Part shown: positions 1-64,000 of the stretch, in pieces
Layout: each line of letters begins with the position of its first letter
How positions within the stretch are numbered: position 1 is the stretch's first letter
Assembly: GCA_964601505.1 (NCBI GenBank)
Contig: CAZRNR010000006.1
Coordinates: 2,515 to 66,514, forward strand
Source of the DNA: an uncultured bacterium
GTDB lineage: Bacteria > Calescibacteriota > Calescibacteriia > Calescibacteriales > Calescibacteriaceae
Length of the DNA: 64,000 nt
Direction: 5' to 3'
Made by a program: the position numbers and the translations under genes
Notes under the pieces: generated by a model
What the model was told of the DNA's origin: nothing
Databases searched by the model: none
The model's input: the letters and a program-made list of their open reading frames with translations, nothing else

Positions 1-311
1 ATTTAGGTCAGCAGTTTCTTATCTATTTCCCAGATATACTTAATCTGATAAAAGTTTGAAAAAGCCATTTTCAATTCGTTCATCTCTATCTCATAATAAA
101 AAAATTTTTCAAAGCACCGAAAATCACGAGATTTTTTTAAAGCTCGCATATCACTTTAATCGTCAATCCAAATGCATTCATCTAAATAAATATAAACATC
201 CCAATCTATGATTCATGCAAACGGTAGAATCTTTATCTGGTCTAGAAAATCCCTGATAAGCAATCCCATATGATATCCGACCTAATTCAAGATTATATCT
301 TTGGAAAATCA

Positions 312-866
312 TCAACCATATGAGATAATTGATACAACCTTTATTCCTTTTGATTCTATAATTTTTCTTCCGCCAAGCTTTACAAGTTCAACTAAAAAAA
401 CTGAACCTACAACTTTTCCTCCCAGGTCCTCAACAAGCTTTATAGTTGCAGAAATTGTTCCCCCAGTAGCTATCAAGTCATCTACCACTATAACACTTTC
501 TCCTTTTTCAATAGCATCTGTATGAATTTCCACAGTAGCTGTTCCGTATTCAAGACCATACGAATATGATAGCGTTTCATAAGGAAGTTTGCCTTCTTTT
601 CTGACTATGACAAAACCCTTTTTGAACTTATACGCCAGCGGAGAACCAAGTATAAATCCCCTTGACTCAATACTCACAACCTTCTGGAAGTTTTTCGAAC
701 CTATTTCTTTCTCAACTTTGTCGGCAAGCAGATCAATAGCTTTGTGGAAGGTAGAACTGTCCTGAAGCAAAGTGGTCAAGTCATAAAACAGTATACCTTT
801 TTTCGGAAAATCGGGAACTCGCCTTATCTTTTTATCTAACTCATCAATGATTCTGTCGTCAGGCAT
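312..866 (-). CDS. apt: adenine phosphoribosyltransferase
   Basis: 184 aa. PRPP-binding motif VIVVDDLIATGGT and N-terminal FPKKGILFYD, typical of Apt. Lies 52 nt downstream of the rSAM gene on the same strand. Confidence 0.9.
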   Translation of the reverse strand: MPDDRIIDELDKKIRRVPDFPKKGILFYDLTTLLQDSSTFHKAIDLLADKVEKEIGSKNFQKVVSIESRGFILGSPLAYKFKKGFVIVRKEGKLPYETLSYSYGLEYGTATVEIHTDAIEKGESVIVVDDLIATGGTISATIKLVEDLGGKVVGSVFLVELVKLGGRKIIESKGIKVVSIISYG

Positions 867-918
867 ATTTTCTCTTTATTCATCGTAAAAAGATTAATCA
901 GAAAAACAAGAACTTACA

Positions 919-1962
919 CTATATGAACTCAAACTGCCCGATATCTTTTTCTATAAGTTCCTCTATAACCTTGTGATATCTTATAAACCTGCAATCGAAT
1001 AGATTACAGAGTTCCGGATTTATGTTTTTTATTTTATTGATATGCTCCTCTGAACCCCATATATACTGAAATTTATTCTCGTATATGTTTCCGATTTTAT
1101 GTTGTTCCTGTCTATACGAAAAATAACAGCAAAGGAAGATATCTCCCTTTGCATCTATTGTCGTTTGAAGTGGTGTTAGAATACATCTCCTTTGAATTAA
1201 ATTTCTACCATTATATAATATCTTAAAATTGTATCTCTGCTTCAATTCTCTTATCTTTACCTCCAAAGATTTTTCTTCCTGATCAGTCAAAGATTCCTTA
1301 TCTTGCCTAAGCAATTTTATCTGCAAATTATCAAATCCCATCTTTATTGAGAACTCAACCATATTCTCCAGATCATGAATATTGTTCCTTCCAATCAAAA
1401 CCTTCATTCCAAAAACCAAGGTCGGATTATATGCTCTTCTTGAAGAGTTTATTATATTTATTCTATCGCATACCACATCCCAAGCATTTTTGATCTTTGG
1501 CTTTTGAAATTGTAGATAAACTTCCTTGCTTCCAGCATTCATTGTGATCCTTATATAGCGGAGATTTTTAGCTAAAAATTCTGCTAAATCTTCAGACATA
1601 GTTCCATTTGTAAGGATTCCAAAACTAAATCCTTTAGTTTTTCCGTAAGATATGATATCTTTTAGCTTCGGATATAAAGTCGGTTCGCCTCCTCCACAGA
1701 ACTCTATGCCCTCAACTCCTACATCTCCAAGCTCATCTAACAGGGAAATAAACCTCCGGAAATCAAGCATTATTGGTTTTGAATTTAACGAAGAATACTC
1801 ACATCCACAACAGTCATAATTGCAACCATATACAGGATATATAATAGCTGTCCTTGGATATGGTATCTTACCATTGAGTATTTGCTTTATCCTATCGTAA
1901 AATGTTAATATTCTGAGATCTTGAAAGCTTAAAGGATTATTTGAGTTGGATCCATCCATCAT
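919..1962 (-). CDS. radical SAM protein with C-terminal twitch/SPASM-like auxiliary-cluster motif
   Basis: 347 aa. CNYDCCGC matches the CX3CX2C rSAM cluster motif, and GGGEP is SAM-binding-like. The C-terminus has C-X12-G-X4-C (CILTPLQTTIDAKGDIFLC) plus CNLFDC. Confidence 0.85.
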   Translation of the reverse strand: MMDGSNSNNPLSFQDLRILTFYDRIKQILNGKIPYPRTAIIYPVYGCNYDCCGCEYSSLNSKPIMLDFRRFISLLDELGDVGVEGIEFCGGGEPTLYPKLKDIISYGKTKGFSFGILTNGTMSEDLAEFLAKNLRYIRITMNAGSKEVYLQFQKPKIKNAWDVVCDRINIINSSRRAYNPTLVFGMKVLIGRNNIHDLENMVEFSIKMGFDNLQIKLLRQDKESLTDQEEKSLEVKIRELKQRYNFKILYNGRNLIQRRCILTPLQTTIDAKGDIFLCCYFSYRQEQHKIGNIYENKFQYIWGSEEHINKIKNINPELCNLFDCRFIRYHKVIEELIEKDIGQFEFI

Positions 1963-1972
1963 AAAATATTAA

Positions 1973-3436
1973 TCAATATCCTTCCTTGTTTCCTTTTTTT
2001 GTAGCTTTCTGAAATTTATTTAGTATATCTAAGGTATTACCCAGAATAAAACCAAAAAGGAGCTGTAAGGAGAATTTGATTCCTCTTGATTTGACTATAT
2101 TTAATATCCTTGATATTCTTGAATAAAATAACACCACGGCAAGTTTCTGAATCATAACAAGATGGGAAGGTTTAAGTCGTCCTACCCCTATCACAGCAGA
2201 ACCATACCTCCTCATGTCATAACCAGAATAATAAAGCTTTGCTCCCCCTTTCCCCTCGATTACCATATCTCTGAGAACAGTCCCAGGGTATGGAGTCGCT
2301 ATATTGATATATGCAAAATCAAGATCCTTGAGAGAATAAATGAAAGATACTGTCTTCATTATCGTCTTTATGTTCTCATATGGCAAACCTATTATAACTG
2401 ACCCTCTTGTCTCAACACCTAAACTCTTAACTATTTTGTAAGCTCTCTTTATGTCATCATGATTCGTTCCTTTCTGGACCATTTTCAGTATTTCCGGATC
2501 ACCACTTTCTATACCAAAATTTATCCTCTTTAATCCCGCGCGAACCATTTGTTGGGCCAGCTTTTCATCTATTCTATTTGCGACTGTCTCACATTCAAAT
2601 GTGAAACCCAAATTTTCTTCCTCCATAAGTTTGAAAATCTCAAATGCTCTTTTTGGAACAAGAGTAATTGTATCATCTATAAATATGATATGTCCTATCT
2701 CCGGATGCTTTTTCTTTATATGCTTTAGCTCCTGAATAACATTTTCAGGAGACCTAAGCTTAACCTTAGGATATAAGATCCTTTCTGAACAAAAAATACA
2801 GCGCAAAGGGCATCCCCTTGAAGTCTGAAAAGTTGTTGCGATCCTTTCTCCAACTCCAGGAACAAACCATTTATATCTATCTATTTTGAGCTTTTCTCTT
2901 GCCGGGAATGGGATATGGTCAAACTCCATGTCCTCCTTAGGAACACCGGTGTGAATTGTTTCCCCATTCCTTCTGAATATCAGCCCCCCCACGTCTTCTA
3001 TCCTCTTACCGTCCCAAAGAAGTTTTAGAAAGATTGGGAGCCTGATCTCACAGTCGTTTGTAAGGGCAAAATCAAATTCAGGATTTTCATCCAAGACTTG
3101 TTTACCTACCAATGTCGCGTGCGGCCCACCAACTATGATAGGAATTTTGAAATTCTCTTTCACAGCTCTTGCAATCCTTTTTGCTTCTATTATTGTTGGT
3201 GTCGTAGTTGTTATCCCGACAAAATCAGGTTTTTCTCGTTTTATGTAGTTTAATATATCTTCATCTTTTAGTTCCTGAGCTTCACAATCTAAAATATCGG
3301 TATGTATACCCTCTTTCTCACAAGATGAAGCAAGATAACACAGCCCCAAAGGTGGTTCAAAATGCAAAAGTTTTGTTATAAACCTAAAACTGCCGTAAAC
3401 TCTAAGCCACCTTGGGGCTACAAGAAGTAATTTCAT
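1973..3436 (-). CDS. B12-binding domain-containing (class B) radical SAM protein
   Basis: 487 aa. N-terminal Rossmann-like cobalamin-binding region (PIIVGGPHATL). CPLRCIFC matches CX3CX2C. The C-terminus is hydrophobic then Lys-rich. A 10-nt gap separates it from the downstream rSAM gene. Confidence 0.85.
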   Translation of the reverse strand: MKLLLVAPRWLRVYGSFRFITKLLHFEPPLGLCYLASSCEKEGIHTDILDCEAQELKDEDILNYIKREKPDFVGITTTTPTIIEAKRIARAVKENFKIPIIVGGPHATLVGKQVLDENPEFDFALTNDCEIRLPIFLKLLWDGKRIEDVGGLIFRRNGETIHTGVPKEDMEFDHIPFPAREKLKIDRYKWFVPGVGERIATTFQTSRGCPLRCIFCSERILYPKVKLRSPENVIQELKHIKKKHPEIGHIIFIDDTITLVPKRAFEIFKLMEEENLGFTFECETVANRIDEKLAQQMVRAGLKRINFGIESGDPEILKMVQKGTNHDDIKRAYKIVKSLGVETRGSVIIGLPYENIKTIMKTVSFIYSLKDLDFAYINIATPYPGTVLRDMVIEGKGGAKLYYSGYDMRRYGSAVIGVGRLKPSHLVMIQKLAVVLFYSRISRILNIVKSRGIKFSLQLLFGFILGNTLDILNKFQKATKKGNKEGY

Positions 3437-3450
3437 ATCAATTTAAATCA

Positions 3451-3510
3451 TTACTTTTTAACTTTCTTCTTCTTCCCAGCAGTTGGGGCAGGTCTCCAAT
3501 TAACAAACAT
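3451..3510 (-). CDS. small ORF, 19 aa (MFVNWRPAPTAGKKKKVKK); candidate precursor or leader peptide of the rSAM operon
   Basis: Hand translation of the minus strand. ATG at 3510-3508 and TAA at 3453-3451. A perfect SD lies 7 nt upstream. The stop is 14 nt before the ATG of the B12-rSAM gene. Absent from the ORF track because it is under 60 aa. Confidence 0.5.
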   Translation of the reverse strand: MFVNWRPAPTAGKKKKVKK

Positions 3511-3517
3511 TTCCTTA

Positions 3518-3526
3518 CACCTCCTT
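3518..3526 (-). promoter_or_regulatory. Shine-Dalgarno AAGGAGGTG for the 19-codon ORF
   Basis: Reverse complement of cacctcctt, with a 7-nt spacer to the ATG. groEL in this window has the same 9-mer and the same 7-nt spacing (18862-18870). Confidence 0.55.
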
Positions 3527-3859
3527 AAATTCTAATCTAATAATTTTGCTTCAAATTGTGAGAAAAATTAAAATTGCATGTAAAAAACGAAGACGAAAAA
3601 TTATCATGGCATCACAGTTAACTTATTCCAACAAAGAGATATAGAGCTTTGCAAAGCTTAAAACTATCAAGTTCAAGAACTTCTCGAAGAATAGAATTCA
3701 ATCTATCAAAAAATTTCAATTGAGCCAAAGCAGCTAACTTAAAACTAACTTAAAGCATTGATAAAACGATTAATTGTTCGTGATTACATGGCTTTCTTTA
3801 AAATGCAATATTTCGGTTTTCGTTCTACGGTTTTTTCAAAGATTTAGAATTTTTGTTCT

Positions 3860-5602
3860 ATGAAAGTTTCGGATTTTTTTTTGTTTTCATTTAAGGAAGA
3901 GCCAAAGGATGCGGATTCCAAAAGTAATAGAGCAATGCTCAAGGGTGGATATATAAAAAAGGTAGCATCAGGAATATATTCTTTTACTCCGCTTGGATAT
4001 AAGATTCTTTCAAATGTCTCAAGAATAATAAGGGAAGAAATGGAGAAGATCGGTTGCAGAGAAATTCTACTCCCGATGATGACTCCAGCAGATCTTTGGA
4101 AAGAAACAGGTAGGTGGGATATTTACGGAAAGGAACTTATAAGATTCAAAGATAGGCACGAAAGAGATTTCTGTTTAGCACCAACACACGAGGAGATAGT
4201 TGTTGACCTTGTAAGATACTTCATAAAATCCTGGCGCGACCTTCCGTTCTCACTCTTCCAGATTGGCCAGAAGTTCAGAGACGAGCCCAGGCCAAGATTC
4301 GGTGTCATAAGATGCAAAGAATTCATAATGAAAGACGCTTATTCATTTGACAGAACTGAAGAGGAAGCAGAAAAAACATATTGGAAATTCTATCGTTCAT
4401 ACCAGAGAATATTTGAAAGACTCAAGCTTGATGTAATCCCGGTTCAAGCAGCAGTTGGAGCAATAGGAGGAAAATTCTCTCACGAGTTTATATTCCCTAC
4501 AGAGTATGGGGAAGATAGAGTGATCACTTGCTCAAATTGCTCCTATATATCAAAGAAAGAAATATCTGGGTTCTTTCTTGATCTTGATACGTACAGGAGA
4601 AAACTTGAAGATGCCAAAAATAGGATAGATAAGCCAAAAAAAATCCCCACACCAAACACAACAACTGTAGAAAAGCTTGCCGAATTCCTCAAGATACCAA
4701 CTTCAAAAATAATAAAATCTCTTTTTATAAAAACCTCTGGCGGAGAATATATACTTTGCCTTGTCAGGGGAGATAGATTCATTTCAGAAGACAAACTTTC
4801 ATATTTGTTGCACCAGGATTTTCAGATTGTAGATGAAACCGAAGTCAGGCAATTTTTTGGCGCTGGGAAGGGTTTCATAGGTCCCATGAATTTTAAAGGA
4901 AAGATAATAGCAGATAGAACCGTATTAACAGTCCCAGACGGAGTTGTAGGCGCAGATGAAGATGACTTCCACTTTATTAATGTAGTTCCCACAAGAGATT
5001 TTTCATTCACATCTGTTGAGGATATAGCATTAGCTGAAGAAGGAGACATCTGCCCTTCATGCAAAAAAGCTCCTCTGAAGGAGAAAATTGGACTTGAGTT
5101 AGGACATGTTTTTTACCTTGGCTATAAGTACTCGGTACCTATGGAACTGAAATTCGTGGATAAAGATAAGAACACAAAACATGTTGTCATGGGATGCTAT
5201 GGCATAGGAGTCTCAAGAACTGTAGCGGCTATTTTTGAAAAATATGCTGATGAAAAATCTGTAAGACTCCCCTACGAAGTATCTCCTTTCAAAATACACA
5301 TAATACCAATAAACATCAAAGACAAAGAGATAGCAGATATATCTTTTAAGATACATCAAGAATTTGAAGAAATAGCTCTGATAGATGATAGAGAGGACAT
5401 AAGTCCCGGAGAGAAGTTCGCTGATTGTGATCTTTGGGGAAGCCCTATAAAGATTGTTATTGGAAAGCTTTTCAAAGAGCAAAAGAAGATAGAAATATTC
5501 AATAGAATTTCCGGGCAAAGTGATTACGCAACCGCTGAAAACATATCACAGAAGATTCACTTTTTTATATCACAGCTTTTACCCGATTTTAGGAGATCAT
5601 AG
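3860..5602 (+). CDS. proS: proline--tRNA ligase (bacterial type with insertion/editing domain)
   Basis: 580 aa. Class II motifs FRDEPRPRFGVIRCKEF and GCYGIGVSR. Length fits the INS-domain form. Confidence 0.95.
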   Translation: MKVSDFFLFSFKEEPKDADSKSNRAMLKGGYIKKVASGIYSFTPLGYKILSNVSRIIREEMEKIGCREILLPMMTPADLWKETGRWDIYGKELIRFKDRHERDFCLAPTHEEIVVDLVRYFIKSWRDLPFSLFQIGQKFRDEPRPRFGVIRCKEFIMKDAYSFDRTEEEAEKTYWKFYRSYQRIFERLKLDVIPVQAAVGAIGGKFSHEFIFPTEYGEDRVITCSNCSYISKKEISGFFLDLDTYRRKLEDAKNRIDKPKKIPTPNTTTVEKLAEFLKIPTSKIIKSLFIKTSGGEYILCLVRGDRFISEDKLSYLLHQDFQIVDETEVRQFFGAGKGFIGPMNFKGKIIADRTVLTVPDGVVGADEDDFHFINVVPTRDFSFTSVEDIALAEEGDICPSCKKAPLKEKIGLELGHVFYLGYKYSVPMELKFVDKDKNTKHVVMGCYGIGVSRTVAAIFEKYADEKSVRLPYEVSPFKIHIIPINIKDKEIADISFKIHQEFEEIALIDDREDISPGEKFADCDLWGSPIKIVIGKLFKEQKKIEIFNRISGQSDYATAENISQKIHFFISQLLPDFRRS

Positions 5603-6354
5603 CATATCGTTTCAACAAGAGTGCTATGCCTTAATCTCTCAAGATCTGTTTGAGGTAAATTCCCAAACTTTTTTTTCTCTGGGATTCTTGGTTTTGGGAC
5701 CTCATCTGTATGAGAATACAAGATATCCTTTGAAAAACTGCCTTTTTTCAATATTTTATATTCAAGCCTTCTCAATAGAGAAAACAATTCATCATCTACC
5801 AATTCACCTTCAGCAGATGAATCATTTATAAAAAAGATATTTCTTGGAGCTAGATTTTTAACAGATATAGCTGTTTCCGTATTGAAGCGATCCTTTTCTG
5901 TCTGCTTCCATATCTCACCTTCACACTTTATACAATAAAGGAAATAACCTATATCCGAGGTAAATATTATTAATTTCCCCCCGGAAACCCTTGCAAAAAA
6001 AGGTGTCCCGAAGAAACTTATAATTTCGCTATGCCTCTCAACATTTGTAAAATCAATAAAAATCCTACCATAGAAGAAGGTAAGGTTATCTTTGAAAACA
6101 CCAACCTTTGTTTCCTCATCTACTATCATTTCAATATTCTCCGATGGTTTATATAAACTCTGCTTTGTCAGGAAAAGTTTTGAGAATCTCCCAGATTTCA
6201 GGAAAAAATCAAAATCTGGTAAAGCTATTGCGTTAATATTTTTCTGGGATATCCTGACCTCATTTTCTTTGATCGAAAGGATGGAGTTATTACCATCAAT
6301 GTATTCTATATTCCAGCCAAGAGATAGAACTAACAAAAGAAGATTTTGAAGCAT
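5557..6354 (-). CDS. hypothetical secreted protein
   Basis: 265 aa. Hydrophobic N-terminus MLQNLLLLVLSLGW. GGGAGAG-type SD upstream. Its 3' end overlaps proS by 46 nt in convergent orientation. I recognise no family. Confidence 0.6.
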   Translation of the reverse strand: MLQNLLLLVLSLGWNIEYIDGNNSILSIKENEVRISQKNINAIALPDFDFFLKSGRFSKLFLTKQSLYKPSENIEMIVDEETKVGVFKDNLTFFYGRIFIDFTNVERHSEIISFFGTPFFARVSGGKLIIFTSDIGYFLYCIKCEGEIWKQTEKDRFNTETAISVKNLAPRNIFFINDSSAEGELVDDELFSLLRRLEYKILKKGSFSKDILYSHTDEVPKPRIPEKKKFGNLPQTDLERLRHSTLVETICYDLLKSGKSCDIKK

Positions 6355-6386
6355 TTTTTTATCTACTCTCCCTTCTTAAACGAATT

Positions 6387-7070
6387 TCAGATTCCTCTAC
6401 CATCCTTCCTTTCTTCTTCTGCAAAGGCTGATATTATATCCGATATTTTGTCTTTTATAACTTCCATTTCTGCCGATGAGAGAGGATTTTTTGAATAATA
6501 TATCACAAGATCTTTTATAGCTTCCATCTTTCTTGAGGATACAAACCTTGATAATTTCTCTTGTGAATCTTTATTAGCAAGTATCACAGCTAATTCCTTT
6601 TCCGATAAAAGTGATATAAACTTGCTTATCTTTTCTGGAGGGAGCTCGAGTATCTGTTGGAATAAATCTGAACCCTCAGTCTTTTCTTCCCTGATTTTTT
6701 TCCCAGTTTCCTTCTCGGCTCTAGTTTTCGAGAGTTTTTCAGTTGATTTCGCTACCCTTTCTGCAAGATTCACTATTATAGCCTTTGCCGTCTTTGGATA
6801 TTTTGAAACTATTTCGTCTATCCCCCCGTTATATACAACTAGTTCACTTCTCTCAACAGCCTTACAAGTAGCTGTTCTTTTTGTCCCTAGTATCGCGCTT
6901 ATCTCACCTATAGGAGAATTAGGCTTATCTACAATGCCTATCATATCATCTCCCTTATATATACCTATCTTCCCAGATACAAGGAAATATATTGATTTTC
7001 CAGTTTCCCCTTCCCTTATTATCTCTTCTCCTTTTTCGTATATCAGAGTCCCCTTATGAGTTTTATGCAT
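6387..7070 (-). CDS. cyclic nucleotide-binding domain protein with C-terminal FliG/MgtE-N-like helical region
   Basis: 227 aa. cNMP-binding beta-barrel signature (GEEIIREGETGKSIYFLVSGK ... GEISAILGTKRTATCKA). The C-terminus LPPEKISKFISLLSEKELAVILANK resembles FliG/MgtE-N repeats by eye. Confidence 0.7.
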   Translation of the reverse strand: MHKTHKGTLIYEKGEEIIREGETGKSIYFLVSGKIGIYKGDDMIGIVDKPNSPIGEISAILGTKRTATCKAVERSELVVYNGGIDEIVSKYPKTAKAIIVNLAERVAKSTEKLSKTRAEKETGKKIREEKTEGSDLFQQILELPPEKISKFISLLSEKELAVILANKDSQEKLSRFVSSRKMEAIKDLVIYYSKNPLSSAEMEVIKDKISDIISAFAEEERKDGRGI

Positions 7071-7127
7071 ACTTTTAGTATATACATTCTGTAAGCTTTT
7101 TATGCAATATTATCATATTTTTGATTT

Positions 7128-7520
7128 CTAATCTTCCTTTTTCAGTGGTCTTCTTCTTGAACAAGGCTCATCTATATTGTGAAACCATCCAATTTCAGAT
7201 TCTTCAAATATGCGGCAACATAGCATTACCTCATCTCCCTCAAATTGAGAGAGTATGTCAACTGTACCATGCTCAATGTCTCTAAGTATGACCGAATAAC
7301 CTTCAAGTTGATTCATTATATCCCTGAGTTCTTTTCTTGTATTCATTATTTTATCAAGTACCCCATCTCTATCATACGGAGAATTTCTGAAATTAGCAAC
7401 AAGGCGTGAAGCTTCAATGTGATATCTTGAATAATCGTGTGCTTTAGCTTTTATGTCTTTAACAATGGGGTGTATTTTCTTGATGAGAATTTGAGCTTCA
7501 TCTATTGAGTATTTTTTCAT
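7128..7520 (-). CDS. DUF2203 family protein
   Basis: 130 aa from MKKYSIDEAQ. The pattern GYSVILRDIEHGTVD ... EVMLCCRIFEESEIGWFHNIDEPCSRRRPL matches DUF2203. The track ORF start (7559) runs into the tRNA gene, so I trimmed it to the ATG at 7520. Confidence 0.7.
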   Translation of the reverse strand: MKKYSIDEAQILIKKIHPIVKDIKAKAHDYSRYHIEASRLVANFRNSPYDRDGVLDKIMNTRKELRDIMNQLEGYSVILRDIEHGTVDILSQFEGDEVMLCCRIFEESEIGWFHNIDEPCSRRRPLKKED

Positions 7521-7529
7521 AGTAAAGTA

Positions 7530-7601
7530 TGGCGACGGTGGGATTCGAACCCACGACACGGGGCTTATGAGACCCCTGCTCTACCTCTGAGCTACGTCGC
7601 C
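7530..7601 (-). tRNA. tRNA with CAT anticodon (elongator Met, or Ile2 if lysidine-modified)
   Basis: Cloverleaf folded by hand. Acceptor GGCGACG/CGTCGCC. D arm GCTC-AGAGGTA-GAGC. Anticodon arm GGGGT-CTCATAA-GCCCC. T arm GTGGG-TTCGAAT-CCCAC. Discriminator A. G1-C72 are paired, so it is not an initiator. CCA is not encoded. Confidence 0.85.
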
Positions 7602-7663
7602 CTTAAATAAAAATATTTATGTAAAACATAACATCAAAAGCACAATATCAAAATAAAATCATC

Positions 7664-8194
7664 GTGGAGGTAATTAGCAAAACACGAGATAAAATCGAAA
7701 AAATAAGAAACATAAGTTTCTTCAAATATATAAGTAGCGAAGATTTTGCGGAAGCCGAGAAATACATAAGTATAATAAAGTTCAAATCTGGAGAGGACAT
7801 AGTTAGAGAAGGTGAAAGAGCAGGGGGTCTCTTTATAATTATTTCCGGTGTATGCAAAGTGATAAAGGGAAATGTTGAAGTCGGAAAAGTTAGAGCTGAG
7901 GAGTTCTTCGGAGAAGGAGAAATACTTCTTCAAAGTCCTGCCTACGCTACAATAAGAGCTGAATCTGATGAAGTTGAAGTCGTGTATATGATAAGGGGCG
8001 GTATAGAGCAACTTGAAAGAAAAAACCCAAGATTTACATCTACATTATACAAACTGATTGCCAAGATAGAAATGAAAAGACTACTCACCCTCGATAGAGA
8101 ATATGTAGCGGTCATTGATAAACTTGAGAATATACAGAGAAAAGAAGAACTCAAAAAAATAAGAGAAAAAATGTTTGGTGAAATAAAAGAATAA
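7664..8194 (+). CDS. cyclic nucleotide-binding domain protein
   Basis: 176 aa with a GTG start. cNMP-binding signature (GEDIVREGERAGGLFIIISG ... FFGEGEILLQSPAYATIRA). Coiled-coil-like C-terminus. Confidence 0.75.
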   Translation: MEVISKTRDKIEKIRNISFFKYISSEDFAEAEKYISIIKFKSGEDIVREGERAGGLFIIISGVCKVIKGNVEVGKVRAEEFFGEGEILLQSPAYATIRAESDEVEVVYMIRGGIEQLERKNPRFTSTLYKLIAKIEMKRLLTLDREYVAVIDKLENIQRKEELKKIREKMFGEIKE

Positions 8195-8216
8195 ATAAAA
8201 TAAAAATAATAAAAAT

Positions 8217-9692
8217 CTATAATCTTCCATAAGTCTGGCAAAGAGACCTTATCTTCTGAGCCAAATCCCCATATTCAAAATTATACGGTATCTTCCATAA
8301 CCAATTTCCCTCTTTAGTTCCTGGTGTGTTCATACGAGCATCGCTCCCGATAAAGTCCTGCATCTGAATTATAGCGAATTTTGAAACAGATGAAAAAGCT
8401 AACCTTATCATCTCCCATGAGACCTGACTTTCATCAATTTTCCTACCAATGTAGGAAAAAAAATTGTTTTTTGTTCTATCATCTAAACTTCTGAACCAAG
8501 CTATCGCGGGCGGGTTATCATGCGTTCCAATATAGCAAGCAGAGTTTGCAGAATAGTTATGAGGTAAGTATTCACTATTTTTATCGTAAAAAGCAAATTC
8601 AAGAACTTTCATCCCAGCAAACCCGAATTTATCCCTTATGTACTTTACATCTTCAGTAATGAAACCAAGATCTTCAACTATTATTCTTTCTCTGCTAATT
8701 ATTCCCAAAACTCTTTTGAAAAATTTTTCCGATGGTACTTTACACCATCTACCATTTACAGCTGTCTTCTCACCAAAAGGTACTTCCCAGAAAGCTATAA
8801 AGCCCCGGAAATGATCTAATCTTATAATATCATAAATAGAACTGTAAAACTCAAGCCTTCTTGCCCAAAATTCAAAGTTTGTACTTTCAAGCTTCTCCCA
8901 GTCATATAATGGATTCCCCCAAAGCTGTCCAGTTTCACTGAAGAAATCAGGTGGAACACCAGCTACATATTTCGGAACTAAATTTATATCTAACTTAAAA
9001 ATCTCCGGATTACACCACACATCACAACTATCATAAGATGGGTATATTGGCACATCACCTATAATCAAAACTCCTTTTGATTTTGCATATTTCCTCAGTT
9101 CATCCCACTGCTCAAAGAATATAAACTGCTCAAATTTGAAAAACTCTATCTGTTCCCTCATAGAATCCTTAAGGTTGCGTATATTTTTTCTTAACTTAAT
9201 ATCTTCATCGCACTGGTGCCATTCCCTTCCACCTTCTGTTCTTATCGCTTGTAGTAAAGCATAGTCTTCAAGCCAAAAAGAATTCCTTTCACAAAAGAAA
9301 TCAAATCTTCCACTACTTTTGACCCTCCGATGTGATTCTTCATAAGCTTTCATCAACAGATACCTTTTGTATCTATATACAAAATCGTAGTCTATTTTAT
9401 CTGATCCAATCTGATGCGATAGCTCACTTCTATCTTTTATATATCCTTTTTCAAAAAGTTTTTCCGGACTTATAAATATGTAATTTCCGGCAAAAAGAGA
9501 CAAAGAGTGATATGGAGAGTTATAGAAAGCAGGAGATGTTGGACCAATTGGTAATACCTGCCATAAAGATATACCAGCTTCTGAGAGAAAATCAATAAAT
9601 CTAAAGGCACTATACCCTAAGTCTCCTATTCCGTACTCCGAGGGGAGAGATGCGATGTGCAACAAAACTCCGGCCTTTCTATCGAAAAACAT
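8217..9692 (-). CDS. malQ: 4-alpha-glucanotransferase (GH77 amylomaltase)
   Basis: N-terminus MFFDRKAGVLLHIASLPSEYGIGDLG and DHFRGF, typical of MalQ. I chose the start at ATG 9692; the track start at 9755 would overlap tatD. Confidence 0.9.
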   Translation of the reverse strand: MFFDRKAGVLLHIASLPSEYGIGDLGYSAFRFIDFLSEAGISLWQVLPIGPTSPAFYNSPYHSLSLFAGNYIFISPEKLFEKGYIKDRSELSHQIGSDKIDYDFVYRYKRYLLMKAYEESHRRVKSSGRFDFFCERNSFWLEDYALLQAIRTEGGREWHQCDEDIKLRKNIRNLKDSMREQIEFFKFEQFIFFEQWDELRKYAKSKGVLIIGDVPIYPSYDSCDVWCNPEIFKLDINLVPKYVAGVPPDFFSETGQLWGNPLYDWEKLESTNFEFWARRLEFYSSIYDIIRLDHFRGFIAFWEVPFGEKTAVNGRWCKVPSEKFFKRVLGIISRERIIVEDLGFITEDVKYIRDKFGFAGMKVLEFAFYDKNSEYLPHNYSANSACYIGTHDNPPAIAWFRSLDDRTKNNFFSYIGRKIDESQVSWEMIRLAFSSVSKFAIIQMQDFIGSDARMNTPGTKEGNWLWKIPYNFEYGDLAQKIRSLCQTYGRL

Positions 9693-9699
9693 ATAAAAT

Positions 9700-10458
9700 T
9701 CAACGCAGAAAAATTCTTTCAAAATTCCTGATGAAAACCTGCGATAGCTCCTCAAAACTTTCCTCCCTTATCTCAGATATTTTTTCAACGACGAACCTCA
9801 CATAAGACGGTTCATTCTCTCTACCCCTGACAGGGGAAAGAAAAGGAGAATCAGTTTCTACGATAGTTTTTTCTATATCAGATACCTTTAAACACCTTTG
9901 TATTTTTTTAGAGTATGTTACCATACCCGAAAAGGAGGTGAAAAAACCGTTATCTTGTGCCTTTTTGAGTTCAAATTCACTCCAACTGAATGAATGGAAA
10001 ACAGCACTTTTACACTCAAATTTCTTCAACATGTCAAAACATACATCAAAGGCTGAACCATATTTATGATTTACCCCCCTTGTGTGTATGACCAAAGGTT
10101 TCCCAGTTCTTAAAGCTAAACATATATGAAACCTGAAAAGTTCAATTTGTTTCTCTATTTCATTCACATCTTCTGTTCTATAAAAATCAAGACCAGTTTC
10201 TCCTATAGCGACAACCTTTGCCTCTTTGGAAAAATCCTCCACATATTTCAGATCCTCCTCCTTCCATCTACTAAGCGGATGTATTCCGACAGAGCAAAAG
10301 ACATTATCAAAGCTCTCAGATATATCCAAAATCTTTCGATTATCATCTGACTCAACCGCAACGCATAGTATATACTTGACTCCATTATCCAGAGCCCTAC
10401 TAACAGCTTCTTTAGGTCCAATAGATAGGAACTGCAGGTGAGCATGAGAATCTACCAT
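9700..10458 (-). CDS. tatD: TatD family metal-dependent hydrolase/DNase
   Basis: 252 aa. N-terminal DSHAHL, plus GETGLD, VIHTR and ETDSPFL motifs. Confidence 0.9.
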   Translation of the reverse strand: MVDSHAHLQFLSIGPKEAVSRALDNGVKYILCVAVESDDNRKILDISESFDNVFCSVGIHPLSRWKEEDLKYVEDFSKEAKVVAIGETGLDFYRTEDVNEIEKQIELFRFHICLALRTGKPLVIHTRGVNHKYGSAFDVCFDMLKKFECKSAVFHSFSWSEFELKKAQDNGFFTSFSGMVTYSKKIQRCLKVSDIEKTIVETDSPFLSPVRGRENEPSYVRFVVEKISEIREESFEELSQVFIRNFERIFLR

Positions 10459-10490
10459 AACAGGAAAATGATTAAATAAATATTTTACAA

Positions 10491-11168
10491 GTGAGTATAG
10501 TAAAAAGATTAAATCAGATTTTTCATTTCAACGATTCAATTTCAAAAATACTGCGTATGCAAAAAGTCTTTGTTTCAGATATAGCAGACTCAATACACTG
10601 CGAATGGAAAAAAATCCTTGAAAAAATGTATGGTAAGAAAATAAATAAAGCAATGAAAATGGGAACAAAAATACACGAAGAATATTTTTCATACAATGTA
10701 AAAGATCCGGATAAGGCGGAAGAGAAAATGGCAAACGGAGAACCTGTTGAATTCTCATCTAAGGTGAATTTTATAGACCGCAATAGAAAAATTATAGTTT
10801 CAGGCCAAGTTGATTCTGCTACCTTTGAAAAAGACCATATAGTGAAAATAGTTGAACTGAAAACAAGAAAAGAGTTGAAAATTTATAACTCAGACATAAT
10901 TCAAGCGGGAACATATGCTCTTTGCTTTGAGAAAATGTTAAAAAAAACACTAGATGATCTTGAAATACAGATAAAAGTGAAGCTGAGGGAATCAAACCAA
11001 GAGCATCTAGAGCAATACAAGTTTGGCGATATCAGAAAATATGTTCTAGAGAAAGTTGAAAAGAACCTTGATTTTTGGGCTAATATGAGAGAACCAAAAA
11101 TAGCAGATTCTTTATCTATATGCCAGATTTGCAGCTTTTTTAAAATTTGCGATAAAAAGAAAATATGA
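10491..11168 (+). CDS. Cas4-like PD-(D/E)XK nuclease (DUF83-type, 4-Cys)
   Basis: 225 aa. One N-terminal Cys (HCEW). D ... ELK core (QVDSATFEKDHIVKIVELKTRK). QAGTYALC (QxxxY). C-terminal CQICSFFKIC matches CX2CX5C. Confidence 0.65.
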   Translation: MSIVKRLNQIFHFNDSISKILRMQKVFVSDIADSIHCEWKKILEKMYGKKINKAMKMGTKIHEEYFSYNVKDPDKAEEKMANGEPVEFSSKVNFIDRNRKIIVSGQVDSATFEKDHIVKIVELKTRKELKIYNSDIIQAGTYALCFEKMLKKTLDDLEIQIKVKLRESNQEHLEQYKFGDIRKYVLEKVEKNLDFWANMREPKIADSLSICQICSFFKICDKKKI

Positions 11169-12355
11169 AAAAGATCAGAGTTCTATTCGTTCATAACTAC
11201 TATCAATTCAGGGGTGGAGAAGACGAAATGGCAGACCTTGATACAAAATTGCTCGAAAAAAATGGTCACGATGTTTTCTTCTTTTGGAAACACAATAAAG
11301 AGATAAATAATTATTCGCCTACTGAAAAGATATCTTTGGTCCTAAAACCTACTTTTTCTCTCCAGATCTATTTTAAGATATTGAAGATCATCAGTGAATT
11401 CAGACCCGATGTAATTCACATAAATAATTTCTTCCCATTAATATCTCCTTCGGTAATATATGCTGGCTTGAGAAAAAAGGTCCCAGTTGTCATGTCATTA
11501 CACGACTTCAGATTGATATGTGCAAACGGTCTTCTTTTAAGAAATTCAAAGATATGTGAAAAATGCTTTGATTCTCCAATATTCAGTCTGATTTATGGTT
11601 GCTACAGAAACTCAAGAACTCAAACTTTTCCAGTATATCTTATGATATCACTCCACAAAGTGCTAGATACATGGAGTAAAGGCATCTCAGCTTTCATCAC
11701 TCCTTCTGATTTTGTGAGAAGAAAGTTTATAGATGCTGGATTTGCTGCAAACAAAATATTCGTCAGACCGAACTATGTTGAAGATGATTTCGTAAGGAGA
11801 TTTGAGAACAGAGGGTTTCAAAAGGGCAATTACTTTGTTTTTGTTGGTAGGTTGAGCGAGGAGAAGGGAATCAAGATCTTACTTTCCGCGTGGGACATAC
11901 TTAAGAAGGAAAATTTGAGATTTAAACTCAAGATAGCAGGAGATGGACCACTTATGGGATATGTCAGAGCAAAAGCACGCGAAAATGATCTTGTAGAGGT
12001 ACTCGGTTTTGTAAAGAAAGAGAATTTGGTTGGAGTTATAGCTGAAGCCAAAGCTATGATTGTTCCATCTATATGGTATGAAGTTTTTGGGAGAACAGTT
12101 ATAGAATCTTATGCTTTGGGAACACCTGTCCTTGCTAGCAAAATAGGAGCACTGAAAGATATAGTGATAGATGGTGTAACGGGAGCACTCTTTGAACCAA
12201 CTCCTCAGAACATAATCGGAAAGATCAAAAATACAACACCAGAGGAGATAAAATCATGGGGCCAGAACGCAAGGAAAGAATATCTAAATAAATACACAGA
12301 AGAAATAGCTTACAATAATCTCATAGCAATATATGAAAGCGTTGTAAATACATAA
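11165..12355 (+). CDS. glycosyltransferase family 4
   Basis: 396 aa. GT-B fold with the C-terminal EX7E-type region PSIWYEVFGRTVIESYALGTPVLAS. Its start overlaps the upstream stop (ATGA). Confidence 0.85.
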   Translation: MKKIRVLFVHNYYQFRGGEDEMADLDTKLLEKNGHDVFFFWKHNKEINNYSPTEKISLVLKPTFSLQIYFKILKIISEFRPDVIHINNFFPLISPSVIYAGLRKKVPVVMSLHDFRLICANGLLLRNSKICEKCFDSPIFSLIYGCYRNSRTQTFPVYLMISLHKVLDTWSKGISAFITPSDFVRRKFIDAGFAANKIFVRPNYVEDDFVRRFENRGFQKGNYFVFVGRLSEEKGIKILLSAWDILKKENLRFKLKIAGDGPLMGYVRAKARENDLVEVLGFVKKENLVGVIAEAKAMIVPSIWYEVFGRTVIESYALGTPVLASKIGALKDIVIDGVTGALFEPTPQNIIGKIKNTTPEEIKSWGQNARKEYLNKYTEEIAYNNLIAIYESVVNT

Positions 12356-12442
12356 TTATTAAAAAAAGATTGCATGGAGAATGAGAATATTTTTATAAGC
12401 TTTCAAAAACTATTTTGGAAAACTTATCATAACAGCACAACA

Positions 12443-14779
12443 TCACTTAAGAGCATTTAGCATAAGAGCACCAGCTGTAAGCCCCTGAAAAGAAACGGAA
12501 AGCACATCTCTTATAATGTACCAAGTTTCGTAAGGAATCACTACACGCGGAGGGACAACTATCGTATCTCCGGGATTGACTTTTGATAAATTTGTATCTG
12601 CTTGACCATTTGCCCTTATTATGAATACTTCTGACTTGTTGGCATACTTCGTATATCCACCAGACAATTCAACATAGAATTTTACTCCTTTATCTGGTAC
12701 ATAGGAGAATGTCGCAGGATTTTTCACTTCCCCAGCAACTATGACATGCGATGGAATCTGTGGAATTAATACAGCATCATCTGGTTGAAGCTCTATATTG
12801 TACTTTGAATCCTTTAATTTTTCAAGATCCCTATCAATTTTCAATACAATTCTCCCTGTGAATTCAGATAACTCCATAATATATCTCATCAACCTCACTC
12901 TATCAGATAGATCCCCCGGTTGCCTGATAGGAGTTCCACCCATCTGGACATACTGAGAAGATTCTCCAATTATATCCTTTGTGAGCAATTGGGTTACCAG
13001 GTCTATTCTTCTCATCTGTTCATACTTCAGTGCCTGCCTCGTGAAAATAATTCCGTCAGTGTAAGCTCTATCTGTAAATCCCCCAGCTTTTTTCAGAAGA
13101 TCGTAAAGCCTATCACCTTTCTGCACCATATATTTCCCCGGAAATAAAACCTCCCCAGATACACTGACCTGTATGAACTGTGGAACTTCATTTTCTGGAG
13201 GTGGAAAAATCGTTATCCTGTCGTAAGGCAATATTATCTCATCTTTTAGTAGATCAATTATGGCATTTAGATCTTTTTTCCTTGTCTCCTCCGGTATTTT
13301 CTTGTAGATTTTGGTTTCTTTACCATTTTCATATCTTATTATCTCATAAGCATACGGAGAATTTATTGAAGTAAATCCACCAGATAGCATAATTGCGTCT
13401 TTCAACGTCATATTCTCAACATAAGGTATTTTCTGAGGCTTTCTTACATAACCTGACACGAAAATGTATTTATCTTCTTGTTCTGCGAATAATGGATAAA
13501 CTTCAACAAAATCTCCATCTACAAGCTCCTGGGACGATAGTATATTCTCTCTGTTTTCATCTCCTACGATTATATCCAAAATGTTTCCTCTTCTGTCGAC
13601 CGAAAGTCTCTTTATTCTTATTCTAAACTTACCCTGCGCTGGTATAAATCCGCCAGATAGTGTTACAGCATCTTTGAGACTAATTTTCTCACCAATCATT
13701 TCGTATATACCTGGGGACTTAACTGATCCGGAGATTGCGAATGTAGAACCCACTCGTGGAACAAATACCACATCCCATGCTTTAAGAGTGACCCCACTCA
13801 GGGCTCCCTCCGACACTCCCCCAAATATAAGGTCATACAGGTCTATCCTTGCAAAAAACTTACCATCCCTTCTTATCTCTATGTTTCTCAAGGAACCTGA
13901 ATTCTTTATACCTCCTGCCTCCTGTATTGCTTCAAACGGAGAGAGCGTCCCAGAAAGTATTATAACCCCCGGATTTCTTACCTCACCAACAACAACAACA
14001 GGTATTGACTTTAATGATGATAAGGATACCGCAACCTCAACATCTCCAAGAACCCTCCTGACTGCTGATCTTACAATTTCAGAAGCTGACTCCAGCGTCA
14101 TACCACCAACAGACACTGGTCCAACTAAAGGTATAAAAACCCTACCGTCGTGTAAGATAGTTACCATCATAGGGAACGAGAGAACATCCGGCAATTTGAC
14201 TCTTCCCCATACATATAAAAATAGAGAATCCCCAGGACCCAATGTATAGCCCTGAGATATAAACTGAGTCGAAATTTTTTTATCTGGACGGGCGTAGGTT
14301 AAATCGTAGCCGATCTGCCTCAGAACCTCAGTTTTTATTCCAAGTTCTGGTCCAGCAGAATAAAATTTTTCCAATATCGGAATCTCCCTTATTATCTCAA
14401 GATAGCGCCTCATAATATATCTTTCAAGATCAATTGGATTGGTTATAAGGTATAATTCATCCAAAAAATCAATAGAGCTGATAATATCTTTTTGTGATAG
14501 AATAACCAGGAGTTTCTCCAAAGTAGATTTTGATATTTTATCCGAAATTGAAGCAAGAATCTTTTTCTTTTCTTCCGGAAGAAGATTGTAGATATCCGAT
14601 TCTCTAAGAAGCTTTGATTTTTCTATGTTTTTATGCAATGGTGAAAAAGTGTCCATTTCTTCTTCTTGAGCAAGACCTCTTGTTTCTTGAACAAGACCTC
14701 CCGTTTCACCTTGAGCATATGCCGAAATCAAAAAGATCTGCACTACACACAAAAACAACGATATATTCTTTTTCAGCAT
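12443..14779 (-). CDS. polysaccharide export protein (Wza-like, multiple SLBB-type repeats)
   Basis: 778 aa. Signal peptide. Poly_export-like LGPGDSLFLYVWG, followed by repeated soluble-ligand-binding beta-grasp-like segments. Confidence 0.8.
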   Translation of the reverse strand: MLKKNISLFLCVVQIFLISAYAQGETGGLVQETRGLAQEEEMDTFSPLHKNIEKSKLLRESDIYNLLPEEKKKILASISDKISKSTLEKLLVILSQKDIISSIDFLDELYLITNPIDLERYIMRRYLEIIREIPILEKFYSAGPELGIKTEVLRQIGYDLTYARPDKKISTQFISQGYTLGPGDSLFLYVWGRVKLPDVLSFPMMVTILHDGRVFIPLVGPVSVGGMTLESASEIVRSAVRRVLGDVEVAVSLSSLKSIPVVVVGEVRNPGVIILSGTLSPFEAIQEAGGIKNSGSLRNIEIRRDGKFFARIDLYDLIFGGVSEGALSGVTLKAWDVVFVPRVGSTFAISGSVKSPGIYEMIGEKISLKDAVTLSGGFIPAQGKFRIRIKRLSVDRRGNILDIIVGDENRENILSSQELVDGDFVEVYPLFAEQEDKYIFVSGYVRKPQKIPYVENMTLKDAIMLSGGFTSINSPYAYEIIRYENGKETKIYKKIPEETRKKDLNAIIDLLKDEIILPYDRITIFPPPENEVPQFIQVSVSGEVLFPGKYMVQKGDRLYDLLKKAGGFTDRAYTDGIIFTRQALKYEQMRRIDLVTQLLTKDIIGESSQYVQMGGTPIRQPGDLSDRVRLMRYIMELSEFTGRIVLKIDRDLEKLKDSKYNIELQPDDAVLIPQIPSHVIVAGEVKNPATFSYVPDKGVKFYVELSGGYTKYANKSEVFIIRANGQADTNLSKVNPGDTIVVPPRVVIPYETWYIIRDVLSVSFQGLTAGALMLNALK

Positions 14780-14895
14780 GCATACTATGTTTATCTTGGG
14801 CTATAAAATAAGCTAAAAATCAGCTTTTAAAAGATCGGAAGAAAACATATCAATTCACCTCATACCATTATCTAGGAAGGATAAAATTAAAATCA

Positions 14896-15717
14896 ATGAG
14901 GAACATCCCCATAGTTTTTCTGACAGATTATGGTTTGAAAGATGAATATGTAGGTGTTATAAAGTGTGTTATATATCGTATAAATCCGAAGGCAAAAATC
15001 ATAGATATAACACACGATATAAAATCATATAGCGTGTTATCTGGGACATATATAATAGATAAAATAATGAATTATGTTCCCTTACCTTGTGTCATTCTTG
15101 GTGTAGTAGATCCTGGTGTTGGTAGTACAAGAGAGGAGATATTCGGTTTTTCTTATGTCAGTAAGAGTAAAATTTTTTTCGTTGGACCGAACAATGGTTT
15201 ATTTACTCCACTTTTTTCATACAAACACAAAGTTTTCCAAATAGATACCAAAGAGCTGCTGAAAAAAGCCAGAAAGTTTAAACTTGATCTTTATGTTTCA
15301 AACACTTTTCATGGGAGGGATATATTTGCCCCTGTTGCTGCTTTCCTATCATTGGGATCAGACTATAAATCTTTGATAAAAAAAGAAATCGAAAATCCTG
15401 TTTTATGCGAAATACCAATGGTTCACCAAGAAGGCTCAATCATAAGAGGAAAAGTTCTCCACATAGACAGCTTTGGAAACATAATAACAAATATAAAAGA
15501 CATCTATTTAGATAAAGTTAAAAATTTTGAACTTTCCATAGGAGATAAAAACATAGGTGGGATCAGGATTATCTCTTCATATCTTGAGGGTAAGCCCAAT
15601 GAGATATTTGGAATCATTGGTTCATATAGAACTCTGGAAATTTCTGTCAGGGAAGGAAGTGCTGCTACATTATTGGGAGTTAGAGTATCCGATGATGTTT
15701 CAATAAAAATCAAATGA
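14896..15717 (+). CDS. SAM hydrolase / SAM hydroxide adenosyltransferase family protein (DUF62)
   Basis: 273 aa. N-terminal VFLTDYGLKDEYVGVIKCVI and VVDPGVGS, characteristic of DUF62. Confidence 0.8.
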   Translation: MRNIPIVFLTDYGLKDEYVGVIKCVIYRINPKAKIIDITHDIKSYSVLSGTYIIDKIMNYVPLPCVILGVVDPGVGSTREEIFGFSYVSKSKIFFVGPNNGLFTPLFSYKHKVFQIDTKELLKKARKFKLDLYVSNTFHGRDIFAPVAAFLSLGSDYKSLIKKEIENPVLCEIPMVHQEGSIIRGKVLHIDSFGNIITNIKDIYLDKVKNFELSIGDKNIGGIRIISSYLEGKPNEIFGIIGSYRTLEISVREGSAATLLGVRVSDDVSIKIK

Positions 15718-16128
15718 TACATTTGAATCTACAGAACCAGCATTTGAATTGAATCTTTCCACACAATTCTCTGTTCTAAAATCAACAATACTATGCAGGT
15801 GTATCCAAAAGATTTTAAGTGAAGCCCGTTCTCAAATTTTCAGGAACAAAAGATCAAAATGAAAATGCAATGACTTTTTTATTTGGATCCTTTACTTATG
15901 TCTCACACATTGCTTAGCAACTTTTGTAATCAACGTGATCAAACTTCATATAAATCAAGACAAGAAATGTGTAATCATTTCTAAAACTGGGTTAAGAAGC
16001 CTATAATCAAGACAAATCTTATCATAAAGGAGGGACAAAGACAGCATTCCCAAAAGCAAAATCTTTCCACATCCATATCATAAGAACAACGCAGGATTAA
16101 AGATAATTTCAGAACAATTACGCTGAAT

Positions 16129-17220
16129 CTACTTAGATTTTGTTCTTGATTGTTCTACAAGTTCTGATATCCTACCTACCACATCCTTGACCTGCTGGTC
16201 TTTGTCGAGTGTCAGAACAAGTATGAAATCTTTTCCTTCAGAAACTGCTATATTACTTAGACCAAAAAATATGGTTTTTTTCTTGCTCCTCTGATCGTTT
16301 GTTATATATAGGCAACCTTTTGATTCTAAAAAATATGCATCCCCGGCATTGCCGTTGATATCAACATCTAGGAACTGCCTTATAGACGAATATGAACCGA
16401 TATCTGACCATGAAAATTCAGCTGGTATGCAAACCATCTTGTCTGATTTCTCACAAACAGCGTAATCAATAGATATATTAGGTAAAAGTTCATAGGCTTT
16501 CTTTAAATTATGAGCCAGAATAATTGATGGAATGTCTGTGTATTTTTTGAGTTCATCTATTATCGTATCAACCCTAGACATAAAAATTCCACTGTTCCAA
16601 AAGAAAGATTTACTTTCTATAAAAATTTTTGCCTTCTCTTGTGTTGGCTTCTCTGTAAATCTTTTGACTTTAAATGCTTTTTCAGATATTTTGTCTAAAA
16701 CTTCAATATATCCATACCCTGTTTCTGGATATGTTGGTATAACTCCAAAAGTCACGATATAGCCATTTCTTGCTAAATCATAGCCGTTTTTTACAGCTTC
16801 AATAAATTTATCTATTTTTTGAATTTTATGATCTGACGGCATAATGAGTAGAACTGCCTGTTCCCCAAAAGACTTTTTCACCTCAAGAGCAGCAAGGCAA
16901 ATAGCCGGTGCTGTGTTTTTAGCTTGAGGTTCCGGTATTAGATGATATCTTTTCTTTGATCCCCTTATTACTTCTCTTATCTTTCTTGAATGCTTCTGAT
17001 TGCATACTATGAATATGATAGAAGGACCTATTTTAAGTGTTTCAAAAATTGTTTCTGCTCTATTTACGGTCTCCTCAATAAGAGTTTTATCTGAACCAAT
17101 TTTTAGAAGATATTTAGGATTTTCTTCAGTTGAAATTGGGAATAGCCTTTTTCCTCCTCCACCTGCCAGTATTACAGGAACAAGGGGGGGATCTCCCCCC
17201 CAATCTTTATTTTCTATCAT
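16129..17220 (-). CDS. mannose-1-phosphate guanylyltransferase (nucleotidyltransferase only, no cupin/PMI domain)
   Basis: 363 aa. [18 protein letters not shown]-transferase motif. Its start overlaps the groEL stop by 4 nt (ATGA). Confidence 0.85.
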
Positions 17221-18854
17221 ATTTCAGGAGGAGGTGTGGTTGGGAATTTTTCCTCCTTTTTTGGTTTTTCCGCAACGAGTGCTTCAGTGGTAAGGAGAAG
17301 TCCTGCAACGGAAGCTGCATTTTCAAGAGCTATTCTTTCAACCTTCAGAGGATCTATTATTCCAGCTTTGAGCATATCGTCTCTGAATTCACCGCGCAGA
17401 GCATCAAAACCGAAGTTCGGTTTTGATTTGAGTTCGTTTTTTATCTTTTCAACTATTACTGACCCCTCATATCCTGCATTCCTTGCGATCCACTTCACAG
17501 GTTCCTCAAGAGCTTCCTTGACTATCTTTATACCGAGCTTCTCATCATCATTTTGTTCTTTCTTGAGAAGTTCCTCAAGAGCTAGTGAAGCCTTTAAGAG
17601 AGATACACCACCACCGGGAACTATTCCTTCATCAACAGCTGCTTTAGTAGCATTGACAGCATCCTCTACTCTCATTTTCTTCTCCTTCATAGCTGGTTCT
17701 GTTGGAGCTCCAACATAGATAACTGCAACACCACCAGCAAGCTTAGCAAGTCTCTCCTGTAGTTTTTCTCTATCATAATCAGAAGTTGTCTCCTGAATTG
17801 CTTTCTTTATCTGGGATATTCTTCCTTCTATTTCGCTCTTCTTACCTGCCCCACCTATTATTGTTGTGTGTTCCTTATCTACGATTATCTTCTTAGCTCT
17901 GCCAAGGTCTTTTACCTGAACATTTTCCAATTTTATACCGAGCTCCTCGGCTATGAACCTTCCACCAGTGAGTATCGCTATGTCTTCCATCATAGCCTTC
18001 CTTCTTTCTCCAAAACCAGGAGCCTTCACCGCACAGCACTTTATAACTCCTCTTATTTTGTTCACAACAAGAGTAGCAAGCGCTTCACCTTCAACATCCT
18101 CAGATATTACCAGAAGTGGTTTCCCCTCCCTCACAACCTGCTCAAGGAGCGGGACAAGATCCTTCACTGCTGATATCTTCTTTTCGTATATAAGTATGTA
18201 AGCATCCTCCAGAACAGCCTCCATCCTTTCTGGGTCTGTGACAAAGTAAGGAGAGAGATATCCTCTGTCAAACTGCATACCCTCAACAGATTCCCATGTA
18301 GTTTCGGTTCCCTTAGCTTCTTCTATTGTAACAACACCTTCCTTGCCAACCTTCTCTATTGCATCCGCAACTATTTTTCCTATCTCTTCATCCTGGTTAG
18401 AAGCTATGCGTGCAACACTCTCAACTTCATCACGATTCTTTATGTCCTTTTTCATCTTTCTAAGCTCTTCTACTGCCACCTTAACAGCCTTACTTATTCC
18501 GTTCCTCAGACTAACTGGATTAACACCCGCAGCTATGAGTTTTATACCCTTATTGAATATAGATTGAGCAAGGACTGCAGATGTTGTTGTTCCATCTCCA
18601 GCTAAGTCATTAGTTTTCGAGCAAACCTCCCTGATGAGCTGAGCACCAAGGTTTTCGAACTTGTCTTCAAGCTCTATCTCTTTTGCGACAGTTACTCCAT
18701 CTCTCGTGACCACAGGGGCACCGAAAGTTTTTTCAAGTATAACATTTCTTCCCCCGGGTCCAAGTGTTGATTTAACCGCGTTTGCTATTTTATCAACACC
18801 CCTTTGTATTTTTTCCCTTGCTTCTATATCAAAAAGTATCTCTTTTGCAGCCAT
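17217..18854 (-). CDS. groL: chaperonin GroEL
   Basis: 545 aa. [15 protein letters not shown] and GGGVALL-type motifs throughout. SD AAGGAGGTG. The C-terminus is [14 protein letters not shown] rather than a GGM repeat. Confidence 0.97.
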
Positions 18855-18880
18855 ATTGCTTCACCTCCTTTTTTATTCTT

Positions 18881-19192
18881 TTATTTTTCAACTATTCCAA
18901 GAATTTCATCCTCAGACATAATTAGGTATTCCTGGCCATCTATCTTTATTTCTGTTCCAGCATAGCGAGCAAAAAGAACCTTATCACCAACCTTAACATC
19001 CGGAGGGATAACCTTACCATCCTGAAGTATCTTTCCCTTTCCTACAGCTATCACTTCTCCCATCTGTGGCTTTTCCTTTGCCGTATCCGGGATTATTATC
19101 CCCCCAGGGGTTTTTTCTTCAACTTCCTCCAACCTTTTTACAACTACTTTATCTCTTAACGGTCTTATTTTTGTGAATCCTTTTTCAGCCAT
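18881..19192 (-). CDS. groS: co-chaperonin GroES
   Basis: 103 aa. [12 protein letters not shown] ... [13 protein letters not shown] mobile loop. SD AAGGAGGT. Confidence 0.95.
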
Positions 19193-19635
19193 GGCTAAAA
19201 ACCTCCTTTCTTTTTTGAAAGGAAAATGTTATCTTAAAATGTTATAATTAGTCAATCAGTTTTGGTGTTTAATCATCAGCAAAAGGAATGTGAAATTTTC
19301 AGAAATCTTTGCTTCTCCATACACCCCGAAAATTGCCCTTCAAGAAAACATGATCAAATCTGCAACATTTCTGCATCACAAAAAACAACGGAAAGTTCAT
19401 TCTAGCCCAAGTCTTTCAACAATTGTTTAAAATCTTACAAACGAAACCCAAATAGTTTTAAGCCTCAGCTAAAATAGAGGTGAAAATAGAATACCGAAGA
19501 AACATAAATTACAATGAAACGAGAGCAATACACAGTGCTGCCATGAGATTCTTCTGAAGTTCAAAAATATATCAGATCATAGTTGTAAAAACAAACAATG
19601 AAAAATATTTCCATATTGCAGGGAAAATTAAATTT

Positions 19636-20055
19636 TTGATAGATATGCAGTTGATAGCTATGATACTTTCTTTTATAACCTACCCGTTCTACTCTTCTGC
19701 TATAACGCTAAAGGACATGATAAGAGAAAAATGGAAAGGGATAGATTTCGGATCCATGCAGGATAGTTTCTATGTTATGAGCTTCTTTATGCTGTTTTCC
19801 AAATACATAATACTTTTTTCAAGCATCCTGGGGGCACTCACTGCGACCTACATATCAAAAGAAATGTTTCATTCCCCAACTATAAATTTCCTTGTTGGAT
19901 TATCCTCTTTTATTATCACATACTGGATAGTTTCTGTTGCGGTGTTTCTTGTTCAAGCTATGTCATGGCTCTCGTCAACCATCAGAAAGGTTTCAAAGGA
20001 TGTGGAACAGATATCCAGAAGATCGGATGAAGACATAAAGAAAATAGTTCATTAA
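19636..20055 (+). CDS. hypothetical membrane protein
   Basis: 139 aa with about 3-4 hydrophobic helices. Ends 2 nt before the helicase gene. The start is uncertain: TTG at 19636 or ATG at 19645. Confidence 0.5.
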   Translation: MIDMQLIAMILSFITYPFYSSAITLKDMIREKWKGIDFGSMQDSFYVMSFFMLFSKYIILFSSILGALTATYISKEMFHSPTINFLVGLSSFIITYWIVSVAVFLVQAMSWLSSTIRKVSKDVEQISRRSDEDIKKIVH

Positions 20056-20057
20056 TC

Positions 20058-21377
20058 ATGCTAACATATAAAAACGGTTTGATATGGGCAAAAGCTGATA
20101 TTCTCGAAAAGATAAAGGAACTCAAATATAAGAATTTTAAAGATCAAATTGTCCTATATCCTTCAGATATTGTTTTCAAAAAACCACAGCTTATAGGAGA
20201 AATAAAAGGATTGATGTTTCTTCCTGAACCTAATGTGAAAAAATCACCTGATTTGAGAAGATACCAATCTGAAATCTATGAGAGATGGGCAGAGAAGAAA
20301 AAAGGTGTGATAGTTATGCCAACAGGTGCTGGAAAAACTCTTGTTGGAATAAAAGCAGTTTGTGACATACATAAACCTGCTTTATGTGTTGTACCGACTC
20401 TTTCCCTTGTTGATCAATGGCTTGAAAAATTCAAAGATTTTTCAGATGATATTGGAGAATGGACGGGAAGAAGAAAAGCACTCGCACCTATAACTGTCTC
20501 TACATATGATTCAGCTTCAATTTCAGCTGATTTTCTTGGCAACAAGTTTGAAATCTTGATCTTTGATGAAGTACATCATCTTCCCTCTGAAAACTACAGA
20601 AGAATAGCTCTCTTTTCTATAGCACAGTACAGAATGGGATTAACTGCAACACTTGAAAGGGAAGATAATCTCCACGAACTCATCAAAGATCTTGTTGGGG
20701 ATACATACGAATTGAGTTATAAGGATGTAGAGGATTTCCTCGCCGACTGGGAAATCAAGCAGATAAAGGTCAGAATATCTCGCGAAAATTATTCAAAGTA
20801 TAGAGAACTTATGAGTAAGTATATAAGCTTTTGTATAAAGCAAGGCCTTGACCCGCGAGAGAAGACGAGCTTTCTCAGAGTCATAAACATGTCCGCACAC
20901 TCACAAGAAGCAAGAGAAGCTCTTTTATCTCATAGGTTAGCCAAGGATATATCCAAAAATTCGGGCGAAAAGTTAGAAGTTGTCGGACAACTCATTCAGA
21001 AACATCAAAATGACAAAATCATAATATTCACGGACAGCCAGAGCATGGCTTACAGAATATCCGAAACTTTCCTTATACCCTGTATAACATCCGATATACC
21101 TCAGGAGGAAAGGCAAAAGTATATGGTCGGTTTTTCATCAGGAGTTTATCATGCTATAGTTTCCGCTCATGTTTTAGATGAAGGTATAGATGTTCCTGAT
21201 GCTTCTTGTGCGATAGTAGTTTCCGGTTCCTCAAGCTCAAGAGAATTCATACAAAGACTTGGCAGAATCCTAAGGCCATCAAAGCCTAAAGCAGTTTTAT
21301 ACGAAATCATATCTGCTGGAACATCGGAAAAGTTCTCCTCAGAAAGGAGAAAAAATAAGTTAGAAGATTTTGACTGA
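20058..21377 (+). CDS. XPB/ERCC3-like SF2 DNA helicase
   Basis: 439 aa. Walker A MPTGAGKT, DEVH box (IFDEVHHL), XPB-specific RED motif (LTATLEREDN), motif VI QRLGRILR. Confidence 0.8.
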   Translation: MLTYKNGLIWAKADILEKIKELKYKNFKDQIVLYPSDIVFKKPQLIGEIKGLMFLPEPNVKKSPDLRRYQSEIYERWAEKKKGVIVMPTGAGKTLVGIKAVCDIHKPALCVVPTLSLVDQWLEKFKDFSDDIGEWTGRRKALAPITVSTYDSASISADFLGNKFEILIFDEVHHLPSENYRRIALFSIAQYRMGLTATLEREDNLHELIKDLVGDTYELSYKDVEDFLADWEIKQIKVRISRENYSKYRELMSKYISFCIKQGLDPREKTSFLRVINMSAHSQEAREALLSHRLAKDISKNSGEKLEVVGQLIQKHQNDKIIIFTDSQSMAYRISETFLIPCITSDIPQEERQKYMVGFSSGVYHAIVSAHVLDEGIDVPDASCAIVVSGSSSSREFIQRLGRILRPSKPKAVLYEIISAGTSEKFSSERRKNKLEDFD

Positions 21378-21428
21378 AACAAAACTGAAAATTGACCAAA
21401 CACTCAATAGGAATTATAAAAAGTTTTT

Positions 21429-22490
21429 ATGGATCTAGAACTTAGCGATCAGCAAGAACTTCTCGTGAAAACCTGTGAGGATTTCGCTTCAAAGGAGATA
21501 AGACCGAAGATAAGAGAGAAAGAAAAAGAAGGTGTGAAGGATCTAAGGGACCAGATATACGAACTTGGCTTGTTCGGTGTTGAATTTCCAGAAATTTTCG
21601 GTGGCGCTGGTATGGGAATGATTGAAAGAGCTCTAGTCCTAAAAACACTCTCTGAAAAAGGAGATGGTGGAACCGTATTCTCAATATTCTACCCATTATT
21701 TCCTATGTATGCTATTTTTGAACTCTCGGAATCTAAGGATATTCTAAAAGATGCAATATCGGGGAAAATAAAAATGGCACTCGCAAAATGCGGACTTGCA
21801 CCATCATACATAAGAACAAAACCAATAACACCTGAAGAAGAAATAAAAGTCATCGTAGAAGATAGAAACATAAGAAGAATAATATTCTTCGCTGAGGAAA
21901 AAAAAGGAATCTATTCATTATATTATTCTGATGAATTTGAGTTCGGAAATGAACTCTTTAGATCAGGAGTTCTATCATCCCCAGCTTTTGAAGTAAAGGT
22001 CAAAAAGTCTGAAAAGATAGCCGAAAATGTCCTATCAAATCCAAACTGGGAGAAATTCCTCTCAAGAATCAAGCTTTCGATATCAGCAATATGTGTCGGG
22101 ATTTGCAAGGCAGCAGCAGATTACGCACTTGAATATGCTCTTGAAAGAATAGCTTTTGGAAGACCTATAGCATACCACCAAGCCATATCTTTTATGCTCG
22201 CAGATATGGATATACTCTCGGATTCCCTTGAAATATCTCTCTATAAATCCTGTTATGATTTTGACAAACAGAAAGAATTTTACGAAGACTCCTCAACCGA
22301 ACTTATTCTTGAAACCCTATCCACCGGCAGAAAAATAGTTTCAGATGCAGTTCAAATACTTGGAGGACACGGTTATATAAAAGATCATCCAGTTGAAAAA
22401 TGGATGAGAGATTTTGAAGATATAATACATACATTTGGTTCCCCCACTATGTATGAAGGAAGTATTAAAAACTTGCAGGCCGGCATATAG
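21429..22490 (+). CDS. acyl-CoA dehydrogenase family protein (divergent middle domain)
   Basis: 353 aa. The N-terminal helical domain and the C-terminal GGHGYIKDHPVEKWMRD ... YEGS are typical of ACADs. Confidence 0.7.
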   Translation: MDLELSDQQELLVKTCEDFASKEIRPKIREKEKEGVKDLRDQIYELGLFGVEFPEIFGGAGMGMIERALVLKTLSEKGDGGTVFSIFYPLFPMYAIFELSESKDILKDAISGKIKMALAKCGLAPSYIRTKPITPEEEIKVIVEDRNIRRIIFFAEEKKGIYSLYYSDEFEFGNELFRSGVLSSPAFEVKVKKSEKIAENVLSNPNWEKFLSRIKLSISAICVGICKAAADYALEYALERIAFGRPIAYHQAISFMLADMDILSDSLEISLYKSCYDFDKQKEFYEDSSTELILETLSTGRKIVSDAVQILGGHGYIKDHPVEKWMRDFEDIIHTFGSPTMYEGSIKNLQAGI

Positions 22491-22773
22491 TTCTATTTAA
22501 ATATACCCAAATTTATAAAAATCAAATTATGATACCCCGCTCAAACACAAAATAACAGAATACTGTGCTACAATGTTATTCATCAAAGAATAACAAACTT
22601 TTTCAAAACAACAGACCAAAAAGATAGGCAAAAACCACCAAAAGTTTTCGATAAGAAAACTTAAAACATATATAACTCTGCTACCTTAATTTTCACAGAT
22701 TAACTGATAACACTTACTTTAAAAATGTAAGGATTTTTCTCAATCATCAGATTAAGTTTGATAGTAAGGCGTG

Positions 22774-24768
22774 TCAGTTTATGCAGGTAGGTTTTGAGGC
22801 TTTTTTCCCAAATACTTCCTTGAATCTTTCAAAATCTCTTTCCCATAGGCACAGTGTATGGGCTTGCTTCAGATATCCGAACTTATATATCGTCGGATTA
22901 TCAAAATTCTCCACAAGTATATTGGGACTCGGATAGAAAAATTCTACATATCTTCTTTCCGCTACCTTCCTTGCTTCATCCAATATCTTTTGCATCTGCT
23001 CAAGGTGATTATTATATTCGCTATTTAAAATGCCCTCATAAAGAGTTCTTATAAAATTCGCACGAAGGTATGTTATCAAAACACCATCTTTTATCTCGTC
23101 AATGATTCTCTTCCATGGTCCTTTATCATCAACTGATGATAACGAGTGGTATATGCCTTTCATTTGCTCCTCAAATATTCCAAGTTTGTTAAGGATCTTT
23201 TCAACATCTGTTCTGGATTTTTTAGCATCCTCAAACGATATTCTACATGGTTGAGAAATAATAACCTTAGTCTGACATGCTAAATCAACATAAAAATCTT
23301 CTCCAGAGAGATAAGCAGCGAGTTCCTCTCTTATAAGATAATGATATTGCACTTCTGCAAGTTTGCTAACAAGTTCAGCAACATCCTTTTGTATGAAAAA
23401 CTCATTAAGAAGATCCGAAAATGTTTCTGGAGCAGGATAATAAGACACCCTTAAAGAAACATAATCATTTAGCCAGTATCCCCACTCCCAGCCAGATGAA
23501 AATATAATGTGTGCGTAAAAGTTTTTAATAGAAGATCTATCAGATCGCCTGAAGATCTCAAAAATATCGAACCACCTTGATATAACATATATAGGCAAAT
23601 ACAGAGGCACTGAGTTATCAAATGCAACCCAATAAGATGTTTCCGGCTTATAACCAGTCTTTCTACCTTCCTTCATCATCTGAAAAAGAAAATCTCTGTG
23701 CTCACTAAAATCTTTGTGATTGTATGCGCCTCCGGCGGAATCAAAAAGATTGTAATACATAACAGTATGCACAAGATTTACAATCTGCGGATTAGCAAAC
23801 TTTACAAGGAAGTAATACAAAAGCTTCTCCCCATTATACTCAACACGAAGATTTTCAAAATTCCCAACATGAACTGTAGTATGAACTTCAATAGAACTGT
23901 TGATAGACTTTATCTTTTCATAAGTTTCATTCAAAACACGAACAAATGTATTTGGTTCTTCTCCAATGAATTCTCCAAAAGATAAATTCACCACATCAAA
24001 AGGGAGAGAAAAAATTTTGAGGAAGTTCTCATCTGTTCTGAGAAGATAAGCATTCTGCAAACTTGATTGAGAGAATATCTGCACATTCACACCAACTTTT
24101 ACACCTATGCTGTGGGCATAATCAATTATCCTTGATGAAAGATCTTTCCATTCCTTATATCTTGATTCGTTGTTTATATCTCCCAGTGGGACCCATTGAA
24201 CAAAATTTCCCCTGTTCAGAACAATCCAGCGTATGATTTTTTTAGCTTCCTCAAAGTTTCCCGGAAAGTGAAAAGAAACAAAAGCTTCGGTTGGATGAAG
24301 GGTATGAAGATGCAACCCCCTTATAGCAACAGACGGCTCAAAAATCTTTTTTGATATCCTCGCAATTGCACTCCTGACAGATTCCTCATCTATATACTGA
24401 GGCTCTATGAAAAAAAACGGATGAGGAAATCTAAAACCTGATATCTCAAAAACTGCAGCCACTCCATAAATCATCCCAAGTATTTCCCCTCCCTTTACGA
24501 GAAAAAATAAATCTTTATCCTCGAGCACATAGCATTCCACACATTCCGAACCCTGAACAAATACATTTATCCCCTTCTTTTCAATACACTGCAAAGGATC
24601 CTGACACATTGAAACTTTGATCTTATCAAGTTTTAGTTCCTTCAGGAAATTGATAAGTTTTTGCTCTGGCGTCATTATATTAATAAACGTTTTTCTTCTA
24701 CCATTACCATCAGCACAGGAAATAATGGCCAAAGAAGAAAGAAAAGCCGTTATAAATAGCTTCACCAT
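22774..24768 (-). CDS. hypothetical lipoprotein (possibly glycosidase-like)
   Basis: 664 aa. Signal peptide with lipobox-like AIISC. I recognise no family with confidence. Confidence 0.6.
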   Translation of the reverse strand: MVKLFITAFLSSLAIISCADGNGRRKTFINIMTPEQKLINFLKELKLDKIKVSMCQDPLQCIEKKGINVFVQGSECVECYVLEDKDLFFLVKGGEILGMIYGVAAVFEISGFRFPHPFFFIEPQYIDEESVRSAIARISKKIFEPSVAIRGLHLHTLHPTEAFVSFHFPGNFEEAKKIIRWIVLNRGNFVQWVPLGDINNESRYKEWKDLSSRIIDYAHSIGVKVGVNVQIFSQSSLQNAYLLRTDENFLKIFSLPFDVVNLSFGEFIGEEPNTFVRVLNETYEKIKSINSSIEVHTTVHVGNFENLRVEYNGEKLLYYFLVKFANPQIVNLVHTVMYYNLFDSAGGAYNHKDFSEHRDFLFQMMKEGRKTGYKPETSYWVAFDNSVPLYLPIYVISRWFDIFEIFRRSDRSSIKNFYAHIIFSSGWEWGYWLNDYVSLRVSYYPAPETFSDLLNEFFIQKDVAELVSKLAEVQYHYLIREELAAYLSGEDFYVDLACQTKVIISQPCRISFEDAKKSRTDVEKILNKLGIFEEQMKGIYHSLSSVDDKGPWKRIIDEIKDGVLITYLRANFIRTLYEGILNSEYNNHLEQMQKILDEARKVAERRYVEFFYPSPNILVENFDNPTIYKFGYLKQAHTLCLWERDFERFKEVFGKKASKPTCIN

Positions 24769-24989
24769 AAACTATACTCTATATAGTTATTCAAGTTATT
24801 CAGAAGGAATGAGACAAGATTTTTAGTAATACAAATACACAAAAATTTACGGAATTATCCAGAAGAAATCACATACAAGATGAACAAAATCAAAAACTTA
24901 AATCTTGATTAGAGTCAAGAAGGGTCAAAAAGGAAAAAATTATAAAAATTGGTATAAGGGTCGAATTTGATGCTTCTTATACTTTTGAG

Positions 24990-26114
24990 TTAATTCCAAT
25001 TTCTGAGGAGATATGATGTTATTGGAGGGGGACCGAGAGTGATATCGGCTATAACATCTGGAGACGCTATTTTTATATCATCTGGGACTGATTGCCCAGT
25101 TGTGATAAATGCTACAGGAGTTTCAGTCGCACATCCCACATTCAAAATCGTTCCAGGATAAGAAGTTTCATCAACCTTTGTAAATATAAAATAATCAATA
25201 CCTATTTCTGAAAATCCTCTTATAACCAAGATTATTTCCTCATCTTTCTGCGAAGTAGATATAAGTAAAGCAACTTCAACTTTACTGTGATTATTTATTT
25301 GGGATATTATAGAGGAAATCCTTTTGATGTTTTTTACATCGTACTGACTCTTTCCCATTGTATCAATAACTACAAGGTCGAAATTAGAAAGCTTTGGTAG
25401 AACTTTTTGAATCTCCTCTGGAGTTGTAGCGACAAAGAGAGGAACTCCCATAATTTCGGCATACTTTTTCATTTGGTCCACAGAAGCTATTCTATATCTA
25501 TCTGTTTCAAGGAGAGCTATGTTTTTTGATCTTGTGATAGCATACGTAGCAGATATTTTGGCAGCAGTTGTGGTCTTACCGACACCAGTCGGACCAACGA
25601 GAGCTATAAATTTTTTCCTAACATCTTGAAGGGGATTCCTAAAAGTCATATATCTTGATATAACAGATGATAAACCACTCAGGTCAAATTTCATTTTTGA
25701 AGTCATGATATCCTCAGTTATTGAAAGGGCGATACTTCTTTCTACTCCACGAGCAATGAGTTTTTTGAAGAATAAGAGGGCTTCTTTTGGTAATTTCAAT
25801 TCCGCAGGGTTCATCGCTTTTTTCGAGATGAACTCAATGTTCTCTTTTACATAAACAAACTCTCTTTTGAGCTCATCTATTTTCTGAATCACTTGCTGAA
25901 GTTCTGTCATCTTATTAATAGTCTCGGCGATGCCCTCATTATCCTTGTTCTTTATCTCCGGAACACCAACTATAACCTCATAAAATCTTTCTCCACCAAT
26001 CATTTTTTCCTCATATCCAAGCAAAACAGCATTTCCATTTGTATCTTCTTTTATTTTCTCAAAGATCTTCAAGAGATTCTTGCCGGAAAATTTCTTTATG
26101 ACAGAGTATTTCAC
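24990..26114 (-). CDS. flhF: flagellar biosynthesis GTPase FlhF
   Basis: 374 aa. SRP-type GTPase motifs GPTGVGKTTTAAKI, DTMGKS and TKVDET, with an FlhF-like N-terminus. Confidence 0.85.
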   Translation of the reverse strand: MKYSVIKKFSGKNLLKIFEKIKEDTNGNAVLLGYEEKMIGGERFYEVIVGVPEIKNKDNEGIAETINKMTELQQVIQKIDELKREFVYVKENIEFISKKAMNPAELKLPKEALLFFKKLIARGVERSIALSITEDIMTSKMKFDLSGLSSVISRYMTFRNPLQDVRKKFIALVGPTGVGKTTTAAKISATYAITRSKNIALLETDRYRIASVDQMKKYAEIMGVPLFVATTPEEIQKVLPKLSNFDLVVIDTMGKSQYDVKNIKRISSIISQINNHSKVEVALLISTSQKDEEIILVIRGFSEIGIDYFIFTKVDETSYPGTILNVGCATETPVAFITTGQSVPDDIKIASPDVIADITLGPPPITSYLLRNWN

Positions 26115-26137
26115 AAATATAATTATACTTTTTTGAT

Positions 26138-26701
26138 ATGCTTGTCATTTTGAACCTTGATTCTCCATCTTTTCACCCGTTTGAAATAAACAAGGAACTT
26201 TTTGAAGATTGCAAGAAATTCTTTCATGTTTTTTCATTTGATTTTGAATGTGTGAGTATTGGTAAGTTCTCAGAAGTCATCAACTTTGGTTATCCTTATT
26301 TCAGGCGAATATCTGGCGGAGGACTAGTTTTCCATGGTCCTCATAGAGATATATCAATGGCATTCTCCTTTTTTTCTCGTTCTATAAATATAAGGGAGAT
26401 CTTCAGTCAAATTTATTTAAAATTATTAAATTTTATAAGATTAAATTTAGGTTTTAAATGTTCTATCAGAGATGATGGGATATATTCTAATGGCGATAAA
26501 ATATTTGGAATGGCTGCTGCAAGGAAGAAGAATTTTTTTCTCATAGAGGGATGCATACTGGCTGGATCTAACGACGTTAAAAGAAATATTATAAAAAAAG
26601 AATTTATGTGCTTTCAAAATTTTGGTGTAGAAATTAAAAATTTCTACGATATCTCCTACAACTTACTCAAATTTTTGAAGGAAAATTTCGTAGAAATATG
26701 A
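26138..26701 (+). CDS. biotin/lipoate A/B protein ligase family protein (short)
   Basis: 187 aa. RRISGGGLVFHG resembles the LplA/LipB RRxSGGGAVYHD motif. Short for the family. Confidence 0.5.
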   Translation: MLVILNLDSPSFHPFEINKELFEDCKKFFHVFSFDFECVSIGKFSEVINFGYPYFRRISGGGLVFHGPHRDISMAFSFFSRSINIREIFSQIYLKLLNFIRLNLGFKCSIRDDGIYSNGDKIFGMAAARKKNFFLIEGCILAGSNDVKRNIIKKEFMCFQNFGVEIKNFYDISYNLLKFLKENFVEI

Positions 26702-26960
26702 TCAAAAATGATCTTATTATTTAGCTTGTCGGATTTTTCTCAAAAATTTTTCATTTTTTATCACTTTGGAAAGAAAAATTTTTAAAATAATTTTCGTAAA
26801 GAAATAAAAATTTTTGTTTTTGTTCATTGTTATGAAAAAAGATATAAATTTTTACAAAAAATTTTCTTACAAAGGATTTTTATATTATATTTTTATTTTT
26901 ATTAAAAAAATATGATAAAGGATAAAAGGGGGAAAATTAATAAATAGAGGTAAATAAAGG

Positions 26961-27926
26961 ATGGTAAGATTAGAAAAGGGTTCAGCACTAATAATTGTAG
27001 ATGTTCAGAATGATTTTATGCCTGGAGGAGCTCTAGCGGTACCTGATGGAGATAAAATAATCAGCCAGATAAACAGATATATAGAGAGGTTCAAGGGACA
27101 CAACATCTTTGCCACATGCGATTGGCATCCGGAAAATCACATATCCTTTCAACAAAGGGGTGGGCCTTGGCCACCGCATTGTATCCAGAACACCGAAGGA
27201 GCTAAGTTCCACAAAGACCTAAAGCTCCCAGAGAATACAAACATAATAAAGAAGGCTTCTGACCCAGATAAGGATGCGTATTCAGGCTTTGAAGGAACAG
27301 AATTAGCAAGCAAATTGAAGGATCTTGGAGTTAATACTCTCTTTATTTGTGGGGTAGCTACAGAATACTGCGTAAAAAACACTGTCCTTGATGCCCTGAA
27401 AAATGGATTTAAAACCTACTTACTTACTGACGCTATAAGAGGGATAAATGAAGCTGACTCTCAAAAAGCTATAGAAGAGATGAAACAAGCTGGAGCTGAA
27501 ACCTTGGAGATAAAAGACATTGAGCCTACCGAAAAAGCCGATAAGGTTATGGAGAAAGCGAAGGAGATAATAAAAGAAGTAACCGAACAAGTTATGAAGG
27601 ATGTCTCAAGGGAAATTAGAAAAAAATCCATAAAAATTTCAAAAGATATTAAAAAAATTGTAAAAAAATCTAAAAAAGATATAAAGAAATTTTTAAGCAA
27701 GAAAAAAGGAGTAAAAGAAGCAGATTTTGTAGCTGAAACTATAAGGAAGGTAGTAGATTCCCTCAAAGGTAAGAAGGTTAGTAAAGAAAGGGGGAAGATT
27801 TCGCCCCGAGGTCTGACCCGGGGCAAAACAAAGAATAAAAAAGGAGGTGGGAAAACTATGGCTACTACTAAAAAAGGTAGTGCAAAAGCAAAACAAAAAG
27901 CAAAAAGCAAAAAAGCGAAAAAATAA
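26961..27926 (+). CDS. pncA: nicotinamidase/isochorismatase-family hydrolase with a ~130-aa Lys-rich C-terminal extension
   Basis: 321 aa. IIVDVQNDF, DWHP.NH and the catalytic-Cys region FICGVATEYCV lie in the first ~190 aa. The rest is a low-complexity K/E/A-rich tail. Confidence 0.8.
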   Translation: MVRLEKGSALIIVDVQNDFMPGGALAVPDGDKIISQINRYIERFKGHNIFATCDWHPENHISFQQRGGPWPPHCIQNTEGAKFHKDLKLPENTNIIKKASDPDKDAYSGFEGTELASKLKDLGVNTLFICGVATEYCVKNTVLDALKNGFKTYLLTDAIRGINEADSQKAIEEMKQAGAETLEIKDIEPTEKADKVMEKAKEIIKEVTEQVMKDVSREIRKKSIKISKDIKKIVKKSKKDIKKFLSKKKGVKEADFVAETIRKVVDSLKGKKVSKERGKISPRGLTRGKTKNKKGGGKTMATTKKGSAKAKQKAKSKKAKK

Positions 27927-27927
27927 T

Positions 27928-27956
27928 AAAAAAGGGGGTATCTAAGCCCCCTTTTA
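27928..27956 (+). terminator. rho-independent terminator (A-tract / GGGGG-8-CCCCC / T-tract; potentially bidirectional)
   Basis: aaaaaaGGGGGtatctaagCCCCCtttt immediately after the pncA stop. Confidence 0.7.
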
Positions 27957-27975
27957 CCTAATTTTAAAAAACTGA

Positions 27976-29049
27976 ATGAAGATCTGCATAGTTGCCGGTG
28001 GAACAGGTGGGCATATAGCTCCCGCACTTGCTGTCGCTGAAAAGATAGAACGAGAAGAAAAATTTTTCATAACCGGCAAATCTCGTGCAAGTGAAAAAAG
28101 ATTCATCAAAAATATAGATGCCAAAGAAATACAATATATAGATGTAAAACCGATTGTCGGAAAAGGTCTGAAATCTGCTCTCGGATTTTTCTCCTCATTC
28201 TTATCATTAAAAGAGTCCTATGAAATTCTCAAAAAAATAAATCCAGATGTCGTTATCGGCTTTGGTGGATATGTATCTGGCCCGGTATGCCTTGCCGGGA
28301 AAATCTTGAAAAAGAAAGTCTTTATACACGAGCAAAACTCAGTTATGGGATTTACGAACAAAGTTGCATCTTTATTTTCAGATAAAGTATTCACTTCTTT
28401 CAAAGAAACGGAAGCTCCTATGTTATTAAAGAAAAAATTCGTGTATTCCTCTTTCCCGCTGCGCAATAAGTTCAAAGAAGATCTCCAACGCGGACTTGAG
28501 AAAAAAAATGATTCAGATAAACTAACCATATTTGTCTCTGGAGGAAGTCAAGGAGCTGTTGGACTCAATAAACTTTTTGTGGAAACTATTGAAAAAATAG
28601 CCAAAGTTTTCCCGAATATAAGAAACCACCTAAAGATTTTTCATCAAACAGGAGATCTTTCATTTGATTTTGTTCATAATTCTCTTTCTTCTTGGAACGC
28701 AGAAGTTTTTCCTTTCACTGATGATTTTGGATTTTTCCTTGGTATGTGTGATATTGCTATATCAAGAGGAGGTGCAGGAACCGTATTCGAAATCGCATTT
28801 TCAAAAAAAGTAGCTATTTTTGTTCCACTGCCAAAATCTGCTGGAGGACACCAGGAGAAAAATCCCAGATATCTCCTTAGTGATTCGTGTTTTATTGTAA
28901 GGCAGTATGAAAAACACAAATTTGAGATAAATCTATCTGACCTCATAATGAATGAAGGTTTGAGGAGAGACTTTGCAGAAAAACTCAAAGATATTCATGT
29001 AGAAGATGGTTCATTCCGTATTTTGAATTTTGTGCGGGAAAGAGGATGA
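27976..29049 (+). CDS. murG: UDP-N-acetylglucosamine--N-acetylmuramyl-(pentapeptide) pyrophosphoryl-undecaprenol GlcNAc transferase
   Basis: 357 aa. GGTGGHIAPALAVAE and the GT28 C-terminal region SRGGAGTVFE. Confidence 0.9.
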   Translation: MKICIVAGGTGGHIAPALAVAEKIEREEKFFITGKSRASEKRFIKNIDAKEIQYIDVKPIVGKGLKSALGFFSSFLSLKESYEILKKINPDVVIGFGGYVSGPVCLAGKILKKKVFIHEQNSVMGFTNKVASLFSDKVFTSFKETEAPMLLKKKFVYSSFPLRNKFKEDLQRGLEKKNDSDKLTIFVSGGSQGAVGLNKLFVETIEKIAKVFPNIRNHLKIFHQTGDLSFDFVHNSLSSWNAEVFPFTDDFGFFLGMCDIAISRGGAGTVFEIAFSKKVAIFVPLPKSAGGHQEKNPRYLLSDSCFIVRQYEKHKFEINLSDLIMNEGLRRDFAEKLKDIHVEDGSFRILNFVRERG

Positions 29050-29876
29050 GATCTCACTATAGTTTCTTTTAGAATATTGGGTGCTATCTTCGTATAAATT
29101 TCGGTTGTGGAAAGATTTGAATGTCCAAGCATTACCTGAACATTCCTTATATTCATCCCTCTTTGAACAAGATGTGTAGCAAAACTATGACGCAAAAGAT
29201 GAGGATACAATCCATATCTTTTCAGAATTAACCATACTCCTTGCCTTGTTATTTTCTTTCCTTTAGCGTTTGTTATCAGATAGTCAGTTTTTGGATTGAT
29301 TTTTCTCCTTTCATCTAAATAAATTGGAACTATCTTTTTAGCTTCAGTGCTTATTGGGATAAATCTCTGCTTTCTACCCTTCCCCTCTACCTTTATTATA
29401 TCTTTTTCCGTAATATCATTTACCTTGAGATTTACAAGTTCAGACACTCTGAGACCAGAACCATATAAGAGTTCAAGTATAAGTCTATCTCTTACGCTTT
29501 CAAATCCAGAAATTGGTATTCCTTCTATTTTTGATGTGATCTCCGACTCATCTGGAACCTTCGGTATTTCTCTTGAATCCTTGAGATTTTTTATTTTTTT
29601 GATTTTCTTCAGTAGTTCTGTTTCATTTTTCTGTCTCGCAATAAATTTGAGATAGCATCGCAAAGCTGATAATTTCCTGTTTATACTCGTTGTATCATAA
29701 AACTCTTTCATTCTGTTGATCAGTGTTTCAACATCTCTTTCATCTATTTCCCTAAAGCTTTTTTCATTGAGCATTTCCTTTATGTCCTTCAGGTCTTTTA
29801 TATATGATTGAGTCGTGTTTTCACTTCTTCCCAGAACAAAATAAAGATAACTCTCAAACTCTTCAAATTCATCCAT
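28995..29876 (-). CDS. tyrosine recombinase, XerC/XerD family
   Basis: 293 aa. An N-terminal SAM-like domain. Catalytic region GLRVSEL ... HLLRHSFATHL ... LGHSNLSTTEIYT. Its 3' end overlaps murG by 55 nt in convergent orientation. Confidence 0.85.
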   Translation of the reverse strand: MDEFEEFESYLYFVLGRSENTTQSYIKDLKDIKEMLNEKSFREIDERDVETLINRMKEFYDTTSINRKLSALRCYLKFIARQKNETELLKKIKKIKNLKDSREIPKVPDESEITSKIEGIPISGFESVRDRLILELLYGSGLRVSELVNLKVNDITEKDIIKVEGKGRKQRFIPISTEAKKIVPIYLDERRKINPKTDYLITNAKGKKITRQGVWLILKRYGLYPHLLRHSFATHLVQRGMNIRNVQVMLGHSNLSTTEIYTKIAPNILKETIVRSHPLSRTKFKIRNEPSST

Positions 29877-29937
29877 TTTCTAAAATTTTAAAAATGTGTA
29901 TTTGATCTCCGCTATCATATCTCACTAAACTTAATGT

Positions 29938-30693
29938 ATGAGCATTCTACAGGTGAAGAACATAGAAACTGTTTATTACGATAGGCTTTATATCTTAAAA
30001 GGGATTTCTCTTGACGTGAATGAAGGCGAGATAAGAGTCGTGCTTGGTCCAAACGGAGCAGGGAAAACAACGCTTGCCAAAACTATAGCAGGGCTAATAA
30101 AAGATCAGCCACGCAAGGGCGAAATCATATTTGAAGGAAAGAACATAGAAAGGAAAGAAGCAGACAAGATAGCTCGTATGGGAATCATACTTGTTCCAGA
30201 AGATAGAGGAGTTTTTCCTGAATTGACAGTTGAAGAGAACCTGAAGATTTCCGGATGGAGTAAAGGGAAAGACGAATGGATATTTGATATATTTCCGAAT
30301 CTCAAGGCTAAGATGAATGAGATAGCGAACAATCTATCTGGTGGCGAGCAACAAATGGCTGCTATTGCCAGAGCTATAATGAAAAAGCCAAAACTTTTAA
30401 TTTTAGATGAACCTTCTCTTGGCCTTTCTCCAAAACTTGCTTATGAGCTTTTCCTGACTCTCCGCAAACTCAATGAAGACCTAAAAATAACCATGCTTAT
30501 CGTTGAACAGAATGCTAGAATGTCCATTGAAATATGTCATTATGGGTATATTATGGAAAACGGAAAATTCGTTTTTGAGGGAAAATCAGAAGATCTAAAA
30601 GACAATGAACTTGTAAAAGAGCTTTATCTTGGTGGTAGCATAAAAAAACCAGAAAAAGGATGGAAACTCTACAAAACCAAAAGAAGATGGTAA
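29938..30693 (+). CDS. ABC transporter ATP-binding protein (LivF-like), orphan
   Basis: 251 aa. Walker A GPNGAGKTT, signature LSGGEQQM, Walker B LILDEPS. No permease or binding-protein gene is adjacent. Confidence 0.85.
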   Translation: MSILQVKNIETVYYDRLYILKGISLDVNEGEIRVVLGPNGAGKTTLAKTIAGLIKDQPRKGEIIFEGKNIERKEADKIARMGIILVPEDRGVFPELTVEENLKISGWSKGKDEWIFDIFPNLKAKMNEIANNLSGGEQQMAAIARAIMKKPKLLILDEPSLGLSPKLAYELFLTLRKLNEDLKITMLIVEQNARMSIEICHYGYIMENGKFVFEGKSEDLKDNELVKELYLGGSIKKPEKGWKLYKTKRRW

Positions 30694-30748
30694 TGAGATT
30701 TTGCGAAAGTTGTGATTTTTCTTCTTTATAAACTATAAAACCTATCAT

Positions 30749-31522
30749 ATGAAGCTTTGGTTTTCAAAGTATCAAGCTCTTGGGAACGACTTTTTAGTTG
30801 TAGATCTGAGAGTTCCACAGGGAGGGGATAATCTTTCTTTATCGGATTTTGCAAAGAAATATTGTTCAAGAAACTTCGGCATAGGAGCTGATGGAGTTTT
30901 ATATCTTTTACCGCCATCAAACGATGAGTTTGACTTTAAAATGAGAATATTCAACGCTGATGGATCAGAAGCTGAGATGAGCGGGAACGGAATAAGATGT
31001 CTTGGTCAGTATGTTTTTGACATGCAACTCAAAAAGTCAGATCAGATAGTCTTTGAAACAAAAGCTGGGAAAAGAGTTGTTCAGAAATCAGAAAATGGTC
31101 TTAAGGTTGATATGGGTAATCCAACAATTCTATCAGATTTTAAATTTGAGGGTTTAGAAGGTGTAAGAGTAGATACAGGCAATCCACACATTGTGTTTTT
31201 TGGTAATTTTTCGCGCGAAAAATTCTTAGACATTGGGTCAAGGGTATCCAAAGAGTTCAATTCTAATGTAGAGTTTGCGAACGTAATTTCGGTGTCTGAA
31301 GTCAATGCTTGGGTTTGGGAAAGAGGTGTAGGAGAAACTCTTGCTTGCGGGACAGGAGCTACAGCTATAACCAAAGCCGGTGTTGAAAAAGGTCTTCTTC
31401 ATAAAGGTCAGAAGGTAAAAATAAAATTTTTAGGTGGAGAGCTATATACCATAATACAAGATTATAATGTCTTTATAGAAGGAAAAGCTAACTATGTATT
31501 TTCTGGCTATGTAGATTTGTGA
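30749..31522 (+). CDS. dapF: diaminopimelate epimerase
   Basis: 257 aa. YQALGNDF, the SGNGIRC and ACGTGATA catalytic Cys motifs. Confidence 0.9.
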   Translation: MKLWFSKYQALGNDFLVVDLRVPQGGDNLSLSDFAKKYCSRNFGIGADGVLYLLPPSNDEFDFKMRIFNADGSEAEMSGNGIRCLGQYVFDMQLKKSDQIVFETKAGKRVVQKSENGLKVDMGNPTILSDFKFEGLEGVRVDTGNPHIVFFGNFSREKFLDIGSRVSKEFNSNVEFANVISVSEVNAWVWERGVGETLACGTGATAITKAGVEKGLLHKGQKVKIKFLGGELYTIIQDYNVFIEGKANYVFSGYVDL

Positions 31523-31527
31523 GATTT

Positions 31528-32217
31528 ATGGCAAAGCAGAAAAAAGAGGAAGCACTTAAAGATGTAAATAAAAGCGAAGGAGGCACAATTCAAACCGAAC
31601 AAGAAACGCATCTGAAAGAAAATGAAGAACAACCTAAAGAGAACAAAGGTGATGCATATGATGTAGAGGTTGAAATAAAAAAAGATTTAGAAAAAGAGTC
31701 TGAATTGAACCCAGCAAAACTTGTAGAAGAAAACATATCCTTGAAGATCCAGATAGAAGAGCTTAAGAACCAGGTCAACGAATTCAAGCAAAAGTGGATA
31801 TATACATTTTCGGAATACGAAAACTATAGGCGTAGAGTCAAAAACGAGATAGAATCAGAGGTCAGAAACAGGATTTCAAAAATAATAGAGAACTTCATTG
31901 AAGCAGTAGATAGTATAGAGTCTGCGATGAAATACATAAGCGATGAGAACACCCTGGCAGGGATAAAGCTTATAAGGGACATCATAGAAAAAGCAATGGA
32001 AAGGAGCGGAGCTAAAAAAATCGATCTTAAAGAAGGAGATTTGTTCGATCCAGCAAAATGTGAAGTAATAGATTTCATGGAATGCGATAAAGAAGAGGAT
32101 GACAAAAAAATAGCAAAGGTCGCATCGGTAGGCTTTGAATTCGAAGGTAGAATCATAAGACCGGTAAGAGTTATAGTTTGGAAGAAAAAGCAGGAACAAA
32201 AATCTGATGGGAAATAA
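31528..32217 (+). CDS. grpE: nucleotide exchange factor GrpE
   Basis: Acidic N-terminus. YTFSEYENYRRR and the GrpE C-terminal beta domain. I preferred ATG 31528 over the GTG at 31519, which overlaps the dapF stop. The start is uncertain. Confidence 0.85.
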   Translation: MAKQKKEEALKDVNKSEGGTIQTEQETHLKENEEQPKENKGDAYDVEVEIKKDLEKESELNPAKLVEENISLKIQIEELKNQVNEFKQKWIYTFSEYENYRRRVKNEIESEVRNRISKIIENFIEAVDSIESAMKYISDENTLAGIKLIRDIIEKAMERSGAKKIDLKEGDLFDPAKCEVIDFMECDKEEDDKKIAKVASVGFEFEGRIIRPVRVIVWKKKQEQKSDGK

Positions 32218-32908
32218 AAAAAACATAACAGGCGTCGAGGGAACATTTTCCGAACTTCTTGAAATAGTAGATACTTTAAGAAAAGAGTGTCCATGGGACA
32301 GAGAACAAAAGGTTGAAGATATAAAGTTTAAGTTAGTAGAAGAATCCTATGAGGCTATTGATAGGTTTGATAAAGGAGACCTAGAGGGGTTCGCGTCTGA
32401 ACTTGGAGATGTTCTTTTGGTTGTTCTCTTTATGATAAGAATAATGCAGGATGAAGGGAAGTTTGATTACAAGTATGTTCTGAAAAAACTGATTCACAAG
32501 CTAATAGAGAGACACCCACATGTTTTTGGGGAGAAAAAATTGGATAACGCGAAGGATGTTCTGAGAAACTGGGAGAATATGAAAGGGAAAATAAAAAAGG
32601 ATGATTTTAACATATCTATGCCATCCCTTTACCTTATTTACAGAATCATCGAAAAGATAAGGAACAAGCTTGGGAGTGTTGAGGATCTCAAGGAGAGATT
32701 TAAGGTTGATAGGATTGACAATTCTGATATTCCAGAATTGATTTTCAGGTATAGCGTTTTGTGCGCTCTTGACGGTATAAATTTAGAGGATGAGATGAGA
32801 AAAAGAGCCATCCAGATCATTGAGAAATTAGAAAATAGTGAAGACTTTCTTGTGGATAGTCTTTTCAATACAAATAATCCAAAACCTAAAAAATCCTTGG
32901 AATCGTGA
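32207..32908 (+). CDS. mazG: nucleoside triphosphate pyrophosphohydrolase MazG
   Basis: 233 aa. LRKECPWDREQ, EESYEAID, ELGDVLL, IERHPHVF. Confidence 0.9.
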   Translation: MGNKKNITGVEGTFSELLEIVDTLRKECPWDREQKVEDIKFKLVEESYEAIDRFDKGDLEGFASELGDVLLVVLFMIRIMQDEGKFDYKYVLKKLIHKLIERHPHVFGEKKLDNAKDVLRNWENMKGKIKKDDFNISMPSLYLIYRIIEKIRNKLGSVEDLKERFKVDRIDNSDIPELIFRYSVLCALDGINLEDEMRKRAIQIIEKLENSEDFLVDSLFNTNNPKPKKSLES

Positions 32909-33110
32909 ACTACTCCATCTTATAGAAGATGGAGCTTCCTGCTTCAACGAGGCTCATAGGCCTCTCCACAGTTCGGGACGTCCCTACCCTACCACCCTTG
33001 ACAACCCTTTGGTTATCAGGGTTATAATTATAATCAGAAACTGACTTCTTGTCAAATTCTTGAAATTCATCTCCACACCGTAGAGAATGGAGACTTCTTG
33101 CAAGATTCAG
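32905..33110. repeat. 206-nt structured repeat, copy A (more degenerate copy)
   Basis: Aligns end to end with 52395-52600, with scattered substitutions and three small indels. Starts inside the mazG stop codon. 22-nt hairpins at 32913-32934 and 33071-33092. Confidence 0.8.
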
Positions 33111-33207
33111 GTGAAATCTTCTAATCTCCTTAACAAAAACAAAAATAAATAACAAGACAAAACTGAATTTTCCAACTTAAATATAAAAGAATAGAAAATA
33201 AGATAAT

Positions 33208-35712
33208 ATGCATCAGGATAACAGAGATATCATATTCACCGATGAAGATGAAGAAGACCAGGGGAAAGGCGAACAGATACAATCATCTTTGGCAAAAATC
33301 TCTGAAACTGAAATAGGTAAGTTTAAAGAAGATATACCAGTTCCAGTTATAACTTTGTTTGGTAATCCAGTTTTCCCGGGAGCACTTTCACCCGTTTCAA
33401 TAACAGATGAAGATACAATATCTGCAGTGGAGCAAGCCATTTCATCACATAGGTTTGTATTTGCAACTATAATAAAAGACAATCCAAAAAGTCCAAAAGA
33501 CATAGAAAGCTTTGGAACAATCTGTTTCATAGCAAGAAGTGGGAGAGGACCAGATGGAATATACAGGGTATTGCTATTTGGACAAGCGAGAGCCAAGATT
33601 GAAAACTTTGTACGAGAGATCCCACCACTCCTTGTCAGAGTGAAAATCCTTGAAGACAAAAGACCTTTGATATTTGACCCTGAACTTGAAGCTTATACGA
33701 GGGAAGTAATCTCAATGTTTATAGAATACATATCTTTACTTCCCATCAAACCTCCACCAGAATTTATCGCCTTCTTGAAATCAATAGATATCCCGGGAAA
33801 GCTAGCTGACATTATTTCATCAAACCTACCGATCAGAGCTCGTGAGGCTCAGGACCTTATAGAGACAATAGATCAAAGGGAAAGGATGAGAAAACTACTC
33901 TCAATTTTACTTAGGGAGAAAGAAATCACCAAAGTGAGATCAGAAATATCAAAGCGAATAGGCGAAAAGATAGAAAGGGCTCAGAAAGTAAGGCTACTTC
34001 ATGAAGAAATGGAAGAAATAAGAAAAGAAATTGAAAGATTGGAGGGCCAAAAAAAAGACGACCTTGAAGAGTTTAGAGAGAAGGCTCAAAAGATTCCAGA
34101 ACAAGCAAGAAAAGAAGTACTAAGGCAGGTAGATAGACTTGCGTCTATACCAACAGAATCCCCAGAATATATTGTTATAAGAAACTGGGTTGAGGAAGTA
34201 TTAGCTTTACCGTGGACGGAAGAGACAGAAGATAAACTTGATATAAAAAGAGCAAAGGAAGTTCTTGATGAAGACCATTGGGACCTGGAAGATGTTAAGG
34301 ACAGAATAATTGAATTTCTATCAGTTGGGGTACTAAAAAATGAGATACCAAAGGGGACAATACTGTGCCTGATAGGTCCTCCAGGTGTCGGCAAGACATC
34401 ACTTGGAAGATCTATAGCGAGAGCTCTTGGAAGAAAATTTGTAAGAGTTTCACTCGGTGGAGTCAGAGATGAAGCAGAAATAAGAGGGCACAGAAGAACA
34501 TATATAGGAGCCATGCCTGGTAGAATAATTACGGGGATGAAGCAAGCCGGGTCAAAAAATCCAGTCTTTATGCTTGATGAGATAGATAAAATGTCCTTTG
34601 ACTTTAGAGGAGACCCTGCTGCCGCACTGCTTGAGGTTCTGGACCCAGAACAAAACAACGCCTTCGTAGATCACTACATCTCTGTTCCCTTTGATCTTTC
34701 AAAAGTTCTTTTCATCACAACAGCTAATGTTGCAGAGAATATCCCAGGACCTCTGCTTGACAGGATGGAGGTTATATATATCCCCGGATATACAGACCTT
34801 GACAAACTCAACATAGCAAAAAAGTATTTCATACCTAAAGCACTTGAGAACACTGGACTCAAAGGTAAATATGAGATAGAAATGAAAGATGAAGCAATTC
34901 TAAAGATCATAAGAGAATACACCTACGAAGCAGGTGTTAGAGAACTTTCAAGAAAAATAGACTCCCTCTTTAGGAAGATAGGGAGAAACATTTTATCAGG
35001 TGAAGGAATTATAAGCAACGGTAAAACCGAGGTTTCAGCTGATATCGTTGGTAAGCTTCTTGGTCCCCCTACCTTCATAAACTCTGAGGAGGTATCTGGA
35101 GCTTCCATTGGTGTAGCTACCGGTCTTGCTTGGACACCAGCTGGTGGTGATATAATGAAAATAGAAGCTGCATTGATACCTGGGAAGAGTGAAATCCACC
35201 TTACAGGAAGCTTAGGAAATGTCATGAAAGAGTCCGCAGAGGCAGGAATAACTTATGCACGAGTTAATGCGAAAAATCTCGGAATAGATCAGAAAAAATT
35301 CAATAATTTCGGAATACATATTCATGTTCCGGAAGGAGCTGTTCCAAAAGATGGGCCATCTGCCGGAGTGACAATTTGTGTTGCGCTCGTTTCTACACTA
35401 TCTGGTAAACCAGTAAAGCAAGATATAAGTATGACAGGAGAAATAACGCTAAGAGGAAAAATTCTTCCTGTCGGTGGTATAAGAGAAAAAGTGTTAGCTG
35501 CCTACAGATTCGGTATTAAGGAAGTTATCCTCCCCTACGACAACTTTAGAGATCTTGAAAAAATTCCTCAAGAAGTAAAGGAAAAAATGAAATTTCATCT
35601 GGTAAAGCATCTTGATGAAGTATGGGAAAAGGTTTTTATTAAAAACCCAAAAAACAACAATAGCAATAAATTGCATAAAGCTCTCAAGAAGAAAAAATCT
35701 AAAAAGCGATAA
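33208..35712 (+). CDS. lon: ATP-dependent Lon protease (LonA)
   Basis: 834 aa. Walker A GPPGVGKTS, Walker B MLDEIDK, catalytic Ser in PKDGPSAGVT, catalytic Lys in GGIREKV. Ends in a Lys-rich tail. Confidence 0.95.
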   Translation: MHQDNRDIIFTDEDEEDQGKGEQIQSSLAKISETEIGKFKEDIPVPVITLFGNPVFPGALSPVSITDEDTISAVEQAISSHRFVFATIIKDNPKSPKDIESFGTICFIARSGRGPDGIYRVLLFGQARAKIENFVREIPPLLVRVKILEDKRPLIFDPELEAYTREVISMFIEYISLLPIKPPPEFIAFLKSIDIPGKLADIISSNLPIRAREAQDLIETIDQRERMRKLLSILLREKEITKVRSEISKRIGEKIERAQKVRLLHEEMEEIRKEIERLEGQKKDDLEEFREKAQKIPEQARKEVLRQVDRLASIPTESPEYIVIRNWVEEVLALPWTEETEDKLDIKRAKEVLDEDHWDLEDVKDRIIEFLSVGVLKNEIPKGTILCLIGPPGVGKTSLGRSIARALGRKFVRVSLGGVRDEAEIRGHRRTYIGAMPGRIITGMKQAGSKNPVFMLDEIDKMSFDFRGDPAAALLEVLDPEQNNAFVDHYISVPFDLSKVLFITTANVAENIPGPLLDRMEVIYIPGYTDLDKLNIAKKYFIPKALENTGLKGKYEIEMKDEAILKIIREYTYEAGVRELSRKIDSLFRKIGRNILSGEGIISNGKTEVSADIVGKLLGPPTFINSEEVSGASIGVATGLAWTPAGGDIMKIEAALIPGKSEIHLTGSLGNVMKESAEAGITYARVNAKNLGIDQKKFNNFGIHIHVPEGAVPKDGPSAGVTICVALVSTLSGKPVKQDISMTGEITLRGKILPVGGIREKVLAAYRFGIKEVILPYDNFRDLEKIPQEVKEKMKFHLVKHLDEVWEKVFIKNPKNNNSNKLHKALKKKKSKKR

Positions 35713-35766
35713 ATAAAATCTGAAAATATTGAAGAGAAATAAAAAAAGCGAATAAACAGAAAGATA

Positions 35767-36105
35767 ATGAGACAGAAAAAAATCATAGCGCTTAATGTAG
35801 GAATGCTTCTGCTATATTTTATAACACAGAGTTATATTCCTCTTGTTATCGCATTAATATTTTCCGCCCTTGAAACCTTCAGTGAAAAAATATCTGAAAA
35901 AGTTTTTTTCATCGTTGAAAAAACCTTGAAAGAGATCGGAAACATATTGTTCAACTTCATCTTACTTCTTGCTTTCTACCTCATTATCACCCCAACTGGT
36001 ATGATGTGGAAAGCATTTTCCAAAAAAGATAAAAAAGACCAAAAATCTTATTTCAAAGAAGTTAATAAATCTTTTAAGTTATCAGATTTTGAAAGGCAAT
36101 TCTGA
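35767..36105 (+). CDS. small membrane protein, SxtJ-like
   Basis: 112 aa with two hydrophobic helices. The FYLIITPTGMMWKAFSKKD ... KSYF pattern resembles the SxtJ family by eye. Confidence 0.45.
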   Translation: MRQKKIIALNVGMLLLYFITQSYIPLVIALIFSALETFSEKISEKVFFIVEKTLKEIGNILFNFILLLAFYLIITPTGMMWKAFSKKDKKDQKSYFKEVNKSFKLSDFERQF

Positions 36106-36163
36106 TTTATCTCATATTTTAGACATTAATGAAATTTTCCCAAAGCATATATAAGTTCAAAAC

Positions 36164-37078
36164 ATGATCGATATTTCAAGCAAAATAAAAACAGAGAGAA
36201 TAGCTAAGGCACAAGCCTCTGTGGAGATCTCACCTGAAACCTTGAAAATTATAAAGGAAGGTAGAGTTCCCAAAGGGGATGTGTTTGAAGTTTCTCGTGC
36301 TACCTCGATTCTATCGGCAAAAAAGACCTCAGAGATTTTGCCATTCTGCCACAATATACCGATTGAATGGGTTGATGTCAAGTTTGAAATCAAAAACAAT
36401 TCTATCCTGATAGAAACCACGGTGAAATCTGTGTCAAAGACTGGATGTGAGATGGAAGCTCTTTTTGCTGCTTCTGTTTGTGCCCTCAACATATATGATA
36501 TGCTCAAACCAATTGACAAACAGATAAGAATAACAGATATAAAAATCGTAGAGAAAAAAGGGGGAAAATCTGATTTCGTTGAAGAAATACCTGAAAACTT
36601 CAAGTCCGCAGTTCTTGTAATATCAGACTCTGTCTATTCTGGTAAAAAGCAAGATAAATCTGGCAAAATAATTGTTGAAAAGCTAAAAGAAATTGGAATA
36701 AAAAGTGTAGAATATAAAATAGTTCCGGACGAAGCAGATCAGATATCAAAAGAGATACTCAATTGGTGCGATAGAGGCTTTGATCTTATACTGACAACTG
36801 GAGGAACTGGACTATCTCCAAGAGATACCACGCCGGAAGCAGTAAAACCACTGATTGAAAAAGAGATACCAGCTATCATGGAGGCCTCAAGAGCTTATGG
36901 TCAAGAAAGAACACCCTACTCTATGCTTTCAAGAGGGATAGCAGGTGTGAGAGGAAAAACACTAATAATAACTCTTCCCGGATCTTCACGCGGAGCAGAA
37001 GAATCCATGAACTCACTGTTCCCATACGTCCTACACATATTCAGGATGATGAAAATGGGAAAACACAAAGAAAGTTGA
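36164..37078 (+). CDS. moaC: bifunctional molybdenum cofactor biosynthesis protein MoaC / MoaB(MogA-like)
   Basis: 304 aa. The N-terminal half is MoaC-like (KGDVFEVSRATSILSAKKTSEILPFCH ... KTGCEMEAL). The C-terminal half has MoaB/Mog motifs (LILTTGGTGLSPRD). Confidence 0.85.
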   Translation: MIDISSKIKTERIAKAQASVEISPETLKIIKEGRVPKGDVFEVSRATSILSAKKTSEILPFCHNIPIEWVDVKFEIKNNSILIETTVKSVSKTGCEMEALFAASVCALNIYDMLKPIDKQIRITDIKIVEKKGGKSDFVEEIPENFKSAVLVISDSVYSGKKQDKSGKIIVEKLKEIGIKSVEYKIVPDEADQISKEILNWCDRGFDLILTTGGTGLSPRDTTPEAVKPLIEKEIPAIMEASRAYGQERTPYSMLSRGIAGVRGKTLIITLPGSSRGAEESMNSLFPYVLHIFRMMKMGKHKES

Positions 37079-37104
37079 ATGGTTTTATATGAATCCAAGA
37101 TAAA

Positions 37105-38610
37105 TCAATGTCTGAAGCATCTTTTTCCGGTTGTAAAGAGTTTTATTCCAAGTTTCTCTGCGGTTTTTATAACATCGGCATCCCTTATTGAACCTCCAGG
37201 ATGGGCAACGAAAATCTGTGAGTCTGGAAATTTTTCCTTTATCCCAGAATTTATTACCTCTAAAGAATCTGGGAAAGGAAAAAATCCATCTGAAGATACA
37301 AAGAATTTTTCAAACCCATTTCTTCTGTGAGCAGAGATATGCTCACCAAGTTTCTTCAAGGCAAATTCTGCTGAATCAACTCTTGAAGTAAAACCAACAC
37401 CTATTCCCAAAAGTTGAAAACCAGATGTTATAGCAACACAATTTGATTTCCCAAAACGGGCAATTGTATAAGAGAACATAAGTTCCCTTATATCTTCTTG
37501 AGAAAATTCAAATTCGTAAGAAGGTTTAAAATCATTCTCCTGAATATCCTCATCTAAATCACTGTATTTTTCATAAATAAAGCCACCAAGAACACTTTTG
37601 ATCTCCAAAACCTCATTTTTCACAAAATCTTCGCCGAACCTTATTAACCGAGCCTTCTTTGCAGAAAGAATTTCAATAGCTTTATCATCAAAATCAGGAG
37701 CTGCTATAACATCAAAAAATTTTCCTTTCAACTCCTTAGCGATCGCGCCAATCACAGGAAAAGAAACAGCAAGTATTCCACCATAGGCGGATTTCTGATC
37801 TGAATTCCAAGCAAGATTTATTGATTCTATTGGGTTTTCCGAAGACGCAGCACCACATGGAGAACCATGCTTAACTATGCAAGAAGAATAAGTCCCAAGA
37901 ATTCTCCTCAAAGCAAGAGCGCATCTCACTGCAGAATCAGCATCGTAAAGATTATTCAAAGATATATCACCTTTCAAGGACTCAAAATCTGGTAGCCTTC
38001 CACCAACTAAAAGGAAACCTTTTCTATCAGGATTAGTTCCATATCTCAAATCTTTATAAACCTCAAAAACAATCGGGATAAAATCCCAACCAAAGTATTT
38101 GACATAGTTCTCAAGTTGATATTTCAGAACATATCTCGCAGCCTTCCTGTTGAGTTCTTGCAAAAGATCATACGGTATACCCCCCATATTTTTCAACGTA
38201 AGATAAACAATGTTGTAATCTTTTGGTTCAACAACAACGAGAGTTCTATCACCAGCTTTTATCCCTGCTCTTATAAGAGAAACTCCACCGATATCCGGTT
38301 CTATACCCGGGTCATATAGATTAACCACGAGAATATCAAACCTTGATATATTCAATTTTTGAGCTTCTTCATTCGTTGCGAGTATCCTTGCAAATATATC
38401 GGGATGGAGCGTTTTCACTTTACCTCCAAGTATTTCAGGAAATCCTGTTATTTCTGCCAAATATCTAACATTAACTCCCGAACTTTTCAGGTAATCCGCT
38501 GTTCCACCTGTTGCAAATATATCTATACCTAAAGAATCAAGCTTTTTAGCAAAATCATCTATACCTCGTTTATCATAAACAGATATAATAGCAGTTTTTG
38601 CTTTGATCAT
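37105..38610 (-). CDS. purH: bifunctional AICAR formyltransferase / IMP cyclohydrolase
   Basis: 501 aa. N-terminal MGS-like domain (ALISVYDKRGI ... ATGGTA ... GGKVKTLHP) and the AICARFT domain. Confidence 0.92.
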   Translation of the reverse strand: MIKAKTAIISVYDKRGIDDFAKKLDSLGIDIFATGGTADYLKSSGVNVRYLAEITGFPEILGGKVKTLHPDIFARILATNEEAQKLNISRFDILVVNLYDPGIEPDIGGVSLIRAGIKAGDRTLVVVEPKDYNIVYLTLKNMGGIPYDLLQELNRKAARYVLKYQLENYVKYFGWDFIPIVFEVYKDLRYGTNPDRKGFLLVGGRLPDFESLKGDISLNNLYDADSAVRCALALRRILGTYSSCIVKHGSPCGAASSENPIESINLAWNSDQKSAYGGILAVSFPVIGAIAKELKGKFFDVIAAPDFDDKAIEILSAKKARLIRFGEDFVKNEVLEIKSVLGGFIYEKYSDLDEDIQENDFKPSYEFEFSQEDIRELMFSYTIARFGKSNCVAITSGFQLLGIGVGFTSRVDSAEFALKKLGEHISAHRRNGFEKFFVSSDGFFPFPDSLEVINSGIKEKFPDSQIFVAHPGGSIRDADVIKTAEKLGIKLFTTGKRCFRH

Positions 38611-38699
38611 AACAAAGTTAAATCTTCATTTTTCCTGTATCTGAATACTCTAAAAACAGATTTTTTATTCAGAATTCAGCTGAAATCCTGATAACAAAA

Positions 38700-40205
38700 T
38701 CAATAAGCTCCCTCAGTTCTTACAACGACCGCTATTGTTCTTAGGATTATAACTATATCAAGCCATATAGACCAGTTTTTCATGTACCAAACGGATATAA
38801 CATTTTTATCTTCGTGTGATATGTTAGCCCTTCCCATAACTTGAGCTAGTCCAGTTATACCCGGTTTTATGTATTTTGCCCATTCCATATAGTATTCACT
38901 ACAGCGCTCAACTTCTTCTGGAACAAGCGCTCTTGGACCAACTAAACTCATATCCCCCTTAAGAACATTTATTATCTGTGGAAGCTCATCTAAAGAAAAC
39001 TTACGGAGAAATTTTCCAACACGAGTTATTCTTGGATCATAGCCTGGAATTTTACCAGTTCGCATATATATATCACGAAATTCCTGATTTTCCTCAAGAT
39101 ATTTCTGCAATATTTCCTGGTTATTCACATACATAGTTCTAAACTTGTAACACTTAAATTTTTTCCCATTCTTCCCGACTCTTTCCTGAGAGAATATCAC
39201 CGGTCCTGGGGAGTCTAATTTTATGGCAATTGATATTATAATAAGAAGAGGAAAAAGCATCACAAATATTAGCAAAGATATGATTTTATCCATAAGTTCC
39301 TTCAAGAATCTGTTGAGAGGATTGGCCAACTTATTTTGAACAGTTAGAAAAAGGACCTGATGACCAAAAGAGTGTCTAAGCTCAGCCAAAACAGGAAGTC
39401 CGAACATATCTGGGACAACAGAGACTTTAGGAACAAATTTTTGTAAATGACTTGCAAGCGCAGTCAAAGCCTTATCTCCCAAAGAAGGAATGGCTAAAAT
39501 TACTTCATCAACATGAGTTTCCTTCAATATATTCCATATATCAGTTGTCCTACCTATGACAAGAACATCTCTGCCTCTGAATTTCCAAACAGGTTTCCAA
39601 AGCTTTGCTCTATCATCATCTAGAACTCCAACTACATCATAACCCAGAGATCTTTCAGAATCTATGGATTTAAGAACACGCAAACCAGCCAAGCCACCAC
39701 CGACAATAATAACTCTTTCACGCAAGCCGAGAATCCAAAGAATATCCTTAAGTGCAAACCTGCCTATAGATAAAACCAAAGTACCGATCAACAAAAAAAG
39801 AAAAATATCCAAAGATAACCTACTAAAATCATTGAAAATATACAGTAATGATGTAAATAAAAATACCCCTGTTATCCTTCCAATCTCATCCCATAATGGG
39901 AATCTCCTTGAATAAAGGTTGTATATAAGTGAGATTATAAGATAAACTGGAACAACAAAATAATGAAGATTGAAAACATTAGAAAGAAGAAACAGCAAGA
40001 TAGAATCTAATCCAGCGAGTGAAAAACTATATATGACATTTTTGAGGAGTATGCTTTGGCCACGCTTTTCAGATATTTCGTGCGGAGCAAAATTAAGAAT
40101 TTCCAAAATATCAAAATCTTCCGTTGTTATTTCCTTCTCGGGTATAGTAAATTTCTTCTCCAGATGATCGTTTATTAACGGTCCATAATAGGGCCTATCC
40201 CCCAT
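38700..40205 (-). CDS. exopolysaccharide priming polyprenyl glycosylphosphotransferase (WbaP/EpsB-like sugar transferase)
   Basis: 501 aa. N-terminal TM helices, a Rossmann-like middle region, and a C-terminal bacterial sugar transferase domain ([26 protein letters not shown]; [20 protein letters not shown]). Confidence 0.85.
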
Positions 40206-40485
40206 GTTTTTTAAAGTATATATTAAAAACTAAACTTTATCAATAATACAAAAATAATCCATTGCAGAGTTCAGATATAGCAGATCACGATGAAATCTAG
40301 ACGTGAACCTTTTAAAAGAAAATCTCCTTTGCCGAAAAATTTCCACATACTTATAGCATCATTTTATTTTTACGAAATACTACCTGATTAAGAAAAGAAT
40401 GACCTTTCACATCTTCGAAAATTTTCCATAAAATTCATGCAATACTCGTATTACACTCATCACAAAGCAAAAAATTTATAAAAAT

Positions 40486-40605
40486 ATGAGGTATGAAACT
40501 TCTTTCAAAGAACTAATCTTAGGTGCAGAGAAAGAAATACTCTCTGTTATTATCGGGTTCAATCTTGAAACCTTAATCGTCATAAAATAGGACATAAAAT
40601 TTTAA
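40486..40605 (+). pseudogene. relic of an Rpn/TIGR01784-like putative transposase gene (N-terminal ~38 codons, in-frame stops)
   Basis: Hand translation gives MRYETSFKELILGAEKEILSVIIGFNLETLIVIK*DIKF*. This aligns with the N-terminus of the 51530-52375 product (MGRYDVSLKNLLEGSEAEILSLFGIKVKRLKVQDIEF), about half identical. TAG falls at the Gln position. Similarity is lost downstream. Confidence 0.45.
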
Positions 40606-40718
40606 ATTTGTAAAATCCATCTCTTTTATCGAAAAATTCTTATGATTTACTTACTATAGAATACATTCATCATGAAGGAAGTATTAAAACTTCTTGCAAC
40701 AGAGAAATAAAGAAGTTC

Positions 40719-43700
40719 TCATCTATTCCTGCGAATTTTTCTCAAAAATGAATAAAGAGCTGGGACAAACAAAAGTGTAAGAAAAGTAGAGTTTAGGAGT
40801 CCAAAGACAGATGGGATAGCGAAGTTTCTACCTCCGACTATTGACTCACTTTCGGTAAATATTGATGGAACAAGCCCCAGGATAGTTGTCAGAGACGTCA
40901 TAAGAACTGGGCGCAACCTTGAACTTGCACCCTCAATCAAAGCATCATTCCAACGCATCCCTTCTTCTCTCCTCTTTTTCTCAACAACATCAAGAAGCAC
41001 TATACCGTTATTGACTGCTATACCTGAAAGCAAGAATATAGATATTGCAGCAAGCACAGAAAACGAAGTCCCAGTCAAAAACAGTCCCAAAATAGCACCA
41101 CTCACAACAAGAGGAACAGTAAAAAGTATAATAAACGGAATCAGAAAAGATTTCAATATAACCACCATAGAAGCATAGACCAGAAACACTCCAAGGAGAA
41201 CAACAATAATCACAGCCGAAAATGTTTTGCGTGTCTCAGTTAAGGCCCTACCAAACTGTACATCTAAATCCGGGAATTTCTCCTTAATAAAACTCACTAT
41301 CTTTTGAGCGTCGGAAAAAGATGAACCTGTAGTATCTACCGATATCCTTCCGACCCTTAATCCATCTATCCTTTCTATTTCAAGCGGAGTAAGGCCAAAA
41401 CTTACATAAGCTATGTCGGAAAGAAAAGTGGAACCATCTTGTATGAAAGGAGGCTTTACTGGTAATCTCTTCAGATTCTCAAGGGATATATCCCTTCCCT
41501 CCCTCGATCTTAAAAGTATAGCTATATCTTCCCCATATCTTGTAAATATTCCTACATTTACACCTGTGATAAGTGTTGTAAGAAGATCCCCGAGATAAGC
41601 TGGAGTTATATTCAAGGATTTCCCCGACTCCCATAGTCTTATCTGTAATTCTGGAACTGGCTTTGGCTGTTCCAAATCTGCTGCCAGAACAAAATCCAAC
41701 TTCTCAATTTCATCAGAAACTTTCTTTAGCCGCTCAAGAAAAGCGACATAATCTTGTTCCGCAAGGTCTGAATAGACTTTAAGCTCTATTCCTCTTGATT
41801 GCCCGAATATGAATAGGTTAACCGGATTTGCCGGTATTATTCTAAAATCTTCGACATCCGGATTAGATGAGAGAATTTTAGAAATAATCCTATAGGCATC
41901 AAAATAAGATATATTTTTCAATTTAATACCAAGGAGAATAAGATTATCTGACTCCGTGAATCTCTGAGCGCGACCAAAAGATCTACCAAAAGCAGACTCA
42001 CCATATCTAAAGAACATATAATCTATATTCTCTTTCTTAACAGCATCGGCGATATCATCTTTTATCTTATAAGCAACCCTTTCAGCCCATCTCCAATTCG
42101 CAGTTTTTGGAAGATATACAAAAACTCTCATATCTGGTATATCCTTGACCGGAATAAGTTCCTTCTTAAGGTACGGGAAAGTTCCAAACGGTATAAAAAT
42201 GAGAATAATAATAATCAAGAGAAATAGGGCAGGTTTCCGTGCAACCTGTTTTAAAATCTTCTTATAAAGCCCCTCAAATGCAAACATTCCACCACCCCCC
42301 TTCCCGGACTCATCATTTAAAAAGACAGAGGCAAGGGATGGGATAAGAGTAGATGCTACGTACAAGGATATTATAGATGATACCGCAATAATGACAGCAA
42401 AATCAATAAATAACCTGAAGGCTAAATCTTTTATAAATGCTATCGGTAAAAAGACAATAAAGTTCGTAACTGTTGAACCCAAAAGCGCTGTGAAAACATA
42501 CTCTGTTCCCTCAATTGATGCGAGTTTCAAATTTTTACCATCCAATTGATTCCTACGCTTTATACTATCAAGAACAACTATTGAGTTATCTATAACTATA
42601 CCGGAAGAAGCTATTATAGCAGAAAGTGAAATCACATTCAATCCTATTCCCAGAAAGTATATCACCAGAAGAGAAAATATCAAAGATACAGGGATTGATA
42701 CAAAAAGCAAAAGGCTCTCTTTAAACCTTCTTATAAATATAAAAGTAATGATACCTACAGCTAAAACAGCATAAAAAATGGTAATCCTTAATTCATCAAT
42801 TGTCTTACGAATGGAATCCGAAAAATCAAGAAGTATCCTTATACTAACATCTGCCGGAAGCTTGTTAGAAATATCCTCAAGAGCTTTTCTAACTCCATCA
42901 CTTACCTGAATTATATTAGCTCCAGGTCTCTTCCTTATAAGGAAGAGAAGAATATTCTCCAACCTCTGTCCATCATAAAGAAGTGATGATGAAGATTCAT
43001 CTTTTCCAGCAAGTTCCACTTGAGCTATATCCCTTAGCCTCACAGGAAGACCATTTCTGACAGCAACAACAACACTCTCAATATCTGATATACTAGAAAA
43101 CCTACCCTTTACAGTTGTTATAAAAGCACTATCAGAAAGATTTATTTTACCTGCAGAAAAATCTCCATTGTACTGTGATATTGCCTGCCTTACCTCCTGA
43201 ACACCAATACCATAATTCTTCATCTTTTGTATATCAAGCCAAACATTCAATATCCTTTGTGCATCTGCAAGAATTAAAACACCTCCGACACCCGGTATGT
43301 TAGAAATCTTTTGAGATAAAATATCATCCGCAATACGATACAGAGAATCTCTATCCCTTTTCCCAAATATTCCCAAAAATAGCACGGGAAATGTAGATGA
43401 TGTGAATCTTAAAGTTGAGACATTCACATTGAGTCCTATAGCTGTAAAATTTCTCTTTGTAAACTCCAACCTTTCATTTATTCTTTGAACAGCAAAATCT
43501 AAATTTTCTCCCTGCCTGAATTTAATCTGAATAACTCCAACTCCCTGCTCACATATCGATTGTATCTCTTCAACTCCTTCAACTGATTTTATAGATTCTT
43601 CTATTGGTTTTATAACTATCTGTTCTATCTGTTCAGGTGAAGCATTCTCCAAAGAAGCAGCAATAGAAACGAATGGGGGTTCGATCGGTGGGAGAAGATC

Positions 43701-43811
43701 TACAGGCAAAAGTGTTGAAGCATAAAGTCCAAGAACAACAAAAGAAATATAAATTATAGTAGTTCCCGGAATATTCTCGACTGCCCTTCTTATAAGGCTC
43801 ATATCTATCAA
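40719..43811 (-). CDS. efflux RND transporter permease (AcrB/HAE1-like), orphan
   Basis: 1030 aa with the 12-TM RND architecture and two large periplasmic loops. No adjacent membrane-fusion or outer-membrane factor gene. Confidence 0.9.
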   Translation of the reverse strand: MIDMSLIRRAVENIPGTTIIYISFVVLGLYASTLLPVDLLPPIEPPFVSIAASLENASPEQIEQIVIKPIEESIKSVEGVEEIQSICEQGVGVIQIKFRQGENLDFAVQRINERLEFTKRNFTAIGLNVNVSTLRFTSSTFPVLFLGIFGKRDRDSLYRIADDILSQKISNIPGVGGVLILADAQRILNVWLDIQKMKNYGIGVQEVRQAISQYNGDFSAGKINLSDSAFITTVKGRFSSISDIESVVVAVRNGLPVRLRDIAQVELAGKDESSSSLLYDGQRLENILLFLIRKRPGANIIQVSDGVRKALEDISNKLPADVSIRILLDFSDSIRKTIDELRITIFYAVLAVGIITFIFIRRFKESLLLFVSIPVSLIFSLLVIYFLGIGLNVISLSAIIASSGIVIDNSIVVLDSIKRRNQLDGKNLKLASIEGTEYVFTALLGSTVTNFIVFLPIAFIKDLAFRLFIDFAVIIAVSSIISLYVASTLIPSLASVFLNDESGKGGGGMFAFEGLYKKILKQVARKPALFLLIIIILIFIPFGTFPYLKKELIPVKDIPDMRVFVYLPKTANWRWAERVAYKIKDDIADAVKKENIDYMFFRYGESAFGRSFGRAQRFTESDNLILLGIKLKNISYFDAYRIISKILSSNPDVEDFRIIPANPVNLFIFGQSRGIELKVYSDLAEQDYVAFLERLKKVSDEIEKLDFVLAADLEQPKPVPELQIRLWESGKSLNITPAYLGDLLTTLITGVNVGIFTRYGEDIAILLRSREGRDISLENLKRLPVKPPFIQDGSTFLSDIAYVSFGLTPLEIERIDGLRVGRISVDTTGSSFSDAQKIVSFIKEKFPDLDVQFGRALTETRKTFSAVIIVVLLGVFLVYASMVVILKSFLIPFIILFTVPLVVSGAILGLFLTGTSFSVLAAISIFLLSGIAVNNGIVLLDVVEKKRREEGMRWNDALIEGASSRLRPVLMTSLTTILGLVPSIFTESESIVGGRNFAIPSVFGLLNSTFLTLLFVPALYSFLRKIRRNR

Positions 43812-43901
43812 ATTTTAACTTCCCTTCACCCAGGAACAAGAAAAATCAGGAACATACAAAGGTCATATAGTTTTTATCTATATACAAAAAAGCAAATAAT
43901 C

Positions 43902-44930
43902 TTACATATATCTTTTCTTGAAGAAAGTAAAATGTTCGTTGAACAATAGTCTTATATCATCTATGTTGTATTTTATCATTGTAAGTCTTTCAACTCCCAT
44001 TCCGAAAGCAAACCCCCGAACTCCAGAGTAATCCACAGATTTAAAAACTTCCGGATGAACCATTCCACAACCAGCAACTTCAAGAAAACCAGATCCCTTA
44101 CAGACTTTACAAGTTTTACTTCTTCCCATACATATGCTGCATGATATATCAACTTCTGCGGAGGGTTCTGTGAACGGAAAATAAGAAGGCCTAAAGCGAA
44201 CCTTTATATTTTCGCCGAAAAACTTCATAAAAAAGAACTCAAGAACACCGAATAAATCGGACATCTTAACATCTCGATCAACATAAAGCCCTTCCACTTG
44301 GTGAAAAACAGGTGAATGTGTTGCATCCCAATCTCTTCTAAAAACTCTTCCGGGAGCTATTATCTTTACTGGAAGAATTCCTCGCCTTTTCTCCATAGCC
44401 CTTATCTGGACAGGAGATGTATGTGTTCTTAGCAACTTTCCATTTTCAAGATAAAACGTGTCTTGCATATCCCTCGCTGGGTGATCTGTTGGGATATTTA
44501 ATGCAGTAAAGTTATACCAATCGTCCTCAATTTCCGGACCATCTTCAACTTCAAAACCTATCTTCTCAAATATTCTTACAATCTGTCTCATAACATCTTG
44601 AACCGGATGGATTGCACCAAAAAACCTTGTTCTTCCGTCAAGAGTTATGTCGGGTATCTTAATTTCAATTCTTCTCTCTCCTTCAAACTCTTTAATCTTC
44701 GCCTCAACGAAAGATTTTATTTCATTCAATAGTTTTCCCAATTCTCTCTTTTCTTGAGGGTCTTGTATTTTTGGGATAAGCTTAAACATCTGTGGTATTT
44801 TATCTTTCAAATAATCTGACTTGAGCCTATGTAATGCTTCCTTTTTTTCTTGATCGGACTGGGCTTTTTGTATCAGCTCTATAGTTTTCAATATTTCATC
44901 TTTCAACTCTTCTGCCTGTTTTATAGACAT
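43902..44930 (-). CDS. pheS: phenylalanine--tRNA ligase alpha subunit
   Basis: 342 aa. Class II motif 2 FRRDWDATHSPVFHQVEG and motif 3 GFAFGMGVERL. No pheT follows. Confidence 0.93.
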   Translation of the reverse strand: MSIKQAEELKDEILKTIELIQKAQSDQEKKEALHRLKSDYLKDKIPQMFKLIPKIQDPQEKRELGKLLNEIKSFVEAKIKEFEGERRIEIKIPDITLDGRTRFFGAIHPVQDVMRQIVRIFEKIGFEVEDGPEIEDDWYNFTALNIPTDHPARDMQDTFYLENGKLLRTHTSPVQIRAMEKRRGILPVKIIAPGRVFRRDWDATHSPVFHQVEGLYVDRDVKMSDLFGVLEFFFMKFFGENIKVRFRPSYFPFTEPSAEVDISCSICMGRSKTCKVCKGSGFLEVAGCGMVHPEVFKSVDYSGVRGFAFGMGVERLTMIKYNIDDIRLLFNEHFTFFKKRYM

Positions 44931-45010
44931 AAGAAGTCTTTTATAATTTTTTCTTGTTGTTTTCGCAAATGTTAATTTCTTTTTGTCTTGATGCTTAATT
45001 TATTTGAAAA

Positions 45011-45100
45011 GGAGAGGTGGCCGAGAGGTCTAAGGCAGCAGCCTGCTAAGCTGCGACGGAGTTAAAATCCGTCTCGCGGGTTCGAATCCCGCCCTCTCCG
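45011..45100 (+). tRNA. tRNA-Ser (GCT)
   Basis: Acceptor GGAGAGG/CCTCTCC. Anticodon arm GCAGC-CTGCTAA-GCTGC. Long variable arm ACGGA ... TCCGT. T arm GCGGG-TTCGAAT-CCCGC. Discriminator G. CCA is not encoded. Confidence 0.9.
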
Positions 45101-45191
45101 CCCCAGTAAAAAATCCAAAGAAAAAAGAAATATAAGTTTCAAATCAGAAATCATTAAAAAATTCTTTAAAATAGACCAAATAGCCATTTGT

Positions 45192-45271
45192 ATCTATAGT
45201 AAATCACAAAAAATTTTCAACATTGTTGATTTCACTCACTTGTCAAAATTTTACTGTGATTTACTATAGAT
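45192..45271. repeat. inverted repeat upstream of flhB: 17-nt perfect arms, extendable to ~26 nt imperfect, 46-nt spacer
   Basis: ATCTATAGTAAATCACA (45192-45208) and TGTGATTTACTATAGAT (45255-45271) are exact reverse complements. The flanking AAAATTTT tracts also pair. Confidence 0.7.
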
Positions 45272-45346
45272 CTTTAAATCCACAAGAAGCTATTGTAGCT
45301 AAACCAATAAATTCATTTCTCATAGAAATAACTAAAATTTTTATAT

Positions 45347-46390
45347 ATGCGAGATGATGTTGAGAGAACAGAACCTCCTACGCCGCATAAAATAGAAGAA
45401 GCTCGCCAAAGAGGGATTGTCCCAAAGTCAAGAGAAATTGTTGGGTTATTCGTATTACTCTCAGTGATAATTTTTCTATGGTTGGCTGGAGAATCTGTAA
45501 TCAGATCTTTTCAAGAAGGTATCGGAATAGTAAGCTCAAGGGAGTTCTCAGGTGAAACTTTATCATATATATTCGGTATTGTCGGGAAAATAGTTCTGCC
45601 AGTTCTTCTGATTTCTGCAGTTTTTGCAATTTTAGGAAATGTTATTCAGGTAGGATTTTTCATTGCCACAAAAGCATTTGAACCAAAGGTTGAGAAGTTT
45701 AACCCATTTGAAAACATCACACGCATATTTTCAGCGAGGAATTTTGTAGAGTTATCAAAAGCCGCAGCAAAATCTTTTGTAATACTTGGCATTGTCTTTA
45801 TTTTCATATATATTAGCAGAAACAAAGTTGACGAATTTTTTGGAGTTGATATACTTAGCATACTTCCAAAGTCAGCCGGGGTTGTAGTAAGGATATCGCT
45901 TATAATATTAGGCTTCTTATTGGTTTTATCCATAGCAGATTATGTCTGGCAAAGATGGGACTGGTGGAAATCTCTTATGATGTCAAGAAGCGAGCTGAGG
46001 GAAGAGATGAGAAGATATGAAGGAGACCCACAAGTAAAAAGCAGAGTTAGAAGAAGAATGTTTGAAATGGCGAGGACCAGAATGATGGCAGAAGTTCCAA
46101 AAGCAGATGTTATAATAACTAATCCAACACATCTGGCAGTAGCTCTAAAATATGATAGAGCAATAATGAAGGCTCCGAAAGTCGTAGCAAAAGGTATGAA
46201 CTACATCGCTCAAAAAATAGTTGAAATCGCAAAAGAAAATAATGTCCCCATATATCAGGATCCACCACTTGCCTGGTCCTTATACAAAACAACTGATGTT
46301 GGGGATTACATCCCTGAAACACTATATAGAGCAGTAGCAAAAGTTCTCGCTTATGTCATAATGCTTAAACAGAAAAACATAAAAACCTAA
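45347..46390 (+). CDS. flhB: flagellar type III secretion substrate-specificity switch protein FlhB
   Basis: 347 aa. N-terminal ERTEPPTPHKIEEARQRG, four TM helices, and the NPTH autocleavage motif (ITNPTHLAVALKY). Confidence 0.9.
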   Translation: MRDDVERTEPPTPHKIEEARQRGIVPKSREIVGLFVLLSVIIFLWLAGESVIRSFQEGIGIVSSREFSGETLSYIFGIVGKIVLPVLLISAVFAILGNVIQVGFFIATKAFEPKVEKFNPFENITRIFSARNFVELSKAAAKSFVILGIVFIFIYISRNKVDEFFGVDILSILPKSAGVVVRISLIILGFLLVLSIADYVWQRWDWWKSLMMSRSELREEMRRYEGDPQVKSRVRRRMFEMARTRMMAEVPKADVIITNPTHLAVALKYDRAIMKAPKVVAKGMNYIAQKIVEIAKENNVPIYQDPPLAWSLYKTTDVGDYIPETLYRAVAKVLAYVIMLKQKNIKT

Positions 46391-46671
46391 ATTCCAAATA
46401 AATAAAATAAAAAAATCAAGCCGAGCTAATAATATTATTTCCGATACAGCATAAAAAAAGAATTCATGTAATTCCTACAAAAATGCGATTATGAAAAACG
46501 ATACAGCTTTTTCCTTTTATCTTTGAGCAAACCTCAGTCGTGCCGCATTTTATATAAATTCTTAAAGAAAATATACTTTAAAATCTCAAAAGCTTCATAT
46601 TTAGAAAATGCTCCATGAAAGAAATACCGGGTTCTTCTAACAAAGTATGCTAAAATTGTAAAATTTATAAT

Positions 46672-47115
46672 ATGCTTACACTGGTGCTTATAATCAATAT
46701 AGCCTTTTTGATGCTCACAATAATATTCTCAATCAAGTTAAGATCAGATTTTGAAAATTTGAAGAATAAAAATGACAAAAAAGGAGCAGATGATGAATTG
46801 AAAATAAGGTTGCTTGGTCTTGAGGAGAGGATAAATTCTCTTGAAGAAGAACTAAAAAAGTTAGAGACAAAGAATATTGATCAGAAACAAGCAAAATCAA
46901 TTGAATTGAATCAGAAAAATGATATAATCAACACTCCGAGAGTGAGCGAAAAAAATGGAGAATTAGATAAAAAAGCGAATATCCCAAAACTAACACAAAG
47001 TCTGATTATCAATCTATTCAATCAAGGTAAGAAAGAGGAAGAAATAGCAAATCTCCTTGGCTTGTCTTTTGAGGAAGTAAAACTAATACTTATGGTTTCA
47101 CAGAAAGGTAAATAA
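46672..47115 (+). CDS. membrane-anchored coiled-coil protein with C-terminal HTH-like segment (DUF2802-like)
   Basis: 147 aa. An N-terminal TM helix, a coiled coil, then C-terminal LFNQGKKEEEIANLLGLSFEEVKLIL. The layout resembles flagellar-cluster DUF2802 proteins by eye. Confidence 0.4.
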   Translation: MLTLVLIINIAFLMLTIIFSIKLRSDFENLKNKNDKKGADDELKIRLLGLEERINSLEEELKKLETKNIDQKQAKSIELNQKNDIINTPRVSEKNGELDKKANIPKLTQSLIINLFNQGKKEEEIANLLGLSFEEVKLILMVSQKGK

Positions 47116-47125
47116 TAATATAAAG

Positions 47126-49081
47126 ATGATAGGGATTTTACTTTTTGTAATTTCTACACTCAAAATAAATCACTTTGAATTAAACCAAAATCCTACATTT
47201 TCATACCTAATAATAAATCTCAACTCATCAAAGTTTGATTTTGTTCAGAAGATAGTAGATGAAACAATAGTAATCATAATCCACTCAGCTCAAATACCAG
47301 AAAGAAAAGGAGCAAGATGGGAAAAAGATAAGTATTTTGATAAAGTCCATTTTTCTGAGATAGTCGAAGACGAAAGAAAATCAGCTCTCATCTCGATCCA
47401 CTTGAAAAGAAGCAAGGAAATAAAATGGCATATAGCAAGATCTGGTAGCGCAATAATCATATTTGCCGGTAAAGATATCCCTTTTACAGATAAAATAGAT
47501 ATTGAAGAATATATGAGAAGTTCTGTTGAGACAAGGAACTATGGAGCTATTGATATTCTTTTTGATTTTTCAAAATCTGATGATAAGGAGATAAGCGCAA
47601 AGGCTCTGTTTTACATAGGAGAGATGCTATTTAGGATGGGAATAGAAGCTAAAGAAATAACAACACTACTCAAATCTGCGAATTTCTATTCAAACGCCGC
47701 AAAAAAATTTTCAGAAATAGGTAAAATAGTAGAAGCAGTAGAATCAAAATATAAATCATCAAAAGCTTTTAGGATATCTGGATTTTATCCTGAAGCAAAG
47801 TTTCAAGCAGAATCTGGACTAGACTATCTTATAAAAGGTGAAGGAATTTTATCATCACAAGAAAAAAATGAACTTGAAACAAAGCTAATATGTTCTCAAT
47901 CTATCGCCCTTGTTGGTATGAATAAAGCAGGAGAAGCTGTCAAAGTAATAGAAGGAATCAAAGATGAGAAAATTTCAGAAGAAGCATATGACTGCTACTG
48001 GTCCGCAATTGGTGTGATTGAATTTGAGAAAGGAAATTTTGAAAAATCAGCCGAATTCATATCCTATGTATCAGACAACTTTATAAAGTATGATCCAGTT
48101 ATCTTGCCAAGATATGTAAAATCTCTCATTAGAACTAAAAGAGGATACCTTGCAAGAAAGTATATTGGTTTTATGATAAACTCACAGCTTCAAGAACTTA
48201 AGCCAGAAGCTTTAATTCTTCTTTCCGATTCTCTACTTCATGATGGTGATGAAATGAATTCTCTTAAATTTCTCTACAGAGTCATGAGAGAGTATCCAGG
48301 AACAAAATGGGAAATCAAAGCAAGACTATTTGCTGTTTTAAACAGAGAAAAATACTTAAAAATATCGAATAAAGTTCCAAAAAATGAAATCCCTCAAGAT
48401 GATCCGATCTCTAAAACCATTCCAAACATAAAATTTATAATTACTAAATTTCTGGCTCCAGAGTCGCAATTAGCCCTAAAAGAATATCTGAAAATAATCT
48501 CTGATAAGATAGAAAAAGATCAGGATATAGAAAATGACCTGAAATTTTTGAAAGAAGTACTTCCAACAATAAAGGCTCTCAAGATTGCTCCAGACTTGTA
48601 CACCGAGATATCCGAATCTATGTACGGAATACTAAAAAGCCTTTATGATAAGGATGAAAAAATAAAAGCTTTTGTATTCTACTCTGAAAACAAAGATATT
48701 CTTCCTCCTTTAAAAGATTACTCTTTTATAGAATCAATACAGAGAGAGATAGGAGGGGAGAAAGACATAAATCTTGAGTTAGCGCAAATAGAGATTTTAT
48801 CAGAAGAACAAAAATGCGATGAGGCTTACGAGAGAATAAAAAAACTTAAAGATGGGATGGATCCAAGGGAATACTCTATTGGAATACTAAAAGTAGCTCT
48901 GTGTTTCTTCCGTATGAAGGACCCGAAATTCAGACAAATATGCAAAGAGGAAATATCGGAACTTGAAACAATATGCTACCCTCAAGAGAGCACGAATTTT
49001 GAAAGAATAAAAAGTCTAATTGAAGAAATAACAAGAGAATACCAAGAGACTACAAAAGAGATAAAAGAGAAATTGAAATGA
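47126..49081 (+). CDS. hypothetical protein (N-terminal AMIN-like region, helical-repeat/TPR-like body)
   Basis: 651 aa. Starts 10 nt after the upstream gene. I recognise no family with confidence. Confidence 0.55.
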   Translation: MIGILLFVISTLKINHFELNQNPTFSYLIINLNSSKFDFVQKIVDETIVIIIHSAQIPERKGARWEKDKYFDKVHFSEIVEDERKSALISIHLKRSKEIKWHIARSGSAIIIFAGKDIPFTDKIDIEEYMRSSVETRNYGAIDILFDFSKSDDKEISAKALFYIGEMLFRMGIEAKEITTLLKSANFYSNAAKKFSEIGKIVEAVESKYKSSKAFRISGFYPEAKFQAESGLDYLIKGEGILSSQEKNELETKLICSQSIALVGMNKAGEAVKVIEGIKDEKISEEAYDCYWSAIGVIEFEKGNFEKSAEFISYVSDNFIKYDPVILPRYVKSLIRTKRGYLARKYIGFMINSQLQELKPEALILLSDSLLHDGDEMNSLKFLYRVMREYPGTKWEIKARLFAVLNREKYLKISNKVPKNEIPQDDPISKTIPNIKFIITKFLAPESQLALKEYLKIISDKIEKDQDIENDLKFLKEVLPTIKALKIAPDLYTEISESMYGILKSLYDKDEKIKAFVFYSENKDILPPLKDYSFIESIQREIGGEKDINLELAQIEILSEEQKCDEAYERIKKLKDGMDPREYSIGILKVALCFFRMKDPKFRQICKEEISELETICYPQESTNFERIKSLIEEITREYQETTKEIKEKLK

Positions 49082-49600
49082 TATCACAGTATTTCTGTGC
49101 AAATTTGAAGCAGCTTTTTGATAATGAATTGAAGAATAACCCTAGTAAAATCCTAAGACAAAGTGAAGAAATTTAAATTATTTCTCATAGAAGATATAGC
49201 CTGTAAGACAGAATTTCGATGAGATAAGCACCACAAATAAATCAATTAATTTCTTTGATTTTATAAAATTTACTTACATAAATTTACATCTTAAAAATTA
49301 CCTTAAGACAGCAAGTATTCAGTTCCCTCTTCCCTTGATTATCAAATCAGGAACCTTATCCCTTCAAAACATGAAATTACAATGACCACTAACCAAAAGT
49401 AAATAAAACTTACATAGATCTCAAAGAGAGAAAACGGATCGGCCCGCTGTCAGGATTTTCCATAAAACCTTGAAATAAATCGCTCCAAAACTATTACAAC
49501 TATTTTCAAAATTGCTATGATTTTCTCTTACATAGTTCTCTCACACAGATTATTTCAAATTTTCGTATAAATATATGAACATCGCTTACATTGAAAACCT

Positions 49601-51292
49601 ATGAAGTTTGATGTAAAGAAGTATTATCCAGAACACAGGAGCAACAAGATAAAAGGAGGAGTTGAAAGGGCTCCACATAGAGCATTTCTGAGGGCAGTTG
49701 GGATGAAGGATGAAGATTTTGAAAAACCGCTAATAGCAGTCGCTTCTCCTGCAGGAGAAATAACACCATGCAATCTTAATCTCAACCAACAGACGAGATA
49801 TATAAAAGAAGAGATAAAGAGACAAGGTAAAGGTTTTCCAATAGAGTTTGGCATTATATCGGTAAGTGATGGGATAGGTATGGGACACGAAGGGATGAGA
49901 TATTCGCTCGTATCAAGAGAAATAATTGCGGACTCAATAGAAACTGTTTTGCAGGCACATTTTTATGATGCTTTTATTGGAATAGGAGGTTGCGATAAGA
50001 CAATTCCAGGAACAATAATGGCTATGCTGCGTGTGAATATTCCATCAATATTTTTATACGGCGGGACCATAATGCCTGGGGAATACAATGGGAAAACAAT
50101 AACTATTCAAGATGTCTATGAAGCCGTTGGGCAATATCAAGCAGGTAACATATCAGAAGAAGAACTATACCAGATAGAGTCAAGAGCGTGTCCTGGTGCT
50201 GGCGCTTGTGGAGGGCAGTACACAGCAAATACTATGGCATGTGTTGCTGAGGCTCTTGGAATTGCTCTACCCGGATCATCCTCATACCCAGCAGTTGATC
50301 CTGAAAGAAAATACGTATGCTATGAAGTAGCGCGAAAAATCTGTGAATTGCAAGAAAAAGGTATCAGACCAAGGGACATAGTTACAAAAAAGGCTATTGA
50401 AAATGCCATCGCAGTAGTTGCAGCAACGGGGGGATCAACAAACGCGGTATTACACCTACTTGCAATAGCTCGCGAAGCACAAATTGACCTACGACTTGAT
50501 GACTTCTCAAGAATTAGCAAAAAGGTTCCCCTCATAGCAGATCTAAAACCCGGTGGAAGATTCGTTATGTATGACCTACACAAAGCAGGAGGAGTACCAA
50601 ATATAATGAAGATACTCCTTTCAGAAGGACTCATTCATCCCGACCCAATTACCGTCACAGGAAAGAGCGTTGAAGAAAACCTGAAAGAGATAACACCAAT
50701 CTATTCAGATGTTGTTAGAAGTGCAAAAAATCCATTGAAAAAAGATGGAGGTCTCATCATACTTAAAGGCACATTGGCACCAGAGGGGGCAGTTATGAAG
50801 ATATCTGGGATTATGGCAAAGAAAAAGCATGTCGGCCCCGCAAGAGTTTTTGAAAGCGAACAAGAGTGTTTTGTAGCAGTTCAAAACAGAAAAATAAAAC
50901 CCGGAGATGTGGTCATCATAAGAAACGAGGGGCCAAAAGGAGCCCCAGGTATGCCAGAAATGCTACAGGTTACAGCAGCACTTGTTGGACAAGGACTCAT
51001 AGATCAGATAGCACTCGTTACAGATGGAAGATTCTCCGGAGCAACAAGGGGTATGATGATAGGCCATGTATGTCCTGAAGCTTACGACAAGGGCCCAATA
51101 GCAGTCGTAAAAGATGGAGATATAATCTCCATAGATATTGAAAATGAAACCATAAATATAGAAGTTCCTGAAAACGAGATAAAAATCAGATTGCAAAAAC
51201 TCCCAGACCCAAAACCTAAATTCACATCAGGAGTTCTTGGAAAATACATAAAGATGGTCCAGCCAGCATCAAAGGGAGCAGTAACCCATTGA
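49601..51292 (+). CDS. ilvD: dihydroxy-acid dehydratase
   Basis: 563 aa. [21 protein letters not shown], the cluster-Cys region CPGAGACGG, and [10 protein letters not shown]. Confidence 0.95.
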
Positions 51293-51529
51293 CCAAATAC
51301 TGCACATAAAAAATAAAATAAATAAATATAAAAAATATTTCTCCACGCAACATAAAAATTAAAGAATAATTCAAATAGAACAGAGCTTAAAAATCTTATC
51401 TTGATCTATATATCTATCCTCTCAAAATTTTCCTAATTTGAAGACATAAAACCGCAAAATTTACGATTAAGTTCTACCAATATCACAAATTTTTCCATCC
51501 GCAGAACACACAAGAAGTAAAATCATCTT

Positions 51530-52375
51530 ATGGGAAGATATGACGTATCTTTAAAAAATTTGTTGGAGGGTTCTGAAGCAGAAATATTATCTTTATTCGG
51601 GATTAAAGTAAAGAGGTTAAAAGTTCAAGATATTGAATTCTCTGAGGTAAGAGAAAGAAGAGCTGACAGGATATACATTGGGTTTATAAAGTCAAAGAAA
51701 GTTGTATTTCATTTTGAGATACAGTTGCAGTATCAGAGAGAATTCCCGTTGAGGATGCTTGAATATTTTCTCCTTCTGAAAAAGAGGTATAAAGACAATG
51801 AGATCTGGCAGATAGTTTTATGTGTTGGAAATAAAGTTCCTTCAAGATTTGTTCAAAAGACACCATTCAGCGGAGTTGAGTATCATTTCAAAGTTATAGA
51901 CATAACAAAGATACCTTTTAGAAGATTTCAGAATAGTAGGGATCCGAATGTAAATGCTCTTGTGATTTTGAGTAGGGATGTGGATGTGAGAAAGATTTTT
52001 GAGAAGATAATGAATTATAGATTTTTGTCAAGACAGAAGTTAATGGAGTTAGTGAATAAGATATATATACTATCAGTTTTGGTAGGGAGAGATAGGGAGG
52101 TGGAGAGGGAGATGGAAGAGATAGGGAAGATAGACCTGACAAAAACAAGACTCTTTAAAAGAGGTCTAAGAAAAGGTATAGAGAAGGGACTTAAGGAAGG
52201 GCTCAAGGAAGGTATAGAGATAGACATAGAAGAAAGGTTTGGTGAGAAGGGGAAATATTTGGTAGAGCTACTAAAAAACATAAAGGATATAGGGAAATTG
52301 AGGGAGATAAAAAGAGCTATAAACAAAGCGGAAAGTATTCAAGATATTGAAAAAATACTTCGGGACTCAAAATAA
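51530..52375 (+). CDS. Rpn-family / TIGR01784-like PD-(D/E)XK nuclease (putative transposase), DUF4351-like C-terminus
   Basis: 281 aa. The nuclease-core pattern E ... RADRIYIGF ... VFHFEIQ, then RMLEYFLLL. The C-terminus has repetitive KGIEKGLKEGLKEGIE. A relic paralog lies at 40486. Confidence 0.6.
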   Translation: MGRYDVSLKNLLEGSEAEILSLFGIKVKRLKVQDIEFSEVRERRADRIYIGFIKSKKVVFHFEIQLQYQREFPLRMLEYFLLLKKRYKDNEIWQIVLCVGNKVPSRFVQKTPFSGVEYHFKVIDITKIPFRRFQNSRDPNVNALVILSRDVDVRKIFEKIMNYRFLSRQKLMELVNKIYILSVLVGRDREVEREMEEIGKIDLTKTRLFKRGLRKGIEKGLKEGLKEGIEIDIEERFGEKGKYLVELLKNIKDIGKLREIKRAINKAESIQDIEKILRDSK

Positions 52376-52394
52376 ATTTGTAAAGGTTATGTGA

Positions 52395-52600
52395 GTGAAC
52401 TACTCCATCTTATAGAAGATGGAGCTTCCTGCTTCAACGAGTCTATAAGCCTCTCCACAGGCGTAAGTTCGGGTAGTTCCTACCCTACCACCCTTGATGA
52501 ACCTTTGGTTATCAGGGTTATAATTATAATCCGAAACTGACTCAAGTTTTTGCAATTCATCTCCACCCTGTAGAGGATGGAGACTTCTTGCAAGATTCAG
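52395..52600. repeat. 206-nt structured repeat, copy B (better-paired hairpins)
   Basis: Begins 19 nt after the stop of the putative transposase gene. Hairpins: CTCCATCTT-ATAG-AAGATGGAG (52403-52424) and CTCCACCCT-GTAG-AGGATGGAG (52561-52582). Confidence 0.8.
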
Positions 52601-53360
52601 ATTAAAAGTGATTCAGAATGCTTTTGACTACACAACAAGATTTTATCATACCCAATTGCTGACCAATTATCTAAATTCTTACTCAGTTCTAAGGTGTTTA
52701 TCTGGTTAGGTGATAAGTTGGTATTCTACTTCAATCCTGTCTTCTGATATTACCCAAATTGTAAAATATCAAAAATAAAAAACTTCAGAGTAAGTATAAA
52801 AACTTCTACTGATTCCAAATGTAGAACTCCCTAAAAATTACTCTATTAAATATATACGATATCCTTACAAAAAGCTTGAATGAGAGAAGGAAGGTCAGGT
52901 GTTAAGATGTTTCCTGTCAAGGTGATGCAAAGAGAGCCCACAATGTCGTGTATTTGTAATGAAGGATTTAAGTAAGTTTTTACATTTTAATATTTCAGCT
53001 ACTTGAAATCTGCTATTTGCTTAATTAGGAATTACATTTCAATCTTTAATATAGTAAAATAAACGGTATTAAATCCTTTAGTGGTAAGAACTACAAATTT
53101 GAAAGCTTGTATTTTTATAGCTTCGCCACGAGCTGATTTCCTTAACTACTTTGTCAAATAAATATGTACCAAAAATTGTCAATTTCCTCTTGCATTGTAA
53201 GTGGAGGATAAAAATTTGTTGATAGAACACCTAAAGCTTGATTCCATGATTCTTTATTTAGGAACAAAGTGTCATTCCAAAATGGGAAATTAAAATTTTG
53301 AACTTTACAAATCACCAAAATTATCCATTAAAATCTTCCAGAAATTAAGGAGGTAAAGAT

Positions 53361-54065
53361 ATGAGAGGGAAGAGGTATTATGAGAATTTAAAGCTAATAG
53401 ATAGGACCAAGAGATATTCTCTTCATGAGGCATTGGAAACTTTAAAGAAGTTGAAGACGAAATTTGACGAAACAGTAGAAGTGCATGTAAAGCTTGGGAT
53501 AGATCCAAAAAGAACAGATCAGGCAGTAAGAGGAAGCGCCGTACTGCCACAGGGGACTGGGAAACCCAAGAGAGTCCTTGTCATAACTAAGGGAGAAAAG
53601 ATAAAGGAAGCATCTCAGGCAGGTGCAGATGAGGTAAAAGATGAGTCATTCATAAAAGAGATTTTAGAAAAGAAGCAGGCTCCGGAATTTGATGTCATAA
53701 TTGCAACACCAGATGTTATGGGAGAGATATCAAAAGCCGGGAAAATCTTAGGTCCCAAGGGTCTCATGCCGAATCCAAAATCCGGGACACTTACAACAGA
53801 TATCAAAAAGGCGGTGCAAGATGCCAAAAAGGGTATGGTTGAAATAAAAACAGATAAAGGTGGATGCATTCATGCTCCATGCGGTAAGATTTCCTGGGAA
53901 CTAGAAAAGCTGGAAGAAAACATTGAGAGCTTTATAAAAACCCTGGTTTCACTCAAACCTCCAACAGCTAAAGGAAACTTCATCAGGAGTATCACTGTAG
54001 CCTCAACGCATAGTCCCGGTATCAAAATAGATCCGAACTCTATATTCAGAAAGAAATCTAAGTAA
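53361..54065 (+). CDS. rplA: 50S ribosomal protein L1
   Basis: 234 aa. FDETVEVHVKLGIDP ... DQAVRG and GKILGPKGLMPNPKSGT. SD AAGGAGGT. No adjacent rplK or rplJ. Confidence 0.93.
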   Translation: MRGKRYYENLKLIDRTKRYSLHEALETLKKLKTKFDETVEVHVKLGIDPKRTDQAVRGSAVLPQGTGKPKRVLVITKGEKIKEASQAGADEVKDESFIKEILEKKQAPEFDVIIATPDVMGEISKAGKILGPKGLMPNPKSGTLTTDIKKAVQDAKKGMVEIKTDKGGCIHAPCGKISWELEKLEENIESFIKTLVSLKPPTAKGNFIRSITVASTHSPGIKIDPNSIFRKKSK

Positions 54066-55211
54066 TTATAGCCTAACTTTACTCAAAATATCGGCTGCCT
54101 TTTCTATTTTATTTGTTGTCAAAGATAATCTAACGAATCCTTCTCCACTGGGACCGAGACCTATGCCTGGGGTCAATATTATACCATATTTTTCTATGAG
54201 GTTTTTGACAAACTCCCTTGAGCTTCCACCGCAATTTATCCATATATAGAATGTTGCCTTTGGACTTTTGAAACTAAATCCACCTTTGCGCAAAGCTTCC
54301 TCCATCTTATCCTTTCTCTTTCTGTAGATTTCTCTTATCTCAGGAACTATCTTATCATAATTTTCAATAGCAAACTTCGCTGCCATCTGAACAGCTCTAA
54401 AAGCACCTGAATCCGTATTCGTTTTGACTTTCCCCAGAGCAGAAACAACTTGCTTATTACCGACAGCAATTCCTATTCTCCACCCAGCCATAGAGAAAGT
54501 CTTTGAAAAGGAGTGAAACTCTATAGCAGAAACTGATTTATCTTTAACCGCTTGGAAGAAAGAGATAGGAGGACTATCAAAATATATTTCAGAATAAGCC
54601 AGATCTACGGCCACAACAAAGCCATATTTTTTTGAATAAAAAGCAATCTTTTTGTAATATTCCTCATCAGCACATGCAGTAGTTGGATTATTGGGATAAC
54701 AAATCCAAACCATCTTTGTGCGGGATAGTATATCTTGCGGAACATTCTCTATATCTAAAAGAAAACCTTTTTCCTCTTTCAAGGGAATATTAAACACTTT
54801 TCCTCCACAGAATTTGGTCCAAATAGAATAAACAGGATAAGCCGGATCGGGACAAATAACCAGATCCCCCGGGTCAATGAAAGCAATGTGAATGTGTGCT
54901 ATCCCTTCCTTTGAGCCTATAAGAACAAGGGATTCATCAGGATCAAAGTCAAAGCCAAATCTTCTTGAATACCAACTAACAAAGGATTCTCTAAAAGATT
55001 TATCTCCTTCGTATGATGGATAACCATGATTGCGCGGGTCTTCTGCCTCTTCTTGAAGTTTCCTAACTATCAGGGGATGTGTGGGAAGATCTGGATCACC
55101 TATGCTAACGTCTATTACCTCAACCCCTTGCTCAATCTTTTTTCTTTTTATCTCATCAAGCTCCGCAAAAAGATAAGGTGGCAAAGATTTTATTCTCTCA
55201 GAAAGCTTCAT
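54066..55211 (-). CDS. class I/II PLP-dependent aminotransferase (LL-diaminopimelate aminotransferase-like)
   Basis: 381 aa. N-terminal SLPPYLFAELD. PLP-Lys region SFSKTFSMAGWRIG. The specific substrate assignment is tentative. Confidence 0.8.
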   Translation of the reverse strand: MKLSERIKSLPPYLFAELDEIKRKKIEQGVEVIDVSIGDPDLPTHPLIVRKLQEEAEDPRNHGYPSYEGDKSFRESFVSWYSRRFGFDFDPDESLVLIGSKEGIAHIHIAFIDPGDLVICPDPAYPVYSIWTKFCGGKVFNIPLKEEKGFLLDIENVPQDILSRTKMVWICYPNNPTTACADEEYYKKIAFYSKKYGFVVAVDLAYSEIYFDSPPISFFQAVKDKSVSAIEFHSFSKTFSMAGWRIGIAVGNKQVVSALGKVKTNTDSGAFRAVQMAAKFAIENYDKIVPEIREIYRKRKDKMEEALRKGGFSFKSPKATFYIWINCGGSSREFVKNLIEKYGIILTPGIGLGPSGEGFVRLSLTTNKIEKAADILSKVRL

Positions 55212-55267
55212 ATCTTTTCTTTATTGTTTTGCTCAGATAAAATAAGTGTTTAATCAGATATTTTTTC

Positions 55268-56317
55268 CTAATCAGATGGATAATCTGGAAGAATTTCGCG
55301 ATTATCTACTTTTTTCAATGCTCTTTCGTATTTTGATCTCTCTATACTCTTAAGGTGCTGATCATATGTCTCGGAGAAAAAATGAGTTCCGTCTGGTCTA
55401 GCAACAAAATACAAAAACTTTGTTTTCTTAGGTTTCAACACAGCATCAAGAGAGGAAACAATTGGATTACATATCGGAGTTGGTGGTAATCCTCTTCTTG
55501 TGTATGTATTATACTCGTTATCTATTTTAAAATCAGAAGGTTTTGGTGGACGTGTGAAAATCTTCAGACCGTACATAACAGTAGGATCAGCTTGAAGAGG
55601 CATACCTATCTTCATGCGATTTAGATAAACAGAAGATATTATAGGTTTTTCAAATTCAAACTGAGCTTCAGATTCAATTATGGAAGCCAATATCAAAGAT
55701 TTGTAAAGTCCCATCTGACTCTTCTCCAACATTTGAATTCTCTCTTTTCCCAACTTCACAAAAAAGTTCTCAACCATCTTAGCTATTATGTCCTTTGGGT
55801 GAGTTCCTTTGAAGAAAAAATATTTATCTGGATATAAAAATCCCTCAACAGATGGATAATCTAGGCCAATCTTTCTAAGAAAGTCTCTATCAAAAGAATA
55901 TTTGATAAACTCATCCCTATCATAAATTATCCCCTTGTTAATAAGCTCATCGGCTATGTGATATATTGTCCAACATGGTATAACAGTTATGTCACGCCTA
56001 AAGTTTGAACCCAACTTGAACATATCGATCAGGTCCTGAATAGAGATAAAACCATCTAAAGCATATTCGCCAGCCTTAAAATCCTTATAATGCTTTTTAG
56101 ACAAAATATAAAAGACAACGTGATTATCTATTAATCCTAGATTGTGTAGTCTTCTTGCAATACTAATCAAATCTTCGCCAAGTCTTATTTCAAATATAAC
56201 ATCATGAACTTCTTTCTTTTTCTGTAGATTATATAAAAGAAACAAATAGGAGAAAAATGAACCAAGAATAAGAAAAAGCGAAAATCCCAAAAATAAATAC
56301 AATAATTTTCTCTTCAC
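55268..56317 (-). CDS. mltG: endolytic murein transglycosylase MltG (YceG-like)
   Basis: 349 aa. An N-terminal TM anchor, then the YceG domain (ASIIESEA ... VYLNRMKIGMPLQADPTV ... YNTYTRRGLPPTPICNP). Confidence 0.85.
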   Translation of the reverse strand: MKRKLLYLFLGFSLFLILGSFFSYLFLLYNLQKKKEVHDVIFEIRLGEDLISIARRLHNLGLIDNHVVFYILSKKHYKDFKAGEYALDGFISIQDLIDMFKLGSNFRRDITVIPCWTIYHIADELINKGIIYDRDEFIKYSFDRDFLRKIGLDYPSVEGFLYPDKYFFFKGTHPKDIIAKMVENFFVKLGKERIQMLEKSQMGLYKSLILASIIESEAQFEFEKPIISSVYLNRMKIGMPLQADPTVMYGLKIFTRPPKPSDFKIDNEYNTYTRRGLPPTPICNPIVSSLDAVLKPKKTKFLYFVARPDGTHFFSETYDQHLKSIERSKYERALKKVDNREILPDYPSD

Positions 56318-56351
56318 ATAAAAATATTAATCTGTTTTTTAAACGATAACA

Positions 56352-57332
56352 ATGAAGGAGAGAGTTTTATCTGGAATGCGGCCAACAGGTAATTTGCACA
56401 TAGGACATCTTAAAAGTGTCCTTGAAATATGGAAAAAGCTTCAAGATGAAAACGAATGTTTTTACTTAGTTGCCGATATACACGCGCTAACAACAGATTG
56501 GGAAGAGTCAAAGGAGATCAGGAAAAGAAGTGTTGAGATGGTAAAAGACTGGTTGGCAAGTGGGATATCTCCTGAAAAATCTACAATAATACTTCAGTCT
56601 TCCGTTCCACAGCATACTGAACTTACGACATATCTTGGAATGATAACTCCTCTTGGACTTCTTGAAAGAAATCCAACTTATAAAGATTTCGCTCAAGAGT
56701 ATGAAGATAAGACGAAGATATCAAATCTTGGATTTTTTGCTTACCCAGTTTTGCAGGCTGCAGACATACTTATATACAAAGCGAATAAAGTTCCTGTTGG
56801 GAAGGATCAAGTGCCTCACATAGAGATAACAAGGGACATAGCGGAAAAATTCAACAAGACATTCGGTGATGTGTTCCCTCTGCCAGTTCCTATTCTATCA
56901 GAAGTTTCAAAGATTCTTGGAGCAGATGGTAGAAAAATGTCAAAATCATATGGAAACGCAATAATGCTAACAGAAAGCATAAGCTCAATAAAGGAGAAAG
57001 TGAAAATTTATATGACAGATACTGCGAGGAAGACCAAAAGAGATCCAGGTGAGCCGGAAAGGTGTCCGCTTTACACACTCCACAGAGTTTTCACGCCAGC
57101 TGATGTTAGAACGGAGATAGAAGAAAACTGCAGAACCGCATCATTTGGTTGCCTTGATTGTAAAAAAATACTACTCAATTATCTAATCCCAGAAATAGAA
57201 AATTTTCAAGAGAAAAGAAAGTCTGTGGAGAATAACAATGATGTTATGGATATAATAGAGCAAGGCAGTAAAAAGGCTAGGGATTTCGCAGAGAAAACCA
57301 TGGAAGATGTAAAAAAAGCTATATTTGGATAA
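56352..57332 (+). CDS. trpS: tryptophan--tRNA ligase
   Basis: 326 aa. HIGH motif (TGNLHIGH) and KMSKS. Confidence 0.93.
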   Translation: MKERVLSGMRPTGNLHIGHLKSVLEIWKKLQDENECFYLVADIHALTTDWEESKEIRKRSVEMVKDWLASGISPEKSTIILQSSVPQHTELTTYLGMITPLGLLERNPTYKDFAQEYEDKTKISNLGFFAYPVLQAADILIYKANKVPVGKDQVPHIEITRDIAEKFNKTFGDVFPLPVPILSEVSKILGADGRKMSKSYGNAIMLTESISSIKEKVKIYMTDTARKTKRDPGEPERCPLYTLHRVFTPADVRTEIEENCRTASFGCLDCKKILLNYLIPEIENFQEKRKSVENNNDVMDIIEQGSKKARDFAEKTMEDVKKAIFG

Positions 57333-58153
57333 TGAGCCAATCATTAGAGAAAGATAAAAAACTGGAGAAAAGAGAAAATCAGAGTAAAGAAGTAGGAAAT
57401 GAAGAAGAAAAAAAATTAAATAAAGAGAGAGAAAACCAACAGAGTGATGATGAGATAACTCTTGAGACAATATTGGAATACCTTGAGGAACTCAGAAAGC
57501 ACCTTATAATACCAACCGTTGTTTTCATCGTTATGTTTTTGGCAAGTGTTCCATTCTCCAAAAAAATTCTTGAGATGTTTTTATATCCTTTCAGAGATAT
57601 CATATCCGAATTTGTTTTCATAAAGCCATTTGAATCTTTCTGGATTCATATCAAAGCATCTGTATATCTTTCACTTTTTGTTTCCATACCTTTTTTTATA
57701 TGGAGGATATGGCTTTTTGTTTCCCCAGCTCTCTACGAACACGAAAGAAAAATGGCAAGGGCAGTTATACTCGTAATCTCAATACTTTTTATCTTAGGTT
57801 CAACATTTGGATATTTTTTAGTTCTACCTGCTTCTTTAAGGTTTCTGATAAACTCTTTTTCCTCTGAAAAAATAAAGGCTATGATAACAATATCGGAATT
57901 TTTCTCCTTCTGTCTGAAATTTTCTTTGATATTTGGGGCAGCATTTCAAACACCGATCATAATAATTCTGTTAATAAAAACTGGGCTTGTCGAGAGACAG
58001 ACTCTTGTCAAGATGAGGCCATATTCTATCGTTTTTGCATTCATAGTGTCGGCAATAGTTACACCCACCCCAGATGCTCTAACTCAAATAGCATTAGCAA
58101 TACCACTGATAATACTCTGGGAAGGAGGAATATTTATAGCAAAATTCCTTTAA
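57332..58153 (+). CDS. tatC: twin-arginine translocase subunit TatC (with charged N-terminal extension)
   Basis: 273 aa. Six TM helices with TatC-like spacing after a ~45-aa K/E-rich N-terminus. The start overlaps the trpS stop (TAATG). Confidence 0.88.
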   Translation: MSQSLEKDKKLEKRENQSKEVGNEEEKKLNKERENQQSDDEITLETILEYLEELRKHLIIPTVVFIVMFLASVPFSKKILEMFLYPFRDIISEFVFIKPFESFWIHIKASVYLSLFVSIPFFIWRIWLFVSPALYEHERKMARAVILVISILFILGSTFGYFLVLPASLRFLINSFSSEKIKAMITISEFFSFCLKFSLIFGAAFQTPIIIILLIKTGLVERQTLVKMRPYSIVFAFIVSAIVTPTPDALTQIALAIPLIILWEGGIFIAKFL

Positions 58154-58974
58154 CTCCTTTTCTTAGCCTTCTTTTTATCCTTTAAGATTTGTTTCTTCTT
58201 TTTAATTTCTTTTCTTTTCTTCGCCTTCTTCAGTTCCTTCGCCTTCTTCATCTTTATCTTTTCAGGCTTTTCCTTTGCCCTCTTTGCTCTTCTTTCTGTT
58301 TCAACTTCTTCCAAATCTTCCTCTTCCTCCTCATCTTCATATTTATCTTCTTTCCTAAATTCCTCTTCTATCTCTTCCTCTACTTGCTCCTTTATCTCTT
58401 TATCAAATTCTACTTCTTCTTCTAAAACTTGCGATTCTATACCATGCTCTTCCTCAGCCAAATCAGTTTCCTCCAACTCTTCTTCCTCCTCCTCTTCCTC
58501 GCTTTCTGGAGAGACTCTCAATCCTTCCTCCTCTCCCAATTTCTCCTCCGATACTTCCTCATCCTGAGTGATTTCTTCATCGGAAAACGATACACGATCA
58601 GATTCAGGCAGTTCCATCTCAACCTTCAAGGCTTGTTCCTCTATCTCAAGTTTTTCTTGACAATCTATACAGTATCTAACATATGGTACTTCAATCAGTC
58701 TTTCTTTATCTATTTCTACACCACAAAATTCACAGAAACCATAACTACCAGATTCTATCTTCTCTATAGCATGCTCAACCATCTTCAAAGTCTCTACATC
58801 TATTGATGAAGCTATATGTTCAACATCTCTTATTTTTTCCACTGAAGTCATATCAAAAACATCAGTCTTTTCCTCATCTGGTATATTAGATACCTGATAC
58901 GACCTTGAAAGTATCTGAGCTTTCAAATCCAAAAGCTTTTTCTTAACAGAGTTCAAGAAGTTTACATCTATCAT
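58150..58974 (-). CDS. DksA/TraR-family C4 zinc-finger protein with long acidic-then-basic C-terminal extension
   Basis: 274 aa. CEFCGVEI ... CIDC (4 Cys) lies within the first ~110 aa. An E/D-rich stretch of roughly 125 aa and a poly-Lys tail of roughly 35-40 aa follow. Confidence 0.75.
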   Translation of the reverse strand: MIDVNFLNSVKKKLLDLKAQILSRSYQVSNIPDEEKTDVFDMTSVEKIRDVEHIASSIDVETLKMVEHAIEKIESGSYGFCEFCGVEIDKERLIEVPYVRYCIDCQEKLEIEEQALKVEMELPESDRVSFSDEEITQDEEVSEEKLGEEEGLRVSPESEEEEEEEELEETDLAEEEHGIESQVLEEEVEFDKEIKEQVEEEIEEEFRKEDKYEDEEEEEDLEEVETERRAKRAKEKPEKIKMKKAKELKKAKKRKEIKKKKQILKDKKKAKKRS

Positions 58975-59014
58975 AGCTGAAACACAAAAATAATAAGATT
59001 ACATGAGGACGAAG

Positions 59015-59866
59015 TTAATTTTCCAGATTTTTTAATTTATCAAAATTTCCAAGAGCTACAGATAAGACATTTTGGATCTCAAAAAGGGCATAGGGATTTA
59101 TATCTACCTGTCCAATTTTTGCACCAAAATGGAGATGATACCCTGTACTTCTTCCTGTGCTACCAACATATCCAATTAACTGACCTTTCTTTACAAAATC
59201 TCCTTCTTTTACAGCCATATCCTTTAAGTGAGCATATATAGTATGTATGCCCGTGCCATGATTTATCACAATAAGATTACCTTCAAGGACAAATCGTCTC
59301 GCGACAACGACGATTCCAGAATTTGAAGCATAAACTTTTTCTCCCTTATTAGCCGATATATCAATACCTCTGTGTATTGGTCCAGAGACTCCGTTTATGA
59401 CCCGCCTTGCTCCAAAATTATCCTTAACAGATTTATAGTTTCTCAAAGGAAAAACAAAATTTCCTTCCCACATTTTTGGTAAAGGTTCCCGAAGATATAA
59501 ACTTTTGAGAAAAGCCTTCTGTTCTTTTATCCTTTCCGCTAAATCATCCTCCCCAGATACCTTCCGTTTCTTTCTTATCCTGACATTTATATGCTCAACC
59601 GGGAAATCTTTTTCACAGATCCGGAAATCTTCAAGCAATGTAGCTGTTACGGGCACTGGTATTATATAAAGCACTTTTTGATCTAAATCAATCTTGAAAT
59701 CTGAAAAAGGTTTATCAGTTAAAATTATACCCCCTGGCTCAACACAGCCATTTGTCTCATCTATATAAACAACCTGTGCATGACCAGAAGAGAATAGGGA
59801 AGAGAAACCATAAAATCCCGACAAAAACAACAAAAAAGTTATAACTTTTGATAAATATTTAATCAT
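59015..59866 (-). CDS. M23 family metallopeptidase
   Basis: 283 aa. Signal/anchor sequence. HRGIDI, GNLIVINHG, and HLHFGAKI zinc ligand motifs. Confidence 0.85.
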   Translation of the reverse strand: MIKYLSKVITFLLFLSGFYGFSSLFSSGHAQVVYIDETNGCVEPGGIILTDKPFSDFKIDLDQKVLYIIPVPVTATLLEDFRICEKDFPVEHINVRIRKKRKVSGEDDLAERIKEQKAFLKSLYLREPLPKMWEGNFVFPLRNYKSVKDNFGARRVINGVSGPIHRGIDISANKGEKVYASNSGIVVVARRFVLEGNLIVINHGTGIHTIYAHLKDMAVKEGDFVKKGQLIGYVGSTGRSTGYHLHFGAKIGQVDINPYALFEIQNVLSVALGNFDKLKNLEN

Positions 59867-59904
59867 ATCATCATCACCGATAATATAAATTTAAAAATTA
59901 TCCT

Positions 59905-61209
59905 ATGAAAAATGTAATAATAGCTTCTATAATTTTCATTTGCATCTCAACAGAAGTTAGCTCTTCGGAAATATCTGAATTCGCAAAAGCTTTATTGTAT
60001 GCAGAAGAAGGACTCTACGGAGAAGCAAACCGAAAGCTTGCTCCATACGAGATAACATATAGTGCAATTGTTTCAATGATGAAAGCAAAAATGAATAAAG
60101 ATGAGAAAATACTTATTGATGGAAAATTCAAAACAATCCCTCAGATAGAAGAAAAGCTCAAAGATAGAATAAATTATGAAATTGCAAAAATACTATTTGA
60201 GAAAGGGGAAATAGATTCATCTAAAGAATACCTTTCAAAGATTCAAAATAAAAACACATCATCTGTTATGTTCGCTATTTCAAATATACAACTTCTTGAA
60301 GGTGATACAGAGCAAGCACATGAATCATTCAGGAAAATAAGAAAAGAATCTGCAGATGATTTGTCCTACAAAAAACTTGAAAAATCTGTAAAAGAAAACA
60401 CTTCTGTTTTGTATATAGAACCACAAATCAAAAACTCATTGTTTTTCGGAAAATTGCCCGTATTGTTTAAAGATAAAAAATATCGGAAGAACTGGGATAT
60501 AGTTTCTCAACTTTTCGGGAAAATAAAAGCAGATATCCTCCCAAGCAAAAACATATCCCCTTTTATCTCCTATGATCTTTTAGGTGAACTTTACACAGAA
60601 ATATATGGATTCACAATACACAAAGTATCTGCTGGCGTGGAGTATAAGAAAAGCATCCCAATCGGTGGAGCTTACTCACTAAACTTGATAGCATATGGAA
60701 CAGATATTTTTGGAACGAGTCATAAACTTTCTCCATACATATTCCCAACGAAAAACCTTTATGTTTCAATCAGCGGAGAGATACAGACATTTGACAAAGT
60801 ACCAGAAAGAGAAGGTCCTATAATCCAGATGGAGACAATTTCAAATTTATCGTGGAAAATAGGCAGTGCAAAGTTTCAAAGCATACCGGCATTATCAGTT
60901 GGTAAGAGATTTTCAAAATCTCCGAAATTCTCCGAACTTTTCGCCTACCTTTATTTAGGAAATACATTAAGCCTATCTGAAAAAACGGATCTAAATCTCA
61001 ATGGATTTGCTATGTTCTCAAATTATCCAGAAGATTTTGAAAGGAGAAAGACAAACATATATTTTACAATAAGCCCATCAATATGTCTAAACGAAGAATA
61101 TTTCAAGTGGGAGATGCTAAAACCAATGTTTCAATTCAATTATTCAGATGCAAAGAATTTCTCTTGGAACAGAATTCTTATTGGAACAGCTCTTGAGTTT
61201 GTATTCTAA
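59905..61209 (+). CDS. putative outer-membrane beta-barrel protein
   Basis: 434 aa. Signal peptide, helical N-terminal third, and an alternating-hydrophobic C-terminal region ending in ALEFVF (terminal Phe OMP signature). Confidence 0.45.
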   Translation: MKNVIIASIIFICISTEVSSSEISEFAKALLYAEEGLYGEANRKLAPYEITYSAIVSMMKAKMNKDEKILIDGKFKTIPQIEEKLKDRINYEIAKILFEKGEIDSSKEYLSKIQNKNTSSVMFAISNIQLLEGDTEQAHESFRKIRKESADDLSYKKLEKSVKENTSVLYIEPQIKNSLFFGKLPVLFKDKKYRKNWDIVSQLFGKIKADILPSKNISPFISYDLLGELYTEIYGFTIHKVSAGVEYKKSIPIGGAYSLNLIAYGTDIFGTSHKLSPYIFPTKNLYVSISGEIQTFDKVPEREGPIIQMETISNLSWKIGSAKFQSIPALSVGKRFSKSPKFSELFAYLYLGNTLSLSEKTDLNLNGFAMFSNYPEDFERRKTNIYFTISPSICLNEEYFKWEMLKPMFQFNYSDAKNFSWNRILIGTALEFVF

Positions 61210-61213
61210 AAAA

Positions 61214-61825
61214 TCACGCAAAGCTTTTCTTTCTTCTCTCCTCGTACTCTCTTATTTTATCTTCATACTTCAGAGTTACATCTATCTCATCAAGTCCTTC
61301 AATAATACACATCTTCCTAAATGTATCTATCTGGAATGAGGACTTGAAATCCAGATCATCATAAACAATCTGTTTTTCAAGGTCAACGTTAAGAAAATAA
61401 GGATCTTTTTTCTTTTCAAAATCAAAGGCTCTTTCAAAAAGGAGATCAACCTCCTCCTCTGTGAGTTCTATAACAAGCAAACCGTTTTTCAATGAGTTAT
61501 TATAAAATATTTCTCCGAATTTTGGAGATATTACAACTTTGAATCCAAAGTCTACAAGCGCCCAGACAGCATGCTCTCTTGAGCTACCTGTTCCAAAGTT
61601 CTTTCTCGCAAGCAGGATTGAAGCTCCAGAGTAAAAATTCTTGTTCAGAACAAAGTTCTCTATTGGCTTACCCTGATAATCATATCTCCAATTGTAAAAT
61701 AGGAACTTTCCAAAACCTGTTCTTTCAATCCTTTTTAAAAACTGCTTTGGAACTATCTGGTCCGTGTCAACATCAGCAACATCCAATGGTGCAACTTTCC
61801 CTCTCCAGAACTTCAAAGCTTCCAT
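61214..61825 (-). CDS. leuD: 3-isopropylmalate dehydratase small subunit
   Basis: About 203 aa from ATG 61825; the track start at 61834 is a TTG. VDTDQIVPKQFL, NFGTGSSREHA. No adjacent leuC. Confidence 0.88.
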   Translation of the reverse strand: MEALKFWRGKVAPLDVADVDTDQIVPKQFLKRIERTGFGKFLFYNWRYDYQGKPIENFVLNKNFYSGASILLARKNFGTGSSREHAVWALVDFGFKVVISPKFGEIFYNNSLKNGLLVIELTEEEVDLLFERAFDFEKKKDPYFLNVDLEKQIVYDDLDFKSSFQIDTFRKMCIIEGLDEIDVTLKYEDKIREYEERRKKSFA

Positions 61826-61849
61826 AAAAAACAAAGTAAAAAGATAAAA

Positions 61850-63592
61850 TCAAGAATACATTTTTTCTATCAAGTCTTTGTATTTTTTGTAGATAAAGTA
61901 TCTTTTCGTTTTCAAGGTAGGTGTAAGTTCTCCGCTTTCGGGTGTCCAAACATCTTCAACTATTTCAAATCTATGAATCTTTTCATAAGAGGGTCTTTTA
62001 GAATTAACCTCATCTATTATTTGCTGAATTCTTTGTCTTATCCAATCAGATTTTGCAATTTGTTTAAGATCTTGATTCAGGCCTTTTTCTTTGGCAATCC
62101 TGCTAACTTCCTCTTCATTGAGCGAAACAAGTGCGACAAGATATGGTTTCTCATCACCAAAAACAGCTACATTGCCAACAAGTGGATCTTTTTGAATCTC
62201 AAGCTCTATGGGCTCCGGTGCTATATTTTTCCCGAAAGATGTAACAATTATATTCTTCTTTCTACCCTTGAAAAACAGAAAGCCTTCGTCATCCATCTCA
62301 ACAATATCACCTGTTTTCAGCCAGCCGTCTTCTGTAAAAGCATTTTTGGTTTCCTCTTCCAATTTATAGTATCCCTTCATAACAGAATCAGATTTTATGA
62401 GCAACTCTCCATCTTCGGATATCTTAACATAAACCTGAGGAATTGGAAGGCCAATTGAACCGAACTTGAACTTATTTTCTAAATTAACAGTAACAACAGA
62501 TGAAGTTTCAGTAAGTCCATATCCTTCAAGTAGTTTTATCCCGGCACCAGTGAAGAACTTCGCTATGTGAGTTGGAATAGCTGCACCACCGGAGATACAC
62601 AACCTTATCCTCCCCCCAAAAGCCTGCCTTATCTTTGAGTAGACAAGTAAATCCATAATTTTATAAATCAGAGAAAAATACAAAGGTGGAGCAAGCTTAT
62701 CCCTGATGTATTCCGCATACCTCTCCGCAACTTTTTCTGCCAAATCAAAAATGTTCTTCTTTATACCAACCGAAGAGGATTGCTTTATTTTCTCGTAAGC
62801 TTTCTCATAAATTCTCGGAACAGATGGAAAAAGTGTAGGTTTGACCTCCTTGAGATTATCTACTATCTTAGCTATGTTTTCTGCATATGCTACAGTAACG
62901 GCATTTCTTACTGCATAAAATATAATAAGCCTACCAAATATGTGAGCAAAAGGTAGCCAAGCAAAAATTATGTCATCATCACGAGGATGTATAACATCGC
63001 TCACGGAAGAAACCATGGAAAGTATGTTCTTGTGAGTCAGCATTACACCCTTTGGATATCCAGTTGTTCCGGAGGTATAGACTATGGTAGCAAGGTCATC
63101 AGGTTTGATAGATTCAATATCTATTTTTTCATGAGATTGATTCTGAAACTTTTCAAAACTTGTGTAGCCTTCACCTGTTTCCTGAGAGTCATAGACAATG
63201 ATGTTCTTAACATTTTTTGGAATCTTAACATTTCTCAAAAGACCTCTTCTTTCAACAAACAATATTTTTGATTCCGAATGCTCAAGAATATATGAGATAA
63301 TTTCTGGCTGGATACCTGGGTATATGGGAACAGTAGTAGCTCCTGCGAATTGAATTGCAAGATCAGATAAAAGCCACTCTGACCTTGTTTGAGAAAGTAT
63401 TGCCACTTTATCTCCATTCTTTACTCCAGAATCAATCAAAGCAGAAGCAACAGAGAGAATTATGTTAGTAGATTCTTTGAAATTTCTGACCTTCCAAACA
63501 TCTTTCTTTTTGAATATTTCAAATGTCTTCATAGAGTTAAGACGCGCTGCCCTTAGAAAGGCTTCGGGGATGTTCCTGACTTCCGTGTTCAT
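61850..63592 (-). CDS. long-chain fatty acid--CoA ligase (AMP-binding family)
   Basis: AMP-binding motif YTSGTTGYPKGV, GYGLTE, and TGD ... D..G. I chose the start at ATG 63592 (MNTEVRN). The 27 upstream codons in the track ORF look non-native. Confidence 0.85.
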   Translation of the reverse strand: MNTEVRNIPEAFLRAARLNSMKTFEIFKKKDVWKVRNFKESTNIILSVASALIDSGVKNGDKVAILSQTRSEWLLSDLAIQFAGATTVPIYPGIQPEIISYILEHSESKILFVERRGLLRNVKIPKNVKNIIVYDSQETGEGYTSFEKFQNQSHEKIDIESIKPDDLATIVYTSGTTGYPKGVMLTHKNILSMVSSVSDVIHPRDDDIIFAWLPFAHIFGRLIIFYAVRNAVTVAYAENIAKIVDNLKEVKPTLFPSVPRIYEKAYEKIKQSSSVGIKKNIFDLAEKVAERYAEYIRDKLAPPLYFSLIYKIMDLLVYSKIRQAFGGRIRLCISGGAAIPTHIAKFFTGAGIKLLEGYGLTETSSVVTVNLENKFKFGSIGLPIPQVYVKISEDGELLIKSDSVMKGYYKLEEETKNAFTEDGWLKTGDIVEMDDEGFLFFKGRKKNIIVTSFGKNIAPEPIELEIQKDPLVGNVAVFGDEKPYLVALVSLNEEEVSRIAKEKGLNQDLKQIAKSDWIRQRIQQIIDEVNSKRPSYEKIHRFEIVEDVWTPESGELTPTLKTKRYFIYKKYKDLIEKMYS

Positions 63593-64000
63593 ACAGAATA
63601 TCATTTTGAAAATTGTAAAATAAGAAAACATAAAAGCAGAAATACTGAGACACGAGAAAGAGGAGCAAACCAAGGTGATCTGATACGCGATAAGAAGATT
63701 TTTTAAATGAAGCTATAATTATCCTACCCTATATAATTGAAACCTGTTCAGAAAATTGTCTCAATGTAAATCAAACTTTAGGCAAAATGCATTTTATGGT
63801 GTTAGCAATGCTGCAAGCAAAATTTATAATTGAAACTTATTATAAAACATAATTTAGAGGAAGTGTTAAGTTAAATAAGATGAATAATCTAAAATTAAAA
63901 TATTATTCCAATAAACTAAACCTAATACTAAATTAGTCCCTTTTATTCTCTCTGATAAATCAGGATCAAGTTATATTCCACATCATTTATCTATAAACCC

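What the first reader, a model, noticed from the sequence alone, without database searches (positions are those of the whole stretch)
312..3526. Candidate RiPP-type cassette: short peptide + class-B (B12) rSAM + twitch/SPASM-like rSAM (+ apt)
Four co-directional genes have gaps of 14, 10 and 52 nt.
- A 19-aa peptide.
- A 487-aa protein with an N-terminal cobalamin-binding-type domain and CX3CX2C.
- A 347-aa rSAM with CX3CX2C plus a C-terminal C-X12-G-X4-C and a further Cys pair. CX9-15GX4C is the hallmark of twitch/SPASM auxiliary-cluster domains.
- apt.

SPASM/twitch rSAMs are the classic peptide maturases (streptide, darobactin, sactipeptides, triceptides, PQQ, mycofactocin). Class-B rSAMs C-methylate RiPPs such as bottromycin and polytheonamide.

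The peptide has no Cys, so any chemistry would be C-C or C-O crosslinking and/or C-methylation rather than thioether formation. I do not recognise this peptide as a described precursor family. Apt could salvage adenine derived from the 5'-deoxyadenosine by-product, but that link is speculative.

An alternative reading is that the rSAM pair acts on a lipid or cofactor. The B12-rSAM has a hydrophobic C-terminus, and rSAM enzymes make membrane-spanning lipids in thermophiles. In that case the small ORF would be regulatory or fortuitous.
Basis: partly seen in the sequence, partly recalled or inferred. Interest (0 to 1): 0.85.

Follow-up and report, generated by a model that had tools for sequence, protein, structure and literature searches.

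The report
Small peptide gene before radical-SAM pair
A hot-spring bacterium has a real, conserved 19-residue lysine-rich peptide gene directly ahead of two radical-SAM enzyme genes, but in other bacteria these enzymes sit with sugar-transferring enzymes and no peptide, so reading the cassette as a peptide natural-product pathway is possible but not the best-supported one.

Summary
All four genes lie on the minus strand: a 19-aa ORF (MFVNWRPAPTAGKKKKVKK), a 487-aa B12-domain rSAM, a 347-aa rSAM with a partial SPASM domain, and apt. The gaps are 14, 10 and 52 nt.

The small ORF is a real gene:
- It recurs in four sequence variants upstream of orthologous enzymes (75-99% identical), all from relatives of Ca. 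Calescibacterium.
- WRPAP, KKKK-x-KK and the Shine-Dalgarno site are invariant, differences in the WRPAP codons are synonymous, and the flanks are unalignable.
- Its 9-nt SD equals GroEL's in a genome where strong SDs are rare.

The RiPP reading is only partly supported:
- Neither enzyme reaches any curated maturase family cut-off, and there is no RRE, protease or exporter.
- The two enzymes belong to a widespread uncharacterised pair family. Its recurrent partners elsewhere are an ArnC/PpgS-like GT2, PMT_2-type GT-C enzymes, NUDIX and nucleoside phosphorylase, never a peptide.
- The peptide clade is nested among GT-associated clades and keeps 65/69 and 64/66 family-conserved residues.
- The closest solved relatives are the sugar-tailoring enzymes BlsE and AprD4.

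Best reading (0.45): a sugar or glycolipid-tailoring rSAM pair plus a lineage-specific, highly translated upstream ORF. Leaderless RiPP or cofactor precursor: 0.3. apt is not a conserved part.

The parts
3518..3526 (-). Shine-Dalgarno site AAGGAGGTG, 7 nt upstream of the small ORF's ATG
   Evidence: Read from the sequence. GGAGGTG is invariant in all four variants while the flanks diverge. AAGGAGGTG occurs only 4 times in the 64-kb window, and one copy precedes GroEL.
3451..3510 (-). Small ORF, 19 aa: MFVNWRPAPTAGKKKKVKK (stop TAA, followed by TGA)
   Evidence: Translation. Orthologous variants: MFVNWRPAPMGGKKKKGKK (L001/L002), MIINWRPAPLSGKKKKIKK (L067), MIAGWRPAPQPSKKKKKAKK (L003), and an identical copy in L066. 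Differences in the WRPAP codons are synonymous. The overlapping +1 frame (TTG at 3506) is not conserved at the protein level.
1973..3436 (-). B12-binding-domain (class B type) radical SAM protein, 487 aa, with CX3CX2C at C209/C213/C216 and a long C-terminal helix (residues 441-484)
   Evidence: Pfam PF02310 + PF04055. No NCBIfam family reaches its cut-off; the best are Sden_1168 166/575 and HpnJ 165/578. It belongs to a coherent family with 31 invariant columns. AF2 model pLDDT 92.5. Best fold match is AprD4, TM 0.74/0.79. Best sequence match among solved structures is AprD4, E 2.9e-22.
919..1962 (-). Radical SAM protein with a partial SPASM (twitch-like) C-terminal domain, 347 aa
   Evidence: Pfam PF04055 + PF13186. 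No NCBIfam family reaches its cut-off; the best is W_rSAM_matur 80/380. The family alignment has 51 invariant columns including C47, C51, C54, C89, C260, C278, C279, C319 and C324. AF2 pLDDT 91.5. Best two-way fold match is BlsE, TM 0.70/0.74, rmsd 3.9. Best sequence match among solved structures is BlsE, E 5e-07.
312..866 (-). apt (adenine phosphoribosyltransferase): adjacent and co-directional, but not a conserved member of the module
   Evidence: NCBIfam apt equivalogs 217-218 bits, above cut-off. It follows the pair in the window, L001/L002 and L066. In L003 and L006/L007 a convergent second B12-rSAM follows instead.
3555..3584 (-). Promoter-like site TTTACA-18-CACAAT upstream of the small ORF (weak, consensus match only)
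   Evidence: The number of such sites in the region is not above the shuffled expectation, so this is only a candidate. No Rfam family or riboswitch matches 3400-3900.

Best explanation
The two radical SAM genes are a co-evolving enzyme pair from a widespread, uncharacterised family. The family tailors a sugar-type small molecule: most likely a polyprenyl-phosphate-linked or nucleotide-linked sugar destined for a cell-envelope glycoconjugate. It does not tailor a peptide.

Inferred chemistry:
- The partial-SPASM enzyme abstracts a hydrogen atom from the sugar and carries out a BlsE/DesII-type oxidation, decarboxylation or epimerisation. It would use one auxiliary cluster.
- The B12-domain enzyme carries out either a C-methylation or an AprD4/HpnJ-type radical rearrangement or dehydration on the same scaffold.

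In Calescibacterium-like thermophiles the pair has lost its usual adjacent GT2 gene. It has gained, directly upstream, a lineage-specific 19-codon ORF with a GroEL-grade ribosome-binding site. That ORF is really translated and its amino-acid sequence is under selection. It is most likely an upstream element of the operon, either expression control through its nascent WRPAP...Lys-rich peptide or a small accessory peptide, rather than the enzymes' substrate. apt is a neighbouring housekeeping gene.

Shown: gene structure, conservation of the small ORF, family membership at superfamily level only, genomic context across about 45 loci, and retention of family-conserved residues.

Inferred: the substrate class, the reaction types and the role of the small ORF.
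For: 1. Family context.
- In the nearest outgroups (42-46% identity for both enzymes) the pair sits in GT2-SPASM-B12 or PMT_2 | B12-GT2-SPASM operons, or next to UbiA plus PMT_2-like membrane proteins. No small ORF is present.
- Among 127 nearest non-rSAM neighbours from about 40 non-redundant loci, the top Pfam families are Glycos_transf_2 (8), PMT_2 (8), NUDIX (6), Glyco_tranf_2_3 (3), PNP_UDP_1 (2) and Glyco_trans_1_2 (2). No RRE, protease or ABC exporter is among the listed families.
- Some family members are fused to a GT2 domain (P0151, P0153, P0157).
- The GT2 partner resembles the polyprenyl-phosphate glycosyltransferases ArnC, AglJ and PpgS, all below their cut-offs.

2. In a neighbour-joining tree the peptide clade is nested among GT2/PMT_2-associated clades. 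Its basal members L003 and L006/L007 still carry a convergent second B12-rSAM, and L006/L007 a PMT_2 gene.

3. There is no sign of a functional shift. The peptide clade keeps 65/69 (SPASM) and 64/66 (B12) of the positions that are at least 90% conserved in the rest of the family. The number of clade-specific replacements (4 and 2) lies within the range of control clades, 0-4 and 1-10. No extra domain is present and lengths are the same.

4. The closest solved relatives are sugar-tailoring enzymes.
- SPASM enzyme: BlsE by sequence and by best two-way TM-score.
- B12 enzyme: AprD4 by sequence and by fold.
- HpnJ, a B12-type rSAM proposed to rearrange a lipid-linked glucosamine made by a GT2 (PMC13459092), is among the best NCBIfam hits.

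5. Nothing RiPP-specific is found. There is no maturase equivalog, no PqqD/RRE hit at E<=0.01, and no leader/core layout. Scans found no comparable strong-SD small ORF in any non-Calescibacterium locus.
Against: - The small ORF is conserved at the amino-acid level and has the strongest class of SD in the window.
- It stays glued to the B12-rSAM gene although the upstream neighbour differs between the window/L001 (proS), L003 and L067. This is exactly what a precursor peptide would look like.
- In L067 a terminator-like hairpin separates it from the enzyme gene, as in many RiPP operons.
- The spacing to the enzyme gene varies from 14 to about 120 nt. That argues against a geometry-dependent cis-regulatory mechanism.
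- No GT2 or PMT_2 gene lies near the pair within the 64-kb window.
- No member of either enzyme family has been characterised, so the substrate class rests on context and remote similarity.
- The fold search also returns peptide maturases (SuiB, SkfB, CteB, anSME) with similar E-values.
Confidence: 0.45

Rival explanations
1. Leaderless RiPP or peptide-derived cofactor. The 19-mer is the substrate. The B12-rSAM C-methylates it (candidate sites are the invariant Trp5, Arg6, Pro7 and Pro9). The partial-SPASM rSAM installs a C-C or C-N crosslink, for example from Trp5 to a Lys. The product stays intracellular, like PQQ or mycofactocin, or acts as a cationic peptide. The enzyme pair would have been recruited from a sugar-tailoring family.
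For: - The small ORF is conserved in four variants with an invariant WRPAP and Lys tail and synonymous-only changes in the WRPAP core.
- It has a GroEL-grade SD, implying stoichiometric rather than catalytic amounts.
- It is linked to the enzymes across upstream rearrangements.
- L067 has a terminator-like hairpin after the ORF.
- The SPASM-type fold is shared with SuiB, SkfB, CteB, anSME and PqqE.
- B12-rSAM hits include ApyD, the rSAM_ocin_1 family and the MCR glutamine methylase, all below cut-off.
Against: - The enzyme families extend far beyond the peptide's distribution, with GT2/PMT_2 partners and no peptide.
- The peptide clade shows no functional-shift signature.
- There is no RRE, leader, protease or exporter.
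- The SPASM domain is partial.
- A pattern scan of JGI metagenomes for WRPAP-x3-KKKK found only 7 chance matches, none a short ORF with a start codon next to a radical SAM gene.
Confidence: 0.3
2. The small ORF encodes an independent, abundant small basic protein, for example a lineage-specific ribosome- or nucleic-acid-associated peptide. From my own knowledge, this would be comparable to the very small Lys/Arg-rich ribosomal proteins bTHX, bS22 and bL37. Its position upstream of the rSAM pair would be synteny retained among close relatives. The enzymes act on a sugar-type substrate as in the best explanation.
For: - The peptide is extremely basic and not hydrophobic, and its SD is of the class used by GroES/GroEL.
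- The distance to the enzyme gene varies, and L067 has a possible terminator of its own.
- The peptide is confined to one narrow lineage.
Against: - Linkage to the B12-rSAM survives in all four variants although everything upstream has changed.
- In the window only 14 nt separate its stop codon from the enzyme's start, and there is no terminator.
Confidence: 0.2
3. The small ORF is a fortuitous reading frame or a non-coding regulatory RNA element.
For: A 19-codon ORF arises easily by chance in AT-rich DNA. No protein database entry exists for it.
Against: - Start codon, stop codon, frame and SD are conserved in four variants.
- Third-position variation occurs within invariant codons, while the flanks are unalignable.
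- The alternative overlapping frame is not conserved.
- No Rfam match and no conserved secondary structure.
Confidence: 0.03

Closest known systems
BlsE (cytosylglucuronate decarboxylase, blasticidin S pathway; PDB 7vob) and DesII
   Same: - Radical SAM core plus a C-terminal Cys-containing SPASM-type (PF13186) region.
- Similar size (327 vs 347 aa), with no RRE.
- Best sequence hit among solved structures (E 5e-07).
- Best two-way TM-score, 0.70/0.74, rmsd 3.9.
- They act on nucleoside- or nucleotide-linked sugars, matching the glycosyltransferase and nucleotide-handling neighbours of the family.
   Different: - Only about 15% identity.
- The NCBIfam BlsE and DesII models score 34 and 28 bits against cut-offs of 400 and 450.
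- Different gene neighbourhood.
- No small ORF is known next to blsE (my own knowledge).
AprD4 (radical SAM 1,2-diol dehydratase acting on paromamine; PDB 6fd2)
   Same: - N-terminal Rossmann, B12-binding-like domain plus a radical SAM barrel of the same length.
- Best sequence hit (E 2.9e-22) and best fold hit (TM 0.74/0.79).
- Sugar substrate.
   Different: - About 20% identity.
- The NCBIfam AprD4 model scores 92 bits against a cut-off of 500.
- Whether the window protein binds cobalamin cannot be tested here.
HpnI/HpnK/HpnJ module of hopanoid side-chain biosynthesis
   Same: A GT2 glycosyltransferase works with a B12-domain radical SAM enzyme that is proposed to rearrange a lipid-linked amino sugar (PMC13459092). 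HpnJ is the second-best NCBIfam hit for the window protein and the best for its relatives.
   Different: - Scores of 165-187 bits against a cut-off of 578, so it is not an HpnJ equivalog.
- No hopanoid genes in the window.
- HpnJ has no SPASM partner.
ArnC/ArnT-type and GtrB/Gtr-type polyprenyl-phosphate glycosylation systems (GT2 donor synthase plus GT-C transferase)
   Same: In relatives the rSAM pair is embedded between an ArnC/AglJ/PpgS-like GT2 and a PMT_2-type GT-C.
   Different: - The known systems contain no radical SAM enzymes (my own knowledge).
- In the window itself neither GT gene is adjacent.
SPASM/twitch peptide maturases with short precursors (PqqA/PqqE, MftA/MftC, SuiA/SuiB, SkfA/SkfB)
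   Same: A short ORF lies directly upstream of a SPASM-type radical SAM gene. The fold is shared. PqqA is of comparable length (my own knowledge).
   Different: - No RRE or PqqD-like partner.
- The SPASM Cys pattern is partial.
- All maturase models score far below cut-off (PqqE 39/381, MftC 44/265, StsB 50/625, WgkB 40/650).
- The enzyme family does not co-vary with the peptide outside one genus-level clade.

Membership tests
RiPP biosynthetic cassette (generic) | Short precursor gene adjacent to and co-directional with the modifying enzyme | tested here: met
   The 19-aa ORF lies 14 nt upstream of the B12-rSAM. It is conserved in four variants.
RiPP biosynthetic cassette (generic) | The modifying enzyme belongs to a recognised peptide-maturase family or carries an RRE/PqqD-like recognition element | tested here: not met
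   No NCBIfam maturase model is near its cut-off. Pfam finds only B12-binding, Radical_SAM and SPASM at E<=0.01. The N-terminus before CX3CX2C is only 46 residues.
RiPP biosynthetic cassette (generic) | Peptide and enzyme co-occur across the enzyme family's distribution | tested here: not met
   Co-occurrence holds only in Calescibacterium-like contigs (window, L001/L002, L003, L066, L067). It is absent from about 45 other loci.
RiPP biosynthetic cassette (generic) | Leader/core organisation, leader protease, exporter or immunity gene | tested here: not met
   The peptide has only 19 residues. The neighbours are proS, apt and, in L066, a ribonucleotide reductase. No peptidase or ABC family is enriched among neighbours.
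RiPP biosynthetic cassette (generic) | Enzyme-dependent post-translational modification of the peptide | not testable with these tools
   This needs co-expression or in vitro assays with HR-MS/MS.
SPASM/twitch radical SAM subfamily | CX3CX2C radical SAM cluster motif | tested here: met
   C47, C51 and C54 are invariant in 22 family members.
SPASM/twitch radical SAM subfamily | C-terminal domain matching PF13186 above the gathering score | tested here: met
   36.6 bits against 21.5, residues 266-324.
SPASM/twitch radical SAM subfamily | Full seven-Cys SPASM pattern (CX9-15GX4C ... CX2CX5CX3C ... C) for two auxiliary clusters | tested here: not met
   Only C260-X12-G-X4-C278/C279 and C319-X4-C324 are present and invariant. 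There is no CX2CX5CX3C block (and the sequence), so at most one auxiliary cluster is expected (twitch-like).
Class B (cobalamin-dependent) radical SAM enzymes | N-terminal B12-binding (Rossmann) domain plus a radical SAM domain | tested here: met
   PF02310 at 77 bits and PF04055 at 107 bits. The fold matches AprD4, TsrM, OxsB, MgmA, CysS and TokK.
Class B (cobalamin-dependent) radical SAM enzymes | Actual cobalamin binding and methyl transfer | not testable with these tools
   The closest solved relative, AprD4, is a dehydratase and not a methylase. Spectroscopy or an activity assay is needed.
HpnJ / BchE / ApyD / Sden_1168 equivalogs | Score at or above the curated NCBIfam cut-off | tested here: not met
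   Scores against cut-offs: 165/578, 142/481, 136/750 and 166/575.
Adenine phosphoribosyltransferase (apt) | Score at or above the curated NCBIfam cut-off | tested here: met
   TIGR01090 scores 217.5 against 185.9, and NF002636 scores 218.5 against 125.
GT2 + GT-C polyprenyl-phosphate glycosylation module with an rSAM pair (uncharacterised; defined here from context) | GT2 and/or PMT_2 gene adjacent to the rSAM pair | tested here: not met
   Present in relatives: L006-L011, L013, L016, L018, L070 and L071. No such gene is adjacent to the pair, and tblastn with the relatives' GT2 and PMT_2 proteins finds nothing in the 64-kb window. The rest of the genome is not available.

The most novel reading that the evidence does not exclude
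The 19-residue WRPAP/oligo-lysine peptide is a leaderless substrate of a B12-domain rSAM and a partial-SPASM rSAM that were recruited from a sugar-tailoring family. This would give a new class of radical-SAM-modified peptide, or peptide-derived cofactor, in hyperthermophilic Calescibacteria. Possible modifications are C-methylation of Trp, Arg or Pro plus a Trp-Lys crosslink. It would be made without an RRE, a leader or a protease.
Probability: 0.28. Interest if true: 0.8.

Novelty: new variant of a known kind. Interest (0 to 1): 0.55.

Why it matters
Two things are worth having, whichever reading is right.

First, the B12-domain rSAM and partial-SPASM rSAM pair is a widespread family with no characterised member. 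A profile of the SPASM partner finds 1,355 clusters (at 50% identity) with E<=1e-30. Its recurrent partners, an ArnC/PpgS-like GT2 and PMT_2-type GT-C enzymes, point to an undescribed radical tailoring step on lipid-linked or nucleotide-linked sugars of the cell envelope. The family occurs in Thermodesulfobacteriota, Hydrogenedentota, Omnitrophota and others.

Second, in Calescibacterium the same pair is headed by a strongly translated, sequence-conserved 19-mer.
- If the peptide is the substrate, this documents a recent switch of a radical SAM pair from a sugar to a peptide, and a new leaderless RiPP or cofactor.
- If it is not, it is a clean case showing that a small ORF next to SPASM and B12 radical SAM genes is not enough to call a RiPP. 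That matters for genome-mining pipelines.

Tried and rejected
- Curated families. NCBIfam and Pfam scans of both enzymes reached no equivalog cut-off, so HpnJ, BchE, ApyD, PhpK, PqqE, MftC, StsB, WgkB, Tes and the tungsten-cofactor maturase were rejected as assignments.
- Riboswitch or leader RNA. There is no Rfam hit in 3400-3900 or in the orthologous loci. No conserved hairpin follows the ORF; only L067 has a terminator-like stem.
- More copies of the peptide. A degenerate DNA pattern for WRPAP-x3-KKKK scanned against JGI metagenome contigs gave 7 matches. All are chance hits, mostly in high-GC contigs, and none is a short ORF with a start codon next to a radical SAM gene. The motif WRPAP finds nothing relevant in the literature.
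- Other small ORFs in relatives. A scan of all fetched loci for intergenic 10-60-aa ORFs with an SD match of 6 nt or more found nothing comparable outside the Calescibacterium contigs.
- Alternative frame. The overlapping TTG-started ORF at 3506 (22 aa) is not conserved at the protein level in L001.
- A second 'K-rich mini-ORF with strong SD' at 27858. It turned out to be the in-frame C-terminal Lys-rich tail of a 321-aa nicotinamidase-like ORF, so it is not a parallel case.
- apt as part of the module. Rejected because apt is absent next to the pair in L003 and L006.
- Membrane-spanning-lipid synthase. The Tes model scores 38 bits against a cut-off of 450, and no lipid-synthase genes are in the neighbourhood.
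- Fold searches could not separate peptide maturases from sugar enzymes for the SPASM protein.
- A peptide-enzyme complex prediction was not attempted, because only window or database sequences can be submitted.

Full report
**Observation.**
- A 19-codon ORF lies at 3451..3510 and encodes MFVNWRPAPTAGKKKKVKK.
- A 487-aa protein is encoded at 1973..3436.
- A 347-aa protein is encoded at 919..1962.
- A 184-aa protein is encoded at 312..866.
- The gaps are 14, 10 and 52 nt.

Pfam assigns B12-binding + Radical_SAM to the first enzyme and Radical_SAM + SPASM to the second. NCBIfam identifies the last gene as apt, above cut-off. proS is divergently transcribed from 3860. No riboswitch or other Rfam family lies in the 330-nt intergenic region.

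**Is the small ORF real?** Yes.
- Contigs carrying orthologues of the B12-rSAM at 99, 84, 80 and 75% identity were fetched. Each has the ORF just upstream of the B12-rSAM gene:
  - MFVNWRPAPTAGKKKKVKK (window, L066)
  - MFVNWRPAPMGGKKKKGKK (L001/L002)
  - MIINWRPAPLSGKKKKIKK (L067)
  - MIAGWRPAPQPSKKKKKAKK (L003)
- In the DNA alignment, the SD GGAGGTG, the ATG, the frame and the stop are conserved. The Pro7, Ala8 and Pro9 codons differ only at third positions.
- 42 of 75 SD+ORF positions are invariant, against 10 of the 95 upstream positions. The flanks cannot be aligned.
- The overlapping +1 frame is not conserved.
- Linkage to the enzyme gene persists although the upstream neighbour changes. 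It is proS in the window and L001, and other sequence in L003 and L067.
- The ORF has the full 9-nt SD AAGGAGGTG. Only 3 of 52 long ORFs in the window have an SD match of 6 nt or more: GroEL, GroES and one other. High translation is therefore likely.
- GroEL is 94% identical to that of Ca. Calescibacterium MAGs. The host is therefore a hot-spring Calescamantes-type thermophile, a group described in PMC4791363.

**What are the enzymes?**
- Neither reaches the cut-off of any curated NCBIfam family.
  - For the B12-domain protein the best hits are Sden_1168 (166 bits against a cut-off of 575), HpnJ (165/578), BchE (142/481) and ApyD (136/750).
  - For the SPASM protein the best hits are the tungsten-cofactor maturase (80/380), TYW1, StsB, MftC, PqqE, WgkB, Tes, BlsE and DesII, all very far below their cut-offs.
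- Both proteins nevertheless belong to tight, well-conserved families.
  - 22 SPASM-type homologues at 35-81% identity share 51 invariant columns and a C-terminal QFEFI-like end.
  - 26 B12-type homologues share 31 invariant columns.
  - A profile of the SPASM family finds 1,355 clusters (at 50% identity) with E<=1e-30 in 1.84 billion representatives.
- The SPASM domain is partial. The CX2CX5CX3C block is absent, so at most one auxiliary cluster is expected (inference from the Cys pattern).
- AlphaFold models are confident, with pLDDT 91.5 and 92.5.
- By sequence, the nearest solved structures are BlsE, TYW1 and viperin-like enzymes for the SPASM protein, and AprD4, MgmA (PDB 9ccb, named), OxsB and TokK for the B12 protein.
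- By fold, the SPASM protein matches both peptide maturases (SuiB, SkfB, CteB, anSME, PqqE) and sugar or nucleotide enzymes (DesII, BlsE, viperin). The best two-way TM-score is to BlsE, at 0.70/0.74.
- By fold, the B12 protein matches AprD4 best, at 0.74/0.79.

**Genomic context across the family.** This is the most informative evidence.
- 47 loci from species-representative genomes plus metagenome contigs were compared.
- A B12-domain rSAM accompanies the SPASM protein in 42 of 58 loci (including redundant ones), often in two or three copies.
- In the nearest outgroups of both enzymes (42-46% identity) the arrangements are:
  - PMT_2 | B12-GT2-SPASM in Smithella-type loci L008-L010, L013 and L016
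  - GT2-SPASM-B12 in L071
  - B12 → ← SPASM ← GT2-like ← B12, followed by GT2, rSAM and LGT-like genes, in L070
  - UbiA, PMT_2, a PMT_2-like protein and SPASM → ← B12 and two large unknown proteins, in L011 and L012
- Some homologues are fused to a GT2 domain.
- The GT2 partner is most similar to ArnC, AglJ and PpgS, which are polyprenyl-phosphate glycosyltransferases.
- A census of 127 nearest non-rSAM neighbours gave Glycos_transf_2 (8), PMT_2 (8), NUDIX (6), Glyco_tranf_2_3 (3), PNP_UDP_1 (2) and Glyco_trans_1_2 (2). No RRE, peptidase or ABC exporter family is among the listed families.
- More distant members sit with Maf-type and GT1 glycosyltransferases in Desulfarculaceae. In Firmicutes they sit with PNP, NDK, a dTMP-kinase-like protein and a PPDK_N-type enzyme.
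- None of these loci has the WRPAP peptide or any comparable strong-SD small ORF.
- In a neighbour-joining tree the peptide-bearing clade is nested among the GT2/PMT_2-associated clades.
- The basal members of the peptide clade, L003 and L006/L007, still have a convergent second B12-rSAM downstream of the SPASM gene. L006/L007 also has a PMT_2 gene.

**Has the peptide clade changed function?** No such signal was found.
- It retains 65 of 69 (SPASM) and 64 of 66 (B12) positions that are at least 90% conserved in the rest of each family.
- The number of clade-specific replacements (4 and 2) is within the range of control clades, 0-4 and 1-10.
- There are no added domains.
- The simplest inference is that the enzymes do the same chemistry on the same kind of substrate as their GT-associated relatives, where no peptide is encoded.

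**Interpretation.**
- Best explanation (0.45). The pair tailors a sugar, either polyprenyl-phosphate-linked or nucleotide-linked. The SPASM enzyme would do a BlsE/DesII-like radical oxidation, decarboxylation or epimerisation. The B12-domain enzyme would do a methylation or an AprD4/HpnJ-like rearrangement. The precedent of a GT2 working with a B12-type rSAM on a lipid-linked amino sugar (HpnI/HpnJ) is summarised in PMC13459092. The small ORF would then be a lineage-specific, highly translated upstream element of the operon. It could be an expression-control or nascent-peptide element, or a small accessory peptide. The substrate class, the reaction types and the ORF's role are inferences.
- Rival 1 (0.3). 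The peptide is a leaderless RiPP or cofactor precursor. Everything about the ORF itself fits this: conservation, the SD, the tight linkage and a terminator-like hairpin after it in L067. Only the enzyme-side evidence speaks against it.
- Rival 2 (0.2). The peptide is an independent abundant small basic protein, for example ribosome-associated, that has kept its position next to the pair.
- Chance ORF (0.03). This is effectively excluded.
- apt is not a conserved member of the module. It follows the pair only in the window, L001/L002 and L066.

**Comparison with known systems.**
- The cassette looks like a PqqA/PqqE-type or SuiA/SuiB-type locus. It fails the tested membership criteria apart from 'short ORF next to a SPASM-type enzyme'.
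- The enzymes work most like BlsE/DesII and AprD4/HpnJ, but are not members of those families either.
- The GT2 plus GT-C context of relatives resembles ArnC/ArnT-type or GtrB/Gtr-type polyprenyl-phosphate glycosylation. The inserted radical SAM pair has no characterised counterpart that I know of.

**Verdict.**
- Novelty: a new variant of a known kind, namely a radical SAM tailoring operon, here with an unprecedented conserved mini-ORF.
- Interest is 0.55. The peptide question can be decided by one co-expression experiment. The enzyme pair family is a widespread uncharacterised system likely to reveal new radical sugar or glycolipid chemistry.

Noticed in passing
L006:5432-5820 (NCBI GCA_026418515.1, JAOABE010000002.1), with L007:1-29 and L067:2824-2858: A 29-nt direct repeat (AACCAGACCCGTACATAAGGGGATTGCGA), present in 6 copies at 66-76-nt spacing and looking like a small CRISPR array, lies directly upstream of the SPASM gene in this relative. 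The 3' end of the separate contig that carries the peptide and B12-rSAM (L067) overlaps L006 by only 35 nt, at 5089-5123. In the MAG that overlap is preceded by ligA. This could be strain heterogeneity or an assembly branch point, with the array inserted between the two rSAM genes.
   Followed up: partly
window, whole (52 long ORFs); GroEL 17217-18854(-), GroES 18881-19192(-), ORF 53361-54065(+): Strong Shine-Dalgarno sites are rare in this genome. Only GroEL, GroES, one 234-aa ORF and the 19-aa ORF have a match of 6 nt or more to AAGGAGGTG. 39 of 52 long ORFs have 3 nt or less.
   Followed up: yes
window:26961-27926 (+), upstream of murG at 27976-29049: A nicotinamidase/pyrazinamidase-like protein (domain in residues 8-190) carries a C-terminal extension of about 130 residues that is extremely Lys-rich and of low complexity. 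It ends in ...MATTKKGSAKAKQKAKSKKAKK and contains an internal SD-like AAAGGAGGTG. It is followed by a G/C hairpin with a T-run before murG.
   Followed up: partly
Proteins P0151, P0153, P0157; P0364, P0413, P0420, P0433, P0445, P0460, P0465: Some members of the SPASM-rSAM family are fused to a GT2 domain (583-598 aa). Others are embedded in very large proteins (1,431-6,428 aa), several with up to 6 matched stretches.
   Followed up: no
L048:7162-15685, L051:6878-14786, L052, L053 (Alkaliphilus, Lachnospiraceae): Distant family members in Firmicutes sit in a conserved cluster with a PNP_UDP_1 phosphorylase, a membrane protein of about 410 aa with no Pfam hit, a PPDK_N/PEP-utilizer enzyme, NDK and a thymidylate-kinase-like protein. 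This looks like a pathway for a modified nucleoside or nucleotide.
   Followed up: partly
L043:5908-12422 and L046 (Desulfarculaceae): Three paralogous SPASM-type rSAM genes lie in a row next to a Maf-type (MptE-like/Maf_flag10_N) flagellin glycosyltransferase and a Glyco_trans_1_2 protein. This suggests radical tailoring of a flagellin glycan.
   Followed up: partly
L019:4764-11974, L025, L026, L029, L031 and other Hydrogenedentota loci: A conserved order is seen: HflX-like GTPase, NUDIX, B12-rSAM, one or two tandem copies of a 140-205-aa lipoprotein-like protein with no Pfam hit (lipobox-like LGCATSKG), SPASM-rSAM, B12-rSAM, B12-rSAM. The tandem lipoprotein-like genes could be substrates or partners.
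   Followed up: no
L004:1-10407 (contig of P0006, 46% identical B12-rSAM): The closest non-Calescibacterium B12-rSAM homologue lies among three further B12-rSAM paralogues and another radical SAM gene, a UbiA prenyltransferase, a protein with a faint squalene-hopene-cyclase C-terminal hit, and a GDPD phosphodiesterase. No SPASM partner lies within 6 kb. This is a lipid-type context.
   Followed up: no
L067:1290-1322: A terminator-like hairpin (GAGUUUGAAG-AGAA-CUUCAAAUUU followed by AUUUUUAUU) lies between the small ORF and the B12-rSAM in this relative only. The window and L001 have no structure there.
   Followed up: partly

Follow-up and report, generated by a model that had tools for sequence, protein, structure and literature searches.

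A very small gene on the minus strand, at positions 3451–3510 of the 64,000-nucleotide stretch of DNA that was analysed (the window), heads a cassette of three genes, the other two of which encode radical-SAM enzymes. The open reading frame (ORF) is very probably a real, translated protein-coding gene, and its product, MFVNWRPAPTAGKKKKVKK, is a promising candidate, as yet unproven, for an enzyme-modified peptide of a new kind. The gene is missing from the annotation, as standard annotation overlooks genes of fewer than 30 codons. The cassette is so far known only from Candidatus Calescibacterium-like hot-spring bacteria, and the peptide matches no curated family, paper or RNA family. The window itself comes from a relative of Candidatus Calescibacterium, a group that is abundant in the Octopus Spring (Yellowstone) communities for which metatranscriptomes are described in PMC11696919. 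The reading favoured here, held tentatively and with the balance of probability still somewhat against it, is that the peptide would be the substrate of both enzymes, as a leaderless RiPP-like or cofactor-like precursor.

The gene runs from an ATG at 3510–3508 to a TAA at 3453–3451 and consists of 19 sense codons and the stop. It is preceded on the same strand by the Shine-Dalgarno (SD) site AAGGAGGTG (3518–3526), from which the ATG is separated by the 7-nt spacer TAAGGAA. A second in-frame stop, TGA (3450–3448), directly follows the TAA and opens a spacer of exactly 14 nt (3437–3450, minus strand) that contains neither an SD site nor meaningful structure, after which the second gene begins with an ATG at 3436. 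The SD site, its spacing, the start, the translation, the stop and the 14-nt distance had all been described in a first-pass annotation of this DNA, and all are present in the sequence where it placed them. The encoded peptide comprises a hydrophobic N-terminus, an invariant WRPAP core, a variable three-residue linker and a lysine tail ending in KK. It has no N-terminal leader and contains neither Glu nor Tyr.

The SD site of the small gene belongs to the class of groEL and rplA and ranks in the top three of 47 starts in the window. Most long ORFs in the window have no SD site, and only groEL and rplA, among 45, carry at least eight matching SD bases. As the first-pass annotation had noted, groEL (start 18854) has the same 9-mer at the same 7-nt spacing, and groES and rplA carry only the 8-mer AAGGAGGT. 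Its tally of the 9-mer was correct for the groEL and small-gene copies but incomplete, since the window holds four copies against 0.47 expected, a number reached in 0 of 100 shuffles. A third copy (27841–27849, plus strand) precedes a second tiny lysine-rich frame (27858–27926), and the fourth (9932–9940, plus strand) has no start codon behind it. Long lysine-rich tails also occur elsewhere in the genome. In this genome, strong SD sites are confined to very few genes. Because a strong ribosome-binding site is found here in a mostly SD-less genome, the peptide is probably abundant relative to the two SD-less radical-SAM enzymes.

Orthologous peptides are encoded in three diverged relatives whose cassette enzymes are 67–84% identical: MFVNWRPAPMGGKKKKGKK (L001), MIINWRPAPLSGKKKKIKK (L003) and MIAGWRPAPQPSKKKKKAKK (L004). 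The evidence for conservation thus comes from four lineages, in all of which the SD site, start, frame, length (19–20 aa) and stop position are kept, together with the WRPAP core and the lysine tail. The GGAGGTG of the SD site is retained in each relative, the only difference in peptide length is one whole codon, and this is the only frame that has a start, an SD site and no interrupting stop in all four lineages. The flanking intergenic DNA, unlike the small gene, is diverged and rich in indels. The first-pass annotation had looked to a conserved small ORF with conserved synteny before orthologous enzyme pairs as support for the gene, and to non-coding-like evolution with frame-breaking indels as grounds for dismissing it; the former is found in the three relatives, and the latter is not seen.

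Variable sites in the small gene number 5/17, 4/17 and 11/17 at the first, second and third codon positions, respectively. Within the WRPAP codons, no first or second position has changed, whereas all three fourfold-degenerate third positions vary; the Arg codon AGA and the sole Trp codon are invariant. This dominance of third-position changes, with the first and second positions of WRPAP fixed, indicates that conservation acts at the amino-acid level. Among strain variants, the only differences are one synonymous change and the loss of 3 nt, by which TAA gives way to TGA; in some strains TGA thus serves as the stop and the peptide is unaltered. The lysine-tail codons are AAG in 14 of 25 cases, compared with 36% genome-wide, a difference that is suggestive only, as the sequences are not independent.

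These patterns leave little room for a chance open frame beside an SD-like sequence, or for a conserved DNA or RNA element. The ORF is indeed very short, AT-rich DNA often has runs of lysine codons, and the 9-mer copy at 9932 has no ORF behind it. Such an origin would have to accommodate a start, frame, length and stop that are kept through synonymous changes and a whole-codon indel in four lineages, as well as an SD 9-mer that is strongly over-represented relative to shuffles. An RNA element is likewise disfavoured, given that a search for conserved structure across the four lineages found just five invariant pairs (-1.7 kcal/mol) with no covariation, and that an Rfam search gave no relevant match. 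This explanation is largely refuted and keeps only a very slight residual probability.

Searches for known relatives of the peptide were negative. Neither Pfam nor NCBIfam matched it at E-values up to 10 (20-aa forms), and a literature search on WRPAP returned nothing relevant. All seven matches to the pattern W-R-P-A-P-x3-K4 in a metagenome scan were rejected as chance-like, lying in longer GC-rich frames or having no start and no SD site. A genome-collection scan with the B12 radical-SAM alignment, driven by the generic cluster motif RGCPxxCxxC, gave among the matches listed homologues of 27–37% identity, none with the peptide.

The order of the cassette, in which the small gene is followed by a B12 radical-SAM gene and then a SPASM radical-SAM gene on one strand, is the same in all four lineages. 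Between the peptide stop and the B12 radical-SAM start lie 14 nt in the window, 33 nt in L001 and about 73 and 130 nt in the other lineages. No terminator-like site was called between the cassette genes of the window; the spacers of the window and L001 are unstructured, and a terminator-like hairpin lies in the peptide–enzyme gap of L003. About 30 nt upstream of the SD site is a weak candidate promoter (TTTACA, 18 nt, CACAAT; 9/12 matches; 3555–3584, minus strand), and the motif TTTTTCACA is common to the window, L001 and L003 at this position (alignment A2). Promoter-like sites are no more numerous in the region than in shuffles. Downstream of the cassette by 52 nt lies apt (312–866, minus strand), an adenine phosphoribosyltransferase gene by an NCBIfam equivalog match above cutoff, which is possibly co-transcribed with it. 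Because apt follows the cassette in the window and L001 and is absent there in L004, it falls outside the conserved unit. The neighbouring genes are not the same throughout: the window and L001 have proS and apt, and L004 has a CheY-like gene together with a second radical-SAM gene; in L004, a convergent downstream gene fragment also resembles a radical-SAM C-terminus.

The shared strand, the 14-nt gap, the lack of a called terminator and the constant order in four lineages make co-transcription of the small gene with the enzyme genes plausible. To this extent, the arrangement proposed in the first-pass annotation stands. Its further proposal of translational coupling does not fit a spacer that ranges from 14 to 130 nt, as coupling of such variable geometry cannot be the conserved function. 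Similarly, the B12 radical-SAM gene was correctly described as having no SD site, but most long ORFs in the window also have none, and where SD-less starts are the rule, the missing site is not evidence for coupling.

Coupling would be one route by which the ORF could act as a cis-acting leader peptide, with its translation, or stalling on WRPAP or the lysine run, setting the expression of the radical-SAM genes through termination-reinitiation or nascent-chain arrest. Pro-containing motifs and lysine runs do slow ribosomes, as in SecM, the RAPP-type motifs of ApdA and poly-lysine stalling. However, WRPAP is unlike the known arrest motifs RAPP, RAPG and RAGP, and lysine is encoded by both AAG and AAA, three of the four lineages having no long A-run. 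Arrest peptides are typically conserved at the amino-acid level, but conservation that reaches the C-terminus at a fixed length would not be expected beyond an arrest site. The position of the ORF directly upstream of a same-strand, SD-less gene (14 nt in the window, 33 nt in L001) also suits a leader, although a gene with a start of the kind that is normal in this genome needs no special rescue. The L003 hairpin behind the ORF favours this mechanism as well; across the four lineages, nevertheless, no conserved structure, covariation or overlap joins the ORF to the downstream start. That homologous enzyme pairs elsewhere function without the peptide counts for a regulatory role. On balance, a leader peptide is improbable.

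The second cassette gene (1973–3436, minus strand) encodes a 487-aa cobalamin (B12)-binding radical-SAM enzyme with matches to PF02310 (77 bits) and PF04055 (107 bits). The cysteines of its CxxxCxxC motif (C209, C213 and C216) are invariant, and its orthologues are 84, 80 and 75% identical. By these features, it classifies as a class B radical-SAM enzyme, for which cobalamin binding is predicted. It reached no NCBIfam equivalog cutoff (best 166 bits vs 575; HpnJ, 165 vs 578). The AlphaFold model (pLDDT 92) has AprD4, TsrM, OxsB and MgmA as its nearest solved folds, and the fold also matches TokK.

The third gene (919–1962, minus strand) encodes a 347-aa SPASM/twitch radical-SAM enzyme, which matches PF04055 and PF13186 (the latter with 36.6 bits vs a cutoff of 21.5). 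Its invariant cysteines are C47, C51 and C54, and C260, C278, C279, C319 and C324; with just five in the C-terminal part, a single, twitch-like auxiliary cluster and a pair of clusters are equally likely. This is a small family (114 database matches), and the protein reached no NCBIfam cutoff (best 80 bits vs 380). The nearest folds of the AlphaFold model (pLDDT 93) are mixed and include SuiB, DesII, SkfB, BlsE, anSME and PqqE, with CteB also among the structural neighbours. BlsE gives the best TM-score and SuiB the best E-value (Foldseek), the likeness to SuiB being confined to the core (TM 0.66/0.55).

For both enzymes, fold searches of the PDB thus return mixed neighbours that are not decisive between peptide and sugar substrates, and the nearest solved relatives by sequence (BlsE, AprD4 and OxsB) act on sugars or nucleosides. 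Neither enzyme has a PqqD/RRE domain in Pfam or NCBIfam searches, and about 45 residues are all that precede the CxxxCxxC motif of the SPASM protein. In none of the four lineages does the cassette come with a leader, protease, exporter or immunity gene. A search for an acidic docking patch for the lysine tail found no excess of clade-specific acidic over basic columns in the enzymes (13 vs 11 and 3 vs 4).

Beyond the four lineages, homologues of the enzyme pair at 40–45% identity are widespread; the uncharacterised pairs of Smithella, Omnitrophota, Bathyarchaeia and others are 35–45% identical. In these distant pairs, the two genes are adjacent to each other, share the C-terminal QFEFI and the cysteine pattern of the SPASM protein, and neighbour GT2, PMT_2 (GT-C), UbiA and epimerase genes, sometimes as a SPASM–GT2 fusion. 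In L101 and L102, a second B12 radical-SAM gene converges on the SPASM gene, with PMT_2 behind it. No ORF with WRPAP or a lysine tail lies near the distant pairs, nor any SD-led small ORF except in Alkaliphilus serpentinus. There, the operon of a SPASM homologue (36% identity) is headed by an SD-led 24-codon ORF and encodes, in addition, an ABC exporter, a CPBP protease and a recognition protein of the PqqD type; GT2 and B12 radical-SAM genes also belong to this cluster, whose host is a cultured organism. In the Calescibacterium cassette, the peptide is present and GT2 is not adjacent. The peptide-free GT2, PMT_2, UbiA and epimerase contexts point to glycolipids or glycans as substrates of the wider family.

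Such contexts lend weight to the possibility that the peptide is a small polycationic protein made in abundance, or an accessory factor, that is co-transcribed with the enzymes but left unmodified by them. Its binding partner would be a polyanion, for instance RNA, the ribosome, DNA, anionic membrane lipids or the anionic substrate of the enzymes, and the enzymes themselves would act on a lipid or glycan. Ribosomal proteins that are tiny and basic, such as Thx and bL37, provide a precedent, although Pfam and NCBIfam searches matched the peptide to neither Thx nor any other family of small proteins. An SD site of groEL/rplA grade in an SD-poor genome suggests abundance at the level of structural proteins, and the other tiny lysine-rich frame led by this SD 9-mer, like the long lysine-rich tails elsewhere, points the same way, as does the lack of an RRE, protease and exporter. 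However, charge-based binding does not explain the invariant, non-basic WRPAP core. It also does not account for the tight, order-keeping linkage to the enzymes across differing genomic neighbourhoods, or for the confinement of the peptide to lineages with this enzyme pair. An unmodified polycation is regarded as unlikely, though a more serious contender than a leader peptide.

If, as favoured here, the peptide is instead a substrate of both enzymes, the WRPAP core would be the site of modification. The cobalamin enzyme might, for example, C-methylate it, and the SPASM enzyme might introduce a radical C–C cross-link or carry out other H-abstraction chemistry on it. The conserved lysine tail could act as a follower, or handle, for recognition by the enzymes, or in binding a polyanionic target. 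Because no protease or exporter is encoded, the modified peptide would act at full length and inside the cell.

Several observations argue for this substrate role. A short ORF is linked to potential modification enzymes in constant order in four lineages, as for a RiPP precursor, and the persistence of that order amid differing neighbours counts for a peptide–enzyme link. A strong SD site on the peptide gene with SD-less enzyme genes is typical of precursor/enzyme pairs, and the terminator-like hairpin between them in L003 is counted under the same asymmetry of expression. Both enzyme classes are common in peptide maturation, and SuiB, SkfB, CteB, anSME, PqqE, TsrM and MgmA are among the structural neighbours. 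The Alkaliphilus serpentinus operon, with its small ORF and PqqD-type protein, also speaks for a substrate. Against it count the missing RRE/PqqD, leader, protease, exporter and immunity gene (the last three typical of RiPP clusters but not obligatory), the peptide-free homologous pairs beside glycosyltransferase genes, the small number of lineages (four), the sugar- and nucleoside-acting nearest relatives, with BlsE as the best TM-score, and the lack of excess acidic residues. The second B12 radical-SAM gene with PMT_2 in L101 and L102 and the radical-SAM-like fragment in L004 weigh on the same side.

Taken further, the cassette may represent a new minimal class in which a leaderless 19-residue polycation, translated at chaperonin-like levels in a bacterium living at roughly 80 °C, is modified on WRPAP by both enzymes without an RRE, protease or exporter. 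The product might then be a cofactor derived from the peptide, or else a modified polycation that is abundant and acts on ribosomes, nucleic acids or membranes. This fuller proposal is speculative and carries a lower probability than the substrate role as such. If the peptide is a substrate, radical-SAM maturation can work on a leaderless 19-residue chain without an RRE, which would give enzymologists a useful minimal system. Calescibacteriota, a hyperthermophilic phylum that is deep-branching and uncultured, would in that case gain a new class of product, and there would be a functional handle on a widespread, uncharacterised B12 radical-SAM/SPASM pair. Even function aside, the small gene is a clear case of a conserved, probably highly expressed gene overlooked by annotation.

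The cassette shares features with several known systems and coincides with none of those compared below. Leader and arrest peptides (ErmCL, TnaC, SecM and the RAPP-type ApdA/ApcA) are also short, conserved, Pro-containing ORFs with a strong SD site of their own, directly upstream of another gene; unlike them, the small gene shows no conserved attenuator or SD-sequestering structure, its spacing is variable, its conservation reaches the C-terminal end and its motif is not a known arrest motif. The PQQ system (PqqA/PqqE/PqqD) and mycofactocin (MftA/MftB/MftC) likewise have a very short first gene (about 23–30 aa) beside a radical-SAM/SPASM enzyme, which processes the peptide to a product that stays intracellular. 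PqqE and MftC are weak sequence matches to the SPASM protein, and PqqE is also a structural neighbour. In contrast to PQQ, the peptide has no PqqA Glu-X3-Tyr, there is no PqqD gene, and TIGR02109 gives 39 bits against a cutoff of 381. In contrast to mycofactocin, there is no MftA C-terminal Val-Tyr and no MftB, and TIGR03962 gives 44 bits against 265. The cassette also differs from both in having no downstream tailoring genes and in including a cobalamin radical-SAM enzyme.

Streptide (SuiA/SuiB, KxxxW) and tryglysin (WgkA/WgkB) provide a second parallel, in which a small Trp/Lys peptide adjoins a SPASM radical-SAM enzyme. The enzyme here is, however, about 100 residues shorter and has no N-terminal RRE; the peptide has no leader, KxxxW or WGK; no transporter or protease gene is present; and the score against the WgkB model NF050035 is 40 bits vs a cutoff of 650. 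The third parallel is with the cobalamin radical-SAM methylases (bottromycin, PoyC, Mmp10 and MgmA). The closest solved relative of the B12 enzyme is, unlike these, the sugar diol-dehydratase AprD4; the scores of the B12 enzyme remain below cutoff for the RiPP C-methyltransferase model TIGR03975 (92 bits vs 282) and for an MgmA-type model (90 vs 360), and methylation of the peptide is putative. Trp, Arg and Pro are known targets of class B radical-SAM methylases, the MCR Arg/Gln methylases being Mmp10 and MgmA, and the bottromycin precursor has no N-terminal leader and uses a C-terminal follower. As in these systems, a class B enzyme adjoins a peptide in the cassette, and MgmA and TsrM are among its structural neighbours.

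The first-pass annotation had read a 19-codon ORF on the minus strand of the window (3510-3451; ATG TTT GTT AAT TGG AGA CCT GCC CCA ACT GCT GGG AAG AAG AAG AAA GTT AAA AAG TAA), preceded by a Shine-Dalgarno (SD) 9-mer, AAGGAGGTG (3526-3518), and a 7-nt spacer (TAAGGAA), and all three are present in the sequence as described. The ORF translates to MFVNWRPAPTAGKKKKVKK and ends in the tandem stop TAATGA (3448-3453, minus strand). The reported distance of 14 nt between its TAA and the next ATG (3436) is likewise correct; that start belongs to a minus-strand gene for a 487-aa protein with Pfam B12-binding and Radical_SAM domains. A second enzyme gene (919-1962, minus strand; 347 aa, Radical_SAM and SPASM domains) starts 10 nt past the stop of the first. 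This three-gene cassette is followed on the same strand by apt (312-866), and proS (3860-5602) is divergent from it.

Database homologues of the B12 radical-SAM enzyme stand at 99%, 84%, 80% and 75% identity, after which identity falls straight to ~45%. The contigs of three diverged close relatives were compared with the window, and in each an SD-led small ORF is kept upstream of the orthologous enzyme gene: L001 has the SD context CAAGGAGGTG and the peptide MFVNWRPAPMGGKKKKGKK (19 aa), L003 has TAAGGAGGTG and MIINWRPAPLSGKKKKIKK (19 aa), and L004 has AGAGGAGGTG and MIAGWRPAPQPSKKKKKAKK (20 aa). When the DNA of the four lineages is aligned, conservation is confined to the SD plus the ORF, with both flanks diverged and carrying indels. 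The five codons of the WRPAP core show no change at first or second positions, whereas 3 of 3 fourfold-degenerate third positions vary (CCT/CCA/CCG, GCC/GCT and CCA/CCG/CCT), and Arg is AGA throughout. Among codons that can be aligned, 5/17 first, 4/17 second and 11/17 third positions are variable. Frame-breaking indels, which would mark non-coding-like evolution, are absent from the ORF, and its sole length change among orthologues is one whole codon. In six strain-level contigs from the same species as the window, the encoded peptide is identical; changes within the ORF are limited to synonymous AAA to AAG and one 3-nt deletion, which in some strains (L095, L099 and L100) removes the TAA, the adjacent TGA then terminating an unchanged peptide. 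Of the possible frames on both strands, this one alone combines a start with an SD in all four lineages; RNAalifold finds no conserved RNA structure, and an Rfam search returned no match. Because of the limits of the conserved block, the synonymous pattern, the whole-codon indel, the strain variants and the lack of RNA structure or an Rfam match, we conclude from these sequence comparisons that the ORF is protein-coding, with its amino acid sequence under purifying selection; a chance frame or non-coding element is a highly improbable account of them.

The first-pass annotation needs correcting on two points. The window holds four copies of the SD 9-mer, where shuffles would give 0.47, and strong SDs among its 45 long ORFs are confined to groEL (10 bases) and rplA (8 bases), the majority of these ORFs having none. 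Across 47 starts examined in the window, at least eight complementary SD bases are found only at groEL, groES, rplA and two tiny lysine-rich frames. The 9-mer and 7-nt spacing of the small ORF are indeed identical to those of groEL, and groES and rplA carry the 8-mer. Since few of the long ORFs have a strong SD, the small-ORF site is exceptional for the genome, whereas the SD-less start of the B12 radical-SAM gene is nothing unusual. Strong SDs appear to be kept for a few genes with very high expression.

One further copy of the 9-mer (9932-9940, plus strand) is antisense inside a TatD-like gene (9700-10458, minus strand), with no start codon 3-12 nt downstream. Another precedes the second lysine-rich frame, MATTKKGSAKAKQKAKSKKAKK (27858-27926, plus strand), which ends in the double stop TAATAA. 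The 19 nt before this frame, AAGAATAAAAAAGGAGGTG, are identical to the groEL upstream sequence (18862-18880), and a strong terminator-like hairpin (GGGGG..CCCCC, then TTTT) follows it (region 27841-27955, plus strand). The frame is continuous with an upstream isochorismatase-domain ORF (from 26961), whose product carries a long lysine-rich extension (residues ~190 to 321). Given this continuity, the frame could represent a separate mini-gene, an internal start or merely the tail of that protein. The organism evidently uses lysine-rich sequences, including one with the same SD, which agrees with the view, to us a somewhat unlikely one, that the cassette peptide is an unmodified, abundant polycationic protein or an accessory factor.

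The order of peptide, B12 radical-SAM and SPASM radical-SAM genes is retained although the surroundings differ. In the window and L001, the cassette lies between proS and apt. In L004, a CheY-like receiver gene lies upstream, and downstream is a convergent gene fragment with a radical-SAM-like C-terminal sequence. In the Calescibacterium-like lineage of L003, L101 and L102, a second B12 radical-SAM gene, together with a PMT_2 gene, converges on the SPASM gene. A CRISPR-like array (L101, 5423-5820; six copies of a ~30-nt repeat, AACCAGACCCGTACATAAGGGGATTGCGA, with a period of 66-76 nt) lies directly upstream of this SPASM gene, and the repeat sequence recurs at L102 1-40 and at the end of L003. 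One sample yielded both L003, with the B12 radical-SAM gene, and L102, with the SPASM gene; as both contigs break at repeat-bearing sequence, the array probably lies between the two enzyme genes in this lineage. Short-read assemblies break at this array.

The gap from peptide stop to enzyme start measures 14, 33, ~73 and 130 nt across the four lineages (the L004 start being taken as the ATG at ~position 700, which aligns with the other orthologues). The gaps in the window and L001 are without structure; in that of L003, a U-run follows an 11-bp hairpin. Because gap length and structure differ among lineages, the translational coupling proposed by the first-pass annotation is not the conserved feature; the conserved trait is that the peptide has a very strong initiation site and the enzymes have none. 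A regulatory leader peptide would agree with the position of the ORF and its amino acid conservation, but neither an RNA element nor spacing is conserved and conservation through to the C-terminus would be left unexplained, making this role unlikely.

Neither enzyme reaches an NCBIfam equivalog cutoff. The best matches of the B12 enzyme are the Sden_1168 P-methylase (166 bits vs a cutoff of 575), HpnJ (165 vs 578), BchE and ApyD, and that of the SPASM enzyme is a tungsten-cofactor maturase (80 bits vs 380). The solved structures closest in sequence to the SPASM enzyme are BlsE, TYW1 and viperin-like proteins; those closest to the B12 enzyme are AprD4, MgmA (9ccb), OxsB and TokK. The AlphaFold models are confident (pLDDT 93 and 92, respectively), with SuiB, DesII, SkfB, BlsE, CteB, anSME and PqqE as fold neighbours of the SPASM model and AprD4, TsrM, OxsB, MgmA, CysS and TokK as those of the B12 model. 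The neighbours of both models mix peptide and small-molecule enzymes and do not decide the substrate class. The extreme C-terminus of the SPASM family (QFEFI-COOH) is conserved across the 40 aligned members, F346 being invariant. The same alignment has only five invariant C-terminal cysteines plus C89, pointing to one twitch-like auxiliary cluster instead of a full SPASM pair. The enzymes are ordinary class B and SPASM/twitch members of the radical-SAM superfamily, outside any characterised equivalog.

The SPASM protein family is small (114 database matches), and homologues at 35-45% identity usually adjoin a homologue of the B12 enzyme. Such uncharacterised pairs are widespread, occurring in Smithella, Omnitrophota, Bathyarchaeia, Anaeromyxobacter and other taxa (L103-L105, L107, L005 and L007), and some members are SPASM-GT2 fusions of ~598 aa (P0179, P0181 and P0185 were examined). 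Other neighbours include GT2 (sometimes fused), PMT_2-type GT-C, UbiA, an epimerase and large unannotated proteins. No comparable small ORF was seen in the wider-family loci with GT2, PMT_2 or UbiA, and this context suggests glycan or lipid chemistry, counting against a peptide substrate and agreeing with an unmodified polycation or accessory factor. A glycosyltransferase context is nevertheless compatible with peptides, since GT2 is also the family of glycocin peptide glycosyltransferases.

The Alkaliphilus serpentinus member (L106, WBZB01000025.1) points the opposite way. Its SPASM homologue (36% identical) lies inside a long operon that opens with an SD-led 24-codon ORF, MKKYVAPKAKEIQFPAALMPDMPK (1536-1610), and continues over 1690-14963. 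Genes for a 285-aa unknown protein, a PqqD-type protein, a CPBP protease, an ABC exporter, an MTAP-like enzyme and the SPASM radical-SAM enzyme come next, followed by GT2, YdjC, a B12 radical-SAM enzyme only 23% identical to that of the window, a PEP-utilising enzyme, NDK and a nucleotidyltransferase. This uncharacterised cluster looks RiPP-like in its gene content, also with sugar genes. Adenine-salvage genes adjoin radical-SAM genes both here (MTAP-like phosphorylase, 6147-6962) and in the window and L001 (apt), which could reflect recycling of the 5'-deoxyadenosine by-product or coincidence.

GroEL of the window shares 94% identity with its counterpart in MAGs named Candidatus Calescibacterium sp. 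and 84% with the 'bacterium HR19' protein (phylum Calescibacteriota). Calescibacterium is described in a Yellowstone study as an aerobic heterotroph (GC ~34%) of streamer communities at 82-84 °C, for which metatranscriptomes are available (PMC11696919). The peptide is seen only in the four lineages with close enzyme orthologues. A search for WRPAP in 94 loci (related enzyme-homologue loci plus seven pattern-scan loci) gave no further convincing member, nor did a later scan of the collected loci for SD-led ORFs with lysine-rich tails, and JGI metagenomes, scanned with a degenerate DNA pattern, gave chance-like matches only. Searches against the Pfam and NCBIfam models gave no match to the peptide, and a literature search on WRPAP found no relevant paper. 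The small gene is real, unannotated and outside every curated family and the literature searched.

We tentatively favour the peptide as a substrate or precursor of the radical-SAM enzymes, a plausible assignment short of a probable one. It best fits the linkage in fixed gene order, the modifiable invariant core and the very high peptide-to-enzyme asymmetry of initiation. WRPAP would be the invariant, non-basic core of this candidate substrate, and its residues are of kinds known to be modified by radical-SAM enzymes. The assignment is weakened because the cassette lacks a protease or exporter, both enzymes lack a peptide-recognition domain (RRE), and homologous enzyme pairs occur without the peptide. 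If the substrate model is true, the product would be a radical-SAM-modified ribosomal peptide of an unusually minimal kind, lacking both a leader and an RRE and bearing a polycationic tail.

Follow-up and report, generated by a model that had tools for sequence, protein, structure and literature searches.

Two copies of a 206-nt repeat in an uncultured Calescibacteriota bacterium are most probably gene-less IS200/IS605 mini-elements with a solo omega-RNA scaffold

The 64-kb stretch of DNA considered here (the window; 64,000 nucleotides of contig CAZRNR010000006.1) carries the same structured unit at two places, which raises the question of what this unit is, on which strand it should be read and how it came to occupy two unrelated sites. 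Aligned end to end by MAFFT and by global pairwise alignment, copy A (32905-33110) and copy B (52395-52600) are both 206 nt long and identical in 184 of 213 columns, with 14 gap columns from three indels in copy B relative to copy A (-1, +7 and -6); coordinates, equal lengths and indels are exactly those given in a preliminary description of this DNA. Copy A lies between mazG and lon, its terminal motif overlapping the mazG stop codon on the plus strand and lon following just downstream, and copy B is situated between a 281-aa ORF and rplA. Outside the two copies the flanks are unrelated, the homology ends sharply on both sides, and no target-site duplication is visible. The element, split into three gap-free pieces, was the one substantial dispersed repeat returned by a repeat search of the whole window. 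A 25-mer taken from it occurs twice in the window against zero expected, and no further copies or fragments were detected there by blastn with all family members or by the CM R1 model introduced below.

Both copies have a GC content of 44%; the window as a whole has 35.5%, and the intergenic DNA next to the copies 21-30%, so that the GC enrichment first remarked on is real; it is concentrated in the half of the element that we will assign to an omega RNA (52%). A coding role was considered and rejected, since the frame common to both copies differs almost only non-synonymously and runs into stops, and copy B does not preserve the ORFs of 81 and 68 aa that run across copy A, in agreement with the earlier view of the element as non-coding.

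The same description had found no RNase P, SRP, tmRNA, 6S, T-box or riboswitch in the repeat, and rightly so: at gathering thresholds the whole window yields two tRNAs and nothing else from Rfam. When cmscan was run with E-value thresholds, both copies matched RF03064 (RAGATH-18) on the minus strand, copy A with 31.5 bits (E 2e-4 to 5e-4, 32972->32936) and copy B with 32.7 bits (E 1.6e-4, 52461->52426), both short of the gathering score of 44.9 bits. A match to a known Rfam family had been named beforehand as the result that would speak against a new structured RNA; what was obtained is indeed a known family, but under its curated cut-off. Model positions 1-71 are aligned in both copies with the 36-nt apical stem deleted, nearly all conserved core nucleotides are kept (CUGUGGAG ... 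CG.UGAAGCAGGAA), and P1 and P2 are present, which leaves a short core pattern of CUGUGGAG...CGUUGAAGCAGGAA. Since RNAs with such a short core score below the Rfam threshold, they are missed by routine annotation. RAGATH-18 has been described as the core of the reRNA, or omega RNA, that guides IS607 TnpB nucleases, with a scaffold of about 187 nt and the variable sequence 3′ of the scaffold as guide, and the motif was stated to be found alongside IS607 TnpB only (Ren et al. 2024, PMC11061315).

The connection to tnpB was found to extend well beyond the window. A scan over one genome per species with the core pattern CTGTGGAG-N8-30-CGNTGAAGCAGGAA gave more than 120 stretches among the matches listed, from enterobacteria, cyanobacteria, actinobacteria, Clostridia and archaea. 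Where enough upstream DNA was present, the motif often lies 36-39 nt past, or overlaps, the end of a 360-445-aa ORF, and all four of the ORFs scanned for domains are TnpB (PF12323, PF01385, PF07282). These tnpB-linked loci have a common layout of a hairpin, a linker UUAACGC, the core, a second hairpin and (U)AGUUCAC, followed by unrelated DNA. The same scaffold end is seen in Clostridia, Methanoperedens and other loci, and it is exactly there that the window repeat stops (32905 and 52395). Two of the clostridial loci (L032 and L083) have no adjacent tnpA and are hence silent on the occurrence of the short core in IS607.

We have built a model, CM R1, solely from 26 tnpB-linked RNA regions and searched the 64 kb with it. 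Exactly two matches were obtained, each of them a minus-strand match that spans the whole model, namely copy B (63.2 bits, E 3.7e-12) and copy A (40.7 bits, E 2.5e-7). The training loci had been retrieved with a core pattern that derives from the window copies, and the match in the core is therefore partly circular, the independent information being confined to the flanking hairpin, the linker, the P2 pairing and the AGUUCAC end. Homologous copies stand at tnpB in seven loci elsewhere (L130, L132, L154, L156, L158, L162 and L163). The window RNA shares with known omega RNAs a scaffold that ends at the right end (RE) of the transposon and homology to tnpB-linked RNAs; adjacency to tnpB is not found in the window, where tblastn and an HMM of 28 TnpBs detected no tnpB at E < 0.05 and tblastn with the TnpA of locus L132 detected no tnpA.

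From the alignment of 36 family members, RNAalifold gives a consensus of a stem-loop, P1, P2 and a terminal hairpin, in which 98.4% of the cells pair and six pairs show changes on both sides (33 cells). The covariation score and the cell count are reached by none of 500 shuffles and the number of such pairs by three; in structures slid by 1-3 columns only 33-53% of the cells pair. Compensatory changes are present in four of the five pairs of P2 across the family. In the 36-member set P1 and most of the terminal hairpin are invariant, in part an effect of the retrieval; covariation of the terminal hairpin is seen when distant tnpB-linked loci are compared. The hairpins named earlier are real, and copy A alone folds into the consensus on the minus strand with z = -3.7, and copy B has z = -2.1.

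The plus strand also folds better than its shuffles (z = -3.3 for copy A and -2.0 for copy B), and this has to be weighed together with the idea of a free-standing host gene for a small or cis-regulatory RNA, read from the plus strand, duplicated at two loci and acting on lon or other neighbours. Such a gene could well be GC-rich, hairpin-rich and non-coding, and copy A does lie just upstream of lon. Homology to characterised RNAs is, however, exclusively on the minus strand, a point that the preliminary description overlooked; copies occur in unrelated contexts on many contigs, the unit bears left-end (LE) and RE hairpins of the transposon type together with a target motif, a sister strain tolerates deletions of 101 and 124 nt, and in a relative whose MazG is 72% identical, mazG is not followed by the element. 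A host RNA gene of this kind is extremely improbable and already largely refuted. What had been described as a structured, non-coding repeat is better understood as a mobile element with transposon ends than as a free-standing RNA gene: each 206-nt copy is, with high probability, a gene-less, non-autonomous IS200/IS605 derivative that resembles the palindrome-associated transposable elements (PATEs) and carries a solo omega-RNA scaffold on the minus strand.

Read on that strand, from the LE at 33110 to the RE at 32905 in copy A, the element consists of an LE hairpin, a sigma-70 promoter, a stem-loop, the RAGATH-18-like core, an RE hairpin and the terminal AGUUCAC. Copy A (32905..33110) is a complete mini-element by its end-to-end alignment with copy B and about 30 metagenomic minis; the LE of the element reads CTGAATCTTGCAAGAAGTCTCC... 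and its RE ...GGAGTAGTTCAC. Immediately 5′ of the LE is the flank TTTCAC (33111..33116), with one mismatch to the family motif TTTAAC. The LE subterminal hairpin UCUCCA...UGGAGA (33070..33093), presumably the binding site of a Y1 TnpA, is the same as that at the LE of loci L132 and L162 and of the minis, and its stem resembles that of the RE hairpin. A promoter scan detected a sigma-70 promoter that matches the consensus at all 12 positions (TTGACA-N17-TATAAT, 33027..33055) and points into the omega-RNA scaffold. L132 and L162 have a homologous promoter immediately before the start codon of tnpA. Transcription from it would start near 33020 and give a scaffold of about 118 nt plus flank.

The predicted transcript of copy A would have a 5′ hairpin, AACCC-UGAUAACCAAA-GGGUU (33003..33023), the counterpart of which in the other subfamily is GUCCC...GGGAC. 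It is followed by the stem-loop upstream of the core (32975..32989), which is helix 1 of the alignment, with compensatory changes, and is altered in copy A (GGGACGUCCC); the 7-nt linker CUUACGC that comes after this stem-loop in copy B is missing from copy A. The RAGATH-18-like core located by cmscan (32936..32972) contains P1 (CUGU/GCAG), P2 (GAGGCC/GGCCUC) and the conserved GGAG and CGUUGAAGCAGGAA. Next to it is the RE hairpin, CUCCAUCUU-CUAU-AAGAUGGAG (32913..32934), which is at the same time the last omega-RNA stem-loop and has equivalents of different sequence in tnpB-linked loci. The terminal motif AGUUCAC (32905..32911) ends both the scaffold and the transposon, just as (U)AGUUCAC ends other loci. 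By the omega-RNA architecture (PMC11061315), the predicted guide would be GAUUCCAAGGAUUUUUUAGG (32885..32904, minus strand), a copy of the flank that runs antisense to the final codons of mazG.

Copy B, likewise a complete mini-element by its alignment with copy A and by CM R1 (52395..52600, minus strand), has the flank TTTAAT 5′ of its LE (52601..52606), again one mismatch away from TTTAAC, and an LE hairpin at 52560..52583 that is recognisable from its sequence and the family alignment. Its promoter is damaged: the best remaining sequence is TTGAGT-N17-TATAAC (52517..52545), the 6-nt deletion removes the -35 spacing, and the promoter scan gives no call there. The scaffold is canonical, with a stem-loop GGGUAG-GAA-CUACCC (52471..52485) and then the linker CUUACGC, both as in the family alignment, the core matched by RF03064 (52426..52461), the RE hairpin or terminal stem-loop (52403..52424) and the AGUUCAC end (52395-52401). 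As in copy A, the predicted guide UCACAUAACCUUUACAAAUU (52375..52394) would be copied from the flank.

How widely the unit is dispersed became clear from a metagenome scan with a 21-mer that spans the core and the RE hairpin, which gave 56 loci representing 49 distinct insertion sites. Ten of these sites are directly after tnpB or tnpB fragments, 30 are minis with an LE hairpin within 260 nt, 6 are other gene-less copies and 3 lie at contig ends. In these communities there are thus about 3.6 gene-less copies for each tnpB-linked one (36 against 10). In the subfamily to which the window copies belong, the LE starts with CTGAATCTT, a start also found in L134 and L143.

A full-length relative, L132, reads TTTAAC, LE hairpin GCAAGAAGTCTCCACCTTCTATAAGGTGGAGATGAATTGC, TTGACA-N17-TATAAT, tnpA, tnpB, omega RNA and AGTTCAC. 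Its TnpA is a Y1 transposase (PF01797, 8e-42) and its TnpB has 377 aa. In L162, the LE and promoter are the same as in L132, tnpB has the full domain set, and the TnpA shares 82% identity with its L132 counterpart. A tblastn search with the latter protein found L162 and, in addition, fragments in L156. The full-length relatives are therefore IS200/IS605 elements of the IS605 type and not IS607, an IS607 assignment being based on a serine-recombinase TnpA, where the relatives have a Y1 TnpA. That the window copies themselves are remnants of an IS607-family element would agree with the RAGATH-18 match and with the report of this motif only beside IS607 TnpB (PMC11061315). Against the Y1 HUH transposase (PF01797) of the full-length members, and against the fixed motif that precedes the LE and the near-identical subterminal hairpins of the two ends (LE and RE), all hallmarks of IS200/IS605, an IS607 origin is scarcely credible.

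What is left in the minis is the LE, the promoter and the final ~95-120 nt of the element; one of them, L173, still holds codons of the TnpB C-terminus, and L128, L146 and L153 show other deletion end points. With the ends retained and the tail of tnpB left in L173, the minis can be recognised as internal-deletion derivatives of the full-length element. In the frame shared by copies A and B, a TnpB C-terminal remnant is not detectable. Such deletions also lend something to the idea that A and B decayed in place, each from its own full-length IS that lost tnpA and tnpB separately. Copies A and B, L134, L143, L145/L152 and L169 nevertheless have one deletion junction in different flanks, and L145/L152 and L169 have the internal region in common with the window copies as well. 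A single internal junction in copies with different flanks means that the junction was formed once and that the mini itself has spread, and two independent decay events are quite improbable.

Of 35 unique insertions, 25 have TTTAAC at a distance of 8-9 nt upstream of GCAAGAAG, most of the others have one-mismatch variants of it, and the DNA beyond is unrelated. The motif is found 17 nt before the foot of the LE hairpin, and the element ends (AGTTCAC) 8 nt after the RE hairpin. In IS608 and ISDra2, which also have subterminal hairpins, cleavage occurs about 17-19 nt 5′ of the LE hairpin and about 8-10 nt 3′ of the RE hairpin, and insertion takes place 3′ of a short fixed motif (TTAC or TTGAT) without target duplication. 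The 17-nt and 8-nt spacings seen here fit this IS608 paradigm, whereas the motif, TTTAAC, is a different one; the likeness is one of sequence geometry. By analogy, TTTAAC would be both the insertion target and the TAM of TnpB. No clean empty site was found in the relatives compared, and TTTAAC could thus formally be the first bases of the element instead of its target.

At the sequence level, the element appears to have what defines a PATE, that is, subterminal hairpins, no ORF, asymmetric ends, multiple unrelated sites and a cognate Y1 TnpA, and we propose the following mode of action. In the mini, an LE with a TnpA-type hairpin and the tnpA promoter is joined by internal deletion to the last ~120 nt, the omega-RNA scaffold, the final hairpin of which doubles as the RE hairpin before the scaffold stops at AGUUCAC. 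A Y1 TnpA encoded elsewhere could move the mini as single-stranded DNA and insert it 3′ of TTTAAC. The retained promoter would transcribe the scaffold and read about 16-20 nt into the right-hand flank, which would serve as guide. After excision, a TnpB supplied in trans could then be guided by this RNA to the empty donor joint, made up of TAM and flank, and cut it; the joint is predicted to be ...AGATTTCAC joined to GATTCCAAGG... for copy A and ...CTTTTAAT joined to TCACATAACC... for copy B. Recombination would restore the element. Neither tnpA nor tnpB was detected in the 64-kb window, which is the part of the genome that was searched, and a TnpA or TnpB acting in trans in this organism is therefore hypothetical. 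The scheme is the one put forward for IS200/IS605 elements, and omega-RNA-encoding PATEs that depend on a TnpB in trans were mentioned in the same work (Meers et al. 2023, PMC10055086).

A near-consensus promoter is kept in 27 of the 36 gene-less copies, which leads to a more tentative suggestion, namely that the promoter-bearing minis are active, guide-only selfish elements that make their own omega RNA, borrow a TnpB and so defend their insertion site. This is possible and, in our opinion, rather unlikely. It would explain the gene-less excess as well as the retention of the whole ~95-120-nt scaffold in most of these copies, although transposition should need the end hairpins only. If true, the same terminal hairpin would be a TnpA binding site as DNA and the last omega-RNA stem as RNA.

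The promoter, perfect in copy A, and the scaffold kept in most gene-less copies could equally be cited for domestication, in which a solo guide RNA has been recruited for host regulation (compare the nuclease-dead TnpBs of the TldR type) and the mazG-antisense guide of copy A is functional. The guide, however, is simply the sequence that happens to lie next to the RE; copy A is without the conserved 7-nt linker, and in a sister strain its RE and guide region have been lost. No TnpB-like gene is near by in the window, and a related species does not have the element. Domestication is accordingly very improbable.

The window copies of this presumed PATE-like element do in fact look partly disabled. 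The 7-nt linker is present in every tnpB-linked copy and missing from copy A as well as from L143, L145 and L169; copy B has a canonical scaffold behind a damaged promoter, and the TAM-like flanks of both are off-consensus. In a closely related strain (99-kb contig, sample 3300000865) both copies have suffered deletions. The 101-nt deletion at copy A covers scaffold and RE and also removes 12 nt from the end of mazG, whereby MazG is lengthened to 239 aa; the 124-nt deletion lies inside copy B. In the species with the 72%-identical MazG, where no element follows mazG, the flanks have diverged too far for the site to be defined. The element-less joint of copy B could be aligned across the insertion point with intergenic DNA of a relative (L001) at a score of 29, which 5 of 500 shuffles reach; direct alignment of the downstream regions of the window and L001 was uninformative. 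Off-consensus flanks, lesions, strain deletions and absence in a relative indicate lineage-specific insertion under little or no selection, and given the lesions and the sister-strain deletions, these two copies may no longer do anything.

Compared with the RAGATH-18 reRNA (PMC11061315), the window RNA has the same core with P1 and P2, the same end of the scaffold at the RE with a variable flank after it, and homologous copies at the 3′ end of tnpB; it differs in having no 36-nt apical stem and in scoring below the gathering threshold. The part 3′ of the core is one hairpin (31 nt) here and 64 nt in the ISFba1 reRNA. In contrast to IS607 reRNAs, its full-length relatives have a Y1 TnpA, and the window RNA is on its own, no tnpB being present in the 64 kb. 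The element resembles PATEs (PMC10055086) in being gene-less, about 200 nt long and multi-copy, in its LE and RE hairpins and the conserved motif that stands 5′ of the LE, and in carrying an omega RNA for which TnpB would have to be provided in trans. It is distinct in that its sequence family is new and comes from an uncultivated bacterium of low GC content and the community around it. The tnpA promoter directly upstream of the scaffold is a feature of the window family. MITEs and REP- or Correia-type repeats are similarly short, non-coding, hairpin-forming and dispersed, but the window element has no terminal inverted repeats or target-site duplications, and it has a defined orientation, asymmetric ends and a guide-RNA scaffold.

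The element is a clear but ordinary case, omega-RNA-bearing PATEs having been described already, and nothing about it is conceptually new. Its value lies in turning an unexplained structured repeat into an annotated mobile element with a strand, ends, a target motif and parts. In addition, the RAGATH-18 core without its apical stem emerges as a general TnpB guide-RNA core in many phyla, and it occurs also in the Y1-TnpA (IS605-type) context, where the published report has it only with IS607. The reuse of the tnpA promoter for a solo guide RNA and the strong gene-less excess are of modest interest, and the excess of promoter-bearing gene-less copies makes a usable data set on the question of a trans action of solo omega RNAs. 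The compact scaffold family of about 118 nt, the candidate TAM TTTAAC and the TnpB genes of L132, L154, L162 and L163 are candidate genome-editing reagents; should the source be a hot-spring community, to which the sample labels point, they might be thermostable.

Finally, the 281-aa ORF upstream of copy B, a putative transposase in the preliminary description, was considered as the transposase of the element and rejected. It is convergent with the element, matches no Pfam or NCBIfam family, and its 83%-identical homologues in a relative have no adjoining element; its distant homologues are weakly YhgA-like, with a sub-threshold PF04754 match in one of them. As to the same species, its contigs L186, L191 and L192 retain copies of the element, and contig L181 breaks inside copy A, which is the usual behaviour of assemblies at repeats.

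Compared with copy A, the matching locus of a sister strain (L185, positions 2786–2790, against 32893–32993 of the window) has a 101-nt deletion that takes away the omega-RNA scaffold and the right end (RE), along with 12 nt at the end of mazG. As a result, the MazG protein is longer in the sister strain, at 239 instead of 233 aa. The lost stretch runs across the junction between RE and guide, and its loss may be either a scar of nuclease self-targeting or else a random deletion.

Copy B is also altered in the same sister strain, in which locus L190 lacks 124 nt within the repeat (window 52446–52569). A further 73 nt (window 51966–52039) are deleted in the neighbouring YhgA-like ORF of 281 aa (51530–52375, plus strand), which is thereby broken into two ORFs of 146 and 98 aa. 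This intact 281-aa ORF has no Pfam or NCBIfam match, and its exact sequence was found on one contig only. Its homologues in a relative, 82–83% identical, lie in another gene context, and remote homologues carry the names YhgA-like or TIGR01784 transposase; the ORF may itself be mobile.

The 760 nt upstream of rplA (52601–53360) contain no ORF of at least 60 aa and no Rfam family at the gathering score, and in the window rplA is not preceded by rplK. This intergenic DNA carries a motif of about 80 nt at 53142–53222, TTAACTRCTTYGTCAAATAAA..ATTGTCAATTT..GTGGAGGATAAAA.TTT.TTGA, which occurs a second time with 84% identity on a related contig (L169, 379–454) and in a similar form on another (L001, about 6215–6300). 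A 98-nt stretch holding most of the motif (53104–53201) is missing from L190. The motif may be a second small repeat, mobile or regulatory. Elsewhere in the window, the tRNA gene at 45011–45100 is followed, about 90 nt downstream, by a 31-nt inverted repeat (45192–45271) whose arms are 84% complementary and separated by an 18-nt spacer.

Outside the window, the short RAGATH-18-like core has a wide distribution at scores under the Rfam threshold, the matches listed (L005–L124) including enterobacterial, cyanobacterial, actinobacterial and archaeal hosts. In many TnpBs among them the core is part of the reading frame and encodes the C-terminal tail ...TPVE...LKQE. Several core loci, such as L005, L019, L020, L029 and L030, lack tnpB despite ample upstream DNA, which suggests that solo copies exist in other phyla too. 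Among the metagenome mini-elements, some (L144, L164 and L177) carry a G-rich insertion, CTGGGTGTGGCTGGCGTAGGGGGGAG, in the P1/GGAG part of the core, where it interrupts the conserved CUGUGGAG.

Follow-up and report, generated by a model that had tools for sequence, protein, structure and literature searches.

Two 206-nt intergenic repeats of an uncultured hot-spring bacterium as probable gene-less derivatives of an IS605-group insertion sequence

The 64-kb stretch of DNA from an uncultured hot-spring bacterium analysed here (the window) carries one interspersed repeat, present as two 206-nt copies that are about 90% identical, and the question raised by this locus is what the repeat is and whether it can still act. 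A first-pass annotation had taken it for a PATE-like element with the end architecture of the IS200/IS605 family, which, if transcribed, could also be an orphan omega- or guide-RNA scaffold. In the present analysis both copies, A (positions 32905-33110) and B (52395-52600), each read on the minus strand, very likely represent PATEs, i.e. internally deleted, gene-less derivatives of an IS605-group insertion sequence of about 1.7 kb that encodes a Y1/HUH TnpA and an ISDra2-like TnpB.

Copies, boundaries and active strand

The two copies were delimited by a repeat search, in which they fall into three collinear blocks of 98%, 91% and 88% identity, and by pairwise alignment, in which they differ by substitutions and by three indels (7, 1 and 6 nt) whose net effect on length is nil. 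In the alignment similarity is limited by GTGAAC on one side (32905 in copy A, 52395 in copy B) and by ...GATTCAG on the other (33110 and 52600, respectively). The same boundaries are given independently by 40 related copies outside the window, which reproduces those proposed at first from the two copies; the boundaries of copy B, a complete element from its left end (LE) to its right end (RE), are common to the related loci L007, L017, L026 and L031, and the LE boundary, or cut position, carries a 1-nt ambiguity. No third copy was found in the 64-kb window with profile HMMs of the element, and no inverted repeats by the repeat search. Both copies are intergenic and lie directly 3' of a plus-strand gene. 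In the case of copy A the RE terminus, read on the plus strand, begins with GTGA, which provides the last base of the final mazG codon and the TGA stop; the end of mazG (TCG TGA) is thus the same as in the presumed pre-insertion state, because the RE terminus TTCAC mimics the target. As to the genes around the copies, a test for replication-strand bias showed the GC skew of the window to be dominated by gene orientation.

Each copy contains two related 22-nt hairpins, at 32913-32934 and 33071-33092 in copy A and at 52403-52424 and 52561-52582 in copy B, and the hairpin pattern occurs nowhere else in the window (seven matches against 0.01 expected, both strands of the near-palindromes being counted). 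Their arrangement agrees with the first description in every distance given: the hairpins are in direct and not in inverted orientation, 8 nt separate the first from the left boundary and 18 nt the second from the right boundary, the distance between their starts is 158 nt in either copy, and they are followed by the similar tracts CTTCCTGC and ACTTCTTGC. GAAG tracts, which may take part in DNA guide pairing with the cleavage motifs, are also present 5' of each hairpin. The statement that the second hairpin is degraded in copy A and well paired in copy B calls for a small correction, since on the plus strand copy B shows one C.A mismatch and copy A three. On the minus strand the same hairpin has eight Watson-Crick pairs and one G.U in copy B, against six Watson-Crick pairs, two G.U and one U.U in copy A; the first hairpin of copy A has nine Watson-Crick pairs.

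Among related copies, the non-Watson-Crick positions of the hairpins, when read on the tnpB-sense strand, are G.T in 21 cases and A.C in three at the LE, and 11 against none at the RE, a total of 32 against three, so that the hairpins are under selection on that strand, which is the minus strand of the window. The folding energies, compared with those of shuffled sequences, show the same tendency (-77.6 kcal/mol and z -6.0 for the minus strand, -65.2 kcal/mol and z -4.1 for the plus strand). The minus strand is therefore supported as the active (top, tnpB-sense) strand, and consequently the end first called left is the RE and the one called right is the LE; the IS200/IS605-like end architecture was recognized correctly, but its two ends were exchanged. 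Accordingly, the LE hairpin of copy B (CUCCAUCCU-CUAC-AGGGUGGAG, 52561-52582, minus strand), identified by the pattern search, its pairing counts and the LE alignment, is the presumed binding site of TnpA, and its degraded counterpart in copy A lies at 33071-33092. The RE hairpin of copy B (52403-52424), with a CUAU tetraloop, would likewise be bound by TnpA, and corresponds to 32913-32934 in copy A.

Autonomous relatives, promoter and target site

Relatives of the repeat were collected from genome and metagenome collections with a 22-mer that spans the 3' side of an internal RNA module, described below, which resembles RAGATH-18, and the adjacent hairpin arm. In this way 56 related loci were obtained from hot-spring genomes and metagenomes, seven of them in species-representative genomes (an Aquificaceae MAG, Hydrogenobacter, Caldicoprobacter, two Woesearchaeota MAGs and Methanothrix) and 49 in metagenomes; the latter have mostly JGI-style contig names, some come from the samples of the window's own hot-spring relatives, and one is an IMG/VR contig. 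The LE ends of the relatives were located by blastn-short. Six of the loci (L012, L022, L035, L046, L056 and L042) are autonomous elements of 1706-1708 nt that share the LE and RE of the window copies and contain, in this order, the LE hairpin, a promoter, tnpA (150 aa), tnpB (402 aa) and the RE. The TnpA is of the Y1/HUH type (Pfam Y1_Tnp, 3e-42; NCBIfam transpos_IS200, 137 bits with a cutoff of 55). The TnpB carries the domains HTH_OrfB, OrfB_IS605 and Cas12f1-like_TNB (TNB), scores 414-417 bits with IS200_TnpB versus 185-207 bits with IS607_TnpB (cutoff 350), and has ISDra2 TnpB as its nearest solved structure (E 2e-73). A Y1 TnpA together with an IS200-type TnpB places the family in IS200/IS605, within the IS605 group, and not in IS607. 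The genes expected in company of the same hairpins were thus found, in related elements elsewhere.

In the window itself, tblastn with the TnpA and TnpB of the family revealed no tnpA or tnpB, as had been noted before, and matched only a C-terminal TnpB relic of 12-19 codons in each repeat, which ends in ...VEAGSSIFYKME and a stop. The origin of this relic can be read from L005, L012, L034 and L043, in which the tnpB ORF extends across the RAGATH-18-like module and on through the hairpin (...VEAGSS(I/T)FYK(M/V/W)E, then the stop) and closes 5 nt short of the RE end, beyond which all copies differ. The ORFs inside the window copies are only mechanical (49-81 aa), and two of them on the minus strand, of 51 and 81 aa, were considered as genes and rejected, as the one scanned had no Pfam match and they are remnants of the C-terminal tail of TnpB.

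On the minus strand, the window copies begin with 18-19 nt, the 22-nt LE hairpin and the tnpA promoter, followed by a linker of about 27 nt with a hairpin of its own. After the linker the sequence of the parent resumes about 10 nt upstream of a 6-bp stem and runs to the RE end; these last 100 nt or so, which end in GUUCAC, comprise in the parent the dispensable C-terminal tail of TnpB and the omega-RNA core. The homology with the LEs of full-length elements starts at the first base and takes in, one after another, the hairpin, ATGAATTG and, of the tnpA promoter, the -35 box, the spacer (..TCAGTTTC..) and the -10 box; it ends at the would-be tnpA start codon. Copy A retains this promoter as a perfect sigma-70 consensus (TTGACA-17-TATAAT, 33027-33055, minus strand, 12/12 matches), homologous to that of the full-length LEs and pointing into the omega-RNA core, as does L017. 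In copy B the promoter search and the LE alignment reveal the -10 box (TATAAT, 52523-52528, minus strand), but 6 nt that are present in copy A, L017 and the full-length LEs have been deleted and with them the -35 box, and no other -35 box is found at a workable distance from the -10 box; the same 6 nt are missing from L007, L026 and L031.

The internal junction is one and the same in copies A and B, L007, L017, L026/L033 and L031, all of which have different flanks. The presence of one deletion derivative at unrelated sites indicates that it was propagated as a unit and did not decay in place. Besides this derivative, ORF-less relatives occur in further size classes of 146, 152, 205, 226, 242 and 351 nt, and others retain only tnpB (about 1288-1329 nt).

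A conserved target at one end had been suggested as a mark of such an element, and in fact the motif TTTAA(C/T) stands immediately 5' of the LE in 17 of the 19 distinct LE flanks, and on that side only. Copy B is preceded by TTTAAT (52601-52606, minus strand), resembling a target or TAM, and copy A by the target-like TTTCAC (33111-33116, minus strand). At the opposite end the sequence ...GGAG-(U/C)AGUUCAC closes nearly every copy with a recognisable RE, single-base variants being seen in five loci, and the flanks beyond it are unrelated. In the window the RE terminus is UAGUUCAC in copy B (52395-52402, minus strand), where the boundaries of the relatives show that the transposon ends after CAC, and UAGUUCAC again in copy A (32905-32912, minus strand). 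The absence of terminal inverted repeats (TIR) and of target-site duplications (TSD) is a hallmark of the IS200/IS605 family (PMC7290912). Both had been named as features that would speak for another type of element, and neither was found: the termini CTGAATC... and ...GTTCAC are not inverted repeats, and no TSD is present in the window copies or in their relatives. Together with autonomous Y1 TnpA elements that have the same ends, these observations substantiate the initial assignment to the PATEs of IS200/IS605.

The RE-proximal RNA core and the state of the copies

In order to evaluate the folding of the RE-proximal region, the proposed helices were examined in 36 distinct sequences (alignment A2), with slid partners and 500 shuffles as controls. 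In the proposed helices 96.2% of the cells are paired, against 38-51% with slid partners, and 11 pairs vary on both sides; the observed values were reached by none of the 500 shuffles. Covariation is found in five of the six pairs of stem 1, in four of the five pairs of stem 3a and in two pairs of the RE hairpin (stem 4), and stem 2 is invariant. These results support an ISDra2-type omega-RNA core in the RE-proximal 100 nt or so, predicted to consist of stem 1, a pseudoknot, stem 2, stem 3a and stem 4, and the covariation, together with the comparison with ISDra2, points to the RE hairpin as being itself stem 4. The earlier suggestion of an orphan guide-RNA scaffold has thus gained a covariation-backed architecture, and of the two strands it is the minus strand that folds better and matches the layout of ISDra2.

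In copy B, stem 1 (52471-52485, minus strand) reads GGGUAG-GAA-CUACCC, and is followed by stem 2, an internal loop and stem 3a (52426-52461, minus strand), a module in which stem 3a covaries and whose likeness to RAGATH-18 (32.7 bits against a gathering score of 44.9) concerns the basal part of the latter, with stem 3b naturally deleted; copy B thereby retains a complete minimal scaffold of about 91 nt. In copy A stem 1 (32975-32989, minus strand; loop GGA at 32981-32983) is degraded to four of six pairs, and the RAGATH-18-like stem 2 and stem 3a (32936-32972, minus strand), located by the Rfam E-value search and the alignment, have suffered a 7-nt deletion that cuts stem 2 to four pairs. Stem 3b is missing in all PATEs but the 242-nt copy of L004, and also in some tnpB-bearing copies, even at one insertion site (L011/L023 versus L020/L025).

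A candidate pseudoknot would join the bases at -5 to -3 (UUC, 52397-52399 in copy B) as 3' strand with the GAA loop of stem 1 (52477-52479) as 5' strand. The pair between the third loop position and -5 is A-U in 29 sequences, G-C in L016 and L040, C-G in L019/L050 and G.U in two, which amounts to three independent compensatory changes, and the only failure is a misaligned row. Nevertheless, this pairing uses all three bases of the triloop and is sterically awkward unless stem 1 partly opens. Two other arrangements were considered and rejected, namely a pseudoknot with the GAAC tract 3' of stem 1, which shows uncompensated A.C and A.G mismatches, and a stem 1 formed with a distal GGGUGG strand, as covariation is found in the proximal strand only. 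If the scaffold were transcribed through the RE, the adjoining 20 nt or so would be the guide, by analogy with the biology of TnpB (PMC10097598, PMC10055086), namely UCACAUAACCUUUACAAAUU in copy B (52375-52394, minus strand) and GAUUCCAAGGAUUUUUUAGG in copy A (32885-32904, minus strand), the latter antisense to the 3' end of mazG.

Copy A had been regarded as the decaying copy. This holds only in part, since it has lesions in the LE hairpin and the RNA (a U.U in the LE hairpin, two broken pairs in stem 1 and the 7-nt deletion in stem 2) but a perfect promoter, whereas copy B, with both hairpins and the RNA core intact, has lost the spacing of the -35 box. Both copies may therefore be partly disabled, copy A by damage to the RNA and the LE hairpin, copy B in its promoter. 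That either of them could still be mobilised is conceivable, though we lean slightly against it, and that either would yield a functional guide RNA seems unlikely.

Data from the source population bear on the same point. The window is 99.7-99.9% identical to contigs of hot-spring metagenomes (JGI 3300000865 GxsBSedJan11, 3300022541 and 3300009585; ENA ERZ27245615), and the near-identical strain contigs all carry the copies; no empty site was found among them in exact-protein look-ups with L1 and MazG, and a look-up with a 281-aa ORF for the same purpose gave no match. In one strain contig (L057) copy B has an internal deletion of 124 nt, which argues for relaxed selection. The contigs of L026/L033, L031 and L049 have the tetranucleotide signature of the window (r 0.98-0.99) and carry further copies at other sites; by this measure the lineage probably contains more than two copies, and those of L026, L031 and L049 suggest spread within it.

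The strongest alternative accepts the PATE origin and holds that both window copies are now inert relics, immobile, with no usable guide RNA and without consequence for the host. In its favour, neither copy is free of lesions in parts that are presumably required, the two are only about 90% identical and so not recent duplicates, the strain variant of copy B has lost its 124 nt, and neither tnpA nor tnpB is encoded within 64 kb. On the other hand, copy B keeps both hairpins and a complete covarying RNA core, copy A keeps a promoter with 12 of 12 consensus positions, and copies at other sites are found in the contigs that share the window's signature. We regard complete inertness as a serious contender, to which we give a substantial though minor share of our confidence.

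Other origins, a possible function and comparison with known systems

The PATE reading, that of a deleted IS605-group element, has also to be weighed against the resemblance of the core to RAGATH-18. At gathering thresholds Rfam recognizes only two tRNAs in the window, and nothing in L001-L007. In E-value mode RAGATH-18 (RF03064) is the only family matched, on the minus strand, with 32.7 bits in copy B and 31.5 bits in copy A, against a gathering score of 44.9. Since RNAs derived from RAGATH-18 are the guide RNAs (reRNA) of IS607 TnpB nucleases, for instance that of ISFba1 (PMC11061315), the copies might be orphan reRNAs of an IS607-family element with a serine-recombinase TnpA. The basal helix and the internal loop are in fact near-identical, CCUGUGGAG...CGUUGAAGCAGGAA here versus cCUguGGAG...CGaUGAAgcAGgAA in the consensus, but the distal part is unrelated or deleted. 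Moreover, all matches of the window and of its relatives, full-length elements included, remain at 29.6-32.7 bits, the full-length relatives encode a Y1 TnpA in place of a serine recombinase and a TnpB that scores higher with IS200_TnpB than with IS607_TnpB, and the ends consist of sub-terminal hairpins next to a TTTAA(C/T) target. Membership in RAGATH-18 was rejected on account of the sub-threshold scores, the Y1 TnpA and the IS200-type TnpB, and we consider an IS607 origin very improbable.

We give as little credence to a structured small RNA or cis-regulatory element of the host, such as a terminator or a REP-like repeat, that would resemble transposon ends by chance. The strong folding and the location of both copies in intergenic DNA just downstream of a plus-strand gene would suit such an element, but in the relatives the same sequence directly adjoins the coding part of tnpB and stops where the transposon stops, phyla that are not related to each other carry copies between flanks that are not related either, the target motif is present on one side only, and the plus strand shows no terminator-type run of T after the hairpins. 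Finally, a classical cut-and-paste MITE, which would also be small, ORF-less and present in multiple copies, can be dismissed almost entirely, as it had been at the outset, since the copies lack inverted-repeat termini, lie between flanks that show no duplication (copy A between TTTCAC and GATTCC, copy B between TTTAAT and TCACAT) and have their two hairpins in direct orientation.

As derivatives of an IS605-group element, the copies would be expected to behave according to the biology of IS608 and ISDra2. A TnpA supplied in trans would bind both hairpins on the single-stranded minus strand and cut on the 3' side of two motifs, TTTAA(C/T) at the LE and TTCAC at the RE, and the resulting circle would be re-inserted 3' of another TTTAA(C/T) with no duplication. 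The scaffold, if transcribed, would read into the flank as a guide, whereupon a TnpB acting in trans could cleave the vacated donor site, recognized by its TAM and flank, with recombination restoring the element (PMC10055086). A bolder reading, which we advance as a speculation with the balance of probability well against it, is that these PATEs are self-contained cassettes of a promoter and a minimal guide RNA. In this arrangement the tnpA promoter would be fused to a natural omega-RNA of about 91-116 nt that lacks stem 3b, much like the engineered Trim2 RNA of ISDra2, and the elements would live as guide-only hyperparasites of TnpA and TnpB provided in trans, across bacterial and archaeal thermophiles. 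If this were true, the kink-turn module of RAGATH-18 would not be specific to IS607, and would represent an ancestral stem 2/3 module that Y1-mobilised, ISDra2-like TnpB systems have as well.

The derivative offers a natural dissection of how much an IS605-type element can give up and yet spread, in that it has lost tnpA, almost the whole of tnpB and stem 3b and has kept the hairpins, the LE promoter region and the omega-RNA core. For the design of compact thermophilic TnpB editors, the trimmed scaffold and the TTTAA(C/T) motif could offer guidance. The occurrence of a near-RAGATH-18 module in an element with a Y1 TnpA qualifies the published association of this motif with IS607 only. For annotation, the element accounts for contig breaks and for an intergenic repeat in an uncultured hot-spring bacterium.

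In IS608 of Helicobacter pylori about 18-19 nt separate the LE hairpin from the cleavage site on its 5' side, 8-10 nt lie between the RE hairpin and the end of the RE on its 3' side, and the target is TTAC. The window copies have in common with it the sub-terminal hairpins on one strand, the distances at LE and RE, the insertion 3' of a short specific motif and the lack of TIR and TSD, but their target is TTTAA(C/T) and there is no sequence similarity. The likeness to ISDra2 extends to the RNA. The ISDra2 omega-RNA comprises stems 1-4 in a scaffold of 116 nt, with a tetraloop from -20 to -17 and a pseudoknot between -5U..-3C and -103A..-105G, and its stem 3b and 5' region, as well as the C-terminal domain of TnpB, are dispensable (PMC10097598). 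The RNA of the element shows the identical order of stem 1, pseudoknot, stem 2, stem 3a/3b and stem 4, with the tetraloop at -21 to -18 and the pseudoknot likewise at -5 to -3, and the two parts dispensable in ISDra2, stem 3b and the TnpB C-terminal domain, are both naturally lost here. In contrast, the target or TAM is TTGAT in ISDra2 and TTTAA(C/T) here, the 5' strand of the pseudoknot lies there in a 19-nt loop and here in a loop of 3 nt, and TnpB is encoded in ISDra2 and not in the window copies.

Known PATEs, those of Haloquadratum walsbyi, of ISGst in Geobacillus stearothermophilus (PMC10055086) and of Halanaerobium (PMC7290912), likewise lack ORFs and combine an LE hairpin, a tnpB tail and an RE; the PATE-like element of Halanaerobium hydrogeniformans, of 271 nt, has precisely these parts (PMC7290912). 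It has been reported that PATEs "often encode omega-RNAs", on which TnpB acts in trans (PMC10055086, Meers et al.), and the dependence on TnpA in trans and the frequent presence of an omega-RNA for a trans-acting TnpB are what is proposed here as well. The present copies differ in belonging to another sequence family, distributed in hot-spring bacteria and archaea, and in having the tnpA promoter fused about 27 nt upstream of a minimal omega-RNA core from which stem 3b was naturally deleted. PATEs of IS200/IS605 and their frequent retention of omega-RNA are thus already known, and no new type of system is described; what is modestly new is the presence of a RAGATH-18-like module, scoring below threshold, in an ISDra2-like system with a Y1 TnpA, and the layout of a promoter joined to a minimal scaffold.

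Copies A and B in their genomic setting

In copy A (window 32905-33110, minus strand), the GTGAAC terminus of the right element end (RE) forms the stop codon of mazG (TCG TGA, window 32903-32910). Since the TTCAC at this end mimics the target TTTCAC, the mazG codons before insertion would have been identical, and the insertion of copy A is consequently silent for mazG.

Directly upstream of copy B (window 52395-52600, minus strand) lies a plus-strand ORF of 281 aa (window 51530-52375), for which a Pfam scan returned no match at E<=0.01 and an exact-protein look-up found no identical copy on record. Its FHFEIQ motif is reminiscent of the Rpn/YhgA-like PD-(D/E)XK putative transposases. In the strain contig L057 (JGI 3300000865), which is 99.7-99.9% identical to the window, gene calling splits this region into two ORFs, with a break in the alignment at about window 51965-52039. 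The same contig is missing 124 nt of the interior of copy B (L057:2235-2375 versus window 52446-52569), a deletion that removes half of the hairpin at the left element end (LE) and has its junction between CTATA and CTGTA microhomology; this gap is either a sign of decay within the population or the product of a collapsed assembly. Separately, a stretch of some 100 nt located upstream of rplA (window 53104-53201) has no counterpart in L057, which is another strain-level indel in that same intergenic region.

Related ends and PATEs outside the window

At its outer end, the RE of the window copies (window 32905-32950 and 52395-52440) has 45-46 nt that recur with 100% identity in three contigs, L001, L004 and L042, which belong to an Aquificaceae MAG, a Woesearchaeota MAG and a metagenome sequence of unassigned origin; Caldicoprobacter carries a slightly shorter, near-identical match. 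Such identity across phyla implies that the sequence either moved between thermophiles recently or is under very strong constraint at several layers, and errors in MAG binning may also play a part. The Woesearchaeota contig holds two PATEs about 650 nt apart (L004:1456-1660 and 2315-2557), each preceded by TTTAAC and belonging to different deletion classes, of about 200 nt and 242 nt. A predicted provirus of 130 kb (IMGVR_UViG_638275558_000001) contains, in the part of it that was retrieved, a PATE of the 351-nt class (L065:1-176), with TTCAC directly 3' of its RE. In three further loci (L010, L036 and L037) the 22-mer used for retrieval is followed by unrelated sequence (TTGAAATATGCC...) replacing the remainder of the RE hairpin; all three are RE fragments that have undergone truncation or recombination.

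Relatives bearing tnpB

L043 derives from Ga0105160, a sample that also contains the organism of the window. At L043:1-140 a tnpB gene begins 22 nt past the RE terminus of a different copy, and no LE separates the two. The encoded protein is 51% identical to the TnpB of the complete element L012 and has the same C-terminus as the window relics (...VEAGSSIFYKME); the tetranucleotide match between L043 and the window is only 0.87.

Four tnpB-only elements share one insertion site and an identical guide flank, CTCAAAGGTTCAGTTTATCCCA, and measure 1287-1288 nt in L011 and L023 as opposed to 1329 nt in L020 and L025, the difference corresponding to a 41-nt segment of the distal stem 3b and the TnpB C-terminal tail. 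This natural polymorphism is the equivalent of the engineered Trim2 and delta-CTD deletions of ISDra2.
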